Positions 1-24,000 of a stretch of DNA of 24,000 bases are shown here, piece by piece. The notes under the pieces are model-generated. The model was not told the DNA's origin, searched no databases, and saw only the letters and a list, made by a program, of their open reading frames with translations. The translations under genes and the position numbers were made by a program. Numbering within the stretch: the stretch's first letter is position 1; the number at the start of each line of letters is the position of its first letter. This DNA comes from Hadesarchaea archaeon (lineage in GTDB: Archaea > Hadarchaeota > Hadarchaeia > Hadarchaeales > Hadarchaeaceae): contig JAPDJH010000004.1 of assembly GCA_029259175.1 (NCBI GenBank), positions 163,645-187,644 on the forward strand, in the 5' to 3' direction.

Positions 1-513
1 CTGATAGCGAGGCACGTATGCCGGTTTGCCATAACTGAGATACTTATCAAAAGCCTGCATCATGTTAGACACAACACCACGTTTGACGAGCAAGCTGGCG
101 ATGTGAGTGCGGCCCAAAATTGCTGCGTTGCCTGCTTCGGCAAGTACGTCCTCATAAGAGATCTTGATCCCGAGCTTTTGGAGTTCTTCGATTATCCTTC
201 TGATCCTCCACGCTCGAGCGGCTTGAGACCGACTGATCTCGGTGAGCAATGAACGGTTTTTCCAGTCGATGAAATAACCGATGATGTGGGCCTCTCGAGG
301 GCCCTCCTCGTACATCAATTCGACACCGGGGATAACCTCCACACCATATCGTTCGCCGGCTTCGACTGCCTCTGGGATGGCCTCGACTGACTCGTGATCT
401 ACAATAGCGATAGCGGCCAAGCCCTTTTCTTTGGCCAAACGAACGGCTTCGGCGGGAGAAACACGACCCATAGAAGCGATGGTTCTAACGTGCAAATCGG
501 CTTTTTTAGGCAT
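1..513 (-). CDS. PHP-domain metal-dependent phosphoesterase (N-terminal 171 aa; remainder runs off the window edge)
   Basis: My own minus-strand translation from the ATG at 513-511 gives MPKKADLHVRTIASMGRVSPAEAVRLAKEKGLAAIAIVDHESVEAIPEAVEAGERYGVEVIPGVEL... The motif order is that of the PHP family (DLHxxT, AIAIVDH, IPGVEL). The first motif reads HVR rather than the canonical HxH. The ORF is open at the window edge, so it is absent from the ORF track. Confidence 0.7.
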   Translation of the reverse strand, partial: MPKKADLHVRTIASMGRVSPAEAVRLAKEKGLAAIAIVDHESVEAIPEAVEAGERYGVEVIPGVELMYEEGPREAHIIGYFIDWKNRSLLTEISRSQAARAWRIRRIIEELQKLGIKISYEDVLAEAGNAAILGRTHIASLLVKRGVVSNMMQAFDKYLSYGKPAYVPRYQ

Positions 514-562
514 CAGCCCCCTAGTATTACTCTACGTGTTTTGCGATAAATTCCTTTTGGAG

Positions 563-1267
563 CTATGAAATTAGTGGAAAGATTTGTTCAAAAATGTAGT
601 TCACAAAATCGTGGAGATCGGCACGGCTGAACAGCGTGACCACACAGTTGCGCGTGATCCCAATCACGAGCCCCCGATCTCTGATCTCGAAGAGCACGTA
701 CCAGATCTTCCCGTGCTTGAGATACTCTTTGTAGAGTTTGGTGTCGGCTAAGGCGGATCCTGCTAGAGCCAGCTTTCCGATTCCGGGGAGGTCTACGCTG
801 TCAAACCATATGAGCTTGGTGGCCTGTGGATTGGATTCGTGGAGTTCACGCAGAGTCTCGTGGGTGATCTGGGTTTCTACTATCGGGCCGGGCTTGATAA
901 ACAAGATCTCGCTCATTTTGTTGGCCACGAAGTTGGTCAACAGCTTCTTGACCCCTCGGGCCTTGGAGGGGGCAAGCACTGTTAAAAACATGCGCGAATC
1001 GTGGGGACGGAACCAGAACGGTACTTCCTCGGTCACAGGGGTTTCTATCAGTCCGCGCTTGTAGTGGCGGGCCATGATAAAGTCCTTGCTAAAGATGCCG
1101 GAGAGTGTGTCCTTCTCCAGTTTGAGGTCTAGAATCTCGGTCGAGAGGTTTATTTCTCCTTTCTGGGTTTTGTGGGGGCGCTCTTCTTTGAAATCCCTGA
1201 GTTTTCGCGCGATTGTCGGCAGAGACATGCGCTCCTTTATTTCAAAGATCTTGGCTACCAGAACCAT
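563..1267 (-). CDS. hypothetical protein (234 aa), no recognisable motif
   Basis: Long ORF with an ATG start. It lies 49 nt upstream of the PHP gene on the same strand, with a GGGGG Shine-Dalgarno-like run before the PHP ATG. It is divergent from the SMC-like operon. I recognise no catalytic or nucleotide-binding motif. Confidence 0.6.
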   Translation of the reverse strand: MVLVAKIFEIKERMSLPTIARKLRDFKEERPHKTQKGEINLSTEILDLKLEKDTLSGIFSKDFIMARHYKRGLIETPVTEEVPFWFRPHDSRMFLTVLAPSKARGVKKLLTNFVANKMSEILFIKPGPIVETQITHETLRELHESNPQATKLIWFDSVDLPGIGKLALAGSALADTKLYKEYLKHGKIWYVLFEIRDRGLVIGITRNCVVTLFSRADLHDFVNYIFEQIFPLIS

Positions 1268-1324
1268 AGAATCACTTTATTTATGGTTGCTGGGCTCTTT
1301 AAACTGCGACGGAGAAAGGATAAG

Positions 1325-3208
1325 ATGGTGAGAGAGATGGGGTGTGCGATCATCAGGGAAGTCATCTTGGAGAACTTCATGAGCCATGAGTACTCGCGGA
1401 TTCCGCTCACGCCCGGATTGAATGTGATCTGTGGGCCCAACGGGGCGGGAAAATCGTCCATATTGCTGGGTATTGCGGTGGCGCTGGGTCAGAGCTATAC
1501 CGAGCGCTCAAAGCGCTTGGGCGATCTCATCATGCGCGGGAAGAAGCTGGCTCGGGTAAGTCTGGTGTTCGATAACCGGGCTGAGAACGGAAAGCGTCCA
1601 ATTCCCGAGATAAATTCTGACACCATTGTTTTGTCACGCTATCTGAGCAAGGACGGCACCTACTGGTATCAGATAAACAACCGCACAGTAACAAAGGGGG
1701 ATGTGCTGCGGTTGTTAGGTAGGTTATCGATAGATCCGGACAACATGCTCATCATCATGCATCAGAACATGATCGATGTGTTCGGAGCTACGGATGCGAG
1801 TGAAAAACTGCGGATGGTGGAGGAAGCAGTTGGGATCCAAAGCTATAGGGAAAAGATCATGGAAGCGCAACAAAAGCTCTCCCACACACTGAGCGAGGAA
1901 GAATCGGTAAGGGTGATGCTGCAAAAAGCCCAAGAAACGCTGCGCTACTGGGAGGGGGAGTACGAACGGCTCAAGCGCAAGCGCGAGCTCGAGCGAAGGA
2001 AAAAACAGTTGGAGTTGGAATACGCTTGGTCCAAAGTGGTGAGGCAGGAAAAGGCAGTAGCTGATCTCGAGAGACAGATAGAGAACATGAAAAACGAACT
2101 GGAAGGGGTAAGAGAAGAGCTGAAGAAATGGGACAAAAAACAGCACGTGTTGACTAACAAGTTGAGAGAGCTTGATAGTCAAGTGGACGGGCTGTATCGT
2201 CGGCTCGTGGAGATCGGTCGGTGGGAGGCAAGACATCAAACCAGGCTCGAGCTGCTAGAACGTGTACAAAAAATCGCTGAGCTGAAAGAGAACATGCATT
2301 TCTTGAAAGAGGAGGCCGAGAAGGCCAAAAAGGAGATGGCGGAGGTGGAGGGTCTTCTAAGCAAGGCCAAAAGAAAGAGAGAAGAAATCCAAAAATCGTT
2401 GATAGAGGCGAGTGCAAAAAGCGCAGTGTTAGAATTTCGGCAAGGGTTGTTGGAGCACGAGCTTTCGGATCTCAGGAGAGAACTGAGACGAGCGCGACGT
2501 GAGCTAGAAGAAACGACAGAGGAAGCACAGAAGATCGGGAGGCGTGTCGAAACCGCGCGAAAACCGCAGGAGGTGCTCGACGAACTGCGACTGGTGAACG
2601 CCCAGCTCGGCACGCTGGCAGACGTGCCGGCGGATGCTGAGCACATGTACCTCAGCTACAAATCGACGTTGAGAGAGCTGGAAAAGAAGGCGAGAGAGGT
2701 GGAGCGAAACAGACAGAGAGCACTCGAAGAGCTGGAGCTGCGCAAACAGCGATGGAGAGAGGAGATGGAACGATTGATTTCTGAGATCAACAAAGAATAT
2801 CGGAGGTTTTTGGAGCGAGTGGGGGGAACGGGTGAGATCTCGCTGGTTAACGCGGAAGATATCGAGAGCGCAGGGTTGGAACTCACGGTGGGATTCAAGG
2901 GCATAACGCCGCAGATCTTGGACGCATACACTCAGAGCGGAGGGGAGCGCACGACGGCTTTGATGTGCTTCTTGTTGGCGCTTCAAAGGAGGATAAAGTC
3001 GCCGGTGCGAGCGATCGACGAATTCGAGGCGCACTTGGATCCGAGGAATCGGGAAAATCTCTTCCAAAGCGTTGCGGAGGTCGCGAACAGCGACACGGCG
3101 CAGTACTTGGTGATAACACCCGGACGGCTGGCAGGTATTGAAAAAGCGTTCAATGTGATCGTGGTGCAAAGCGTTGGCGGGGTGTCCAAGGTGGGGGTGG
3201 TAACATGA
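1325..3208 (+). CDS. short SMC-family ATPase with SMC5/SMC6-like head motifs (about 627 aa, hinge-less short coiled coil)
   Basis: The start is placed at the in-frame ATG at 1325 (MVREMGCAIIREVILENFMSHE...), because the track start at 1172 overlaps the divergent gene. Walker A is GPNGAGKSS, the signature motif is QSGGERTTALMCFLLALQ, and Walker B/D-loop is VRAIDEFEAHLDPRNRENLF. About 280 aa of E/K/R/L-rich heptad-like sequence lies between the head halves, with no Cys hook and no Gly-rich hinge. ENFMSH, GKSSILLGIAVALG and the C-terminal head resemble SMC5/6 as I remember them. Confidence 0.85.
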   Translation: MVREMGCAIIREVILENFMSHEYSRIPLTPGLNVICGPNGAGKSSILLGIAVALGQSYTERSKRLGDLIMRGKKLARVSLVFDNRAENGKRPIPEINSDTIVLSRYLSKDGTYWYQINNRTVTKGDVLRLLGRLSIDPDNMLIIMHQNMIDVFGATDASEKLRMVEEAVGIQSYREKIMEAQQKLSHTLSEEESVRVMLQKAQETLRYWEGEYERLKRKRELERRKKQLELEYAWSKVVRQEKAVADLERQIENMKNELEGVREELKKWDKKQHVLTNKLRELDSQVDGLYRRLVEIGRWEARHQTRLELLERVQKIAELKENMHFLKEEAEKAKKEMAEVEGLLSKAKRKREEIQKSLIEASAKSAVLEFRQGLLEHELSDLRRELRRARRELEETTEEAQKIGRRVETARKPQEVLDELRLVNAQLGTLADVPADAEHMYLSYKSTLRELEKKAREVERNRQRALEELELRKQRWREEMERLISEINKEYRRFLERVGGTGEISLVNAEDIESAGLELTVGFKGITPQILDAYTQSGGERTTALMCFLLALQRRIKSPVRAIDEFEAHLDPRNRENLFQSVAEVANSDTAQYLVITPGRLAGIEKAFNVIVVQSVGGVSKVGVVT

Positions 3209-4011
3209 GGCGGAGCGAGCGGCGTGAATTATTGGAACGCGTCATAGAGCTGGCGGAAGCTGTTCGGTCAAAGGGGCTGGATCCGTTCGATGTTCGGGTG
3301 CGGGAGTTCTTCCAGAAGCTGCGCGAGCTGCTGCCGATGCTCCGAAGCTATGAGGAGTTGTTTCTGGATGCGCAGGCGGTATTGGGGCTCTCAGACGTTA
3401 TCCAGCACCAAGAGGAGTGGGTGAAACACCGCTCGTCGGTGCTCTATCTTGACCCGCTGCTGATAATGCTGAAGGTTCAAGCACTGGATTCTCAAGAGCT
3501 GGCCGAGATCTTTCTGAGGGTGTGGAAGCCGGTGGTGGAAGTGGAGGTGCTCTCGCCGGGCGGTCTGCGTGAGGCTCTGGACTACTGGACGGAACTCTCA
3601 CCGCTGAGTGAGCGGGCGAAAGAGCTGGAGGGAGGCGGTAAAGGGGTTTCAGCGATCGGTGAAAGGGAGCTGGAGCGGTGGGGGGTGCTGGAAAGGGAGG
3701 AGTTCGAAAAATTGTTGGAGAAAACGCGACGGGAACTCGAGAGAACGTGTGGGAAAGAGGGAAAGGTCTCCTACTGGGAGTTCGTGAAGGGCCCAAGTTA
3801 TGAGCAGACGGTAAAGCGGGCGTGGATGGTGAGCTTTCTGGTTTCCTATGGATACGCCGATCTCGAGCTTGATCCGCTAGAGGAGGAAATAACCATCCGG
3901 ATTCGGGGAGAGAGAGGGCAGCCGGAGGAGGTGAAGTCGCTCCCCATTGCGATCACGAAAGAATGGTGGAGGGGCAGATATGCAGGAAGAAGTGGCAGAG
4001 CTGCGGCATAA
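3205..4011 (+). CDS. kleisin-like (ScpA/Nse4-like) SMC bridging subunit
   Basis: Its start overlaps the SMC stop in an ATGA. The N-terminal helical segment is RRELLERVIELAEAVRSKGLDPFDVRVREFF. The C-terminal segment VKRAWMVSFLVSYGYADLELDPLEEEITIRI resembles the ScpA C-terminal winged helix. Its position between an SMC gene and a KITE-like gene supports the call. Confidence 0.6.
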   Translation: MRRSERRELLERVIELAEAVRSKGLDPFDVRVREFFQKLRELLPMLRSYEELFLDAQAVLGLSDVIQHQEEWVKHRSSVLYLDPLLIMLKVQALDSQELAEIFLRVWKPVVEVEVLSPGGLREALDYWTELSPLSERAKELEGGGKGVSAIGERELERWGVLEREEFEKLLEKTRRELERTCGKEGKVSYWEFVKGPSYEQTVKRAWMVSFLVSYGYADLELDPLEEEITIRIRGERGQPEEVKSLPIAITKEWWRGRYAGRSGRAAA

Positions 4012-4519
4012 GCTTGCACGGGCGGCACAGCTTCTGTTGTTCAAGCACCACATGCACCCAGGAGCGAAGCGGTGGGAGCTCCGGCGGGCGCTGGGACGAA
4101 ATTACGAGCAGGTCCTGCGGGCGCTCGATCAGGAGCTAAGCAAACTGGGGCTCAAGGTAAAAAAGGTAGAAGGGGGGGATGCGGATTCGGATCTCTTTGT
4201 AGTGACGTTCAAGGAGCACCCGCCGCTCAACGAGTTCCGCACGTTCGGGTGGAGAATAGACGATATGGCCATGCTGACGGCCGTGCTGGCCCATCTGGTG
4301 GTCAAGGGAGGGAAGGCTCCAGCGAAGGAAGTCATGCAGATACTGGAGGAAAAGTTTCCGAAGTGGCGAGTGCAGGCGGGGATCGATCGGTTTATCCGGA
4401 GGGGGTATCTGTCGGAGGACGACAAGGGGGTGCTTTACATAGGGTGGCGGACGAGGGCAGAGATCGATCAGCAAACGCTTGTCGGGCTTTTGCTGGGAAA
4501 GCCCGGTGAAAAGGGCTGA
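3980..4519 (+). CDS. MAGE/Nse3-like tandem winged-helix (KITE) protein, about 179 aa
   Basis: The start is taken at the in-frame ATG at 3980 (MQEEVAELRHKL...), overlapping the kleisin 3' end by 32 nt. WH-A is AAQLLLFKHHMHPGAKRWELRRALGRNYEQVLRALDQELSKLGLKVKKVEGGDADSDLFVVT. WH-B is MAMLTAVLAHLVVKGGKAPAKEVMQILEEKF...FIRRGYLSEDDKGVLYIGWRTRAEI. Both track the MAGE homology domain pattern remembered from human MAGE proteins (FLLxKY..EPxTKAEML...LxLVFGIELxEVD...YxLV, then LLxxVLxxIxxxGxxAPEExIWExL...LxYRQV....YEFxWGPRA). Confidence 0.65.
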   Translation: MQEEVAELRHKLARAAQLLLFKHHMHPGAKRWELRRALGRNYEQVLRALDQELSKLGLKVKKVEGGDADSDLFVVTFKEHPPLNEFRTFGWRIDDMAMLTAVLAHLVVKGGKAPAKEVMQILEEKFPKWRVQAGIDRFIRRGYLSEDDKGVLYIGWRTRAEIDQQTLVGLLLGKPGEKG

Positions 4520-4558
4520 ACACAGTTTTAAGACCGGGAGATGAAGATTTTCTCGAGT

Positions 4559-4636
4559 GGGCCGGTAGCTCAGTCTGGTATGAGCGCTCGCTTCGCAAGC
4601 GAGAGGTCGCGGGTTCAAATCCCGCCCGGTCCACCA
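4559..4636 (+). tRNA. tRNA-Ala (anticodon CGC), genomically encoded CCA
   Basis: Hand-folded cloverleaf. The acceptor stem is GGGCCGG/CCGGTCC and includes the G3:U70 alanine identity pair. The D stem is GCTC/GAGC. The anticodon stem is CTCGC/GCGAG with loop TTCGCAA. The T arm is GCGGG-TTCAAAT-CCCGC, the discriminator is A, and CCA follows. Confidence 0.92.
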
Positions 4637-4812
4637 CTCGAATTGCTCAGCGATCCATCTTGGTCATAGCTGTGAGGATGTCAGAAGCAGCAGATAAGGC
4701 GATAGGAGTCCTCTTCGGAAGTCTGGGTCTCCCGCGCGGCCCCGTTCTAGGAGGGGTGAGGGCTCACTCGGGTGCTCAAGCCAATGAAGAACGGCCTCGG
4801 TGATGCCTGGGG

Positions 4813-5220
4813 TCAGGTCGAAACCCGTTGCCAAGACTCGATGAGATGGGGAACAGTGTCGTAGGTGGGGAGTTCCTCGGGAAGCACCCACCGGGCTTCC
4901 TCGTGTTCCCAGTCGAGACGGATGTGAGGGGTTGGGGTGCGAAAGCGGAAAGGGTGGATGATCCAGATCACGCCTACGGTGTGGTCGTGGAACTCGTAGG
5001 GCTCGCCGCGCTTGACCAGTTCGACGTTGGTGAGGCCCGTTTCCTCACGAATTTCTTTGAAAGCCGTCTGCTCGGGGGTCTCACCGGGCTCCACATAGCC
5101 GGCGACCGCGCCCCACTTTCCACGGTAGGTACGAACGAGCTGGCTTCGCTTCATAATCAGGATCTTACGGTTGTGCTCTAGAAAGCAAGTCACGACGTGT
5201 TTCCGTGGGAGGGTCATCAA
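4813..5220 (-). CDS. NUDIX hydrolase
   Basis: Nudix box GKWGAVAGYVEPGETPEQTAFKEIREETGL (Gx5Ex7REUxEExGU) in a 135-aa ORF. Confidence 0.9.
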   Translation of the reverse strand: MMTLPRKHVVTCFLEHNRKILIMKRSQLVRTYRGKWGAVAGYVEPGETPEQTAFKEIREETGLTNVELVKRGEPYEFHDHTVGVIWIIHPFRFRTPTPHIRLDWEHEEARWVLPEELPTYDTVPHLIESWQRVST

Positions 5221-5257
5221 AAAACAGTTTGTCGATTATGATTTTAATAGAGTTGGT

Positions 5258-5512
5258 GGTGTCCCATATGGGACACCACATCGCCTCTTGATACTTCGAG
5301 CGAAATCAAGCCACAACTATGGGACACTCGACAGAAATCGATCTGTTGTACAGTGTCCCATATGGGACAGTTCTATAGAGTTGGTGTGGCGGAAATAGAT
5401 TTTTTTGAAAAAAACCAATACCTTCCTCGCGCATGTCCCATATGGGACGTTCCGCCAGATCAGTTTCATTAATCAAGACTGTGAAGCACGTTCAGATTGT
5501 CCCATATGGGAC
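5258..5512. repeat. array of four perfect 14-bp palindromes GTCCCATATGGGAC, plus a half-site and a 12-nt direct repeat
   Basis: Exact copies lie at 5261-5274 (extended palindrome GGTGTCCCATATGGGACACC, 5258-5277), 5355-5368, 5435-5448 and 5499-5512. Start-to-start spacing is 94, 80 and 64 bp. A half-site CTATGGGACAC lies near 5317-5327. The 12-mer ATAGAGTTGGTG occurs at 5247-5258 and 5375-5386. A T7-G-A7 tract at 5400-5414 lies between copies 2 and 3. Confidence 0.9.
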
Positions 5513-5557
5513 ATCGCTCAAAGGTATTTTTAACGAATGGAATCAATGAGAAAATGT

Positions 5558-5630
5558 GGGCCCGTGGTCTAGTGGTTATGACGTCACCCTGACACGGTGG
5601 AGGTCGTGGGTTCGAATCCCACCGGGCCCA
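5558..5630 (+). tRNA. tRNA-Val (anticodon GAC)
   Basis: Hand-folded cloverleaf. The acceptor stem is GGGCCCG/CGGGCCC. The anticodon stem is TCACC/GGTGG with loop CTGACAC. The T arm is GTGGG-TTCGAAT-CCCAC and the discriminator is A. CCA is not encoded. A T-run follows. Confidence 0.9.
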
Positions 5631-5835
5631 CCTTTTCCGGCAACCGATTCTTTGAGAACAAGCGTCAGAAGCATCGGCCATTGAATCCCGTCTTTACAAC
5701 TTCTCCTACGTGGTCACTCTGCTGGCATATGGGTTTAGAGAAGAACAAGTTCAATTCCTCCGAGTATGGCGGGAGAAGAGCTGGCAGATCTTCACATCAA
5801 GCTCCGATTCCGACCGGATCTTCGCGCTCATACCG

Positions 5836-6762
5836 TTAAGCAGCGGCTCTCCGCATCAGCTCAAACATCCGGTCGATAGCTGACTTGGTTTTGGCTGCTA
5901 TGGGCTCCTCAACTTTTACCTCGTGCTTTTCGTCGCGCAACGCTAGGTAAAGCTTTTCCAAGTTGTGCTCCTTCATTTGCTCGCACACCGCCGTTTCCAG
6001 CGCCGGTATGAACTCCTTGTCCGGGAGCTCTCGCTTGAGCCGGTAGATCATCCCAACCTCGGTTCCTATGATGAAGCGCTTTGCTGGCGACTCTTGGGCA
6101 TACGATAACATCTGACTGGTGCTACAGATCCGGTCTGCAAGTTTCTGAACTTCCGGGTCGCACTCGGGGTGAACCAAAACCTCGGCATCGGGATGCTGTT
6201 TCTTTTTTAGAAGGATATCTGCTGGTGTGAACATCCGGTGTACATAGCAGTAACCCTGATCCGGAATCGCGATAACTCTTTTTGATGATCTCTGCTGCAC
6301 AAACCACGCCAAGTTCTTATCCGGTCCGAATATGACCGTGTCCTCTTCTAGCGCGTTAACTACCTTCGGAGCGTTCGCCGAGGTGCACACGGCCGTCGCC
6401 TCGGCCTTTGCTTCCGCCAGCGTGTTCACGTACAAGACGACCGGAGCATCTGGATATCGCCGCTTCGCCCGTCTAACTTCTTCAGCCGGAAGCTGCGCCG
6501 CCATGGGGCACCTAGCGGCGGGATCCGGAATCAAAACTTTCTTGTCGGGGTTGAGAACCGCTGCCATCTCAGCCATGAAGTTAACGCCGCAGAAAACCAC
6601 AATCTCAGCATCCAGCTCGGTTGAAGCCCTCGCCAATTCAAGAGAATCGCCCAGAATGTCAGCCAAGTCTTGAATCTCAGGTCTCTGGTAGTTGTGGGCC
6701 AGGATGATGGCGCGCTTCTTTTCTTTCAGGGCCCTTATTTTTTGACTCAACCCCTCGCCCAT
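5836..6762 (-). CDS. nadA: quinolinate synthase NadA
   Basis: [44 protein letters not shown]..., [11 protein letters not shown], and VHPECDPEV are typical NadA blocks. The start is moved to the internal ATG at 6762. The track's 82-aa N-terminal extension is low-complexity and overlaps thi4. Confidence 0.9.
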
Positions 6763-6814
6763 GGTTTCGATAACACCATTATACCCAACCCTATTTAAGC
6801 AGAGAACCGAAAAG

Positions 6815-7609
6815 ATGAGAACGATGCCGGTCTTTGAACCCGTGAGCGAGCGCGAGATCACCCGAGCCATCGTCCAAGAGTTCGCCAAAGAACTCCAGCG
6901 CCACGCGGAAAGCGACGTCATCGTGGTGGGTGGCGGACCAAGTGGCCTCATGGCGGCCCGCGAACTCGCACGCAAGAACATCCGAGTCCTCGTGATCGAA
7001 CGCAACAACTACCTCGGGGGCGGCTTCTGGATAGGCGGCTATCTCATGAACAAGATCACGGTCCGGGCCCCAGGACAGGAGATCCTAGACGAACTAAAAG
7101 TCCCCTACACCGAGTTCTCAAAGGGTCTCTATGTCGCGGACGGGCCGCACGCGTGCTCAAAACTCATTGCTGCCGCCTGCGACGCCGGAGCCAAGATCCT
7201 CAACATGACATTCATCGAGGACGTGGTGTTGCGCGAAAACAACCGCGTTGGCGGCGTGGTCGTGAACTGGACTCCCATCAGCGCCCTGCCACGCGAAATA
7301 ACGTGCGTAGATCCCGTGGGGCTCGAAGCAAAATTCGTTGTGGACGCCACTGGACACGACGCAGCGGTGGTCCGACTGCTGGAGCGGCGCGGTCTGGTTA
7401 AAGTCCCCGGCTACGGCGCGATGTGGCTCGAGCGCTCGGAGGACGCGATAGTCGAACATACTGGCGAGTTCTATCCCGGGTTGGCTGTCACAGGAATGGC
7501 GGTATCTACGGCTTATGGTCTGCCAAGAATGGGGCCGACTTTTGGAGCGATGCTGTTGAGCGGGAAGCGAGTGGCCGAGGTAATCCATGAGAAGCTCAAA
7601 GGCACTTAG
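6815..7609 (+). CDS. thi4: thiazole synthase Thi4 (archaeal type)
   Basis: FAD/NAD-fold motif [19 protein letters not shown], plus [12 protein letters not shown] and [12 protein letters not shown]. The start is taken at the ATG at 6815 (MRTMPVF); 6824 is an alternative. The gene is divergent from nadA with about 52 bp between the starts. Confidence 0.9.
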
Positions 7610-8366
7610 AATCTTCATCTACCGAGATCCGGATCCCAATATTTTAAAGTGGACAGAACTTCGGGAGTACCTCAAAAAAAGAGTTGGATGCACGGTTGAG
7701 ATCCGGGAGCCCCTCTTCAAGCAAAACGAGTCTCTAGCCCGAGCATTCGCTGCAGCACGAGTCCATGACCCGCTAAAGCCGCTTGCGAATCGTGAGCCTC
7801 TCCCATCAGAAATCCAAATCGAAGAGAAATTTCTTGGGGCGCAAAAGCAGATCCCAGGAGTGCTCTACGACGGCCTCGAGATCCAGCGCCTGTGCCTCGG
7901 ACTTCTGCCCGTTGGAGAGCGAACGAGAGACCATCTCCACCTCGTCTTCGTCAACCGATTGATCGGGACATATGAACAGGACGGCCGCTATCACATTCAT
8001 GCTGCAGTTTTCGGCTTTCCTACTCTATTGTCTGTGCAGGGAGTTGTTTTTGGACCTGCAAGGCCAAAAGAATACTACACCCTGCGAGGCCAACTGAGCG
8101 AGGAGGAACTCTACGAGCGGCTCGAGCGCCGCTTTCTCGTGCTGGACGATCCGAGGCTGACCGAGGTCGTCAAGGGTTACGCGATACAAGCCGTTTTCTA
8201 CCACGTCTTCGGAAACCCGTTCTGCGAGAACAGTCAGTGCCGTCTCTACAATGCCCGCTGGCAGGAAGAACTGCTAAAGGCCCAGCTCAGCTCCCCTGAG
8301 TTCTGCGAGCGTCACGAACAAATGCTGCAAGAGTTCAAATCCGAAATCACTGGCACGCCCTGCTAA
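7587..8366 (+). CDS. archaemetzincin-like protein with degenerate active site (function unknown)
   Basis: The C-terminal block [42 protein letters not shown] follows the archaemetzincin spacing HExxHxxGx3Cx4CxM..CxxC. However, the first His and the catalytic Glu are replaced (A, V), M becomes L, and the last CxxC becomes CxxH. The gene overlaps the thi4 3' end by 23 nt. Confidence 0.45.
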
Positions 8367-9037
8367 GTCGCTGCTAAGGACTCCAAAAAGTCACTCAGAT
8401 CCTCGTCCAGCGTTTTAAGCTCAACGATTCTTTCCATCTCCCGCTCAACCAGCTGCCGCAGACCAATTCTGGCCTCGATTTCGTTCACCTCCCTCCGCTT
8501 CGCTGCGGTTCGTGGACGGCGAGGTGTCGCATAACAGCAGCTGGCATGAGTCTCCCGCCAGAGCCCCAGCTGCTTGGCGAGACGCTCGATCTCCAGCTTA
8601 TCCATCGCGAGTAGCGGCCGGAGGATCGGATATCGAATGCCCGCCGACACCGCCTGCAGGTTCTGCAACGTCTGCGACGCCTTCTGGCCCAGCGATTCGC
8701 CCGTGACTATCCCCGACGCCTCCACACGATCACACAGGAGCTCAGCGGCCATCAGCATCCCACGACGGCACAGCACGCACGCGTGTCTGCCAGCTTGGCG
8801 GAGCACGCATCTCAAAACCCGGCTCCACGGAAAGAGAAATGCGCGGGCAAACCGTGTCTTCCTTTTTAAAACACGTAAAACATCCACTGCCACGTAGAAA
8901 TTATCCTCGCATGTGTAGGGATAAAGAGCAAAGTGCACGGGAACTACTTCGAAGCCACGGGCCGCAAGCGCACACGCGACCGGAGAGTCTATGCCCCCCG
9001 ACACCAAACACACGACGCGCTCCACCAGCATTCCCAT
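8363..9037 (-). CDS. ThiI-like PP-loop ATP pyrophosphatase, stand-alone (no THUMP or rhodanese domain)
   Basis: PP-loop VVCLVSGGIDSPVA. ThiI-like block TGESLGQKASQTLQNLQAVSAGIRYPILRPLLAMDKLEIERLAKQLG. Cysteines CVLC and SCC. Only 136 bp of non-coding sequence lies upstream, so there is no room for an N-terminal THUMP domain. Confidence 0.75.
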   Translation of the reverse strand: MGMLVERVVCLVSGGIDSPVACALAARGFEVVPVHFALYPYTCEDNFYVAVDVLRVLKRKTRFARAFLFPWSRVLRCVLRQAGRHACVLCRRGMLMAAELLCDRVEASGIVTGESLGQKASQTLQNLQAVSAGIRYPILRPLLAMDKLEIERLAKQLGLWRETHASCCYATPRRPRTAAKRREVNEIEARIGLRQLVEREMERIVELKTLDEDLSDFLESLAAT

Positions 9038-9075
9038 CGCCTCATCGGCGGCCGCCTATATCAACCATTCGTTTT

Positions 9076-9089
9076 TATAACAACGTTAT
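9076..9089. promoter_or_regulatory. TATAACAACGTTAT box upstream of the ThiI-like gene
   Basis: An identical 14-mer recurs at 23841-23854. A 12/14 variant, TATAACGGCGTTAT, lies at 20864-20877. It contains ATAAC-N3-GTTAT dyad symmetry overlapping a TATA-like element. Confidence 0.5.
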
Positions 9090-9173
9090 GAATAAACTCG
9101 AGTTAAAACAATTGGCCGGAAAGACCAATAATTACTTCGACTGGAGTTCCGCTCAAAAACCTGAAACCCTGAA

Positions 9174-10382
9174 TCATTTTGAAATACTCAATCCGTATTT
9201 CTCTGCAATTTCCAAAAACGCCTCTGCAACTTTTTCTATTCGCTCACGGCTTAACCCGTACGTGTTCAATTTGAAATGCTTGGTTAAACCAGGCTGAATA
9301 CCAACTATTCCTCGATCTCTCAACTCCTCGTACAGAAAGAATCCCCTGCGCTTGTGATGTCGGGAAACTTCGTACAAACCCTCGGACTCCATGTGGATCA
9401 GCGTGTGATCTTTGGGCCTGACACCCAGCTGCCGCGTCCCCTCTATGCGCTCGAGCTGTTCAACCAGCCACCGGGCGTTCTCCACCTCCTCCGGCCATCT
9501 CTCGACTCGCTCGACCACGTGGGGAAAGGAGGCCATCATCGAAATGAGAGGACCACCCATCACGGTACAACCAAGCAGCGCGTATTCTTTTATGCTAAAC
9601 TTCCGTCCTGTCAGATCTCCCACGATCTGTGACGGCGCGAGCACTCGCTTCGCCATCTCCTTGGTCAGCGCAAGTACACCGGTGGAGGCACTCGCTGCCC
9701 AAGATTTATGACCGCTCCCTGTAATGATATCCGCTCCGAGCTCTCTCCCATCGATGGGCATCACACCCGCCGTGTAAGCGGCATTCAGCAAAAACGGAAC
9801 TTCGTACTCGTGAGCTATCTCTGCCACCCGTCTGGCATCGTTCAAATTGCCGTAGAGATAGTCCACATGGGTCAAAACCACGACCGCAGGCAATTTTCCG
9901 GTTTCGCGCTTTACCTCTTCTATCTTTGCCGCATAAGCATCGAGATCTACTCGAAATTCCGGATACCCGCTGTTCGGGACCTCTTTAATCTTCATCATGG
10001 CAAGCTCGGCCGCAACGTAGGTGGAATAGTGGGCCAGGCTGTCGATTACCACCACATCCCCCGGTCTACCAAGCATTCTGAACGCTATGAACTGCGCCTC
10101 GCGACACCGGGTCACGACACGCGCCACATCCATTCCAAGAAATTCCGCCAAGTCTTCAACGAAATCCGCTATGGGAGGCCGGGTAACCTTATCCAACCGG
10201 GGGGTTTTTGCAGGGCACCAATCACACGTAGAATACCCATCCCCAAATTCTGCCAATGCTTCTCTCGCCTCAGCGGTAAGAACCCCTCCACGCTGAATTG
10301 GATTGAGGTTGATATACCGATCCTCCTTAAAATCTCTCCTCAGATTCCGATACTTCTTCAGTCTCTCTTCGGAAAGCTTCAT
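9174..10382 (-). CDS. pscS: O-phosphoseryl-tRNA(Cys):Cys-tRNA synthase (SepCysS)
   Basis: The N-terminus is KYRNLRRDF..INLNPIQRGGVLTAEAREAL..FGDGYSTCDWC. The PLP-lysine block is ITGSGHKSWAASASTGVLAL. The 402-aa length and these motifs match SepCysS as I recall it from Archaeoglobus and methanogens. Its start overlaps the stop of the upstream E1 gene by 4 nt. Confidence 0.8.
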   Translation of the reverse strand: MKLSEERLKKYRNLRRDFKEDRYINLNPIQRGGVLTAEAREALAEFGDGYSTCDWCPAKTPRLDKVTRPPIADFVEDLAEFLGMDVARVVTRCREAQFIAFRMLGRPGDVVVIDSLAHYSTYVAAELAMMKIKEVPNSGYPEFRVDLDAYAAKIEEVKRETGKLPAVVVLTHVDYLYGNLNDARRVAEIAHEYEVPFLLNAAYTAGVMPIDGRELGADIITGSGHKSWAASASTGVLALTKEMAKRVLAPSQIVGDLTGRKFSIKEYALLGCTVMGGPLISMMASFPHVVERVERWPEEVENARWLVEQLERIEGTRQLGVRPKDHTLIHMESEGLYEVSRHHKRRGFFLYEELRDRGIVGIQPGLTKHFKLNTYGLSRERIEKVAEAFLEIAEKYGLSISK

Positions 10383-11173
10383 CCTCTACTCCTCCGGCCG
10401 CATATCTCACAGTGGGGATCGCGCTCAACTTTCATTACTTCAAACACCATCTCCATACCATCAAATATTAGCAACCGGCCTATCAATGGTCTCCCAAGAC
10501 CTGTGATCAGTTTTATCGCTTCCATTGCCTGCAAACAACCTATCACGCCCGGGGTTGCTCCGAGTACCGGGAATGCCCGCTTTCGCGGCGGGAGTGACGG
10601 AACCAAACACTGCAAACACGGCCCCTTCTTGGGCACAATAGTCATCAGCTGACCCAGGGTTCCCTCCACGGCCCCGTGAACAAGTGGAATTCTGTGCTTT
10701 ACACAGGCTCGGTTCAGCGCATACCTAGCAGGATAGTTGTCCGTGGCATCCACCACCACATCGGCACCGCGCACAAGAGGGTCCGCATTTTCGTTTGCCA
10801 CATGCAGAGATTTTCCCCTCACCCGCACATTTGGATTGAGAGCTCTCAGCTTCTCCATCGCCGAATCAGTTTTCTGGCGTCCGATGTCTTTATCCCAGTG
10901 CAAAATCTGACGATTGAGATTTGAGAGCTCTACTCGCTGATCGTCCACGAGCGTTAGCTTCCCCACACCCGCCGCTGTCAAATAAATACTGACCGGAGAC
11001 CCCAGACCGCCCAATCCTACAACCACCACATGCGCTCGCTTCAATTTGAGCTGACCTTTCCGACCAAAACCCGCAATCAACATCTGCCGACTATAACGTT
11101 CGAGTTCTTGAGGAGACAGTTTAGTCCTCATACCATTACCCTTTGGACTCCTGCTAAAAATACTTCCAACCAT
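10379..11173 (-). CDS. ThiF/MoeB/UbaA-type E1-like adenylyltransferase (no rhodanese domain)
   Basis: ERYSRQMLIAGFGRKGQLKLKRAHVVVVGLGGLGSPVSIYLTAAGVGKLTLVDDQRVELSNLNRQ. There are two CxxC pairs (CLQC and CEIC). The internal ATG at 11131 (MRTKLSPQELERYSRQ) is an alternative start. Confidence 0.9.
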   Translation of the reverse strand: MVGSIFSRSPKGNGMRTKLSPQELERYSRQMLIAGFGRKGQLKLKRAHVVVVGLGGLGSPVSIYLTAAGVGKLTLVDDQRVELSNLNRQILHWDKDIGRQKTDSAMEKLRALNPNVRVRGKSLHVANENADPLVRGADVVVDATDNYPARYALNRACVKHRIPLVHGAVEGTLGQLMTIVPKKGPCLQCLVPSLPPRKRAFPVLGATPGVIGCLQAMEAIKLITGLGRPLIGRLLIFDGMEMVFEVMKVERDPHCEICGRRSRG

Positions 11174-11176
11174 CGG

Positions 11177-11935
11177 TCAAGATTTTATACCGGGAACGAC
11201 TCCTCCACCAACCGGGACGGGACTCCTCTCATCAAAGGTTATAATCTCTGGAACCTCGCCCCAAACACCCACGTGTTCTCCACGTATTATCAGACATCCT
11301 TCTATCTCACGTATCCGGCTAGCCCGGTTCAACCCGTCTAAAATCGACTGTCGTGTGTCGGAACCGCGCACAGAATTCGCAACCGAAGTCGCAGCAGCGT
11401 CAGCTACCGAAGCCTCTCGGGCAAAGACCACGGTGGCGTCGGCATCGCCAAAACTAATCGAGTGTCCGATCGAACCAGAACTCGTACATATTCCGAGCGG
11501 CAATCTGGCCGATTTTATCAGAAAACCCAACTTACTGGATGTGCTGGCGGTGCCCGCATAAACTCCTACTATAAAATCTCGATCTCCCGCTATCGCAATG
11601 TCTCCACCATTTTCGACCAGCACATTCCTCGCTCCTTGCTCCAGAGCGGCCTCCATGGCTATCTGAGAAATCGCTCCGGCAACCGCTGCAAAAGGACCGA
11701 CCCGCGCAAGCTTTCCGGCCCTCAACATCAGCTCGATCACCCGCGGGTGTTCTCCCTCGAGCTCAACGGGTTCAAGTGACCAACGAAACTCTGGATAGGT
11801 CACAGCATAACGCTCCACCTCTTGTCTGGCCCTCAATGCCGCTTCTACCGCTGCATCGATCGCGCGCGCGTCGTCGGATTTTATAGTGAGTGCAGTCTCC
11901 TTGTAAACCCAGCGCTGAACGAGCAAATCCACCAC
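11177..11935 (-). CDS. UPF0280/COG2122 (ApbE-like) protein, MA1715-type sulfide-assimilation factor
   Basis: Blocks GPFAAVAGAISQIA, LVENGGDIAI, GICTSSGSIGHSISFGDADA and SVADAAATSVANSV match what I recall of the UPF0280 family. It lies between the NIL-ferredoxin and E1 genes. Confidence 0.6.
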   Translation of the reverse strand: MVDLLVQRWVYKETALTIKSDDARAIDAAVEAALRARQEVERYAVTYPEFRWSLEPVELEGEHPRVIELMLRAGKLARVGPFAAVAGAISQIAMEAALEQGARNVLVENGGDIAIAGDRDFIVGVYAGTASTSSKLGFLIKSARLPLGICTSSGSIGHSISFGDADATVVFAREASVADAAATSVANSVRGSDTRQSILDGLNRASRIREIEGCLIIRGEHVGVWGEVPEIITFDERSPVPVGGGVVPGIKS

Positions 11936-11936
11936 C

Positions 11937-12332
11937 TCACAACCTCGGAATCTTCAAAGCGCGCACCGGACACGCAGGAACACAGATCTCACACAAAACA
12001 CACTTCTGCTCATCCAGACCCAGCGAGGCATCCTCTTTCAGATACAATGCCTTGGTTGGACAGAGCGAAACACAAGCCCCACAGTGAACGCAGGAATCCC
12101 AGTCCACCCTGATCGCGTCTTTTATCTCTTGAAATTCTATTCCGCGTTTCGAGAGAGCGCTAAAAATCCGCTCCGCGTCCGAGTCCTTAACGGAAATCAG
12201 GATCTCCCCACCCTTTGTGTCCATGTCCGCATACAGGATGTTTACCAACACTCCCGTCTCTTTAATCACCGAAGCCAAAACAGGCTCCGCCGCTTTCTCC
12301 GCCGAGTATCGAAGCAAGATCCGCCTCGTCAT
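11937..12332 (-). CDS. NIL-domain / 2x[4Fe-4S] ferredoxin fusion (MA1822-type)
   Basis: An N-terminal NIL-like beta-alpha domain (RILLRYSAEKAAEPVLASVIKETGVLVNILYADMD) is followed by CVHCGACVSLCP and CVLCEICVPACP. Its start overlaps the upstream gene's stop by 4 nt. Confidence 0.8.
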   Translation of the reverse strand: MTRRILLRYSAEKAAEPVLASVIKETGVLVNILYADMDTKGGEILISVKDSDAERIFSALSKRGIEFQEIKDAIRVDWDSCVHCGACVSLCPTKALYLKEDASLGLDEQKCVLCEICVPACPVRALKIPRL

Positions 12333-13831
12333 TTTCTCCCACCTCCAATCAGCTTTGAAATATCATCGCTCGTCACTATCCCCCTGAGCCTGCCGCGAGC
12401 ATCAACAACCGGAACACCAGAGATCCCGAATTTATCCAGCTTTCTTGCAACGGCATCTATGGGCTCGTCTTCCCGCGCGGTTATCACCTGCCGTGTCATT
12501 ATTTCCGAAAGCTTCTGCTTGCCCTTTCCCACCGAAACCGCAATATCCCACGAAGTCACTATCCCGATCACGCGGTTTTCATCGTCCACAATGGGGAGGT
12601 GATCAAAGTTCTTCTCCGCGAATATCCGAGCCGCTTTGGTGATCGGATCCTCCGGCCTACCTACGACCACTTCGCGGGTCATTACCGCACCTGCCGTTAT
12701 GATCCGCGTCGGCTGTTTCATCGGGCGGAACTCCATATCCACAGGAAGCTGGCGCACCGGAGCGGTGAGGGAAAACTCCCCTCGCTCTATCAGCTCCTTG
12801 AGTTTCTCAGCGATTTCTCTCGCCACTTTGAGACTGCTGAGCGGACTGACCGGGACTTCCCGACCGTTCAATTCGATCTTGCCCTCCCACAGCTCCGCAT
12901 AGGTCAACTGCTTGAGCACCGGCCTGTCCCGTCGCGGAACTCCGTAGTCGAGCAAATCAATTTTAATCTCCTCATTGCTCCTGCCAGCGGTCCTCGCCAA
13001 ATCCTCGTCTAGAATCGGTATCGGAATCCCGATACCCACAAACAGCGATGTTCCATAGCGATGGATGTTCGCGCCACGCAGATACCGGGGTGACATCTCT
13101 TTTAAATCGCCCACCGTCATCAGCGTGCCCAGCTCTCGCTTCGGATCGTGCTGAGTGCCTTCCCAAACCACATATCCCTGAGCTCCGCCAATGAAAATTC
13201 GAGTTCCCGTGCCAATGGTCCGATAGGTGGGGTCTTTGTTCAGCGGACTGAGTTCCCCAGTACCAGCAAACGTAACGTTTCTGAATTCTGGAAGCAGGGT
13301 GCCCATATAGGTATAAATGGTCTCCTTCCGTGAATTGGTGGCAGCAACGTATCGTTGGTGAGCGTTTCTCGGATTCAGCAAAACGGCTTGGTTGAGGTCA
13401 TGGATGGTTATGGTCGTCTCCAGCTCCCTGCGCGGATAGCAATCGGTCCCGTATGCCAGAGCCCTAACATGGATCTCTTCGCCTCTGACCAAGTCCTCGA
13501 TCACGTGGCCTCCTCCATAGTCGAACCCCCGGGTTTCACTCAGCTGTGCGGCACCGATATATGCATCGACTGCTGCCACCCCTGTATACGCTTCGACATC
13601 GTTGAGCCAAACGCGTTGCATCTTGATGGGCGGATCAGCGTGCCCAAAGTTTAGCCAGGCACCCGAGCTACACATCGCACCAAACGTCCCGGTGGTCACC
13701 ACATCAACTTCTTTTGCCGCTGCTACGGCCCCCTTGCTCTTGACTATCTCGACCATCTCCTCGGCGGTAACGACCACGGCATCTCCACGCCTGATGCGCT
13801 CGTTGATTTCCTCGATTGTTTTCTTAACCAT
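12329..13831 (-). CDS. COG1900/DUF39 homocysteine-biosynthesis enzyme with two C-terminal CBS domains (MA1821/MJ0100-type)
   Basis: N-terminus KKTIEEINERIRRGDAVVVTAEEMVEIV...VDVVTTGTFGAMCSSGAWLNFGHADPPIKM. The C-terminal tandem CBS repeats are VMTREVVVGRPEDPITKAARIFAEKNFDHLPIVD and IMTRQVITAREDEPIDAVARKLDKFGISGVPVVD. Confidence 0.8.
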   Translation of the reverse strand: MVKKTIEEINERIRRGDAVVVTAEEMVEIVKSKGAVAAAKEVDVVTTGTFGAMCSSGAWLNFGHADPPIKMQRVWLNDVEAYTGVAAVDAYIGAAQLSETRGFDYGGGHVIEDLVRGEEIHVRALAYGTDCYPRRELETTITIHDLNQAVLLNPRNAHQRYVAATNSRKETIYTYMGTLLPEFRNVTFAGTGELSPLNKDPTYRTIGTGTRIFIGGAQGYVVWEGTQHDPKRELGTLMTVGDLKEMSPRYLRGANIHRYGTSLFVGIGIPIPILDEDLARTAGRSNEEIKIDLLDYGVPRRDRPVLKQLTYAELWEGKIELNGREVPVSPLSSLKVAREIAEKLKELIERGEFSLTAPVRQLPVDMEFRPMKQPTRIITAGAVMTREVVVGRPEDPITKAARIFAEKNFDHLPIVDDENRVIGIVTSWDIAVSVGKGKQKLSEIMTRQVITAREDEPIDAVARKLDKFGISGVPVVDARGRLRGIVTSDDISKLIGGGRK

Positions 13832-13897
13832 GCCCGTCTCACCCTCCCCATTCTCGATAGTTATATTTATAAAGTTTTTTTATTCCTGCTAGTTATA

Positions 13898-15493
13898 TCA
13901 AAACTCTCCACGCCGAATTTCCTCAATTTGCTGAACAAACTTGCGATATGCCTCCGTTTGCTTCAGCCGGTCCACATCCCGCTTGTACAGATCGTCCTGA
14001 AGCCTGCGTCCCGTCCTGCGCTCCCACTCCTCAATCGGAATCCCCTGGCTCTCTTGGTCCTTGTCCCGATACCACTCCGGAATGACATTGAACGCACAGA
14101 ACGGAATCACGCGCTTGTCAGTCATCGCGTAGTGAATACAGCAGCGCTTCACGCGTTCGATGTCGTAGTTGTACAAATCCATGAAGTGCATCATCCCGAT
14201 AAACAGACTCTTCATGTGGAACTGGCCGAGCGCATCGTAATTGTGCTTTATGAAAATGTTGTAGAGAATCTTATTGATATCCAGATCCTTCGGTTTTTGT
14301 TTGCCATCTATGAACTTGCCGATGCTGGCCAGCAGCTTGAGGCCCACCCATCGCTTGCTCTTCCCTTGCCTCAGCTCCTCCGTCTTCTCCTTCAGGTACT
14401 CCAGCAGGCCCTCAACATCGATGAACCGGGTGATCGGAATCAGCTTTCCGTTCTCTTTGAACACGTACGTCGCCGCACCGCAGGCGAAGTGGGAACTCAG
14501 ATCATAAGTGGGGTGACCCACAAGCGCCTCCACGAACTCGCTGATTATCATAGCAGTGGGGACCGGGAAGAAATCCTCCATCGTTATGGCCCCGTCGGTC
14601 TGCTCCTCTATCCGCTTGATTACATCAGGGATAGTGATGCGGTACTTGTCCCGCTCCTTCCGCGGCATGCGGCCCACCAGCGCCACCGGCTGAAAGTTCA
14701 CACTCCGGACGATGTCCATGTTCTTGAACCCGTACTTGAGGATGTCGCCGACCTCGTGATCGTTGACTGACTTAATCACCGTCGGCACCAAGACGATTCC
14801 GAGTCCCACCTTGCGGGCGTTCTCTATGGTCAATGGCACCTCCCAGTGGTTTTTCGGATTGGCTTGTTCTGAAACCCCATCAAAGCTGAGGTAGAGGGTG
14901 TTCACCCCTGCTTCCCGAACCCGCTTCACCAGCTCGGGATCGAACGCCAGCCGTATCCCATTGGTGTTGAGCTGAACGTGGTCGATCCCGTGCTTTTTCA
15001 CTATTTTAATGATGTCCACCAAATCGTCTCGAAGAAGCGGCTCTCCCCCCGTAAGCTGAACTGCGTTGCAGGCAATCGGGCGCTCACTTCTGATGACTCC
15101 CACCATCTCGTCGATTTGTTCCAGCGTCGGCTCGTAGACGTAGCCCACCTTACGGGCGAAAAAGAAGCAATACCAGCAACTGAGGTCGCAGCGGTTCGTA
15201 ACCACTATGTTCGCAAGCGCCGTGTGGCTCTTGTGGAGCTTGCAGAGACCGCAGTCTCGGGGACAGACGGGCGCCTCTTTGGTCACCTGCGGGTTCTCAA
15301 TTCCCTTCCCGTCCTTCGCGTAGCGCTCCGCCCGTCGATACCATTCATAGGATCCGTGGTACAAATCCTCAAATTCGCCGTGTTCCGGACAGGTTTTCTT
15401 GATCCACACCTTGCCGTCTCGTTCAAAGATAGTGGCCGGAAGGGTTCTCAAGCACTCCGGACAAAGCGAGGCGGTCTTTCTAATTTCTTGCAT
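13898..15493 (-). CDS. radical SAM enzyme with N-terminal Cys4-type ribbon and auxiliary cluster motif; MJ0619/Tes (tetraether lipid synthase)-like family
   Basis: CPEC...CPEHG ribbon, CPRDCGLC auxiliary motif, and the radical SAM CxxxCxxC motif (NRCDLSCWYC). GGEPLL is present. The length is 531 aa. The radical SAM call is firm. The Tes/GDGT-MAS family assignment is from memory of that family's N-terminal architecture. Confidence 0.8.
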   Translation of the reverse strand: MQEIRKTASLCPECLRTLPATIFERDGKVWIKKTCPEHGEFEDLYHGSYEWYRRAERYAKDGKGIENPQVTKEAPVCPRDCGLCKLHKSHTALANIVVTNRCDLSCWYCFFFARKVGYVYEPTLEQIDEMVGVIRSERPIACNAVQLTGGEPLLRDDLVDIIKIVKKHGIDHVQLNTNGIRLAFDPELVKRVREAGVNTLYLSFDGVSEQANPKNHWEVPLTIENARKVGLGIVLVPTVIKSVNDHEVGDILKYGFKNMDIVRSVNFQPVALVGRMPRKERDKYRITIPDVIKRIEEQTDGAITMEDFFPVPTAMIISEFVEALVGHPTYDLSSHFACGAATYVFKENGKLIPITRFIDVEGLLEYLKEKTEELRQGKSKRWVGLKLLASIGKFIDGKQKPKDLDINKILYNIFIKHNYDALGQFHMKSLFIGMMHFMDLYNYDIERVKRCCIHYAMTDKRVIPFCAFNVIPEWYRDKDQESQGIPIEEWERRTGRRLQDDLYKRDVDRLKQTEAYRKFVQQIEEIRRGEF

Positions 15494-15596
15494 TCTCCCT
15501 ATTTATCACCCCGTAGTGGCAATTTAAAGATTTGCCCACCCGTTCCCGATTCTAACAAAAAGATTTAGCGATGATTACCAAAGTTGGATTGAGACG

Positions 15597-16787
15597 ATGG
15601 AAAGCCCCTCCGCAAATCTCGTGCAGCAGGCTTTTCGAGAAAACCGGGAGCTCGCCCTCCGTTTGAGATCTCTCATCGATAGGCGCGGCACCGAAGTCGT
15701 GAAAAAAATGGGACTCGATCGAATCAAGATCATGAACTTCTGCGGGACCCACGAATGGACGACCGTGCACTACGGGCTCCGGTCCTTCCTACCCCCTTTT
15801 ATAGAGCTCGTTGCTGGCCCGGGCTGTCCCGTGTGCGTCACGCCCGGACACTACGTGCAAGAGGCTGTAAAGCTGGCAATGGACGGCGTAATAGTCTACA
15901 CCTATGGGGACTCCTTCAAGCTGAGGAGCACTTCAGGCCCCGGACCGCAGAGCTTGGCGGAAGCGCGGGCATCCGGGGGCGAGGTCCGGGTTGTGTACAG
16001 TTTCTTGGACGCCATAAGAGATGCGAAAAAACACGGAAAGCCATCTGTGTTCTTCGGTGTTGGATTCGAGACCACTGTGCCAGCATATGGATTTCCCCTT
16101 ATTCAAAACCATGTGCCAGAAAATCTGAAGTTTCTCTCCGTCTGCCGGCTGACACCGCCTGCGATGAAATACACCATCAAGCTGCACCAAGAGCGAGGCC
16201 TCCTGCCTATTTCTGGGGTCATCGCACCTGGACACGTGTCAACCATCATAGGTGCTGGAGAATGGGAGTTCCTCCCACGCGATTATTGTATGCCCACGGT
16301 AGTCGCCGGATTTGAACCGCTCGATGTTTTGATCGCTATCGCTCGGATTCTACAAATGGTGAAGAACAAGAAACCGGCCGTGGCGAATGAATACAGTCGC
16401 CTCGTACGCTGGGACGGAAACCCTGAAGCGAAGAAGGTGATCGAAGAAGTATTTGTTCCGACGTTTGCAGCGTGGCGCGGAATGGGATTCATTCCAAGGA
16501 GCGGACTCAGGCTCCGAGACCGGTATCAAAAACACGACGCATTTGTTCATTTCGGGATTAAGGATGTCGAACCGTCTAAATACGCGTTCACCCATGCGCA
16601 CTATGGGAGCCCGCCCGAAGCCGATTTGCCGCCCAACTGCAAGTGCGGCGAAGTCGTGACAGGCATATCGAAACCGACTGACTGTCCGCTGTTCATGCGT
16701 GGATGCACCCCCTCCAATCCGTGGGGGCCGTGCATGGTCTCCGTAGAAGGAACATGCATGATCTGGGCCAGGGAAAGGGGAGGATAA
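15597..16787 (+). CDS. hypD: [NiFe]-hydrogenase maturation protein HypD
   Basis: FCGTHEWT, GPGCPVCVTP, GFETT and PGHVS motifs, plus the C-terminal CKCGEV...CPLF..C...GPCMVSVEGTC. Confidence 0.9.
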   Translation: MESPSANLVQQAFRENRELALRLRSLIDRRGTEVVKKMGLDRIKIMNFCGTHEWTTVHYGLRSFLPPFIELVAGPGCPVCVTPGHYVQEAVKLAMDGVIVYTYGDSFKLRSTSGPGPQSLAEARASGGEVRVVYSFLDAIRDAKKHGKPSVFFGVGFETTVPAYGFPLIQNHVPENLKFLSVCRLTPPAMKYTIKLHQERGLLPISGVIAPGHVSTIIGAGEWEFLPRDYCMPTVVAGFEPLDVLIAIARILQMVKNKKPAVANEYSRLVRWDGNPEAKKVIEEVFVPTFAAWRGMGFIPRSGLRLRDRYQKHDAFVHFGIKDVEPSKYAFTHAHYGSPPEADLPPNCKCGEVVTGISKPTDCPLFMRGCTPSNPWGPCMVSVEGTCMIWARERGG

Positions 16788-16789
16788 AA

Positions 16790-17575
16790 ATGTGCCTAGG
16801 AGTGCCAGCGCGTGTAGAAGAGGTGCGCGGAATCACAGCGATTGCAGATTTTGGAGGGATCAAACGTGAAATCTTGGTCGGAGTGAAAGATTTGCAGCCG
16901 GGCGATCTGGTGATGGTTCATGCGGGAATGGCTATCGGCAAGCTCACGGAGGAAGCCGTGATAGAAAATCTAATGGTGTACAAAGAGCTTTTCGTTGCCG
17001 AGTCCTTGATGCGGGGGGAAAGCGAGGAAAGTGCAAAAAGAACCGCTGAGAAAGAAATAGAGAAAATTCTGGAAGAGTTGGGAGTGGAAAAACCCATGAT
17101 CAAAGAAACAGAGGACGTCAGAACAGCCGAGCAGGTGGAAACGCCCATTCCGCCCAATGCGTTCAAGCGCAGGTATCGGGCCTCGCTCTCTGATACGGAC
17201 TACCTGCAAGTGATGCACTACACCAACTATCTGCGCTATTGTGAGCGCGCACAACAAGAGCTGCTGGACTCTATAGGGTTCGGGTACGCCAAGCTGATCC
17301 ACCAACACGGTCTTTTCATCCCTACTGTTGAAACCTCTATCAGGCTCAAGGGACCCATCAGGCTGGACAACGAATTTGAGGTTGCCGTGTGGGTGGAAGA
17401 AATCGGTCGAAAACACATCCGCTTTAAAAACGTGATAAGGAACCTCACGTCTAACAAGATTGTGGCCGAAGCAACGACCATAGCGGTCTGCACCGACATC
17501 AGTCTGATGGAGGGGATGGAGCTTCCGGCAGAACTGGTGGAAAAACTCAGGCCATACATGGAGGGTGCGAAATGA
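16790..17575 (+). CDS. HypC-family chaperone fused to a 4HBT/YbgC-type hotdog thioesterase domain (261 aa)
   Basis: The start is at the ATG at 16790, 2 nt after the hypD stop and preceded by GGGAAAGGGGAGGA. The N-terminus MCLGVPARVEEV...GDLVMVHAGMAI is a hallmark HypC domain (Cys2, His). An acidic linker covers about aa 75-125. The C-terminal part is RRYRASLSDTDYLQVMHYTNYLRYCERAQQELLDSIGFGYAKLIHQHGLFIPTVETSIRLKGPIRLDNEFEVAVWVEEIGRKHIRFKN, which is the 4-hydroxybenzoyl-CoA thioesterase pattern including the DTD Asp. Confidence 0.85.
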   Translation: MCLGVPARVEEVRGITAIADFGGIKREILVGVKDLQPGDLVMVHAGMAIGKLTEEAVIENLMVYKELFVAESLMRGESEESAKRTAEKEIEKILEELGVEKPMIKETEDVRTAEQVETPIPPNAFKRRYRASLSDTDYLQVMHYTNYLRYCERAQQELLDSIGFGYAKLIHQHGLFIPTVETSIRLKGPIRLDNEFEVAVWVEEIGRKHIRFKNVIRNLTSNKIVAEATTIAVCTDISLMEGMELPAELVEKLRPYMEGAK

Positions 17576-17883
17576 GGGTGAAGGTGAGGCTGTTCGCGAA
17601 CTTCAGAGAGGTGATGGGGACGGGAAATCTCGAAGTTGAAAACGTGCACAATATCGGGGAGCTGCTAAGCAAACTCACCGAGATGAAAAGAGAAATGGAA
17701 AAAGAACTCTACTACCCCGGCACAAAAGAACTCGTAAAAACGGTGCAGATAATGCACAACGGAAAAAACGTCAAATTACCCCAGGGTCTTGAAGCGGAGC
17801 TGAAAGAGGGCGACGAGATTGCAATATTTCCGCCCGTGGCCGGGGGAGAGGGCTCGAACACATCAGCTTCTCATGTCTCTTAA
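17572..17883 (+). CDS. MoaD/ThiS-family ubiquitin-like sulfur carrier encoded as a pro-protein (GG followed by an 11-aa tail)
   Basis: The start overlaps the upstream stop in an ATGA. The C-terminal region DEIAIFPPVAGG is the classic MoaD end, but the ORF continues EGSNTSASHVS before the stop. The last 21 nt overlap the convergent XdhC-like gene. Confidence 0.85.
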   Translation: MRVKVRLFANFREVMGTGNLEVENVHNIGELLSKLTEMKREMEKELYYPGTKELVKTVQIMHNGKNVKLPQGLEAELKEGDEIAIFPPVAGGEGSNTSASHVS

Positions 17884-18660
17884 ACTTCTGCCGCTCGCAT
17901 CCGGTCTGCGCAGTACTTTGATGATTTCAGCCATTATGCTGACGGCGATTTCCGCTGGTGTTTCGGCGCCGATATCGAGACCCACTGGGGCATGAACACG
18001 TTCCAACCACTCTTTGGACACCCCGTCACGCACCAAACGTTCAAAGGTCATCTGGATTCGGGTCCTGCTGGCTAGCCACCCCACATAACGTGCGCGTGAG
18101 CCGGACAGCGCTTTGAGCGCCTCTTCATCTCCTTTGTGTCTCGATGCAATAACCACAAAGGTGTTTTCGTCGACTTCGATCTCGCGCGCGGCTTGTTCAA
18201 TCGGTTTCTGAAGCACTTTCACTCCTTGGAACTCGGAAGGATCAAGCGCAGGATCGACCACTGTGACTTGAAAGCCGTTTCTCTTTCCCAGCTCCGCCAG
18301 CTCGCGTCCCACGTGACCACCGCCGACTATCAAAAGCTTTGGTGGAGGGAGTATGGGCTCGATGTAGAGCCGAACAGTCCCGCCGCATTCCATTCCTACA
18401 CCGCCTCTAGACTCTTCAACCAAATCCAACTCGATCAACTTAGGCTGGCGTGTTCTGAGCACCTCAAGGGCCTCGTTCACCGCACTGCTTTCTATACAAC
18501 CGCCGCCGATGGATCCGATGGTCGAACCGTCTGGAAGAACGAGCATCTTTGCGCCCAGATCACGGGGAGAGGATCCCTTACGCCCGACCACAGTCACTAC
18601 GGCGAAGGGCTTTCCTTCAGCCATCAGTCGTCCCATTTCCGCAAGCACCTTGGGCTCCAT
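17863..18660 (-). CDS. XdhC/CoxI-family accessory protein (XdhC_CoxI N-domain plus Rossmann-like C-domain)
   Basis: FAVVTVVGRKGSSPRDLGAKMLVLPDGSTIGSIGGGCIESS, then LLIVGGGHVGRELAELGKRNGFQVTVVD and PVGLDIGAETPAEIAVSIMAEI. Confidence 0.85.
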   Translation of the reverse strand: MEPKVLAEMGRLMAEGKPFAVVTVVGRKGSSPRDLGAKMLVLPDGSTIGSIGGGCIESSAVNEALEVLRTRQPKLIELDLVEESRGGVGMECGGTVRLYIEPILPPPKLLIVGGGHVGRELAELGKRNGFQVTVVDPALDPSEFQGVKVLQKPIEQAAREIEVDENTFVVIASRHKGDEEALKALSGSRARYVGWLASRTRIQMTFERLVRDGVSKEWLERVHAPVGLDIGAETPAEIAVSIMAEIIKVLRRPDASGRSLRDMRS

Positions 18661-18685
18661 CCATTCTCCTTTTCTTCTAAAATTT

Positions 18686-19120
18686 ATGAGAATAGCGGGC
18701 GGAGATTTATCGGTGCTGATACGTAAACAGGACTACCAGCTCATTGCGGAACACGCACAGAAAGAGGCGCCCAACGAGGCCTGTGGAGCGCTGCTCGGAA
18801 AACACGAAAACGAAAAAATCGTTGTGGAACGAGTCGTGAAGGCAAAAAATATCCGCGAGTCCCCGGTGGAATACGAAATCTCAGCAGAAGAAATCTTGGA
18901 AATCTATAGGCTCGCTGAAGTGCTGGAGCTCGAGGTGGTCGGGTTTTACCACAGCCATCCGTTCCACGGTCCATTGTGGTCAACTGTGGACGACGAGCGT
19001 AGCAAGCTGTGGATCAACCACCTTTTCCTGATTTACTCCGTGGCCCAGAAGGAGGCCAGATGTTACAAACGAGTAGCCGAAAATCGTGTTGAGGAGGAGC
19101 CCATCGAAATCGTTGAATAA
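18686..19120 (+). CDS. JAMM/MPN+ metalloprotease (Mov34 family)
   Basis: The start is taken at the ATG at 18686; the track start at 18509 overlaps the XdhC gene. EACGALLG carries the catalytic Glu, and GFYHSHPFHGPLWSTVD is the HxHx7Sx2D motif. Confidence 0.85.
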   Translation: MRIAGGDLSVLIRKQDYQLIAEHAQKEAPNEACGALLGKHENEKIVVERVVKAKNIRESPVEYEISAEEILEIYRLAEVLELEVVGFYHSHPFHGPLWSTVDDERSKLWINHLFLIYSVAQKEARCYKRVAENRVEEEPIEIVE

Positions 19121-19310
19121 AACACGCCTCTCCTTACTAAGAATTTTTTGGATATGGTGAAAATGTGCGCGTAGTGCTGTGAAAAATCGGGATATGCTTG
19201 TGTGGAATTCAAAGATGACTTCGTTGAGATAAGCTCGGAACGGCAAGACTCTTAAAGGAAGAATGGAGTCTGCTTGTCTCCAAGATTCAGAACGGAAAAC
19301 TCACGGCCCG

Positions 19311-20519
19311 CTAAGCCAGCGATCTGGAGATCTCTTCGACTACTGAAATCAGCCTTTCGATTTCTTCTTTTTTATTGTACAAATAGACCGAAGCCCTCAC
19401 CGATCCCTGCGGTCGGTTCAGCACCTCTCTGTGCAGGGGCATCGCACAGTGGTGGCCCGAGCGCACCATTATTTTGGCAGCGTTATCCAAGGTCGCTGCA
19501 ACATCGTGGGGGCCAAGTCCCTCCACATTAAAAGCCACTATTCCTGTGCGCTTAGAGGGCGGTGGGCCATAGATCTCAACCCGCTCAATCGACGAGAGCC
19601 CATCATACAACTCGCGCGTAAGCTTTCGTTCGTGAGCCGCGATTGCTGTCATCCCGTGAGTGCGCAGATATCTTACCGCTTCAGCCAATCCAATTGTCTC
19701 AGCAATTGGTGGGGTGCCCGCCTCAAAACCTTCAGGCGGTTTAGCCAGCTTGTAACCCTTCGACGAAACCTCATCGATGGTGCCTCCGCCAATAGCTAGC
19801 GGATCGAGTTCTGCCAACGCGTCCGCTCGAGCATAGAGTACTCCTACGCCCGTGGGGCCCAGCATCTTGTGACCGGAGAAAACCAAAAAGTCACAACCCA
19901 GCTTGCGAACACTCACAGGCATGTGCGGCACCGACTGTGCACCGTCTACGAGGACTAGAGCACCATGCTCGTGGGCTATCCGAACCACTTCCTTGACTGG
20001 GAGAACACACCCAAGCACGTTCGACACATGAGTGACCGCCACGAGTTTTGTTTGGTCGGAAACAGCTCGTTCAAAATCATCCAACGAAATCTCCCCCTCA
20101 CGTGATGCGCGTACGAGAACCAAGCGCACACCGCAGTCTTGGGCGAGACGTTGCCATGGAATGAAATTCGAGTGGTGCTCGATAAGTGTTGTAACGATGT
20201 GGTCTCCTCTCTTCCACCGCAATCCTCTCGCTACAGCATTTATTCCCTCTGTAGCATTCTTTGTGAAAATGATTTCCTCTCGTGCCGACGCCGATATGAA
20301 ACGCTGAATCTCTCTGCGGGCCTCTTCCATCTCGTGTGTCGCCCGCTGGGAAAGCCGGTGCACCCCACGTTCCACGTTGGCGCGGTACTCGCGGTAAAAC
20401 GAAAGCATGCGCTCGATCACTGGCTCAGGGGTCAGACTGCTTGCAGCGTTGTCGAGGTATATGATGCCCGTATCGAGAATGGGAAAATCCTTTCTTATCC
20501 GATCTACTCGCAACATCAT
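19311..20519 (-). CDS. sufS: class II (SufS/CsdA-type) cysteine desulfurase
   Basis: YLDNAASSLTP, the PLP-lysine block FLVFSGHKMLGPTGVGVLY, and the group II active-site block RSGHHCAMPL. Confidence 0.9.
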   Translation of the reverse strand: MMLRVDRIRKDFPILDTGIIYLDNAASSLTPEPVIERMLSFYREYRANVERGVHRLSQRATHEMEEARREIQRFISASAREEIIFTKNATEGINAVARGLRWKRGDHIVTTLIEHHSNFIPWQRLAQDCGVRLVLVRASREGEISLDDFERAVSDQTKLVAVTHVSNVLGCVLPVKEVVRIAHEHGALVLVDGAQSVPHMPVSVRKLGCDFLVFSGHKMLGPTGVGVLYARADALAELDPLAIGGGTIDEVSSKGYKLAKPPEGFEAGTPPIAETIGLAEAVRYLRTHGMTAIAAHERKLTRELYDGLSSIERVEIYGPPPSKRTGIVAFNVEGLGPHDVAATLDNAAKIMVRSGHHCAMPLHREVLNRPQGSVRASVYLYNKKEEIERLISVVEEISRSLA

Positions 20520-20559
20520 CTACATCTCCATCTCTGTGATTCAATAAAACTGTAGAGGC

Positions 20560-20848
20560 TGAGGTTCTCTTCGGAAGCCTTGACCTCCGAAGTTGGCGAC
20601 TCTGGGCCGCCTCTAGGGCCGGAACCCACACGGCCCCGTTCCCGGAGCGCTGCTCCAGGAACCTCTTCCCCGGGCCTGTCGATCCACGCAGTTCTGCTTC
20701 CCGCAGAGCGCCACGGACGGTGCGAGAAGCGCTCTCTGGAGTCACCGACCCGGACTTTCCGTAAAGAAGTTTCACTTCCCATTTAAGCTCGTTTCGGGGA
20801 GAGAGGCCGACGAAAGTATTTGCGGGCTCAGAGTTTCAAAGAGAACCA
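20560..20848 (-). ncRNA. rnpB: RNase P RNA (archaeal), ends approximate
   Basis: The minus-strand RNA contains the universal CR-I/P4 5' strand GGAAAGUCCGGG (plus strand 20748-20759 cccggactttcc). P1 is GGUUCUCUUUG pairing with CGAAGAGAACC. P2 is ACUCUGAGCCCGC pairing with GCGGCCCAGAGU. The P4 3' strand is CAAGGCUUC, placed between P2' and P1' exactly as in known RNase P RNAs, with the bulged U. A TATA box lies about 27 nt upstream of the predicted 5' end. The length is about 290 nt. Confidence 0.75.
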
Positions 20849-20861
20849 GAGGCTGAAAATA

Positions 20862-20880
20862 TTTATAACGGCGTTATAAA
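20862..20880. promoter_or_regulatory. palindromic double TATA element (TTTATAACG-G-CGTTATAAA) serving divergent RNase P RNA and the 20893 CDS
   Basis: This is a perfect 19-bp palindrome. Each arm carries a TTATAA box about 25-30 nt from the start of the unit transcribed away from it: the RNase P 5' end at about 20848, and the ATG at 20893 if that transcript is leaderless. Confidence 0.55.
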
Positions 20881-20892
20881 AAATATTTCTCG

Positions 20893-21315
20893 ATGAAGCT
20901 CCTGATGCTTCACTGTGATTACTTCTCATTCGCCACCACCCAGCCAACCAAGTTTGCCGAGCAAGTGGGTGAAGAATGCAAGAGTTGCGGTATAAAGGAC
21001 ACGCTTGTGATCTTCACCACCGTCGAGCGCAAGGACGAGCGCGACCCTAAGGCCGTTGTGGAATGCGCCGTGCACGAAATAAACACCACCACCAAACGCT
21101 TGGGTGTGAGAAAACTGATAGTATATCCCTTCGTCCACCTCTCAGCCGAAGCTGGAAGCCCCCAAGCCGCAAAACACATAATCGACACGTTATACCAACA
21201 ACTACAGAGCGCCGGATACGAGGTCAAGAAAGCACCTTTCGGATGGGAAAAAGTGTTCTCGCTGACTTCCAAAGGACACCCCCTGTCAGAGTCTTTCAAA
21301 ACCATTGAAGTTTAA
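20893..21315 (+). CDS. free-standing archaeal ThrRS N-terminal editing-domain homologue (DTD-like fold)
   Basis: MKLLMLHCDYFSF..., LIVYPFVHLSAEAGSPQAA and KKAPFGWEKVFSLTSKGHPLSESFKTI parallel the Pyrococcus ThrRS N-terminal editing domain as I recall it ([49 protein letters not shown]). The ORF ends after 140 aa, with no synthetase or anticodon-binding domain. Confidence 0.7.
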   Translation: MKLLMLHCDYFSFATTQPTKFAEQVGEECKSCGIKDTLVIFTTVERKDERDPKAVVECAVHEINTTTKRLGVRKLIVYPFVHLSAEAGSPQAAKHIIDTLYQQLQSAGYEVKKAPFGWEKVFSLTSKGHPLSESFKTIEV

Positions 21316-21965
21316 CTCACGAATTCGCCCAAGAGCGAAATCCCAACCACTGCATCCTCCTTTGTTGGGGACTCGACAATGAATCGAAACACAAAATATG
21401 CCGCGCGCTTCCTATCTTGGAGTTTCATCGCGTGCGCCAAGAGTTCTCCAGCCGGCAAGCGCTCAACCCTCACGGCTTGTTTCCCTTTTGAGCATTTACC
21501 ACACCTATCGGTTGCGCATTCAAGCGCTGGGCGCTTGCACACGTCGCAGAGAGCTGCCGCCCACACGAGCCGAGACACGCGATTGGCCGTCCGCAGTATA
21601 TCACTACGATCCACGCACCTCTGAATCTTGAGCTTTCCGTTCCGGAACACGCTGATCTCACGGCCTTTCCACACGAACTTTGCTACGCCAAGGTTGGAAC
21701 TGCACTTAAACTGTGAAAATCCCAAGGCCGCGCTTTCGAGGATCTTGCAGAGCGTGTCGCCGTCGAAAAAATCCTTTTCGAGATCCTCGGACAGCTCCAC
21801 ATCGGCCATGAGCTTTCCCCGCTCTGACGCGCACGGGTGCACGTAAAGAAGTGCTTGCTTCCTGATTTTCAAAAGCTCGCCAATCTCCAAACCCTTGCGC
21901 AACACACATCCATCCACGTATCGGGGAATCACAAGTTCAGGCACTTGCGCCACCGCTCTTTGCAC
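21312..21965 (-). CDS. Cys-rich hypothetical protein (217 aa), last gene of the HTH-iscS-iscU operon
   Basis: The ORF has a GTG start that overlaps the iscU 3' end. It contains the cluster CDVCKRPALECATDRCGKC (Cx2Cx6Cx4Cx2C) plus five further Cys. I recognise no family. Confidence 0.5.
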   Translation of the reverse strand: MQRAVAQVPELVIPRYVDGCVLRKGLEIGELLKIRKQALLYVHPCASERGKLMADVELSEDLEKDFFDGDTLCKILESAALGFSQFKCSSNLGVAKFVWKGREISVFRNGKLKIQRCVDRSDILRTANRVSRLVWAAALCDVCKRPALECATDRCGKCSKGKQAVRVERLPAGELLAHAMKLQDRKRAAYFVFRFIVESPTKEDAVVGISLLGEFVS

Positions 21966-22350
21966 GATACTCCTGCAGCGCCTTTTTCAAGGTCTTATAC
22001 GCCAGGACGGCACAGTGCATCTTGAGTGCTGGCAGTCCGCCAAGCGCATCGGTGATTTGTTTAATGGTGAGTTTCTCCGCTTCCTCGACACTCTTGCCTT
22101 TGATAAGTTCGGTGGTCATAGAACCCGTGGCTATGTTCGCCGCGCATCCGAACGACAGAAACTTGGCGTCGACGATTTTGTTGTTCTCGATTCTCAGAAA
22201 CATCTTGAACATGTCTCCGCACTGCGGGTCTCCCTCTACCGCCACCACTGTGGGATCCTTCATTTCTCCCATGTTCTTTGGATTCCGAAAGAGTTCGAGA
22301 ACTTTTTCCGTGTACCTCAGCAAACTGCGCTCGGTGTATTCGGCTGGCAT
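21937..22350 (-). CDS. iscU: IscU/NifU-N-type Fe-S scaffold
   Basis: The start is at the ATG at 22350, overlapping the iscS stop as TGATG. The three scaffold Cys are in their usual contexts (GDPQCGDMF, SFGCAANIA, LKMHCAVLA). Confidence 0.9.
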   Translation of the reverse strand: MPAEYTERSLLRYTEKVLELFRNPKNMGEMKDPTVVAVEGDPQCGDMFKMFLRIENNKIVDAKFLSFGCAANIATGSMTTELIKGKSVEEAEKLTIKQITDALGGLPALKMHCAVLAYKTLKKALQEYRAKSGGASA

Positions 22351-23522
22351 CACATTTCCTCCGGTTTTATCGGGCTGATCCGACGCAGGTCTTCTATGAC
22401 TCTTGGAAGGACTTCCAGTGCATGGTCGATTTCTTTTTCTTCTGTGAGCCACGTGAACGTGAAGCGGATTGCCCCATGTGCAATCTCTGGCTTGACCCCA
22501 ATGGCCGACAGCACATGGCTGGGCTCCAGCTTTCTTGTGGAACAGGCCGAACCGGTGGCTACAGCGATTCCGTGCATATCCAGCCGTAGAAGAATGGATT
22601 CTCCTTCGATCCCCTTAAACGAATAATTTACGTTCGCCGGACTGCGTTTTTCTCCTCGCGGACCATGCAGTACAACGTGTGGGATTTTATCCTCGATACC
22701 CTGCATGAGCCTCGCTTGGAGCTTCCGCATATGTGCTATGTGGGCATCAAAGTGGTCAAACGCAAGTTCAACGGCCTTGGCGAATCCCATTATGCCCGGG
22801 ATATTCTCGGTGCCTGGCCTCAGAGCTGAAAGCGAGATGTATCCGTAATCGATCGGCTCGATTCGTGTCCCCTCTCTCACGTAAAGCGCTCCAGCTCCTT
22901 TGGGGCCGTGAATCTTGTGAGCGCTTATGCTCAGCAAATCCACGCCCATGTGGCCAACATCTATCGGAACACGGGCATAACCAGCGGCGGCGTTTACGTG
23001 AAAATACGTGTGCTGATTCCGCTCTTTCACGATCTTGACTATCTCCTCAACGTTTTGTATCGTTCCGATCTCGTCGTTCACGTTTCCGATACTTACCAAG
23101 ATGGTTTCGTTGGTAAGCTTCTCTTCAACGGTTTTTGGATCGACAAATCCTTCACTGTCCACCGGCAGGTAATCCACTTTGAATCCCTCCTTTTCAAGCC
23201 GCTCACACACCCGAAGCACAGAAGGGTTCTCAACCTTGGTAGTTATGATGTGGCGACCGCGATTCCTGTTGGCATACGCTACCCCCCGGAGTGCGATATC
23301 GTTCGCTTCTGTGGCTCCCGAGGTAAACACGATCTCTTCTGGTTTTCCGCCGATGCTGTGCGCAATCACCTCTCGGGCCCGGTCGACCGCCGCGGCGGCG
23401 CGCGTGCCCAGCTCGTACAAGAAAATCGGATGACCAAAATCTTCCTCCATATACTTTCTCATTTCCTGTACAACTTGGGGGTGTGTCCAAGTGGTGCTCC
23501 CGCAATCCAGGTAGGCCTTCAT
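22350..23522 (-). CDS. iscS: class I (IscS/NifS-type) cysteine desulfurase
   Basis: The PLP-lysine block is LSISAHKIHGPKGAGALY and the active-site loop is ATGSACS. TSGATEAND is also present. The start overlaps the stop of the upstream HTH gene in an ATGA. Confidence 0.9.
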   Translation of the reverse strand: MKAYLDCGSTTWTHPQVVQEMRKYMEEDFGHPIFLYELGTRAAAAVDRAREVIAHSIGGKPEEIVFTSGATEANDIALRGVAYANRNRGRHIITTKVENPSVLRVCERLEKEGFKVDYLPVDSEGFVDPKTVEEKLTNETILVSIGNVNDEIGTIQNVEEIVKIVKERNQHTYFHVNAAAGYARVPIDVGHMGVDLLSISAHKIHGPKGAGALYVREGTRIEPIDYGYISLSALRPGTENIPGIMGFAKAVELAFDHFDAHIAHMRKLQARLMQGIEDKIPHVVLHGPRGEKRSPANVNYSFKGIEGESILLRLDMHGIAVATGSACSTRKLEPSHVLSAIGVKPEIAHGAIRFTFTWLTEEKEIDHALEVLPRVIEDLRRISPIKPEEM

Positions 23523-23818
23523 TTCAAGGCCCCTTTCTTCGAAAGCTCGGCACAGATATGACAGTAGATCTGAGAAAATTCCTCGTCTCTGCGTTCCTCC
23601 GCCACTATTTGTTCAACCAGCTCATCTATCACCGACATTATTCCGTATCGGCGCAGGACTGATTGATATCGTGAGCCCCTAAGCCTGTTCAGATACTGGC
23701 TAACCGCTGGCTGGGTGATGCCCAAACGCTCGGCTATCTCGGTTTGCTTCATTCTGTGCTTCTCCGCCAGCTTTTTCACAACAGCTACACGAACGGCCGG
23801 CAGAATCCGCTTGACCAT
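23519..23818 (-). CDS. small HTH transcriptional regulator with C-terminal CxxC (candidate regulator of the isc operon)
   Basis: HTH segment MKQTEIAERLGITQPAVSQYLNRL, with a C-terminal YCHIC. The start is placed at the internal ATG at 23818 (MVKRILPAV...), because a TATA-like box at 23841-23850 abuts the track start at 23839. That box sits about 25-28 nt from 23818, which fits a leaderless mRNA. Confidence 0.65.
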   Translation of the reverse strand: MVKRILPAVRVAVVKKLAEKHRMKQTEIAERLGITQPAVSQYLNRLRGSRYQSVLRRYGIMSVIDELVEQIVAEERRDEEFSQIYCHICAELSKKGALK

Positions 23819-23840
23819 GAGTTCACATTTCGGTCGCATC

Positions 23841-23854
23841 TATAACAACGTTAT
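23841..23854. promoter_or_regulatory. TATAACAACGTTAT box upstream of the HTH-iscS-iscU operon
   Basis: Exact copy of the 14-mer at 9076-9089, in the same orientation relative to the downstream minus-strand gene. Confidence 0.5.
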
Positions 23855-23986
23855 CCTTTCTCTAATAAACCCTTTCTTGGTGATCTCTTCCGCCTGATCT
23901 CGTGGCAATGAACCACTCATTGAGAAAACAGTTCTTCTGGCTGAAAAGTGGAATTTGTTCAGCTCACCTCCGGAATCTGCAGCAAT

Positions 23987-24000
23987 GTCCCATATAGGAC
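23987..24000. repeat. fifth, one-mismatch copy of the 14-bp palindrome (GTCCCATATAGGAC) at the window edge
   Basis: 13/14 match to GTCCCATATGGGAC. It lies about 170 bp upstream of the HTH regulator start. The flanking context beyond 24000 is not visible. Confidence 0.7.

Follow-up and report, generated by a model that had tools for sequence, protein, structure and literature searches.

Archaeal SMC proteins related to eukaryotic SMC5/6 were defined by Yoshinaga & Inagaki (2021) under the name 'SMC5/6-related aSMC'. Operons in which the gene for such an SMC is joined by genes for Nse4-like and Nse1/3-like proteins were described by van Hooff, Raas, Tromer & Eme (bioRxiv 10.1101/2024.01.07.573240). 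The published examples come mainly from TACK archaea and from a few Euryarchaeota, including Hadarchaeales, and in published phylogenies these archaeal SMCs, kleisins and kites group with SMC5/6, Nse4 and Nse1/3, respectively. No experimental work on archaeal SMC5/6-related members was found in the searchable literature.

We analysed a 24,000-nucleotide stretch of the Hadesarchaea archaeon contig JAPDJH010000004.1 (hereafter, the window), which contains an operon with the same gene set in the same order as the published archaeal complexes and no essential difference from them. For Hadesarchaea WYZ-LMO6, van Hooff et al. list an 'SMC5/6-related' cluster (contig QNVD01000244.1) that is orthologous to the window operon, the KITE proteins being 64% identical over the aligned region. 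The novelty implied in the original prediction was therefore misplaced, since the system, Hadarchaeales examples included, is already in print. Hinge loss, an arm of ∼21 nm and a divergent neighbouring gene for a 234-aa protein, on the other hand, go unmentioned in the searchable text of both studies. We consider it probable (roughly 0.85) that the operon represents, in Hadarchaeota, the archaeal 'SMC5/6-related' SMC complex, a compact assembly related to SMC5/6, which maintains chromosomes in eukaryotes.

The three genes are located on the forward strand and encode an SMC ATPase of 627 aa (positions 1325–3208), a kleisin of 268 aa (3205–4011) and a tandem winged-helix KITE protein of 179 aa (3980–4519). 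All three ORFs are present with the coordinates and lengths originally given, and these three genes are also called in independent assemblies. The predicted coupling is borne out by the junctions, both of which overlap: the tetranucleotide ATGA is common to the SMC stop and the kleisin start, and the KITE ATG at 3980 lies 32 nt within the kleisin gene, preceded by the Shine-Dalgarno-like run GGTGGAGGGG, which resembles a ribosome-binding site.

The SMC protein displays a bipartite ABC-type head and an antiparallel coiled coil. Its N-terminal head lobe (approximately residues 8–170) carries the Walker A motif GPNGAGKSS (37–45) and the Q-loop glutamine (Q147), while the C-terminal lobe (approximately 497–627) contains the signature QSGGER (537–542) and the Walker B residues DE (565–566). 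The head motifs quoted in the original prediction (ENFMSH, GKSSILLGIAVALG, QSGGERTTALMCFLLALQ and VRAIDEFEAHLDPRNRENLF) can all be found in the translation. The protein matches Pfam SMC_N with 117 bits, and all five ATPase motif positions examined in the family alignment (Walker A, Q-loop glutamine, signature and Walker B) are invariant. In the AlphaFold2 model (pLDDT 84) the head is connected to a single hairpin of ∼143 residues, or ∼21 nm, composed of a helix (172–314), a six-residue turn (315–320) and a return helix (321–404), with joint-like breaks at 405–413 and 431–437. The central hinge dimerisation domain expected of kleisin-binding SMCs is absent: no Pfam match to SMC_hinge was obtained, and the apex of the model is the six-residue turn itself. 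Cysteines occur only at positions 7, 36 and 548, and the 627-aa sequence contains no CxxC motif of a zinc hook. The model, the Pfam scan and the cysteine positions thus agree with the earlier description of a coiled coil of about half the normal length, devoid of both hinge and zinc hook. Across the family the apex is rich in indels and variable in length, and the total length of the SMC is 579–664 aa in all 64 loci in which its ORF is full-length. The one literature match for a 'hinge-less SMC' concerned marine Actinobacteria, not archaea.

In order to place the SMC among its relatives, we ranked its matches in the PDB. Yeast SMC5 was the top match of the single sequence (108 bits). The family profile scored highest against SMC5 (201 bits) and SMC6 (189–190), followed by Pyrococcus Smc (143), SMC1–4 (97–125) and Rad50 (41). 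A profile restricted to the head gave 156 and 123 bits for SMC5, 111–113 for SMC6, 102–104 for Pyrococcus Smc and ∼48 for Rad50; here the lead of SMC6 over Pyrococcus Smc is narrow (113 versus 104 bits). The alignment of the C-terminal head lobe to yeast Smc5 includes QSGGER...DE...ITP. These HMM score rankings, on which the assignment is based together with orthology to the published WYZ-LMO6 cluster, support a head nearer to SMC5/6 than to SMC1–4, canonical Smc or Rad50, as had been proposed. A Foldseek search with the SMC model retrieved SMC heads with the joint, that of Pyrococcus Smc first, and did not separate the subfamilies.

The length and short coiled coil of the SMC also resemble those of ASRPs, and it matches the NCBIfam models for ASRP (75 bits) and Rad50 (70 bits), so that the gene product could be viewed as an SMC-related protein of Rad50 or ASRP/ClsN type, encoded beside two unrelated winged-helix proteins by chance. 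This is extremely improbable. Both scores are far under the respective cut-offs of 300 and 1000, Rad50 is the lowest in the PDB rankings, and no Mre11 gene is nearby. The zinc hook typical of ASRPs and Rad50 (PMC9389158) is missing from the SMC, which has no CxxC. Moreover, its two neighbours resemble Nse4 and Nse1/3 in particular, and they accompany the SMC gene in every retrieved locus where one contig spans the three genes. Assignments of the SMC as Rad50, ASRP, arcadin-4, RecN, LmuB or JetC were all rejected, the scores being far below cut-offs or defining features missing.

The kleisin had been described as ScpA/Nse4-like, and it is the Nse4 side of this description that proved significant. 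The C-terminal winged helix of the window protein (approximately residues 185–235) matches Pfam Nse4_C (E = 0.0016), as do 16 of 21 family members, the best with E = 9e-6. When the family profile was searched against the PDB, Nse4/EID3 proteins were the only significant matches (E = 5.7e-6 to 6e-4; EID3/NSE4B at 5.7e-6, yeast Nse4 at 2.2e-4), with ScpA marginal (E = 0.067) and confined to the N-terminus, where the helical domain is weakly ScpA-N-like. The gene adjacent to the SMC thus encodes an Nse4-related kleisin.

The KITE protein is predicted to consist of two winged-helix units (AlphaFold2, pLDDT 80). Foldseek placed Nse3, NSE1 and MAGE-G1, -A3, -A11 and -A4 at the top of the ranking for this model (best match Nse3, 7dg2_C; E = 5.6e-8, TM 0.66), with JetB (E = 2e-4), MukE and ScpB lower. 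A profile built from diverse relatives collected in a representative search matched Nse3, MAGE-G1 and NSE1 in the PDB with E values of 1e-5 to 3e-3, and neither ScpB nor MukE was among its matches. Recognition of the KITE requires such a profile or a structure model: scans of the single window sequence against Pfam, NCBIfam and PADLOC returned no match, Pfam MAGE (PF01454) included at E ≤ 1, and a profile restricted to Hadarchaeota found nothing relevant in the PDB. Among 35 KITE relatives, Pfam SMC_Nse1 was matched by eight, MAGE weakly by two (0.021) and ScpB weakly by one. Although the Pfam MAGE model is not matched at its gathering score, the predicted fold agrees strongly with those of MAGE, Nse3 and Nse1, and the protein adjacent to the kleisin is therefore a KITE of the Nse1/3 type, not ScpB-like and not a member of Pfam MAGE. 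The MAGE/Nse3-like character originally proposed accordingly holds for the diverse profile and the fold, while the qualification 'sequence-recognisable' has to be dropped. No RING domain is present in the 179 aa.

The architecture and operon logic are shared with Smc–ScpAB, in which the SMC is, as here, presumably homodimeric, and the operon might be taken for a divergent canonical Smc–ScpA–ScpB condensin whose likeness to SMC5/6 is superficial. The Foldseek lead of the Pyrococcus Smc head and the weakly ScpA-like kleisin N-terminus point in this direction, as does SMC_prok_A, the best NCBIfam model for the SMC. The latter, however, scores 226 bits, far short of its cut-off of 729; the SMC lacks a hinge and its arm measures ∼21 nm, compared with 49 nm for Smc–ScpAB (PMC5526789). 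The kleisin C-terminus is Nse4_C, matches to Nse1 and MAGE outnumber the single ScpB match among the KITE relatives, and neither ScpA nor ScpB was matched by the window proteins in Pfam. Furthermore, van Hooff et al. report separate ScpB-like kites in all four sampled Hadarchaeales genomes, and a separate canonical Smc–kleisin–ScpB cluster in WYZ-LMO6. A canonical condensin is thus very unlikely, and the SMC5/6-related assignment is retained.

In order to survey the distribution of the operon, GTDB species genomes were scanned with a 16-sequence subset of the 35-sequence KITE alignment. Relatives of the KITE are encoded in 332 of these genomes, and loci were retrieved from 80. Among these loci, every contig long enough to include the three genes keeps the order SMC–kleisin–KITE and the tight or overlapping junctions, which is far beyond what would be expected by chance. 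The operon is thus conserved in the 80 genomes examined, which belong to Hadarchaeota and Thermoproteota, and in Hadarchaeota the flanking synteny is kept as well (34 of 34 species loci retrieved). The operon is chromosomally encoded and part of the core genome. The surrounding genes have housekeeping roles (tRNAs, NadA, Thi4, NUDIX and PHP-domain proteins). Near the operon we found neither a JetD/Toprim nuclease nor any other effector, and further Nse-like genes were not seen in its flanks.

This context bears on the rival view that the operon is a Wadjet-like or Lamassu-like SMC defence system against plasmids or viruses that surveys extrachromosomal DNA; a Wadjet-like system was also raised in the original prediction. 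Wadjet JetABCD and MukBEF are likewise SMC–kleisin–KITE complexes, and the KITE is structurally related to JetB and MukE, JetB being among its fold matches. Eukaryotic SMC5/6 restricts viral episomes (PMC9458440), and the SMC has weak PADLOC matches to mad3 (101 bits), LmuB (65) and JetC (34; coiled coil only). Neither the kleisin nor the KITE, however, matches any PADLOC profile, including JetA, JetB and LmuC, and in the fold ranking JetB lies below Nse1, Nse3 and MAGE. The conservation of operon and synteny in Hadarchaeota is unlike that of a mobile defence island, and a housekeeping context without a nuclease does not support a Wadjet-like function. We regard a defence system as improbable and favour the relative of SMC5/6.

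Upstream of the operon, a divergent ORF on the reverse strand (563–1267) encodes a conserved protein of 234 aa with no assigned function, its start codon being 57 bp from that of the SMC. Of 27 Hadarchaeota loci, 23 have this gene next to the operon in divergent orientation, as do 4 of 30 TACK loci. No match to the protein was found in Pfam, NCBIfam, PADLOC or the PDB, and comparison by hhalign showed that it is neither a further KITE nor a paralogue of the kleisin (probabilities of 0.3% and 0.2%, respectively). The gene is possibly a co-regulated partner of the operon and a candidate accessory factor. A generalisation that the family, as sampled in Hadarchaeota and TACK, is uniformly a hinge-less ∼21-nm 'mini-SMC' with its kleisin and KITE, linked in Hadarchaeota to the 234-aa protein, is tentative and rather doubtful.

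With eukaryotic SMC5/6 the window operon shares a similar SMC head sequence (for example QSGGER...DE(F/I)...MD(P/S)RN and ...ITP), a kleisin with an Nse4-type C-terminal winged helix and a tandem winged-helix KITE of Nse1/Nse3/MAGE type. It differs in having one SMC gene instead of the SMC5/SMC6 pair and one KITE, without RING, instead of Nse1 and Nse3; Nse2 and Nse5/6 were not seen in the operon or its flanks. The SMC is hinge-less and 627 aa long, compared with 1,091–1,114 aa for full-length yeast and human SMC5 and SMC6 chains in the PDB.

The homology of the three proteins, the conservation of the operon and its hinge-less SMC are results of the analysis; how many copies assemble, where they touch, whether they clamp DNA and what they do in the cell we deduce by analogy with solved SMC5/6 and Smc–ScpAB structures. 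The products would most likely assemble as SMC2 : kleisin1 : KITE2, with the kleisin contacting both SMC heads: one at its coiled-coil neck, through the N-terminal helical domain, and the other at its cap, through the Nse4-like winged helix at the C-terminus. A KITE dimer would be seated on the middle of the kleisin, and engagement of the heads, driven by ATP, might then clamp dsDNA between them and the module of KITE and kleisin. Lacking a hinge, the SMC would have to dimerise through heads, kleisin and KITE, or through arm–arm contacts. To our knowledge, a hinge-less SMC is without precedent among solved kleisin-bound complexes, so the SMC dimer assumed here could be wrong. The role of the complex is probably in DNA repair, or in the management of replication forks or junctions, beside canonical Smc–ScpAB, rather than in defence.

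The operons represent a prokaryotic sister of eukaryotic SMC5/6–Nse1/3/4 and show that the lineage of SMC5/6, together with its KITE of MAGE type and its kleisin of Nse4 type, is older than eukaryotes, a point already in print. The structural detail added here, for the 64 loci whose SMC ORF is complete, is that the SMC lacks a hinge and that its arm falls short of half the normal length, which poses the question of how a kleisin-SMC acts without a hinge. With single copies of the three subunits adding up to ∼1,070 residues, this minimal system is attractive for the biochemistry of SMC5/6-type clamping and for cryo-EM, and the 234-aa protein, if its link to the complex is true, may be a new fourth subunit. 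If the hinge-less architecture is ancestral, the hinge and long arms of SMC5/6 would be secondary acquisitions; alternatively, they were lost in this archaeal lineage. In either case, if the architecture is as described, a kleisin-bound SMC would be able to clamp DNA close to its heads with no need of a hinge for dimerisation.

Translation of the window returned exactly the three ORFs of the original prediction, all on the forward strand: an SMC ATPase gene (1325–3208, 627 aa), a kleisin gene (3205–4011, 268 aa) and a gene for a tandem winged-helix (KITE) protein (3980–4519, 179 aa). All SMC motifs quoted there were found in the translation. The SMC stop and the kleisin start share an ATGA, and the KITE ATG lies 32 nt within the kleisin gene, preceded by GGTGGAGGGG. 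Identical three-gene calls are present in independent assemblies, and all three proteins have their nearest named relatives in Hadarchaeota metagenome-assembled genomes. The 3' end of the operon is marked by the genes for tRNA-Ala(CGC) (4559–4636, + strand), 40 bp 3' of the KITE stop, and tRNA-Val(GAC) (5558–5632, + strand), ∼1 kb further on.

The SMC protein matches Pfam SMC_N with 117 bits. In NCBIfam, SMC_prok_A scores best, but its 226 bits fall far short of the cut-off of 729; ASRP (75 bits against 300), Rad50 (70 against 1000) and arcadin-4 also stay under theirs and were rejected as assignments. When all PDB sequences were searched with the single protein, the top match was yeast SMC5 (108 bits). 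Two family profiles were then compared, one of 18 full-length members from Hadarchaeota and TACK, the other restricted to the head, with the coiled-coil contribution removed. Full-length scores (head-only scores in brackets) were 201 bits for yeast and 164 for human SMC5 (156 and 123), 189–190 for SMC6 (111–113), 143 for the Pyrococcus Smc head (102–104), 124 for SMC2 (88–98), 120 for SMC1 (72–77), 110 for SMC3 (78–88), 97 for SMC4 (67–74), 99–100 for B. subtilis Smc (77–79) and 41 for Rad50 (about 48). Judged from this ranking of sequence scores, the head is nearest to SMC5/6, as originally predicted, rather than to archaeal Smc or Rad50, though SMC6 leads archaeal Smc only narrowly. In Foldseek searches the SMC model matched true SMC heads with a joint, and subfamilies were not separated.

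The kleisin had been described as ScpA/Nse4-like, and the evidence falls on the Nse4 side. Alone, it matches Pfam Nse4_C with E = 0.0016, under the gathering score, and in the PDB it matches EID3/NSE4B and yeast Nse4 best, with E-values that are marginal. A profile of 21 members matched EID3/NSE4B (5.7e-6) and yeast Nse4 (2.2e-4) in the PDB, and ScpA only at 0.067, confined to the N-terminal helices; Nse4_C was detected in 16 of the 21. The KITE protein has few relatives (134 among 1.84 billion representatives in an exhaustive profile search). Its predicted resemblance to MAGE/Nse3 was not apparent from the window protein alone, which has no match in Pfam, NCBIfam or PADLOC, nor did a Hadarchaeota-only profile find anything in the PDB, but it was recovered with a profile of 35 diverse members and by structure. 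That profile matched the MAGE-domain Nse3 7dg2_C (1.2e-5), human MAGE-G1/NSE3 (7e-4 and 1.7e-3) and NSE1 (2–3e-3) in the PDB, and neither ScpB nor MukE; in Pfam, SMC_Nse1 was hit by 8, MAGE by 2 and ScpB by 1 of the 35 members. AlphaFold2 predicts a tandem winged helix (pLDDT 80), for which the top Foldseek match is Nse3 (E = 5.6e-8, TM 0.66), followed by NSE1, MAGE-G1, MAGE-A3, MAGE-A11 and MAGE-A4, and then by JetB, MukE and ScpB.

The predicted half-length coiled coil is borne out by the AlphaFold2 model of the SMC protein (pLDDT 84), which consists of two head lobes and a coiled-coil hairpin: an outgoing arm formed by one continuous helix (172–314), a six-residue turn at the apex (315–320) and a return helix (321–404), with joint-like breaks at 405–413 and 431–437. 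A hinge domain appears neither in the Pfam scan nor in the model, and a zinc hook is likewise absent: the protein has just three cysteines, at 7, 36 and 548. The 143-residue arm measures about 21 nm, whereas that of canonical Smc is 49 nm (PMC5526789). Counted from the ENFMS motif, SMC lengths at loci from the best 80 of the 332 genomes described below are 621–638 aa in Hadarchaeota and 579–664 aa in TACK; therefore, the short hinge-less arm is a family trait, not a truncation. The apex is the region richest in indels in the family alignment. Two TACK loci (L049 and L071) encode even shorter SMCs of about 585 aa, lacking ∼40–80 alignment columns around the coiled-coil apex; arm length is thus plastic within the family.

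When one genome per GTDB species was scanned, a KITE relative was found in 332; the best 80 belong to Hadarchaeota, then Thermoproteota (Nitrososphaeria, Bathyarchaeia, Methanomethylicia and Geothermarchaeales). The operon is conserved in these 80: on every contig of sufficient length, SMC, kleisin and KITE follow in this order with tight or overlapping junctions. One related locus (L028, JASEJC010000012.1) and a related protein (P0125) carry the label 'Candidatus Hodarchaeaceae', an Asgard family. The L028 operon and its upstream 234-aa gene are typical of Hadarchaeota (identity to the window's proteins is 60% for the SMC and 65% for the aligned part of the KITE; the upstream gene matches with 372 bits), and the label is probably a Hodarchaeaceae/Hadarchaeaceae naming slip. 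A Wadjet-like defence system had been offered as an alternative. However, the operon is flanked by housekeeping genes (tRNA-Ala, tRNA-Val, NUDIX, NadA, Thi4 and PHP-domain proteins), its flanks contain no nuclease or other effector, and PADLOC found no JetA, JetB or LmuC at the operon; the defence reading was therefore rejected.

Divergent from the operon, with 57 bp between the start codons, lies a gene for a 234-aa protein (563–1267, − strand), which adjoins the operon at 23 of the 27 loci from Hadarchaeota and at 4 of the 30 from TACK. The protein has no relative in Pfam, the PDB, NCBIfam or PADLOC, comparison shows it to be neither a KITE nor a kleisin relative, and its large family is annotated as 'hypothetical' throughout; it may be an accessory factor. 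The remaining stretch (8363–23522) is densely packed with sulfur, cofactor and metallocentre genes unrelated to the SMC operon (ThiI-like, SepSecS/aminotransferase-like, ThiF, HcyBio+CBS, NIL-ferredoxin, radical-SAM with zinc ribbon, XdhC, Prok-JAB, two cysteine desulfurase-like and IscU-like, among others). It includes an unusual fusion (16790–17575, + strand) of a HypC/HupF hydrogenase-maturation domain (residues 1–61) with a 4HBT-type thioesterase domain (∼133–253), directly 5' of which lies HypD (15597–16787).

The original observation is confirmed and its SMC5/6-like interpretation supported. Homology is shown for all three proteins, their genes are coupled, and the ATPase motif set is invariant across the SMC family alignment. 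By analogy with solved SMC5/6 and Smc-ScpAB structures, the kleisin would bridge an SMC dimer asymmetrically, neck to cap, a KITE dimer would be seated on the kleisin, and DNA would be clamped through ATP-dependent head engagement. As the SMC has no hinge, its dimer would have to form through heads, kleisin and KITE or else through arm-arm contacts. The system probably acts in chromosome maintenance or repair beside canonical Smc-ScpAB.

Such systems are already known. Yoshinaga & Inagaki (2021) defined 'SMC5/6-related aSMC' (80 of 512 archaeal SMCs, mostly from TACK, some from Euryarchaeota), and van Hooff et al. (bioRxiv 2024, version 2 2025) showed that a second operon, in which an SMC5/6-related SMC is encoded together with an Nse4-related kleisin and an Nse1/3-like kite, is present in many archaea, proposing duplication of the whole complex before eukaryogenesis. 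In Supplementary Table 3 of that work, Hadarchaeales genomes are recorded as encoding SMC5/6-related SMCs together with Nse1/3-related kites, and ScpB-like kites at other places in the genome; the table also names the Hadesarchaea WYZ-LMO6 cluster QNVD01000244.1_4/5/6. The same contig was recovered in our scan (L020), its KITE being 64% identical to that of the window over the aligned region; thus, the operon finding is a correct rediscovery. The searchable text of both papers mentions neither hinge loss or a half-length arm ('hinge' occurs in general introductions only, 'shorter' and 'truncated' not at all) nor the divergent 234-aa gene, and no experimental work on archaeal members was found in the searchable literature. 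The evolutionary point is already in print. Worthwhile leads are the minimal architecture without a hinge and the conserved 234-aa neighbour.

Follow-up and report, generated by a model that had tools for sequence, protein, structure and literature searches.

The array of palindromes that lies between a NUDIX hydrolase gene and the gene for tRNA-Val(GAC) in an uncultured hadarchaeon is best explained, with a probability of roughly 60%, as an 'orphan' (gene-less) array made up of sites cognate to a stand-alone Cas2-fold protein, which is encoded on another contig (C16) of the same genome. The stretch of DNA analysed here, hereafter the window, comprises 24,000 nucleotides (G000:C2:163645-187644) and belongs to a 1.3-Mb Hadarchaeota MAG (G000) that consists of 23 contigs and is 91% complete.

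This array, hereafter array A, contains four exact copies of the palindrome GTCCCATATGGGAC (5261-5274, 5355-5368, 5435-5448 and 5499-5512), as claimed in the initial annotation, and fills the region upstream of both the NUDIX gene and the divergent tRNA gene (Table 1). The half-site, the duplicated 12-mer and the T7-G-A7 tract that had been described along with the copies are all present, and the array does lie between the two genes named. When up to 2 mismatches are allowed, GTCCCATATGGGAC has 5 matches in the 24-kb window against 0.08 expected and 0 of 100 shuffles reached 5, in agreement with the earlier judgement that a chance origin is negligible. A near-copy, GTCCCATATAGGAC, is found at 23987-24000 and matches at 13 of 14 positions. 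Moreover, the consensus of the 14-mer widens to the 16-mer TGTCCCATATGGGACA, with a 7-2-7 design (TGTCCCA-TA-TGGGACA), and around copy 1 the perfect dyad symmetry extends over 24 bp (5256-5279). The two TATA-like boxes would represent the promoter of a leaderless NUDIX mRNA and the tRNA-Val(GAC) promoter, respectively. No small open reading frame is apparent inside array A, where every frame crosses palindromes and no frame is conserved, and tblastn with the Cas2-like protein described below gives no match there. Similarly, the only Rfam matches in the window are two tRNAs, none being on the palindromes. As for the genomic context, the synteny of the NadA neighbourhood is not kept in five relatives.

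Table 1. Features of array A, of the Cas2-like gene and of its paralogues. Positions refer to the window unless a contig is named; both TATA-like boxes are read from the sequence.
Feature	Position	Strand	Remarks
NUDIX hydrolase gene	4813-5220	-	divergent from tRNA-Val
NUDIX TATA-like box, TATTAAAA	5242-5249	-	25-32 nt upstream of NUDIX ATG at 5217
12-mer ATAGAGTTGGTG, copy 1	5247-5258	+	overlaps NUDIX TATA region
Site 1, TGTCCCATATGGGACA	5260-5275		10 bp from NUDIX TATA-like box
Decayed fifth site, right half TATGGGACA kept	5313-5328		TGTCCCA on minus strand at 5320-5326
Site 2, TGTCCCATATGGGACA	5354-5369
12-mer ATAGAGTTGGTG, copy 2	5375-5386	+	just after site 2
T7-G-A7 tract	5400-5414		between sites 2 and 3
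Site 3, TGTCCCATATGGGACG	5434-5449		14-mer core exact; 16-mer match 15/16
Site 4, TGTCCCATATGGGACA	5498-5513		11 bp upstream of tRNA-Val(GAC) TATA-like box
tRNA TATA-like box, TATTTTTAA	5525-5533	+	33 nt upstream of tRNA-Val(GAC) 5' end
tRNA-Val(GAC)	5558-5632	+	downstream of array A
Array B, first site	23986-24000		1 mismatch; cut by window end
Cas2-like gene	G000:C16:6432-6692	-	within array C, next to tRNA-Val(CAC)
Palindrome of the C16 paralogue, TGTCCCA-TA-TGGGACA	C16		7 local copies, 14-15 in genome
Paralogue with palindrome TGACAAA-GG-TTTGTCA	C2:26849-27085		5 local copies
Paralogue with palindrome CTACGAA-CC-TTCGTAG	C2:15076-15345		5 local copies

A scan of the whole genome for the motif, proposed in the initial annotation as a check, returns 15 exact copies and one copy with 1 mismatch, distributed over three intergenic arrays and a single copy inside hypE on contig C9. 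Four of them form array A. Array B (C2:187631-187780) has three copies, the exact ones being at G000:C2:187720 and 187767, just past the window end, and array C, on the 7.7-kb contig C16, has eight, one at 4658 and seven at 6085-6925, followed after 56 nt by tRNA-Val(CAC). The 'fifth copy' previously noticed at 23987 is therefore real as a 13/14 match but not isolated, as it is the degenerate first member of array B. In turn, array B is a paralogous copy of that segment of array C which separates the Cas2-like gene from tRNA-Val(CAC), with palindromes 41/42 identical and an aligned first spacer that is only roughly 70% identical, and both arrays are built of units of about 90 bp in tandem duplication. 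Array A has nothing in common with the other arrays except the sites, and it is species-specific; exact GTCCCATATGGGAC occurs in 0 of 40 relatives. If the site type is strictly defined, it is found only 20 times in 1.3 Mb, each time within two families linked to Cas2-like genes. None of the arrays resembles a CRISPR array, since the repeats are of 14-16 bp rather than of at least 23 nt and the spacers, of 33-270 bp, are partly homologous to one another. Contig C16 also carries an ATPase gene between two direct repeats of about 100 bp, both palindrome-bearing.

A Pfam Cas2 search of the genome gave a weak match at C2:26.9 kb, corresponding to a 79-aa protein, and tblastn with this protein identified C16:6489-6683 on the minus strand, exactly between the array C palindromes at 6457 and 6741. 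The frame on C16 is open for at least 87 codons and keeps the family motifs FVLIYDI (YDI) and LQRSVW. The encoded protein has a predicted Cas2 fold (pLDDT 86), and the best PDB matches of the predicted structure are all Cas2 (2ivy, 3exc, 5zyf and 5g4d). The Pfam scores are weak and below the cut-offs (E 4.5e-4 for PaaX_M and about 1e-2 for Cas2); specifically, the score of 16.5 bits against Cas2 (PF09827) does not reach the gathering score of 23.8. In other words, the protein belongs with Cas2 by fold and motifs but not by score, nor by adjacency to cas1 or to a CRISPR array, the genuine CRISPR-Cas locus of the genome (Cas1, canonical Cas2 and array) being on C1 at 214-220 kb and not beside the C16 gene. 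The aspartate D9 is invariant across the Cas2-like family. At the C16 gene, a TTTATAA box lies 8 bp from the palindrome at 6740-6755, and the C-terminus of the protein reads through the palindrome at 6457-6470. No in-frame ATG, GTG or TTG precedes the first strand, and the gene may be a recent pseudogene or may employ an unusual start codon. The C16 protein was absent among the proteins returned by a search of the public collection.

The coupling between gene and palindrome extends to other members of the family. In G000, three paralogues are each bracketed by their own palindrome of common 7-2-7 design (Table 1), a fourth (on C8) is without a repeated site and the reading frame of a fifth (on C7) is interrupted by a stop codon. 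Of 65 genomes of the order, 34 carry the Cas2-like family, and flanking 7-2-7 palindromes are found at about 24 of 30 loci of relatives, usually about 25 nt ahead of the start and across the 3' end of the gene. A site of the CTACG type accompanies each of the four SGWHY-subfamily members, and around the nearest homologues of the C16 protein (41% identity) the palindromes read TGTC(C/T)(T/C)A-AA-TAGGACA, with TGTCCCA, the same as in G000, as one variant half-site at these loci. As would be expected of an autoregulator, the sites flank their own gene and change with both paralogues and orthologues. The covariation of protein and site across orthologues is weak evidence alone, because the flanking DNA is co-inherited with the gene. 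More weight would have to be given to the unlinked gene-less arrays that match the site of one paralogue, to the number of strict sites, and to the retention of the sites while the spacers of arrays B and C diverge and array A has only the sites in common with them. A 106-aa partner gene of the nearest relatives was also considered and rejected, as its G000 homologue lies on C15 with neither a palindrome nor a Cas2-like gene.

Gene-less arrays are general in the family. In particular, 17 of 46 family genomes contain a sister palindrome, GTCCTAAATAGGAC, in 1-12 copies that are spread over several contigs, against one match of a reversed control pattern in all 46 genomes. No Cas2-like open reading frame is found at the eight GTCCTAAATAGGAC arrays examined, which are sited between ordinary genes, and in two cases the gene of the CCA-adding enzyme directly precedes the array.

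The second recurrent feature is the position of the sites with respect to promoters. The distance between site and TATA box is 8-11 bp at the NUDIX gene, at tRNA-Val(GAC), at the Cas2-like gene and at a tRNA-Ala(GGC)/tRNA-Val(GAC) cluster in genera g8 and g4; that is, the sites would be placed at core promoters, as expected of an autoregulator, with the promoters themselves inferred from sequence. In genera g8 and g4, a family palindrome is similarly close upstream of a TATA-like box of an intron-bearing tRNA-Ala(GGC), which precedes tRNA-Val(GAC), and two g8 genomes have further arrays upstream of the tRNA cluster. In 5 of 20 other family genomes, such sites lie no more than 600 nt upstream of tRNA-Val(GAC), and the rest of those loci, about 45 kb, contains none, the background density of such sites in G000 being 0.015 per kb; as the genomes are related, the number of independent events behind these hits is perhaps three or four. 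No site occurs upstream of tRNA-Val(GAC) in the three genomes of the same genus, and therefore any role at this promoter must be recent. In G000 itself, arrays accompany two of the three tRNA-Val genes. Adjacency to tRNA genes was rejected as a family-wide rule, as a tRNA lies within 1.5 kb at only 2 of 32 gene loci. The link is confined to TGTC-type sites at tRNA-Val and tRNA-Ala promoters, and the sites of the other G000 paralogues are not near tRNAs. For the TGTC-type lineage of sites, the proximity to tRNA genes is probably not incidental, and it may reflect either regulation or a preference for tRNA genes as landing places.

Outside the Hadarchaeota, when 185,579 species genomes were searched for the motif alone, two copies 50-80 bp apart being required, one other genome with such arrays emerged, that of a Limisphaerales bacterium (7.9 Mb). 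The 51 GTCCCA-NN-TGGGAC sites of this genome are grouped into about 17 tandem arrays, which consist of tandemly duplicated units of about 90 bp, and its two best matches to the Cas2-like profile are PaaX_M-domain proteins that the arrays adjoin or bracket. Specifically, five sites with an 88-bp period begin 7 nt upstream of the start codon of the first gene, and copies with 1 mismatch lie about 450 bp either side of the Cas2-like domain of the second, where three such matches occur in 3.1 kb against 0.01 expected. Among 21 archaeal members, the C16 protein has the highest score against the bacterial domain (73, the next being 64), a link that is suggestive only. The Limisphaerales case would thus support the class, namely proteins with a Cas2-like domain associated with interspaced palindromes, and is not proof of a common reading mechanism. 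In eleven short metagenomic contigs, the same palindrome is part of an unrelated element that contains (GTC)n runs but lacks a Cas2-like open reading frame, and therefore the 14-mer is not exclusive to the Cas2-like system. In viral contigs there are 18 single occurrences of the 16-mer, about chance level by a rough estimate.

Taken as a cognate site, the palindrome would most likely be bound on double-stranded DNA by a dimer of the C16 Cas2-like protein, one dimer at each 7-2-7 site, and binding at its own gene would result in autoregulation. At array A, the outer sites lie 10-11 bp upstream of the NUDIX and tRNA-Val(GAC) TATA boxes, so that the bound protein would be located beside BRE/TATA and could modulate the recruitment of TFB and TBP in either direction. 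The conservation of the palindromes amid diverged spacers fits selection for binding, and a recent insertion would look alike. Cas2 is not known to bind in a sequence-specific manner, and this counts against the proposed explanation. The earlier proposal of a clustered operator for a dimeric factor is, accordingly, probably right in kind, with the site going with the Cas2-fold gene on C16 and not with the helix-turn-helix regulator that had been named as a candidate.

The main rival to this operator-like function is that protein and palindrome form a selfish repeat comparable to REP/RAYT. According to this explanation, the Cas2-like protein nicks or mobilises its own palindrome, which spreads to intergenic sites and grows by tandem duplication, and array A has no host function. 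Several observations are in its favour: gene-less arrays are scattered over many loci in many genomes, arrays B and C and those of the Limisphaerales bacterium are made of tandem units of about 90 bp, array A is species-specific and shares only the palindromes with the other arrays, the ATPase gene on C16 is enclosed by palindrome-bearing direct repeats of about 100 bp, and D9, the conserved aspartate of Cas2 nucleases, is invariant. We nevertheless regard it as unlikely. Copy numbers are low (5-15 per genome), a Y1 (HUH) transposase (PF01797) is not found in the 91% complete G000, and we know of no mobilising activity of Cas2 alone. Furthermore, the spacing of 8-11 bp from the TATA box recurs at several promoters, and the sites are perfect while the spacers diverge, although recent insertion gives the same picture. 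It is more improbable that the palindromes act as RNA or single-stranded DNA hairpins, bound or cut by a nuclease of the Cas2/VapD type. Cas2 and VapD relatives have been reported to be RNases or DNases (PMC10491678). The hairpin reading would also agree with the stable 10-bp stem formed by copy 1, with the asymmetric central dinucleotides that point one way within several arrays, and with an A at position 7 and a central A-NN-T that are invariant across families and could form a conserved loop. The other copies fold weakly (-4 to -5 kcal/mol), however, and sites 1 and 4, being upstream of the putative TATA boxes, would not be included in either the NUDIX or the tRNA transcript. One half-site is degenerate in relatives, with no compensating changes in the other arm, both central orientations coexist within one Limisphaerales array, and no Rfam family matches. 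Two half-sites of 7 bp around a variable dinucleotide are, moreover, a design of the duplex type, and we infer that binding to duplex DNA accounts better for the palindromes.

The named regulator and the origin put forward in the initial annotation fare worse. The regulator with an ArsR-type helix-turn-helix at 23519-23839 owes its candidacy to array B, which lies 150-300 bp upstream of its operon with iscS; array B, however, was itself copied from part of array C, and the palindromes of the family go together with the Cas2-like genes. The orthologues of the regulator in G004 and G010 keep an ATAAC-N3-GTTAT dyad at the gene start, also present in the window at about 23842-23854, and have no GTCCCA-type palindrome, so that this protein is hardly credible as the binder. 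A replication origin with ORB-like boxes, a parS-like centromere or an SMC loading site is scarcely more probable. Dyad-symmetric sites are indeed clustered, with a short A/T tract among them, an SMC operon (Pfam SMC_N) ends 0.7 kb upstream, and the minimum of the cumulative GC skew of the contig, in a broad trough, is in the same bin (185-190 kb) as array B. At array A, however, the contig skew shows neither an extremum nor a turn but only a local blip caused by the SMC operon, and the flanking gene blocks converge on the array. As for the suggested association with orc1/cdc6, both genes (Cdc6_C) are on contig C4, at 86 kb and 103 kb, and none is on C2 or C16; no ORB-like repeats were seen beside the orc1 genes. 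In addition, the only candidate for an unwinding element is the 15-nt T7GA7 tract, and the motif is missing from all 40 relatives. The single ParB_N gene maps at C1:153 kb, on a contig with no copy of the palindrome, which is at odds with a parS function. Finally, palindromes that differ in sequence bracket small genes with the same architecture at dozens of loci, which speaks against an origin and a centromere alike.

In general, archaeal autoregulators offer the closest functional parallel. Ss-LrpB of Sulfolobus, an autoregulated factor with palindromic operators beside the core promoter, reportedly uses three spaced boxes, and the present system shares with this kind of regulator the spaced dyad sites at its own gene and the extra sites at other promoters, just upstream of or over BRE/TATA. 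It differs in that the presumed binder would have a Cas2 (ferredoxin-like) fold with no helix-turn-helix, many arrays are gene-less and the sites overlap the 3' end of the gene. The PaaX repressors, composed of a winged helix-turn-helix, a Cas2-like PaaX_M domain and PaaX_C (PF20803), are akin in the detectable similarity of their Cas2-like domain (the PaaX_M match mentioned above), and the PaaX_M proteins of the Limisphaerales bacterium are next to, or enclosed by, arrays whose GTCCCA half-site is identical. The Cas2-like domain of PaaX is regarded as serving dimerisation, with the winged helix-turn-helix binding DNA, whereas the archaeal protein consists of the Cas2-like domain alone. The protein has the fold, the first-strand aspartate and the (V/L)Q-SV(W/F) motif in common with the Cas2 of CRISPR-Cas systems and with stand-alone relatives of the VapD type. 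Unlike CRISPR-Cas Cas2, its gene has no Cas1 or CRISPR array beside it and stays below the Pfam Cas2 cut-off, and the palindromic repeats, of 16 bp with spacers of 33-270 bp, are unlike those of CRISPR. With the bacterial REP/BIME elements and their RAYT proteins, the system shares a gene flanked by its own short palindromes and gene-less clusters elsewhere, but it has no HUH/Y1 transposase (no match to PF01797), about 15 copies instead of hundreds, and a regular position next to promoters.

Literature searches revealed no publication that describes stand-alone Cas2 proteins together with cognate palindromes. What is new here is the assignment of array A to a gene on another contig, the occurrence of three specificities in one genome, the recurring spacing of 8-11 bp from the TATA box at tRNA genes, and the bacterial PaaX_M parallel. 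In addition, a false origin candidate is removed from the genome of an uncultured archaeon. A further-reaching possibility, which we consider speculative and rather doubtful, is that sequence-specific recognition of the 7-2-7 palindrome resides in the Cas2 fold itself, and that protein and repeats constitute a self-propagating partnership, seeding sites beside essential-gene promoters, here those of two valine tRNA genes, so that the host becomes dependent on the protein or is controlled by it; the same logic, with the same GTCCCA half-site, would then operate in bacteria through PaaX_M. If true, this would represent a lineage of Cas2 able to recognise interspaced palindromic repeats in the absence of Cas1, with a bearing on how CRISPR repeats and Cas2 first met. 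In the CRISPR integrase, Cas2 is a subunit with a structural role. If the sites described here are bound by the Cas2-like protein, Cas2 would have relatives that are sequence-specific DNA-binding proteins with interspaced palindromes of their own, and the window would illustrate how far such a protein may reach beyond its own gene, through arrays at a fixed distance from host TATA boxes and repeatedly at tRNA genes.

In array C, the palindrome array on contig C16 of the assembly (G000), an ATPase gene of the AAA_14/DUF4143 type is also found (coordinates in the table below). Each of the direct repeats that surround it contains a single palindrome inside a compensated outer stem, GTGCGGG..CCCGCAC in one repeat and GTGCAGG..CCTGCAC in the other, and the G+C content of the insert is 53%, against 62% in the stretch immediately preceding. 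The ATPase gene looks like a cassette that was either inserted into the array or caught between two array units. On the same contig, the stretch between two palindromes contains another perfect 16-bp palindrome, TTTACGATATCGTAAA, together with two more half-copies, TTTACGAT. The YDI motif of the nearby Cas2-like gene is encoded by the same letters as these repeats, which may be the leftover of a second copy of a Cas2-like gene. In the assembly as a whole, four Cas2-like paralogues have an uninterrupted frame; in two of them, on C16 and on C8, no canonical start codon precedes the first beta strand. A fifth copy, on C7, is interrupted by an internal TAG. These three copies would be either decaying or making use of unusual start codons.

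Coordinates of the array-associated genes, repeats and single sites
Feature	Location	Strand	Remark
AAA_14/DUF4143 ATPase gene	L001 (G000:C16) 4820-5965	minus	between two direct repeats
Direct repeats of ~100 bp	L001 (G000:C16) 4594-4696 and 6021-6122		78% identity
TTTACGATATCGTAAA and TTTACGAT repeats	L001 (G000:C16) 6188-6396		
Cas2-like paralogue	G000:C16:6432-6692	minus	no canonical start
Cas2-like paralogue	G000:C8:40583-40846		no canonical start
Cas2-like paralogue, fifth copy	G000:C7:7006-7182		internal TAG
ATAAC-N3-GTTAT dyad	window 23842-23854		HTH-iscS operon
Similar dyad	L082 ~1430-1446		orthologous HTH
Similar dyad	L083 ~1478-1498		orthologous HTH
Six CTACACACCCCTGTGTAG copies around a small HTH gene	G000:C3:183136-183873		
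Exact 16-mer in hypE	L003 (G000:C9) 2487-2502		
CTACGAACCTTCGTAG, one mismatch	G000:C1:216516		

As for the ArsR-type HTH regulator of the HTH-iscS operon, which the initial annotation had proposed as a possible ligand of the palindromes, its more likely predicted operator is the dyad ATAAC-N3-GTTAT. This dyad lies immediately upstream of the gene, and orthologues in two other genera are preceded by similar dyads. A different small HTH gene, on contig C3, is bracketed by six copies of CTACACACCCCTGTGTAG, a layout like that of the Cas2-like loci, but the fold of the encoded protein differs.

The exact 16-mer also occurs once within hypE, where it encodes CPIWD. The match is partly forced, because the peptide is conserved at this point (Thermococcus HypE has APIWD at the matching position), and it depends on an unusual Cys codon; either a chance match or a co-opted site would account for it. 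Separately, the genuine CRISPR-Cas locus has a CTACGAACCTTCGTAG palindrome with one mismatch, separated from the 3′ end of cas1 by about 400 nt. With regard to replication, cumulative GC skew along contig C2 has its minimum, a shallow and broad one, in the 185-190 kb bin, which is the bin of array B, and no replication gene was seen in this bin.

The same type of palindrome is also found in a bacterial genome and in metagenome contigs. The verrucomicrobial Limisphaerales MAG OZ260084 has 51 GTCCCA-NN-TGGGAC sites, which are grouped into about 17 tandem arrays whose periods span 60-146 bp (L080, L081, L017-L021). A gene with a PaaX_M domain, a Cas2-like Pfam domain, has one of the arrays directly at its start, and a second such gene has one-mismatch copies of the site at both sides. 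Short metagenome contigs of a single family (L084-L094) have two to four copies each of the same 14-mer. Two of the copies surround a hairpin, and most of the contigs have one within a gene of ~220-265 aa; next to these copies are a gene of ribbon-helix-helix-like type and long stretches of (GTC)n, and no Cas2-like ORF was found on these contigs.

The tRNA-Ala(GGC) gene followed by tRNA-Val(GAC) forms a cluster conserved in the genera g8 and g4 (L120, L129, L130, L127, L117), and the tRNA-Ala gene is interrupted at unusual positions by one or two introns. The promoter of this cluster has a family-type palindrome, for example TGTCTAATGTTAGACA, a few nucleotides upstream of a TATA-like box.

Follow-up and report, generated by a model that had tools for sequence, protein, structure and literature searches.

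SepCysS, the HcyBio–NIL-ferredoxin–COG2122 trio and an E1-like enzyme in one probable operon of an uncultured Hadarchaeota archaeon

The window analysed here is a 24,000-nucleotide stretch from the 1.3-Mb MAG of an uncultured Hadarchaeota archaeon (G000). Positions 9174-13831 hold five minus-strand genes, encoding in order HcyBio/DUF39-CBS (HcyBio below), a NIL-ferredoxin, a UPF0280/COG2122 protein, a MoeB/ThiF-type E1 and SepCysS (Table 1). The open reading frames lie exactly where the first-pass annotation had placed them. Its description of the genes as mostly overlapping is slightly generous, since two pairs overlap by 4 nt (HcyBio/NIL-ferredoxin and E1/SepCysS) and two nearly abut, with gaps of 1 nt (NIL-ferredoxin/COG2122) and 3 nt (COG2122/E1). 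The five genes probably share one transcript. On the minus strand, the spacer 5' of the HcyBio gene contains an A/T-rich TATA-like box (~13864-13873) and a purine-rich ribosome-binding stretch, and may be the operon promoter. The spacer 3' of SepCysS has T-runs, a separate A/T box and an ATAAC-N3-GTTAT dyad ahead of a ThiI-like gene; the operon probably ends there, and the ThiI-like gene is probably its own transcription unit. No MoaD-like or other Ubl gene lies inside the five-gene operon. A MoaD-like carrier and a JAMM protease, said earlier to lie about 6 kb away, are present 3.7-5 kb from the operon 5' end and ~6.4 kb from E1.

Table 1. Features of the operon and its surroundings, with positions in the window
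Feature	Position	Strand	Basis
HcyBio/DUF39 (COG1900) with C-terminal CBS pair; operon gene 1	12329..13831	-	PF01837 2.2e-146, two CBS domains
NIL + 2x[4Fe-4S] ferredoxin, MA1822-type HcyBio partner	11937..12332	-	PF09383, Fer4 x2
UPF0280/COG2122, putative MA1715-type sulfide-trafficking factor	11177..11935	-	NF003321, NF003324, PDB 2O34
MoeB/ThiF/UbaA-type E1-like adenylyltransferase, 264 aa	10379..11173	-	PF00899, NF004281, 1JW9
SepCysS (Sep-tRNA:Cys-tRNA synthase), last operon gene	9174..10382	-	TIGR02539, NF006810, 3WKR
66-nt spacer 5' of HcyBio gene, candidate operon promoter	13832..13897	-	sequence reading
136-nt spacer 3' of SepCysS, probable operon end	9038..9173	-	sequence reading
ThiI-like PP-loop protein, no THUMP, no rhodanese	8363..9037	-	PF02568 8e-43
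MoaD-like ubiquitin-fold sulfur carrier, precursor form	17572..17883	+	PF02597 1.9e-15
JAMM/MPN+ metalloprotease	18686..19120 (approx.)	+	PF14464 4.7e-18
Thi4	6761-7609		TIGR00292
DUF6775	7587-8366		
Desulfurase-like gene	19311-20519		Aminotran_5
Desulfurase-like gene	22350-23522		Aminotran_5
Stand-alone tRNA-Thr-ED gene	20893-21315		

HMM searches upheld the family assignments of all five genes, and the four families do lie together with an adenylating E1. HcyBio matches PF01837 over residues 18-355 (profile positions 1-349/349) and its CBS pair matches the MJ0100 CBS structures 3KPB/3KPC at ~6e-33; by these matches the product is an MA1821/MJ0100-type L-aspartate-semialdehyde sulfurtransferase. 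Its neighbour combines a NIL domain (7.8e-11, residues 3-68) with two Fer4 domains (residues 75-125). The 252-aa protein keeps its assignment to UPF0280/COG2122, with matches to NF003321/PRK04334 (1.2e-76; 257.7 bits, just below the cut-off of 262), NF003324 (5e-73) and PDB 2O34 (5.7e-36) and no Pfam match in the HMM search; in 14 control genomes, the NF003321 model matches only M. jannaschii and M. acetivorans. The 402-aa protein is SepCysS and not a generic aminotransferase, exceeding the cut-offs of TIGR02539 (511 bits, cut-off 365) and NF006810 (570 bits) and matching M. jannaschii SepCysS 3WKR at 1.2e-116. Its CDWC (C53, C56), SGHK (K225) and LGCT (C272) motifs align with the M. jannaschii catalytic residues, relative to which protein it has an 8-residue insertion. 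By homology, HcyBio-CBS and NIL-ferredoxin would convert aspartate semialdehyde and reduced sulfur into homocysteine, the COG2122 protein would be an MA1715-type sulfide-trafficking helper, and SepCysS would convert Sep-tRNA(Cys), made by SepRS, into Cys-tRNA(Cys). The window has no tRNA-Cys gene, and SepRS is encoded elsewhere in G000. Neither CysRS nor a MetY/MetB-type (Cys_Met_Meta_PP) enzyme was found in G000, so HcyBio and SepRS/SepCysS appear to be the main homocysteine and Cys-tRNA routes.

The E1 matches PF00899 ThiF at 6.5e-75, MoeB model NF004281 with 275.9 bits (cut-off 266) and E. coli MoeB 1JW9 at 9e-54. It is a MoeB/TtuC/UbaA-like adenylating enzyme with a predicted zinc site, and both CxxC pairs are kept. 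The alignment has a gap where MoeB Cys187 and ThiF Cys184 would lie, leaving no crossover-loop cysteine, and no rhodanese domain was found by HMM search; an external sulfur donor is therefore needed. Because the E1 gene is the sole ThiF-family match in a profile search of G000, the enzyme must also work for the MoaD-MoaE and ThiS-NcsA pairs, both encoded away from the operon. G000 has three GG-type carriers, and this E1 must activate each of them: the MoaD next to MoaE, the small ThiS next to NcsA and, in the vicinity of the JAMM gene, the MoaD-like Ubl, whose C-terminus reads ...VAGG followed by an 11-residue tail. In a tree, the E1 groups with eight E1s from (Ubl-)E1-MoaE operons of other genera (clade support 99/95), to which it is orthologous by this placement. 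The single E1, its dependent pairs and this orthology all favour a reading in which a housekeeping MoeB/UbaA E1 is merely clustered here and its carriers supply molybdopterin/tungstopterin synthesis and tRNA thiolation alone. The location of the gene would then come from co-regulation of sulfur-consuming functions or from gene shuffling in compact 1-Mb genomes; thiocarboxylate sulfur would never reach Cys-tRNA or homocysteine, and SepCysS and HcyBio would use sulfide or persulfide via COG2122. Multi-client E1s are known from Thermus (TtuC), Haloferax (UbaA) and the Ubl system of Thermococcus (Hidese et al., 2024, PMC11323500), in which one E1 and several carriers serve molybdopterin synthesis and tRNA thiolation, and G000 follows this pattern with one E1, three Ubls and the two pairs. 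However, no report places any of those E1 genes beside SepCysS or homocysteine genes, and the G000 E1 does not have the crossover-loop cysteine of UbaA/MoeB.

The linkage in G000 is not a one-off. A survey of SepCysS neighbourhoods covered 47 Hadarchaeales genomes that carry an E1; in 27 of them, from 12 of 19 genera, E1 and SepCysS are at most 600 bp apart (~0.2% expected by chance). The five-gene layout is common in Hadarchaeales: the full HcyBio-NIL-COG2122-E1-SepCysS order occurs in G006, G011, G012, G017, G021, G023, G026-G028 and G030, with partial cases in G019 and G036. In 11 named Hadarchaeota loci, a MoaD-like Ubl with a GG end, either stand-alone or joined to E1, separates COG2122 from E1. 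A JAMM gene adjoins the cluster in relatives, a NifS-like desulfurase lies directly upstream of SepCysS in same-genus relatives, and TusA follows E1 in the S-E1 layout. By tblastn, the JAMM protein of the window, and not the second JAB of G000, matches the cluster-adjacent JABs of loci L009-L020, L057 and L060 (32-41% identity), which marks it as a homologue of the JAMM adjoining SepCysS or E1 in relatives. Overall, E1 and SepCysS are found side by side in some six different arrangements, frequently accompanied by a GG-ending Ubl, JAMM or TusA, in Hadarchaeales, Methanomethylicia, one Bathyarchaeia MAG and one further archaeal lineage. In Methanomethylicia the two genes are adjacent and divergently oriented, and in the four genomes checked there (two complete) the SepCysS-adjacent E1 is the sole E1, with MoaE and all Ubls elsewhere. 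G057 has a PALP-ThiS-CxxCxxCC-ThiF-SepCysS operon and a separate MoaD-MoaE pair elsewhere. In G040 and G043, the E1 slot beside SepCysS is filled by a non-orthologous PRK08223-like E1, and MoaE was not found in their family. Two E1 genes are present in 6/6 Hadarchaeales genomes with two SepCysS genes, compared with 4/50 of the others.

These patterns bear on the idea of a merely clustered E1 from both sides. Pure Moco logic does not predict SepCysS adjacency in about six layouts and at least three phyla, the paired doubling of SepCysS and E1, an unrelated E1-like gene in the slot of a family in which MoaE was not found, or JAMM and TusA at the cluster borders. On the other hand, E1 and MoaE were jointly undetected in six Hadarchaeales genomes (G002, G003, G008, G034, G042, G046), and 6/6 keep SepCysS. 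G003, of the same genus (95% complete, 9 contigs), retains SepCysS and the HcyBio-NIL-COG2122 trio, as do G008, G034 and G042. No E1 was found within 10 kb of the SepCysS loci of Methanothrix, Helarchaeota and Hydrothermarchaeota, and the control genome of M. jannaschii has no strong ThiF match. Ubls encoded within the operons of relatives resemble the MoaD of the lineage, being as near to G000 MoaD (39-53% identity) as to the MoaD-like Ubl of the window (38-48%), and in relatives such as G011 and G012 the in-operon Ubl is probably MoaD itself, since MoaE there has no adjacent MoaD. An exclusive molybdopterin and tRNA-thiolation role has a real chance of being correct, although on balance we doubt it.

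Rauch and colleagues reportedly worked between 2014 and 2017 on M. acetivorans MA1821/MA1822, MA1715 and SepCysS and on Desulfovibrio DUF39/NIL-ferredoxin/COG2122. The Desulfovibrio system has also been described by Price et al. (2018, PMC5764234). G000 shares with these organisms the four protein families (full-length HMM matches) and an HcyBio bearing the MJ0100-type CBS pair, and like them it is an anaerobe that lacks the classical homocysteine enzymes and depends on sulfide chemistry. There, however, the families are connected by profiling and genetics and the genes are largely dispersed (the three of D. vulgaris at unlinked loci), whereas G000 has all four families in one operon, with an E1, absent like Ubl from the published model, inserted between COG2122 and SepCysS. 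The statement of the first-pass annotation that the trio had been tied to SepCysS solely by profiling is nearly right when judged against Mukai et al. (2017, PMC5424206), who noted "a few sulfur metabolism genes" near clade VII SepCysS loci of Hadesarchaea/MSBL1. Those loci share with G000 the lineage, the 8-residue SepCysS insertion and a nearby tRNA-Thr-ED, but the main text does not name E1, Ubl, JAMM or the COG1900/NIL/COG2122 trio as operon partners. No paper linking SepCysS to Ubl or E1 was found in the literature searched.

The best explanation, which we hold tentatively and at a little under even confidence, is a sulfide-to-amino-acid (sulfur-relay) operon that carries the cell's single multi-client E1 and uses a thiocarboxylate scheme. 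Carrier acyl-adenylates would be converted to thiocarboxylates using the sulfide/persulfide pool handled by COG2122, and the carrier thiocarboxylate would hand its protected sulfur to SepCysS, and perhaps to HcyBio. This would resemble the CysO-CysM and MetO-MetM reactions, where a PLP enzyme joins a phospho-activated amino acid to the thiocarboxylate of a carrier; as there, the JAMM protease would trim or release the carrier. Co-transcription would tie E1 supply to sulfur amino-acid synthesis. The M. tuberculosis CysO-CysM-MoeZ-Mec+ system (O-phosphoserine to cysteine through a protein thiocarboxylate) offers a mechanistic analogy. The shared parts are an E1, a ThiS/MoaD-fold carrier ending in GG (in G000 followed by a tail that needs trimming), a JAMM protease, and a PLP enzyme whose substrate is a phosphoserine ester. 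In G000, however, the carrier and JAMM genes lie 4-5 kb off, the E1 lacks the rhodanese domain of MoeZ, and SepCysS, whose phosphoserine substrate is bound to tRNA, belongs to fold type I and is not a CysM homologue. Thiocarboxylate homocysteine routes are represented by MetM/MetO/MoeZ/Mec of Streptomyces albulus (Hasebe et al., 2024, as cited in bioRxiv 10.1101/2024.10.14.618325) and HcyS/HcyF/HcyD/MetY of Wolinella, whereas the G000 route is of the DUF39 type. Two relatives do resemble these modules, with a ThrC-like PALP enzyme, Ubl and E1 beside SepCysS in G057 and, together with TusA and JAMM, in G010, so thiocarboxylate-type homocysteine modules do couple to SepCysS. G000 has no clear MetM orthologue, and both of its ThrC-like proteins share just 36% identity with the G010 PALP.

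The earlier proposal of a thiocarboxylate step thus stands in part. The recurring E1-SepCysS linkage, the doubling of both genes and the non-orthologous E1 in the slot speak for it, whereas the other clients of the sole E1, its MoaE-clade orthology, the MoaD-like Ubls, G003 and the Ubl-free operon speak against it. Also against it, SepCysS is reportedly active with sulfide in vitro and reported to carry persulfides on its own cysteines (work associated with Liu, 2012, and Rauch, 2017). That thiocarboxylate sulfur reaches Cys-tRNA or homocysteine is our inference; such a supply to SepCysS or to homocysteine synthesis is plausible but unproven, ranging from rather doubtful to nearly an even prospect. 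The E1-SepCysS links across archaea make the sulfur donor of the SepCysS pathway testable, though they do not identify it.

Sulfur may also run in the opposite direction. SepCysS is a relative of cysteine desulfurases, and COG2122, a persulfide-bearing SepCysS or both could donate sulfur to E1-made carrier adenylates, replacing the missing rhodanese and making the E1 a client of the operon and not its supplier. The external donor that the E1 needs, the weak but real matches of SepCysS to cysteine desulfurase families, and the NifS-like and TusA neighbours in relatives fit this arrangement. It is nevertheless unlikely, as the two Aminotran_5 genes near the operon could supply the sulfur instead, and sulfide alone may thiolate acyl-adenylates.

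Service of the E1 and carrier to the neighbouring Thi4-DUF6775 thiazole module is very improbable. Thi4 and DUF6775 lie 2-3 kb from E1, and Thi4 is the divergent neighbour of HcyBio in loci L008, L011, L021 and L058. A carrier/E1 role has been proposed for Thi4-DUF6775-ThiF-ThiS clusters by Oliveira-Filho et al. (2026, PMC13325395), who used a Hadesarchaea DUF6775 and reported HcyBio as one of the genes located up to 10 genes from Thi4. The window Thi4, however, has a DATGHDA active-site stretch and matches TIGR00292 ("sulfide-dependent"), which places it with the sulfide-dependent, non-suicide type, so a carrier would not be needed, and E1 adjoins SepCysS without a nearby Thi4 in Methanomethylicia and G057. 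The adjacency of SepCysS and the ThiI-like gene is also seen in loci L007, L022, L024, L048 and L055 and recurs in other phyla.

Five minus-strand open reading frames make up the operon: the first pair overlaps by 4 nt, the next two junctions are gaps of 1 nt and 3 nt, and the last pair again overlaps by 4 nt. The source MAG comprises 1.31 Mb in 23 contigs and is 90.9% complete; its SepCysS relatives place it in Hadarchaeota/Hadesarchaea, and the window spans G000:C2:163645-187644. Pfam and NCBIfam models bear out the families that the first-pass annotation had named, for the UPF0280 gene probably, its score falling a few bits below the curated cut-off. The protein of this family, to which MA1715 belongs, also matches PDB entry 2O34 (5.7e-36), and among 14 control genomes the UPF0280 model finds matches in the two methanogens only. 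The window SepCysS matches the M. jannaschii enzyme (3WKR) at 1.2e-116, and its PLP lysine K225 (SGHKS) as well as C53 and C56 (CDWC) and C272 (LGCT) align with M. jannaschii residues. The three conserved cysteines of SepCysS are those of persulfide or cluster chemistry. HcyBio has a cysteine within a GTDCYP motif, which might correspond to the persulfide site of MA1821. Judged on spacing, the five genes are likely to form one transcript, since there is a 66-nt spacer containing a TATA-like box ahead of the first gene, and the 136-nt spacer past SepCysS carries T-runs as well as a dyad-bearing promoter-like box of its own. The coordinates are collected in the table below.

Features of the window, of the source genome (G000) and of other loci (G, genome; C, contig; L, locus)
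Feature	Coordinates	Strand	Evidence or remark
Thi4	6761-7609		
DUF6775	7587-8366		
ThiI-like PP-loop gene	8363-9037	-	no THUMP, no rhodanese
Spacer past SepCysS	9038-9173		
Five-gene operon	9174-13831	-	
SepCysS	9174-10382	-	TIGR02539 511 bits (cut-off 365.25); NF006810 570.5 bits (cut-off 301)
MoeB/ThiF E1	10379-11173	-	PF00899, 1-237 of 238 positions; NF004281 above its cut-off
First 14 codons of E1	11131-11173	-	SIFSRSPKGNG
COG2122 tail	11177-11230	-	PVPVGGGVVPG
UPF0280/COG2122	11177-11935	-	NF003321 (PRK04334 models) 257.7 bits (cut-off 262), E 1.2e-76
NIL-ferredoxin	11937-12332	-	NIL + two Fer4; next gene after HcyBio, 4-nt overlap
HcyBio/DUF39	12329-13831	-	PF01837 2e-146, 1-349 of 349 profile positions; CBS pair matching MJ0100 CBS structures
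MoaD-like Ubl	17572-17883	+	11 residues mask its GG
JAMM	~18686-19120	+	
tRNA-Thr-ED gene	20893-21315		stand-alone, 10.5 kb from SepCysS
SepRS, source genome	C5:14296-15867		540.8 bits
CysK-type synthase, source genome	G000:C5:66701-67732 (L083 11201-12232)		TIGR01139 364 bits, above cut-off
PRK08223-like E1, G040	L075 373-1296		
PRK08223-like E1, G043	L077 355-1206		
NifS-like gene and SepCysS	L007 4302-6785		
NifS-like gene and SepCysS, G003	L055 (G003:C1) 3458-5920		
PALP to SepCysS operon, G057	L059 (G057:C2) 5418-9387		
DUF169 to JAMM region, G010	L057 (G010:C1) 3190-10284		

The source genome has no ThiF-family gene other than that of the E1. Over its whole length the enzyme can be aligned with E. 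coli MoeB and ThiF, and it retains the nucleotide-binding glycine loop (GLGGLG) and both zinc CxxC pairs (CLQC, CEIC). The crossover-loop cysteine (MoeB C187, ThiF C184, UbaA C188) is absent, the MoeB and ThiF cysteines falling in alignment gaps, and this absence is common to the close relatives. The E1 also has no rhodanese domain. The gap at MoeB Cys187/ThiF Cys184 and the missing rhodanese together point to an enzyme limited to adenylation, forming neither an E1~Ubl thioester nor an acyl-disulfide, which would depend on an external source of sulfur. To our knowledge, the published model of sulfur supply to SepCysS relies on persulfides and the COG2122 protein and involves no ubiquitin-like carrier. 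Sulfur might also flow in the reverse direction, with a persulfide on COG2122 or SepCysS charging the carrier; we consider this improbable.

No GG-ending carrier gene adjoins the window E1, because only 3 nt separate the end of COG2122 from the start of E1, and no small ORF that might encode a SepCysE/SepCysSn adaptor lies directly upstream of SepCysS, because the E1 gene overlaps its start. The COG2122 tail and the first 14 codons of E1 faintly resemble the Ubl C-terminus and the IFPPVAGG-KLTPG fusion junction of relatives; they might be remnants of a lost Ubl gene, but the tblastn matches (E 0.04-1 on a 500-nt target) are not significant. The true start of E1 may be Met15 (11131). An operon protein serving as a GG-ending E1 substrate was rejected, as the C-termini of HcyBio, COG2122 and NIL-ferredoxin from about 20 relatives have no conserved GG.

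Sixty relatives were searched for SepCysS, HcyBio, ThiF, UPF0280 and MoaE (36 of the 60 also for ThiS), coordinates were compared by eye, and genes were called adjacent when at most 600 bp separated their HMM match ends. A synteny survey had been proposed from the sequence, and here the window gene order recurs in G006, G011, G012, G017, G021, G023, G026-G028 and G030, genomes of several genera within one family, and partially in G019 and G036. E1 adjoins SepCysS in 27 of the 47 E1-bearing Hadarchaeales genomes (12 of 19 genera) against a chance expectation of about 0.2%, a comparison that is not a formal test because the genomes are related. E1 lies beside MoaE in nine genomes (G005, G007, G009, G014, G037, G041, G044, G047 and G051). 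G007 and G041 each have two E1 genes; the second adjoins SepCysS in G007, which is counted among the 27, whereas in G041 some 6 kb separate it from the second SepCysS. Copy numbers are also coupled, with two E1 genes in all six genomes that have two SepCysS genes and in only 4 of the 50 others (hypergeometric ~6e-6, the six genomes coming from only five genera). In G040 and G043, a divergent, non-orthologous PRK08223-like E1 (283-307 aa) occupies the place between the homocysteine genes and SepCysS, and no MoaE was found in their Hadarchaeales family. In L007 and L055, which come from the closest relatives (78% identity in SepCysS), the position directly upstream of SepCysS is occupied by a gene for a NifS-like cysteine desulfurase instead of E1.

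Further layouts were seen by tblastn over 47 named SepCysS loci. Eleven Hadarchaeota loci have a MoaD-like Ubl ending in IFPPV(A/S)GG between COG2122 and E1, either free or fused in frame. Where the two are fused (L013, L015, L017, L018, L020 and L021), the Ubl~E1 ORF spans about 340 aa with the junction PPVAGG-KLTPGEL, and such a fusion must be cleaved before the carrier can work. In Ca. Hadarchaeum yellowstonense and related loci the order is SepCysS-E1-TusA, accompanied by a DUF169 gene and by a JAMM gene in convergent orientation. In G010, DUF169-SepCysS is divergent from two ORFs that are followed by PALP, Ubl~E1 and TusA, again with a convergent JAMM; DUF169 adjoins SepCysS in L012 too. 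E1 and SepCysS are divergent neighbours in 12 loci, 11 from Methanomethylicota/Nitrososphaerota and one from Bathyarchaeia. Four Methanomethylicia genomes, two of them complete Methanosuratincola genomes, have a single E1, which adjoins SepCysS, and MoaE and all Ubls lie far from it. G057 belongs to another lineage and is 100% complete; its PALP(ThrC/MetM-like)-ThiS-CxxCxxCC-ThiF-SepCysS operon is tightly packed, and a separate MoaD-MoaE pair lies elsewhere. Neither HcyBio nor COG2122 was found in this genome, in which SepCysS is linked with a homocysteine module of the thiocarboxylate type. No E1 lies within 10 kb of SepCysS in the Methanotrichaceae, Helarchaeota and Hydrothermarchaeota loci.

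The association of E1 with SepCysS covers about six layouts in three or more phyla. It also includes the coupling of copy numbers, displacement in situ by another E1-like gene, JAMM and TusA at the borders, and MetM-type modules fused to SepCysS operons. This is broader than a pure molybdopterin role predicts, and because of this breadth we tentatively favour, at slightly less than even odds, a real sulfur-relay link.

An E1 engaged in housekeeping only, kept near SepCysS without a sulfur-relay role there, is plausible without being probable. Several observations argue against a dedicated role of the enzyme. A tree of 50 E1 sequences built with IQ-TREE places the window E1 in a clade of 25 (support 99/95), which contains all enzymes from U-Ubl-E1-SepCysS operons (U, UPF0280) as well as each of the eight E1s sampled from (Ubl-)E1-MoaE operons. 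By this phylogeny a single orthologous MoeB-like lineage occurs now in a MoaE context, now in a SepCysS context. The relatives' in-operon Ubl, equally similar to the source genome's MoaD and to the window Ubl, is probably MoaD itself, because MoaE has no adjoining MoaD where the Ubl is inside the operon (G011, G012), whereas MoaD stands beside MoaE where it is outside (G000, G004, G013, G020). G003, of the same genus as the source (95% complete, 9 contigs), has SepCysS and the HcyBio, NIL-ferredoxin and UPF0280 trio, and neither E1 nor an intact MoaE was found in it. Both E1 and MoaE went undetected in six Hadarchaeales genomes, and six others have E1 without MoaE. It follows from the tree, the placement of MoaD, G003 and the joint absences that neither SepCysS nor the trio strictly requires E1, which clearly has other clients. 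The data are compatible with a multi-client E1, similar to TtuC and UbaA, whose gene is kept with sulfur amino-acid genes.

The first-pass annotation had proposed a search for SepRS elsewhere in the genome, and the gene is present on another contig. No cysS match for CysRS was obtained at E≤1e-10 in the source genome (91% complete). Three GG carriers are encoded there: a MoaD (C3:147806) whose gene immediately precedes MoaE, a small ThiS (C2:114382) in the corresponding position ahead of NcsA, and the MoaD-like Ubl of the window. The window JAMM is a homologue of the JAMM that adjoins SepCysS or E1 in relatives; the second JAB of the genome is not. Carrier, E1, JAMM and PLP enzyme all lie within 10 kb, carrier and JAMM being 4-5 kb from the E1-SepCysS pair, and tighter groupings occur in relatives. 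Within the favoured sulfur-relay reading, the more specific claim that a carrier thiocarboxylate made by the window E1 is the physiological sulfur donor of SepCysS is speculative and on the unlikely side. In such a scheme the JAMM protease would trim or recycle the ubiquitin-fold carrier whose thiocarboxylate feeds SepCysS, and the same carrier might also supply the DUF39 homocysteine enzyme. The arrangement might be a looser counterpart of the gene sets for the CysO/CysM, MetO/MetM and HcyS/MetY pathways; SepCysS has no homology to CysM, MetM or MetY. If the claim were true, Hadarchaeota, Methanomethylicia and related archaea would make cysteine on tRNA by a tRNA-bound counterpart of CysO-CysM, protein-thiocarboxylate chemistry would reach a substrate attached to tRNA, and genetic-code biosynthesis would be connected to ancestors of the ubiquitin system. 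If it were false, the locus would still illustrate cleanly a compact sulfur regulon around a multi-client E1.

Ever since the SepRS/SepCysS pathway was first described, it has been a standing question what donates sulfur to SepCysS in vivo, as has sulfur trafficking in sulfide-dependent archaea generally. The recurrent coupling of E1 with SepCysS, which in relatives also takes in a GG carrier, JAMM and TusA across several independent layouts and phyla, makes the donor question cheaply testable by biochemistry. Sulfur genes and tRNA-Thr-ED have been described near clade VII SepCysS with no mention of E1 (Mukai et al., 2017; PMC5424206). The genetics of DUF39, NIL and COG2122 has been reported with the thiocarboxylate route treated as a separate pathway (Price et al., 2018; PMC5764234), and a survey of archaeal E1 genes gave no strong new links (Makarova and Koonin 2010). 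ThiF and ThiS near Thi4-DUF6775 have been assigned to Thi4, with HcyBio listed as a neighbour (Oliveira-Filho et al., 2026; PMC13325395). In the searchable open literature, no report was found that ties SepCysS to a thiocarboxylate or to either a Ubl or an E1.

Outside the operon, the source genome encodes two ThrC-like proteins and a cysteine synthase of the CysK type; no Cys_Met_Meta_PP enzyme was found in it. Since the CysK-type synthase coexists with SepRS/SepCysS and CysRS was not found, free and tRNA-bound cysteine may be made separately, and the synthase is a possible further thiocarboxylate client. A MetM-type thiocarboxylate homocysteine synthase was rejected for this genome, both ThrC-like proteins being 36% identical to the G010 PALP with no clear orthologue. 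Suicide Thi4 was rejected as a carrier client, the window Thi4 being of the sulfide-dependent type. Its active-site stretch is DATGHDA (non-cysteine, sulfide-dependent), yet DUF6775, which has been tied to suicide-type Thi4 (Oliveira-Filho et al., 2026; PMC13325395), comes next. A second recurrent neighbour of SepCysS is a ThiI-like gene, which follows it in the window and also in L007, L022, L024, L048 and L055, from Hadarchaeota, Bathyarchaeia, Baldrarchaeum and Helarchaeota (2.3 kb away in the last), and its product could be a sulfur-delivery partner of SepCysS. In the spacer ahead of this gene, the A/T box coincides in part with an ATAAC-N3-GTTAT dyad. The window also has a stand-alone tRNA-Thr-ED gene, and in G007, G026, G035 and G041 such a gene lies 0.3-0.7 kb from the second SepCysS copy, as in Mukai et al. 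(2017; PMC5424206).

Follow-up and report, generated by a model that had tools for sequence, protein, structure and literature searches.

A HypC-type hydrogenase maturation protein fused to a predicted hotdog thioesterase in uncultured archaea

Why should HypC, whose N-terminal cysteine together with HypD holds the iron where the Fe(CN)2CO group gets built, be joined in one polypeptide to a thioesterase? The question is raised by a gene in a 24,000-nucleotide stretch of DNA from a Hadesarchaea archaeon (the whole stretch analyzed is hereafter called the window), in which an earlier note, made from the sequence alone, had recognized the two domains and had suggested a relation to where the CO ligand comes from in anaerobic hydrogenase maturation. 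That this source is unresolved, as the earlier note assumed, is also the view of a 2025 review, which regards no question in the field as more pressing than how the CO ligand arises under anaerobic conditions and considers formyl-CoA as a proposed source (PMC12134894). We confirm that the HypC-thioesterase fusion is a real variant; our literature search found no published description of such a protein, and the earlier note likewise knew of none.

The gene is a single unbroken ORF on the forward strand that runs from an ATG at position 16790 to a TGA at 17573-17575. The 261-amino-acid product starts with a HypC domain, continues through an added helical hairpin and an acidic linker that is variable, and ends in a hotdog thioesterase of the YbgC/4HBT class; both domains are complete (Table 1). 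A longer ORF from an in-frame start at position 16703 was dismissed because the homologues all start at Met-Cys. An assembly or frameshift artefact at the junction, against which the earlier note had cautioned, was dismissed as well, given that the ORF is continuous and the architecture is common to about 60 independent homologues. Indeed, the search for the same architecture in other genomes, which the earlier note had proposed, found both Pfam domains within one polypeptide in 58 further protein clusters, at 39-73% identity.

Table 1. Coordinates, in the window, of the fusion gene, its parts and the adjoining genes
Feature	Position	Strand	Size, location or basis
HypC-thioesterase fusion gene, entire	16790..17575	+	261 aa + stop; ORF, Pfam, homologues
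HypC domain, residues 1-72	16790..17005	+	PF01455, TkHypC 2z1c match, AF2 model
Conserved second helix, residues ~73-99	17006..17086	+	AF2 helix 79-96
Variable acidic linker, residues ~100-120	17087..17149	+	Low pLDDT, low identity
YbgC/4HBT-class hotdog thioesterase domain, residues 121-261	17150..17572	+	Pfam, PDB sequence matches, Foldseek
hypD, [4Fe-4S] scaffold partner of HypC, 396 aa	15597..16787	+	2 nt upstream of fusion gene
SAMP1/MoaD-like ubiquitin-fold gene, 103 aa	17572..17883	+	NCBIfam SAMP1, Pfam ThiS

The assignment of the N-terminal half to HypC, made in the earlier note from the MCLGVP start and the conserved histidine, holds by several criteria. The domain matches both Pfam HupF_HypC (PF01455; residues 1-61, E = 7e-18, 65 bits against a cutoff of 28.5) and the NCBIfam HypC subfamily TIGR00074 (51.5 against a cutoff of 48), and it aligns with T. 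kodakarensis HypC (PDB 2z1c; E = 1e-14 over residues 1-67) as well as with 3vyr and 2ot2. Cys2, in the N-terminal MCLGVP (codon 16793-16795), directly follows the start codon, as does a cysteine in 31 of 33 fusion loci; His44, in VHAG (codon 16919-16921), is equivalent to His51 of E. coli and is invariant across the family alignment. In the AF2 model, the domain consists of the strands of an OB-like beta-barrel (residues 5-52) and a C-terminal helix (residues 54-74), with pLDDT of about 76-92. The predicted role of the fusion protein includes binding to HypD and carriage of Fe(CN)2CO to the hydrogenase large subunit.

The C-terminal helix of the HypC domain pairs with a second helix, and the resulting hairpin is absent from the 75-aa HypC. 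The second-helix region shows a pairwise identity of 42% within the family, and the hairpin is shared with "long HypC" relatives of 95-129 aa that have no thioesterase and may be either real genes or truncated gene calls. The linker that follows is acidic, as had been noticed from the sequence: Asp and Glu outnumber Lys and Arg in 29 of the 32 members, and the length varies from 23 to 36 aa across the family. Its central part (residues 105-115) is modeled with pLDDT below 50, and the AF2 model of the entire fusion (pTM 0.53) shows no confident packing between the domains.

The thioesterase fold of the C-terminal half, on which the earlier note had made its proposal depend, was recovered by profile and structure searches alike. 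Residues 133-253 match Pfam 4HBT_2 (PF13279; E = 5e-14, 53.2 bits against a cutoff of 25.5), with an additional match to 4HBT (PF03061; E = 1e-7, 32.4 against 20.6). The best-scoring of the PDB sequence matches noted is 5v10 (E = 1e-16), and YbgC (1s5u) and 5kl9 were also matched. The domain is modeled mostly with pLDDT of 84-94, and Foldseek superimposes it on YbgC 1s5u, 5t06 and 5v10 with a TM-score of 0.90, an rmsd of 1.8-2.1 Å and E-values of about 1e-11. The domain misses the NCBIfam cutoffs for the YbgC tol-pal equivalog TIGR02799 (61.4 against 141), for NF008065 (41.5 against 185) and, by a smaller distance, for the YbgC-FadM subfamily TIGR00051 (64.3 against 68.7), and is therefore YbgC-like rather than an orthologue of YbgC.

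The DTD motif singled out in the earlier note contains the putative catalytic residue, D137 (codon 17198-17200). This residue, part of the sequence SDTD, is matched in the alignments by the DTD of 5v10 and by the ETD of 2egi and 1z54, at the position of the catalytic Asp of the N-terminal D-x-D motif, which we take to be D18 in YbgC and D17 in the Pseudomonas 4HBT. Every family protein (60 of 60) contains the motif [LV][SA][DE][TM]DYL, with the catalytic Asp invariant. Moreover, the fusion subfamily has an active-site signature of its own: Y138-L139-Q140 after the catalytic Asp, where free relatives have Ala or Gly; an invariant T179 in place of the Arg conserved in the closest free relatives; and, likewise invariant, C151, H171 and C234. 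The thioesterase domain is thus apparently catalytically competent, as predicted from these residues, with its substrates being candidates only, and both halves of the protein look functional. A precedent for action on protein-tethered thioesters is found among the structural matches, which include the 4HBT-class hotdogs SgcE10, CalE7 and EspE7.

The same fold invites a purely structural interpretation. The 4HBT-class hotdogs are obligate oligomers, and the PDB entries matched here contain 2-12 chains each. Because hotdog domains form dimers or tetramers, the domain may mainly oligomerize HypC, for example, matching two HypCD units per HypE dimer, in which case catalysis would be irrelevant; the described stoichiometry of HypCD and HypE (PMC12134894) counts in favor of such an arrangement. 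However, a purely structural module would not be expected to keep the catalytic Asp, and the motif around it, without exception, and we consider this explanation very improbable.

The fusion is rare: at a clustering level of 50%, 1.84 billion proteins yielded 4 representatives. It occurs in 24 GTDB species, all uncultured archaea, and the hosts are Hadarchaeota, Nitrososphaeria-labelled MAGs and Sulfolobales/Desulfurococcales MAGs, lineages that we take to be mainly thermophilic or subsurface. We show that constraint on the protein is strongest in the thioesterase half, with a family pairwise identity of 63%, compared to 51% for the HypC half and 16% for the linker. We further show that the two halves co-evolve: their identities are correlated at r = 0.79, a value reached in 0 of 2000 Mantel permutations. 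Separate hypC and thioesterase orthologues with a stop codon in the linker, which the earlier note had envisaged as the sign of a sequencing error, were looked for among the relatives and none was confirmed. One candidate split form (P0059) proved to be a truncation at a contig end, with hypE and hypF following, and a free thioesterase of the fusion type (P0061) lies on a 1.1-kb contig without usable context. When the thioesterase domain was used by itself as the query of a word-index search, just 3 family members were returned. Among the nearest free-standing thioesterases, no hyp or hydrogenase neighbors were found in 80 metagenomic loci, which limits the hyp association to the subfamily that carries the fusion.

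The lack of hyp linkage among the closest free enzymes, together with the resemblance of the domain to generic YbgC/FadM enzymes, is compatible with a fusion that has no mechanistic meaning, that is, a metabolic acyl-CoA thioesterase fused to hypC and kept for co-expression or stability, with the halves acting independently. Such a history fits poorly with the maintenance of the fusion, with no confirmed split form, across at least 3 deep archaeal lineages and down to 39% identity. It also fits poorly with the co-evolution of the halves and with a thioesterase half that is more conserved than HypC and carries a subfamily-specific active-site signature.

The genomic context of the relatives, counted over 30 distinct fusion loci, links the fusion to hydrogenase maturation. 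The hypD gene lies immediately upstream of the fusion in 19 of these loci. Full hydrogenase and hyp clusters are present at L005, L008, L019, L020 and L117. In four Nitrososphaeria-type loci, the gene order is mvhD, NiFe small subunit (SSU), large subunit (LSU), hycI, hypD, fusion, hypE, hypF, whereas L117 has SSU, LSU and hycI, then hypE, hypD, the fusion, a ParA-type ATPase, hypA and hypF. At L015, hypD, the fusion and hycI adjoin a group-1-like hydrogenase, and hypE and hypF are adjacent in three Hadarchaeota loci (L013, L014 and L016) and in L009. In several full clusters (SSU, LSU, hycI, hypD, fusion, hypE, hypF, hypA), the fusion is the sole hypC, and in none of the loci did a further hypC ORF turn up within 10 kb of the fusion. 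Given the adjacency to hypD and the status as the only hypC of full clusters, the fusion protein is therefore, very probably, a genuine hydrogenase-maturation HypC that carries a predicted active thioesterase.

The remaining context is of a different kind. In 11 Sulfolobales/Desulfurococcaceae-type loci, there is no hypD within 10 kb, and the fusion stands alone beside genes for 2-oxoacid:ferredoxin oxidoreductases, which are makers of acyl-CoA. The ORF of about 95 aa that adjoins the stand-alone fusions has no significant Pfam or NCBIfam match, only a sub-threshold one to UCH_N (E = 0.02). These loci count in favor of a metabolic thioesterase that is linked to HypC by fusion alone; nevertheless, the HypC half retains Cys2 and His44 even there, and we regard the absence of any mechanistic link as distinctly unlikely.

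Within the window, of the hyp partners only hypD was found, and no hypE, hypF, hypA, hypB or hydrogenase genes are present in its 24 kb. HypD was assigned by profile and sequence matches (Pfam HypD, E = 1e-120; NCBIfam hypD equivalog, 349 bits against a cutoff of 192.8; PDB 2z1d, the HypD of T. kodakarensis, E = 3e-80). On the other side of the fusion, the ATG of a gene for a SAMP1-like protein (NCBIfam SAMP1, 81 bits against a cutoff of 60, with a Pfam ThiS match) overlaps the TGA of the fusion (ATGA). Its product has an 11-aa tail after Gly-Gly, and a relative that is 73% identical (L001) shows the same arrangement, again with a tail after GG. The SAMP1-like gene is probably co-transcribed with the fusion; a functional link between the two is uncertain. 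Farther downstream are genes for XdhC, a JAMM protein and a cysteine desulfurase, and upstream in the window are ThiF, ThiI, HcyBio and SepCysS-like genes; hypD and the fusion lie, together with the SAMP1-like gene, within this sulfur-relay island.

This neighborhood could mean that, in this organism, hypD and the fusion belong to a non-hydrogenase pathway tied to the sulfur-relay genes, with, for example, a thioester or thiocarboxylate of a ubiquitin-like protein as the substrate. The tight packing of hypD, the fusion and the SAMP1-like gene, the same gene order at L001 and the presence of XdhC after the fusion at L018 all point in this direction. However, the HypD and the fusion protein of the window show clear orthology to their hydrogenase-linked counterparts and have kept every motif, including the CGTHE, GPGCPVC, GFETT and PGHVS motifs and the C-terminal Cys cluster that the window HypD has in common with hydrogenase-linked HypDs. 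Furthermore, hypE and hypF adjoin the fusion in other Hadarchaeota, hyp genes are often scattered across a genome, of which the 24 kb are but a small sample. We consider a non-hydrogenase pathway in this organism most improbable. The suggestion of the earlier note that the HypCD scaffold might have a non-hydrogenase use is compatible with the window and with the 11 Sulfolobales-type loci that have no hypD nearby but is at odds with most loci.

How, then, might a thioesterase contribute to the function of a maturation HypC? In the most probable mechanism, the tethered domain would bind a thioester such as formyl-CoA or a small acyl-CoA, which would be processed via Asp137 at the site formed by HypC Cys2 and the HypD iron; the outcome would be either the supply of a CO precursor or the clearance of adducts at Cys2. 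An S-acyl or S-formyl cysteine is itself a thioester. In E. coli, mass spectrometry shows adducts of +26 Da and +28 Da on Cys2 of HypC; the authors took these to be acetyl-derived and formyl groups that might serve as precursors of CO (PMC10847431). In a CO-precursor role, the domain would be the functional equivalent, in archaea and under anaerobic conditions, of the HypX domain that decarbonylates formyl-CoA. We favor this role over the alternatives but propose it tentatively, as a possibility that falls somewhat short of being likely; against it, formyl-CoA that is simply hydrolyzed gives formate instead of CO. Because most anaerobes mature their hydrogenases without such a domain, it does not represent a universal CO route. 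The more specific proposal, that the hotdog domain loads or converts an acyl group on Cys2 at the HypCD iron site, appears unlikely, but if true, this would be the first enzyme assigned to CO-ligand synthesis under anoxic conditions.

Clearance of adducts would make the domain a proofreading or protective deacylase that strips unproductive S-acyl groups from the N-terminal Cys of HypC, or from cysteines of HypD or HypE, much as type II thioesterases clean carrier proteins. Such a function would account for the restriction of the domain, as an accessory, to a small number of lineages. The invariant catalytic Asp is of the hydrolase type, the flexible tether of 23-36 residues suits action within the same complex, and adducts of acyl-CoA on cysteine form more readily at high temperature, in line with the presumed habitats of the hosts. 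In addition, the +26 Da adduct on E. coli HypC is abundant and Cys2-dependent, and may be an acetyl-derived side product (PMC10847431). Conversely, T. kodakarensis and other hyperthermophiles manage with a 75-aa HypC, and the distinctive invariant residues around the active site point to one particular kind of substrate more than to an unselective clean-up. On balance, a deacylase seems rather unlikely; even so, it would show that acylation of Cys2 is physiologically relevant. With regard to the CO ligand, the fusion offers a testable clue to its origin, in the form of a defined protein with a putative catalytic residue (D137) and a limited set of candidate substrates.

Comparison with known systems places the fusion at the intersection of several families. 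With HypC and HybG proteins (E. coli HypC, 2ot2; T. kodakarensis HypC, 2z1c and 3vyr), it shares the Met-Cys start, the beta-barrel, the conserved His, the C-terminal helix and the adjacency to hypD. However, the known HypCs have one domain and a length of 75-90 aa, whereas the 261-aa fusion also contains a second helix, a tether that is disordered and a complete enzyme domain. HupF and the extended HypC paralogues (R. leguminosarum HupF; the 103-aa HypC/HupF of PDB 3d3r) similarly consist of a HypC core with a C-terminal extension, but theirs are short and non-enzymatic. The fold, and the Asp in an N-terminal DTD motif, are those of the YbgC/FadM/4HBT-class thioesterases of the Pseudomonas type (E. 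coli YbgC, 1s5u and 5t06; P. aeruginosa 5v10; A. aeolicus aq_1494, 2egi), from which the domain differs in being archaeal and fused to HypC, in the Y-L-Q that follows the Asp and in the replacement of Arg by Thr.

For the CO-precursor role, the functional analogy is with HypX, a lineage-restricted accessory maturation enzyme that handles formyl-CoA and supplies CO to HypCD (PMC12134894). The analogy between the fusion domain and this aerobic CO-ligand synthase of Cupriavidus and Rhizobium lies in the accessory, lineage-restricted character and, in the proposed mechanism, in the handling of CoA thioesters. Unlike the fusion domain, an unrelated hotdog fold, HypX is a separate bacterial protein used under oxic conditions and composed of formyltransferase and crotonase-like domains; no Pfam or NCBIfam match to N10-formyl-THF transferase or crotonase-like decarbonylase domains was found in the fusion. 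In the biosynthesis of the FeGP cofactor of [Fe]-hydrogenase, the HcgE/HcgF step converts a protein-bound thioester into an organometallic acyl-iron ligand. These proteins serve another class of hydrogenase and belong to other families, with no homology to the fusion claimed, but they provide a chemical precedent for the transfer of a carbon ligand from a thioester to iron.

The fusion is a real, selected joining of a functional-looking HypC to a functional-looking Asp-type hotdog thioesterase via a flexible tether. The open reading frame is uninterrupted and encodes 261 amino acids. The fusion passes the NCBIfam cutoff for the HypC family TIGR00074 (51.5 against 48). In Pfam, residues 1-61 match HupF_HypC (E 7e-18), and residues 133-253 match 4HBT_2 (E 5e-14) and 4HBT (E 1e-7). 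Among solved structures, Thermococcus kodakarensis HypC (PDB 2z1c) matches residues 1-67 (E 1e-14), and the YbgC-type thioesterases 5v10 (E 1e-16), aq_1494, 1s5u and 5kl9 match the C-terminal half. An AlphaFold2 model built from an alignment of 32 sequences (mean pLDDT 83) comprises a beta-barrel (residues 5-52), two helices (54-74 and 79-96), a disordered stretch (pLDDT below 50 at residues 105-115) and a hotdog domain (121-256), which superimposes on the YbgC structures of E. coli and P. aeruginosa with a TM score of 0.90 and an rmsd of about 2 A. The protein has Cys2, His44 and the DTD motif, and in alignments D137 falls on the catalytic Asp of YbgC/4HBT enzymes as placed by their established reference positions. 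The C-terminal part belongs to the 4HBT/YbgC-class hotdog superfamily by its fold, its catalytic Asp and its Pfam scores, which exceed the thresholds. Every checkable detail of the earlier note's description (HypC domain, Cys2, His, DTD, thioesterase domain) proved accurate.

The junction, for which that note had advised excluding an artefact, is genuine: in a search of 5.8 billion proteins, the same two-domain architecture was found, full length and with both Pfam domains, in 58 other clusters at 39-73% identity. The family is small: searching 1.84 billion representatives exhaustively with a profile gives it four representatives at 50% clustering and sets it clearly apart from generic HypCs and thioesterases. 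Among GTDB species genomes, the fusion occurs in 24 loci, all from uncultured archaea labelled Hadarchaeota, Hadesarchaea or Hodarchaeaceae, 'Geoarchaeota' (one), Nitrososphaerota or Nitrososphaeria, and Desulfurococcales, Desulfurococcaceae, Sulfolobales or Thermoproteota. Among named sequences, the window protein is closest to those of Hadarchaeota (53-59% identity), so the window probably stems from a related archaeon. All of the 60 family proteins contain the DTD motif, and Cys follows the start codon in 31 of 33 loci. On average, pairs of members are 63% identical in the thioesterase, 51% in HypC, 42% in the extra helix and 16% in the linker, which spans 23-36 residues and is almost always acidic. 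Divergence in one half tracks divergence in the other (r = 0.79, a value reached in 0 of 2000 Mantel permutations), consistent with one fusion event after which the halves evolved together.

Several variants were observed. In L006 and L021, two loci of one species, ACG instead of ATG, GTG or TTG precedes the conserved Cys codon, with GGAG 5 nt upstream, and the gene caller starts at a downstream GTG, which would remove Cys2; the ACG may be a non-canonical start or mark a degenerate copy. The 'long HypC' proteins of 95-129 aa (P0062-P0068, P0071, P0075, P0077, P0083) have the extra helical hairpin of the fusion without the thioesterase; they could represent a true subfamily of extended HypCs, perhaps ancestral to the fusion, or else gene calls cut short. 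The 216-aa variant P0057 lacks the second helix and has a linker of only ~10 residues; its gene lies downstream of hypD and adjoins genes for NDK, FeS_assembly_P, NifU and cysteine desulfurase.

Gene context was surveyed in 30 distinct fusion-carrying loci, in 19 of which hypD lies immediately upstream of the fusion. In the window, a gap of 2 nt separates hypD from the fusion gene downstream, and HypD has the CGTHE, GPGCPVC, GFETT and PGHVS motifs together with the Cys cluster at its C-terminus (E 3e-80 against T. kodakarensis HypD). In four Nitrososphaeria-type loci, the gene order is hdr-like genes, mvhD, NiFe SSU, LSU, hycI, hypD, fusion, hypE, hypF. In L117, where the fusion is 48% identical, the order is group-1-like SSU, Fe-S protein, LSU, hycI, hypE, hypD, fusion, ParA-type ATPase, hypA, hypF, second hypA; in L015, a group-1-like hydrogenase lies beside hypD, the fusion and hycI; and in the Hadarchaeota loci L013, L014, L016 and truncated L009, hypE and/or hypF adjoin the fusion. 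Because of this context, and because a HypC-domain HMM detected no second hypC within 10 kb of the fusion in any locus, we conclude that in organisms with such clusters the fusion is the HypC of the hydrogenase maturation machinery. The interpretation in the earlier note is partly supported, and membership in hyp and hydrogenase clusters gives it a firmer basis; the non-hydrogenase use of HypCD that the note also offered does not fit most loci.

The HypDs that partner the fusion carry a His-rich insertion of ~11-14 residues (Y-x-F-T-H-A-H-Y/H-G) absent from T. kodakarensis HypD. Its THAH core is kept in the examined Hadarchaeota-, Geoarchaeota- and Nitrososphaeria-type HypDs and reads TTAT/TTAS in the three Desulfurococcales HypDs.

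Two groups of loci depart from the hyp-cluster pattern. In 11 Sulfolobales/Desulfurococcaceae-type loci, the fusion gene stands alone, near 2-oxoacid:ferredoxin oxidoreductase genes, H+-pyrophosphatase and ThiI. A conserved ~95-aa ORF, with no significant Pfam or NCBIfam match (one sub-threshold UCH_N match, E 0.02, in L002), always flanks these fusions and could encode a partner protein. In the window and in L001, the locus of the 73%-identical relative, a SAMP1-like gene comes after hypD and the fusion, and then come XdhC, JAMM and cysteine desulfurase genes in place of hypE/hypF; no hydrogenase, hypA, hypB, hypE or hypF gene lies within the 24-kb window. For the window only, a non-hydrogenase role tied to the adjacent SAMP and sulfur-relay genes could be considered, and we regard it as highly improbable.

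The SAMP1-like ATG begins within the fusion stop codon (ATGA overlap). Its product extends 11 aa beyond Gly-Gly in the window (GGEGSNTSASHVS) and 20 aa, of unrelated sequence, in L001, implying a precursor that would require C-terminal processing; the tail overlaps the 3' end of the convergent XdhC gene by 21 nt, and 0.8 kb further on is a JAMM/MPN+ protease gene. L001 shares the XdhC, JAMM and cysteine desulfurase genes, and in L018 XdhC follows the fusion. Tes, divergent from hypD in the window, is found again no more than about 7 kb from the fusion in relatives with just ~49% identity; this might reflect residual synteny or more than that. Upstream lies a dense archaeal sulfur-assimilation island; an ArsR-type regulator lies near the ThrRS editing-domain and second class-V genes, in an order conserved in L001.

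Coordinates of the fusion, its neighbours and related features
Feature	Locus	Position	Strand	Remark
Sulfur island	window	6761-13831		Thi4, DUF6775/DUF7001, ThiI-like PP-loop protein, SepSecS/SepCysS-like PLP enzyme, ThiF E1-like protein, unannotated 252-aa ORF, NIL-ferredoxin, HcyBio (COG1900-type homocysteine synthesis) with CBS domains
Tetraether lipid synthase Tes (radical SAM)	window	13898-15493	-	NCBIfam 741 bits, cutoff 450
Tes in relatives	L001; L005; L008; L019; L020	5914-7509; 16962-18533; 16961-18556;;		
hypD	window	15597-16787		
HypD His-rich insertion	window	~16530-16575		HypD residues ~312-326
Fusion	window	16790-17575	+	ATG 16790, TGA 17573-17575
SAMP1/MoaD-like ubiquitin-fold gene	window	17572-17883	+	L001 counterpart ~10761-11099
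XdhC-family maturation factor	window	17863-18660	-	related to AOR type, below cutoff
JAMM protease	window	18509-19120	+	203 aa as listed, overlapping XdhC; Pfam match from residue 76; L001 orthologue 136 aa; true start likely ~18710
Class-V cysteine desulfurase	window	19311-20519	-	
Free-standing archaeal ThrRS editing-domain protein	window	20893-21315	+	
Second class-V aminotransferase/cysteine-desulfurase-like gene and ArsR-type regulator	window	22350-23839	-	
~95-aa ORF	L002	9574-9864	-	7 further loci besides these four
~95-aa ORF	L004	9585-9872	-	
~95-aa ORF	L006	9533-9844	-	
~95-aa ORF	L007	10999-11289	+	
ACG before Cys codon	L006	9990-9995		
P0057 variant	L116	899-1549		

The nearest free-standing thioesterases (family-profile scores of about 95-114 bits, identities of about 32-44%) show no hypC, hypD, hypF or hydrogenase genes within 5-kb flanks at any of 80 metagenomic loci, so the hyp link is restricted to the fused subfamily. 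Both groups share the catalytic set T136, D137, H143, N146, E152, P178 and N218. Y138-L139-Q140, right after the catalytic Asp, is invariant in fused domains where free enzymes have Ala-Ala-Gly, as is T179 where they have Arg; C151, H171, W201 and C234-T235-D236 are further invariants of the fused domains. These residues suggest a distinct substrate pocket. Fusion of two mechanistically unrelated halves appears quite improbable to us, and a thioesterase half serving as an oligomerisation module very improbable.

The fusion protein operates in hydrogenase maturation, and its thioesterase domain presumably acts on a thioester tied to HypC chemistry. Two strands of literature make this idea attractive. 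A 2025 review that ranks the anaerobic origin of the CO ligand as the most pressing question discusses formyl-CoA as a candidate and notes a CoA-enzyme-like motif in HypD (PMC12134894). Native mass spectrometry of E. coli HypC detected adducts that depend on Cys2 (+26 Da and +28 Da), read by the authors as acetyl-derived and formyl groups and possible CO precursors (PMC10847431). An S-acyl cysteine is a thioester. We tentatively favour a reading in which the tethered domain would bring a small acyl or formyl thioester to the Cys2/iron site or convert it there. However, the fusion is rare, free relatives lack hyp linkage, some fusion loci have no nearby hypD, plain formyl-CoA hydrolysis yields formate and not CO, and AlphaFold2 does not dock the two domains confidently (pTM 0.53). 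The domain might instead be a protective deacylase clearing Cys2 adducts, which we consider rather doubtful.

The earlier note knew of no described HypC-thioesterase fusion, and our full-text search, covering open-access papers and bioRxiv only, likewise returned no paper on it, although absence there is not proof. Public annotations each name one half: 'HypC/HybG/HupF family hydrogenase formation chaperone' at NCBI and 'acyl-CoA thioester hydrolase' at JGI. The C-terminal part is not an orthologue of YbgC, because NCBIfam equivalog cutoffs are not reached; against the YbgC/FadM subfamily it falls slightly short (64.3 against 68.7). Under the acyl- or formyl-thioester reading, the domain would be the functional counterpart of the HypX domain that handles formyl-CoA; that the fusion is an anoxic CO-ligand enzyme is unlikely, and HypX itself is unrelated, the likeness being functional only.

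What the first reader, a model, noticed from the sequence alone, without database searches (positions are those of the whole stretch)
17572..19120. MoaD-like ubiquitin-fold carrier encoded as a precursor (GG + EGSNTSASHVS) next to a JAMM protease and an XdhC-like protein
The Ubl ends ...DEIAIFPPVAGG-EGSNTSASHVS. The diglycine needed for adenylation or thiocarboxylation is therefore masked by an 11-residue tail. A JAMM/MPN+ metalloprotease with an intact E...HxHx7Sx2D motif lies about 800 bp away. This matches the logic of CysO/Mec+ and QbsE/QbsD, where a JAMM enzyme exposes or recycles the GG terminus.

The codons for the last six tail residues and the stop overlap the 3' end of the convergent XdhC-like gene. 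XdhC-family proteins handle sulfurated Mo cofactor, which suggests the carrier feeds a cofactor sulfuration pathway. The only E1 in the window is in the SepCysS operon.
Basis: partly seen in the sequence, partly recalled or inferred. Interest (0 to 1): 0.6.

Follow-up and report, generated by a model that had tools for sequence, protein, structure and literature searches.

The report
Capped ubiquitin-like sulfur carrier beside JAMM protease
An uncultured Hadarchaeota archaeon encodes a small ubiquitin-like sulfur-carrier protein whose reactive Gly-Gly end is capped by a disposable 11-residue tail, and the neighbouring JAMM protease most likely trims it off; this is a further example of a known kind of system, not a new one.

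Summary
ORF 17572-17883 is a SAMP1/archaeal-MoaD protein. Its family match ends at Gly91-Gly92, and 11 disordered residues follow. A convergent XdhC gene overlaps its last 21 nt. A JAMM gene with an intact active-site motif follows at 18686-19120.

The tail is real: three independent assemblies carry an 11-residue tail on a near-identical protein. It is not conserved. The closest relatives have 0, 11 or 19 extra residues, and each tail ends where the antisense of xdhC happens to give a stop.

The precursor-plus-JAMM reading is supported. Sixteen of 41 Hadarchaeota genomes carry a Gly-Gly Ubl with a tail or an in-frame fusion (often to the E1). Fifteen of these have this JAMM, against 3 of 25 genomes without such Ubls. 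A second JAMM paralogue shows no such link.

The XdhC/cofactor-sulfuration reading is not supported. A same-genus genome has hypC-TE and xdhC back to back with no Ubl between them. Elsewhere XdhC pairs with a MobA-like gene, and the JAMM sits beside E1/SepCysS/homocysteine genes or a SufS-like desulfurase.

JAB trimming of capped or fused ThiS/MoaD proteins was predicted in 2006 and has been shown in other organisms. About 27% of the nearest family representatives carry residues after Gly-Gly. The scan has reported similar capped or E1-fused Ubls with a JAMM in other genomes. Verdict: a new member of a known kind, of modest interest.

The parts
17572..17847 (+). Beta-grasp domain of a SAMP1/archaeal-MoaD-family ubiquitin-like sulfur carrier, residues 1-92, ending in Gly91-Gly92
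   Evidence: Pfam ThiS, full-length match 5-92. NCBIfam moaD_arch and SAMP1 above cut-off. Closest solved structure is M. acetivorans SAMP1, 2L52. AF2 model pLDDT is about 90 for residues 1-91. The ATG overlaps the hypC-TE stop (ATGA).
17848..17883 (+). 11-residue C-terminal cap EGSNTSASHVS plus the TAA stop. It is not conserved and is predicted to be disordered.
   Evidence: Outside every family profile. pLDDT below 50 for residues 92-103. Relatives have 0, 11 (ENPGASASHIS) or 19 unrelated residues. Bases 17851-17862 carry 8 of the 37 differences from contigs that are 98.4% identical.
17863..18660 (-). XdhC-family molybdenum-cofactor maturation factor, convergent with the Ubl gene. Its last 21 nt overlap the Ubl tail. 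Probably a positional neighbour, not a functional one.
   Evidence: Pfam XdhC_CoxI + XdhC_C. Below the NCBIfam equivalog cut-offs. Adjacent to hypC-TE with no Ubl in G001. Paired with a MobA-like gene elsewhere. The genome has 2 XDH-family hydroxylases.
18686..19120 (+). JAMM/MPN+ metalloprotease (JAMM1), the proposed Ubl-processing peptidase
   Evidence: Prok-JAB 66.9 bits. Motif E...HSHx7Sx2D, invariant in 16 orthologues. Similar to PfJAMM1 5LD9/5LDA, E=4.5e-10. Its presence follows that of tailed or fused Ubls.
19311..20519 (-). SufS-family cysteine desulfurase, convergent with JAMM1. Candidate persulfide donor for the Ubl thiocarboxylate.
   Evidence: Aminotran_5. NCBIfam SufS 486.9 bits, above the 475.1 cut-off. 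JAMM1-SufS adjacency recurs in L001, G001, G004 and Bathyarchaeota L128.
10379..11173 (-). ThiF/MoeB/UbaA-type E1, the only one in the genome. It has no rhodanese domain. Translationally coupled to SepCysS (9174-10382).
   Evidence: ThiF 251.8 bits. MoeB subfamily above cut-off. Single strong ThiF match in G000. In relatives the Ubl lies directly upstream of this E1 or is fused to it.
16790..17575 (+). HypC fused to a 4HBT thioesterase, upstream of the Ubl gene with a stop/start overlap. This is context only.
   Evidence: Pfam HupF_HypC + 4HBT_2. Same order in L001, L004 and L120. The genome has a single HypD, with HypE and HypF elsewhere.

Best explanation
The gene encodes a SAMP1/MoaD-type ubiquitin-fold sulfur carrier that is made as an inactive precursor.

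How the tail arose. In this lineage the gene sits wedged between hypC-TE and the convergent xdhC. It has no stop codon directly after Gly-Gly. Translation therefore runs on for 11 codons into the antisense of the xdhC 3' end.

Proposed steps:
- The tail is disordered and has no conserved sequence. It must be removed before the C-terminal glycine can be adenylated (inferred from the established chemistry of ThiS/MoaD/SAMP proteins).
- The JAMM1 metalloprotease encoded 0.8 kb downstream cuts after Gly92 (inferred from gene neighbourhood and from co-occurrence across genomes).
- The genome's single E1 (10379-11173) then adenylates the freed Gly-Gly.
- Sulfur, probably from the adjacent SufS-like desulfurase, converts the adenylate to a thiocarboxylate. 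Alternatively the Ubl is conjugated to target proteins.

Because JAMM1 is present, losing the stop codon after Gly-Gly costs little. This would explain why tails and in-frame fusions (Ubl-E1, Ubl-methyltransferase, Ubl-HD) accumulate only in genomes that carry JAMM1.

Which pathway the carrier serves is not settled. Candidates are tungsto/molybdopterin synthesis, SepCysS/COG1900 sulfur assimilation, tRNA thiolation and sampylation.
For: Shown directly:
- Domain identity and the internal Gly-Gly.
- Disordered tail.
- Intact JAMM motif, invariant in 16 orthologues, and similarity to PfJAMM1, which was crystallised with SAMP2.
- Single E1 in the genome.

Tail not conserved:
- Tails of 0, 11 or 19 aa occur in relatives that are 70-94% identical. 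Each ends at a chance stop in the antisense of xdhC.
- Between two strains the 276-nt domain differs at 1 base, while the unconstrained 15 nt of the tail differ at 8.

Co-occurrence across 41 Hadarchaeota genomes:
- JAMM1 is in 15 of 16 genomes with a tailed or fused Gly-Gly Ubl, and in 3 of 25 without (Fisher p = 2e-7, not corrected for relatedness). Mixed states occur within genera g1, g11 and g15.
- The paralogue JAMM2 shows no association: 12/16 against 17/25.
- JAMM1-less genomes (G011, G012, G019) keep the same Ubl-E1-SepCysS operon, but with a Gly-Gly-stop Ubl. JAMM1 thus goes with capped or fused Ubls, not with the operon itself.

Neighbourhood:
- JAMM1 lies beside E1/Ubl/SepCysS/COG1900 genes in 11 relatives, and beside the SufS-like gene in the window, L001, G001 and G004.
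- A Bathyarchaeota homologue sits in a ThiS-PALP fusion / E1 / SufS / JAMM row.

Precedent: Iyer et al. 2006 (PMC1779556) predicted JAB cleavage of fused ThiS/MoaD. JAMM cleavage of a linear MoaD-MoaE fusion by DR0402 is cited in PMC11237513.
Against:
- The co-occurrence test is not phylogenetically corrected.
- Three genomes have JAMM1 but no capped Ubl was found (G013, G026, G036). One genome has a Ubl-E1 fusion but no JAMM1 was found (G016, 79% complete).
- JAMM1 scores below the NCBIfam desampylase equivalog cut-off, 74.5 against 130 bits.
- A second JAMM exists in the genome.
- The window's Ubl clade has no clear orthologue in the other GTDB Hadarchaeota genomes, so its pathway cannot be read from context.
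Confidence: 0.65

Rival explanations
1. One reading: after JAMM processing, the carrier feeds sulfur to an XdhC-bound molybdenum cofactor. The Ubl, XdhC, JAMM and the desulfurase would form one cofactor-sulfuration module.
For: - The genes are adjacent, and the Ubl and xdhC genes overlap.
- A SufS-like desulfurase lies beside them.
- The genome has two XDH-family Mo hydroxylases that would need a sulfurated cofactor, and five AORs.
- The nearest outgroup of the window's Ubl clade is a MoaD next to MoeA genes.
- JAMM1 and XdhC are also neighbours in G004 and L001.
Against: - In same-genus G001, hypC-TE and xdhC are directly convergent with no Ubl.
- In other genera XdhC's conserved convergent partner is a MobA-like transferase, and no Ubl match maps to the XdhC stretches examined.
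- JAMM1 is mostly beside E1/SepCysS genes, not XdhC.
- By established knowledge (R. capsulatus XdhC/NifS4, eukaryotic ABA3), the terminal sulfido ligand comes from a desulfurase persulfide, not from a thiocarboxylate.
Confidence: 0.1
2. The capped Ubl is never processed. It is either a decaying gene copy or a beta-grasp protein that works non-covalently, with its Gly-Gly no longer used.
For: - The tail is not conserved, and the gene was recently relocated.
- A whole clade of related Hadarchaeota Ubls lacks Gly-Gly (endings such as PPEEK and PPGASD), so Ubls that are never activated do exist.
- The genome has other Ubls for MoaE and NcsA.
Against: - The FPPVAGG end and the whole domain stay conserved at 70-94% identity across lineages whose tails differ completely.
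- The domain differs at only 1 of 276 bases between two strains, while the tail patch is scrambled.
- Capped Ubls occur almost only where JAMM1 is present.
Confidence: 0.12
3. The tail is removed, but by another enzyme: the second JAMM (own genome C2:13467-13826), a carboxypeptidase or a general protease. JAMM1 would then act mainly as a desampylase or as a Mec+/HcyD-like product-releasing hydrolase.
For: - JAMM2 has an intact HSHx7Sx2D motif.
- G016 has a Ubl-E1 fusion and JAMM2, but no JAMM1 was found.
- Three genomes have JAMM1 without capped Ubls, so JAMM1 must have another role there.
- HvJAMM1 is known as a desampylase (PMC4443979).
Against: - JAMM2's distribution is unrelated to capped Ubls, and it was not found in four genomes that have them (G017, G020, G022, G023).
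- G016 is only 79% complete.
- The two roles do not exclude each other. By my recollection of the primary papers, HcyD and QbsD both trim the carrier, and HcyD also releases the product.
Confidence: 0.1
4. The tail is an artefact of assembly or sequencing, such as a miscalled stop codon.
For: The genome is a metagenome-assembled genome, and no reads could be laid on it.
Against: - The same 11-residue tail length and stop position occur on three contigs from independent samples.
- A different 19-aa tail is found in three further assemblies.
- About 27% of the nearest family representatives worldwide carry residues after Gly-Gly.
Confidence: 0.02

Closest known systems
Haloferax volcanii SAMP1-3 / UbaA / HvJAMM1, and Pyrococcus furiosus PfJAMM1-SAMP2 (PDB 5LD9/5LDA)
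   Same: Archaeal MoaD/SAMP1-type beta-grasp Ubl, a single E1 that serves several Ubls, and a small stand-alone JAMM of the same subfamily. By my recollection, HvJAMM1 also cuts a linear SAMP1-MoaE fusion. PMC4443979 covers its action on SAMP1-MoaE conjugates.
   Different: To my knowledge the characterised SAMPs are encoded ending at Gly-Gly, and HvJAMM1 is described as a deconjugating enzyme. Here the Ubl is encoded with a cap, so the JAMM would be needed before first use. JAMM1 scores below the NCBIfam desampylase cut-off.
HcyS / HcyD / HcyF of Wolinella succinogenes (Krishnamoorthy & Begley 2011, recalled; not in the searchable library) and QbsE / QbsD of Pseudomonas fluorescens (recalled)
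   Same: A ThiS-like carrier is encoded with extra residues after Gly-Gly (Ala in HcyS, Cys-Phe in QbsE). A JAMM protease in the same gene cluster removes them before E1 adenylation and thiocarboxylate formation.
   Different: Those systems are bacterial, with short fixed caps and defined pathways (MetY-dependent homocysteine synthesis, quinolobactin). Here the cap is 11 aa and varies between close relatives, no MetY or Qbs genes are nearby, and homocysteine genes are of the COG1900 type.
CysO / CysM / Mec+ of Mycobacterium tuberculosis, and the ThiS-JAB-E1-cysteine synthase operons of Iyer et al. 2006 (PMC1779556, types 4c-4e)
   Same: A Ubl, E1 and JAMM embedded among cysteine and sulfur-assimilation genes. 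In Hadarchaeota relatives JAMM1 sits beside Ubl-E1-SepCysS and COG1900 genes. A Bathyarchaeota homologue sits in a ThiS-PALP fusion / E1 / SufS / JAMM row.
   Different: There is no CysM in the window; the cysteine enzyme is tRNA-dependent SepCysS. Mec+ releases cysteine from CysO, whereas here the inferred role is precursor trimming. JAMM1-less relatives keep the Ubl-E1-SepCysS operon.
Linear MoaD-MoaE and MoaD-MoeB fusions (DR0402 of Deinococcus; Thaumarchaeota Ubl-E1; PMC11237513, PMC2948915) and the Caldiarchaeum pro-ubiquitin/Rpn11 pair (PMC6043591)
   Same: A Gly-Gly Ubl encoded with C-terminal material that a JAMM must remove. The Hadarchaeota relatives carry the same kind of Ubl-E1 fusion.
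   Different: In the window the extension is a short peptide without any domain. The Hadarchaeota fusions and their link to JAMM1 did not appear in the papers I retrieved.

Membership tests
ThiS/MoaD superfamily, SAMP1/archaeal MoaD subfamily | Beta-grasp fold recognised by the family profiles | tested here: met
   Pfam ThiS 57.6 bits against a 22.5 cut-off. NCBIfam moaD_arch 81 against 49.5, and SAMP1 81 against 60. The AF2 model is a beta-grasp with pLDDT about 90.
ThiS/MoaD superfamily, SAMP1/archaeal MoaD subfamily | Gly-Gly at the C-terminus of the mature protein | tested here: inconclusive
   Gly-Gly is present at residues 91-92, at the profile end, but 11 residues follow it in the encoded protein. 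The mature end can only be shown by experiment.
ThiS/MoaD superfamily, SAMP1/archaeal MoaD subfamily | Cognate ThiF/MoeB/UbaA-type E1 in the genome | tested here: met
   One strong ThiF match in G000, at window 10379-11173.
ThiS/MoaD superfamily, SAMP1/archaeal MoaD subfamily | Adenylation and thiocarboxylate or isopeptide formation at the terminal Gly | not testable with these tools
   Needs biochemistry.
JAMM/MPN+ metalloproteases (Prok-JAB; HvJAMM1/PfJAMM1-like) | E...HxHx7Sx2D zinc-site motif | tested here: met
   E31, H89, H91, S99 and D102 (M1 numbering), invariant in 16 orthologues.
JAMM/MPN+ metalloproteases (Prok-JAB; HvJAMM1/PfJAMM1-like) | Family profile above the curated cut-off | tested here: met
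   Prok-JAB 66.9 bits against 25. PfJAMM1 5LD9 at E=4.5e-10.
HvJAMM1 desampylase equivalog (NCBIfam NF041370) | Score above the equivalog cut-off | tested here: not met
   74.5 bits against a 130 cut-off. It is related but is not filed as the haloarchaeal equivalog.
JAMM-dependent sulfur-carrier precursor systems (HcyS/HcyD, QbsE/QbsD type) | Carrier encoded with residues after Gly-Gly, and a JAMM gene in the same neighbourhood | tested here: met
   An 11-aa cap, with the JAMM gene 0.8 kb downstream. The same arrangement is in L001.
JAMM-dependent sulfur-carrier precursor systems (HcyS/HcyD, QbsE/QbsD type) | JAMM cleaves exactly after Gly-Gly | not testable with these tools
   Only indirect support: JAMM1 co-occurs with capped or fused Ubls, 15/16 against 3/25 genomes.
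CysO/CysM/Mec+ pathway | CysM-type PLP cysteine synthase coupled to the carrier | tested here: not met
   No PALP/CysM gene among the window ORFs scanned; SepCysS is present instead. A ThiS-PALP fusion occurs only in the distant Bathyarchaeota locus L128.
XdhC family (Moco maturation factor) | XdhC_CoxI N-domain plus XdhC_C Rossmann domain | tested here: met
   88.4 and 125.6 bits. It is below the NCBIfam equivalog cut-offs for xanthine XdhC (114 against 162) and XdhC_rel_AOR (209 against 350).
   No Ubl lies at the hypC-TE/xdhC junction in G001. XdhC pairs with a MobA-like gene in other genera.

The most novel reading that the evidence does not exclude
In Hadarchaeota the Ubl/E1 pair would deliver sulfur, as a protein thiocarboxylate, to tRNA-dependent cysteine synthesis (SepCysS) and to COG1900/NIL-ferredoxin/COG2122 homocysteine synthesis. 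A SufS-like desulfurase would charge the carrier, and JAMM1 would mature it. The window's capped Ubl would be the relocated carrier of this route.

Basis:
- In many relatives the gene order is COG1900 - NIL-Fd - COG2122 - Ubl - E1 - SepCysS, with overlapping or fused reading frames.
- In the window the E1 stop overlaps the SepCysS start, but no Ubl gene remains in that operon.
Probability: 0.15. Interest if true: 0.75.

Novelty: new member of a known kind. Interest (0 to 1): 0.35.

Why it matters
A cap on the Gly-Gly end makes the protease obligatory for the first use of the carrier, as with ubiquitin precursors in eukaryotes. The Hadarchaeota data give a clean natural experiment: capped or fused carriers appear almost only where one particular JAMM is present. 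That pattern supports a processing role for this archaeal JAMM subfamily and offers simple substrates for testing it, namely an 11-residue cap and the Ubl-E1 fusions.

The mechanism itself was predicted in 2006 and has been demonstrated in bacteria, so the specific finding adds an example and not a principle.

The more interesting lead lies outside the finding's own claim. The Ubl and E1 are wired into the SepCysS and COG1900 operon, where the physiological sulfur donor is still unknown.

Tried and rejected
- Sequencing or assembly error: rejected, because independent assemblies show the same tails.
- Conserved propeptide: rejected. Tails are 0, 11 or 19 aa with no shared sequence beyond the part constrained by xdhC on the other strand.
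- Ubl as part of hydrogenase maturation (it is translationally coupled to hypC-TE): considered unlikely. The genome has one HypD, with HypE and HypF elsewhere, so this is the ordinary hyp pair. G001 has hypD-hypC-TE without the Ubl.
- Orthology by tree: the 92-residue tree is poorly resolved. It places the window clade apart from both the MoaE-linked and the E1-linked clades, so no pathway could be assigned.
- Templated origin of the 12-nt variable patch: no copy of the alternative allele was found in the genome.
- The search for related loci with a JAMM1 alignment failed because no stretch was conserved enough. The single-protein scan worked.
- One region request was over the size limit and was resent.
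- Literature searches for SepCysS together with ThiF, MoeB, Ubl or sulfur-carrier terms returned no paper among those listed that mentions SepCysS. The HcyS/HcyD paper is not in the library.


Full report
**1. The observation**

The region holds four genes in three orientations.

- **Ubl.** ORF 17572-17883(+) encodes 103 aa ending ...DEIAIFPPVAGG-EGSNTSASHVS.
  - Pfam ThiS covers residues 5-92 over the whole profile.
  - NCBIfam moaD_arch and SAMP1 both score 81 bits, above their cut-offs, and both stop at residue 92.
  - The nearest solved structures are M. acetivorans SAMP1 (2L52), Ta0895 and P. furiosus MoaD; in the alignments shown (2L52 and Ta0895) the chain ends at the aligned Gly-Gly.
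  - An AlphaFold2 model gives a confident beta-grasp for residues 1-91 (pLDDT about 90) and pLDDT below 50 for residues 92-103.
- **XdhC.** XdhC_CoxI + XdhC_C at 17863-18660(-) overlaps the last six tail codons and the stop.
- **JAMM.** The gene begins at ATG 18686, three bases before the coordinate I first used, and ends at 19120.
  - Its motif is E31...H89-S-H91-x7-S99-x2-D102.
  - It matches Prok-JAB and resembles PfJAMM1 (5LD9/5LDA) at E=4.5e-10.
- **Flanking genes.**
  - Upstream are HypD and a HypC-thioesterase fusion whose stop overlaps the Ubl start.
  - Downstream, convergent with the JAMM gene, is a SufS-family desulfurase.
- **Rest of the window.** It is rich in sulfur genes: COG1900/HcyBio, NIL-ferredoxin, COG2122, E1, SepCysS (13831-9174, minus strand), Thi4, ThiI, and NifS.
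- **Organism.** Earlier notes of this scan call it a Hadarchaeota archaeon. The genome is 1.3 Mb and 91% complete.

**2. Is the tail real, and is it conserved?**

- Word-based homologue search found few close relatives, and their ends differ:

| Relative | Identity to the window Ubl | Residues after Gly-Gly |
|---|---|---|
| P0002 | 94% | 11 (ENPGASASHIS) |
| P0003 | 73% | none (stop directly after Gly-Gly) |
| P0004 | 70% | 19, unrelated sequence |

- All three sit in the same context, hypD / hypC-TE / Ubl / convergent xdhC. In L001 the context continues with JAMM, SufS and ThrRS-ED as in the window.
- The DNA alignment shows each tail ending at the first stop that the antisense of the xdhC 3' end offers. 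In L004 the two genes share a palindromic CTAG as their stops.
- Between the window and three contigs from other samples, identity is 98.4% over about 2.2 kb.
  - The 276-nt Ubl domain differs at one base.
  - Eight of the 37 differences fall in 17851-17862. These are the only bases between the Gly-Gly codons and the xdhC stop.
- The tail is therefore real but carries no conserved sequence.
- In same-genus G001, hypC-TE and xdhC are directly convergent with no Ubl between them. The Ubl was therefore inserted at this junction in the window's immediate clade.

**3. Does the JAMM go with capped Ubls?**

- I located every ThiS/MoaD-like domain found in 41 Hadarchaeota genomes and read what follows the profile end.
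- Sixteen genomes have at least one Gly-Gly Ubl with extra C-terminal material:
  - tails of 1-15 aa;
  - in-frame Ubl-E1 fusions of two types in 11 genomes, for example ...FPPVSGGAALTPEELERYNRQ...;
  - Ubl-methyltransferase and Ubl-HD hydrolase fusions.
- JAMM1 orthologues occur in 15 of these 16 genomes. The exception is 79% complete. They occur in 3 of the 25 genomes without capped Ubls.
  - Fisher p = 2e-7, not corrected for relatedness.
  - Mixed states occur within genera g1, g11 and g15.
- The genome's second JAMM is in 29 of 41 genomes and shows no relation to capped Ubls: 12/16 against 17/25, p = 0.73.
- JAMM1-less genomes such as G011, G012 and G019 keep the COG1900 / NIL-Fd / COG2122 / Ubl / E1 / SepCysS operon, with a Ubl that stops right after Gly-Gly. 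JAMM1 thus goes with capped or fused Ubls, not with the operon itself.

**4. Where JAMM1 and XdhC normally sit**

- **JAMM1.**
  - In 11 relatives it lies beside E1, Ubl, SepCysS and COG1900-type genes.
  - Only the window, L001, G001 and G004 place it beside the SufS-like gene, and XdhC is also adjacent in three of these.
  - Outside the phylum its closest relatives are in Bathyarchaeia. One of these loci reads ThiS-PALP fusion / E1 / SufS-like / JAMM, a CysO/CysM/Mec+-like layout.
- **XdhC.**
  - In other genera it is convergent with a MobA-like nucleotidyltransferase and lies near a DUF5698/DUF2179 gene.
  - The genome has two XDH-family Mo hydroxylases, a MobA-like gene and five AORs. XdhC is thus a credible cofactor maturation factor in its own right.
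  - Nothing beyond position in this one clade ties it to the Ubl.

**5. The other parts**

- The genome has one true E1, at window 10379-11173.
- It has three Ubls:
  - the capped one described here;
  - a MoaD that ends Gly-Gly-Glu and overlaps MoaE;
  - a TtuB/SAMP2-like Ubl next to NcsA/TtuA.
- The E1 has no rhodanese domain (264 aa), so a persulfide donor is needed. The SufS-like enzyme beside JAMM1 is a candidate; this is inference.
- The hypCD pair is the genome's only one, and HypE and HypF lie elsewhere. Coupling of the Ubl gene to hypC-TE looks positional.

**6. How common is this?**

- Of 148 nearest representatives of this Ubl in a 1.8-billion-protein library, the ends are as follows:

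| End of protein | Representatives |
|---|---|
| Exactly at Gly-Gly | 107 |
| 1-2 extra residues | 6 |
| 3-30 extra residues | 23 |
| More than 30 extra residues | 11 |

- Iyer et al. 2006 proposed that JAB domains free the C-terminus of fused ThiS/MoaD, and they listed ThiS-JAB-E1-cysteine synthase operons (PMC1779556).
- Makarova and Koonin 2010 noted Ubl-E1 fusions in Thaumarchaeota. They also noted that archaeal Jab genes are rarely next to Ubl genes (PMC2948915).
- PMC11237513 catalogues MoaD-MoeB and MoaD-MoaE fusions and cites JAMM cleavage of the latter.
- Trimming of HcyS by HcyD and of QbsE by QbsD is recalled from my own knowledge of the primary papers, which are not in the searchable library.
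- The scan has reported comparable capped or E1-fused Ubls with a JAMM in other genomes.

**7. Verdict**

- The most likely mechanism is a pro-Ubl trimmed after Gly92 by JAMM1 and then activated by the single E1 (confidence 0.65).
- The cap is a tolerated read-through, not a designed propeptide.
- The XdhC link is probably an accident of gene order.
- The finding is a new member of a known kind.
- The most novel reading still open is that the Ubl/E1 pair supplies sulfur to SepCysS and COG1900 in this phylum. Gene order suggests this, but it is untested.

Noticed in passing
L016, L018, L019, L021, L022, L032, L037 (type 1); L046, L050, L054, L098 (type 2): In 11 Hadarchaeota genomes the Ubl is fused in frame to its E1: Gly-Gly is followed directly by about 245-276 aa of ThiF. 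Several of these fusions sit inside COG1900 / NIL-Fd / COG2122 / Ubl-E1 / SepCysS operons or next to MoaE.
   Followed up: partly
window 9174-13831 (-), and L045, L046, L048: COG1900/HcyBio, NIL-ferredoxin, COG2122, E1 and SepCysS form one tight operon. Relatives insert a Ubl just before the E1. No listed paper from my searches mentioned SepCysS alongside an E1 or Ubl term.
   Followed up: partly
window 17851-17862: A 12-nt patch carries 8 substitutions against contigs that are 98.4% identical overall (L120-122), with the reading frame kept. It looks like a single multi-base replacement. No template for the other allele was found in the genome.
   Followed up: partly
window 16790-17575; also L001, L004, L051, L113: HypC fused to a 4HBT/YbgC-type acyl-CoA thioesterase, conserved in several Hadarchaeota genera. 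In G007 HypC stands alone. Its relevance to ligand synthesis for [NiFe] hydrogenase is unexplored.
   Followed up: no
L073:920-1789, L101:1529-2458, L086:942-2477: Other in-frame fusions after Gly-Gly: Ubl joined to an MTS-type methyltransferase (G006, G015, G022) and Ubl joined to an HD phosphohydrolase (G014). All are in genomes that have JAMM1.
   Followed up: partly
L104, L084, L088, L089, L091, L096, L097, L105-L109, L046:2473-2748: A clade of MoaD-like beta-grasp proteins lacks the Gly-Gly (endings such as PPEEK, PPGASD, SPLPEGE). It is widespread in the order, including in genomes without JAMM1.
   Followed up: no
L008:1456-1776 (own genome C3): The genome's canonical MoaD ends Gly-Gly-Glu, one residue beyond the diglycine, and its stop overlaps the MoaE start. 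It would also need trimming.
   Followed up: no
L128:2000-6505 (Bathyarchaeota MAG): A ThiS domain fused to a PALP (cysteine-synthase-like) enzyme, followed by an E1, a SufS-like desulfurase and a JAMM1 homologue on one strand. This is an archaeal CysO/CysM/Mec+-like cluster.
   Followed up: partly
L110-L112, L115, L118: In other Hadarchaeota, XdhC is convergent with, and in the L110-L112/L115 group overlaps, a MobA-like NTP transferase. In L111 an amidohydrolase and a DHO_dh-ferredoxin gene lie upstream. From memory this resembles YqeB/YgfJ-type Mo-hydroxylase accessory loci.
   Followed up: partly
own genome C2:13467-13826: A second, shorter JAMM (119 aa, motif intact) is present in 29 of 41 relatives. 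Its presence is independent of capped Ubls, and its function is unknown.
   Followed up: partly
window 18661-18685: Only 25 nt separate the divergent xdhC and JAMM1 start codons. The A/T-rich stretch AAAATTTAT there could serve as a shared TATA element, with leaderless transcripts on both sides.
   Followed up: no
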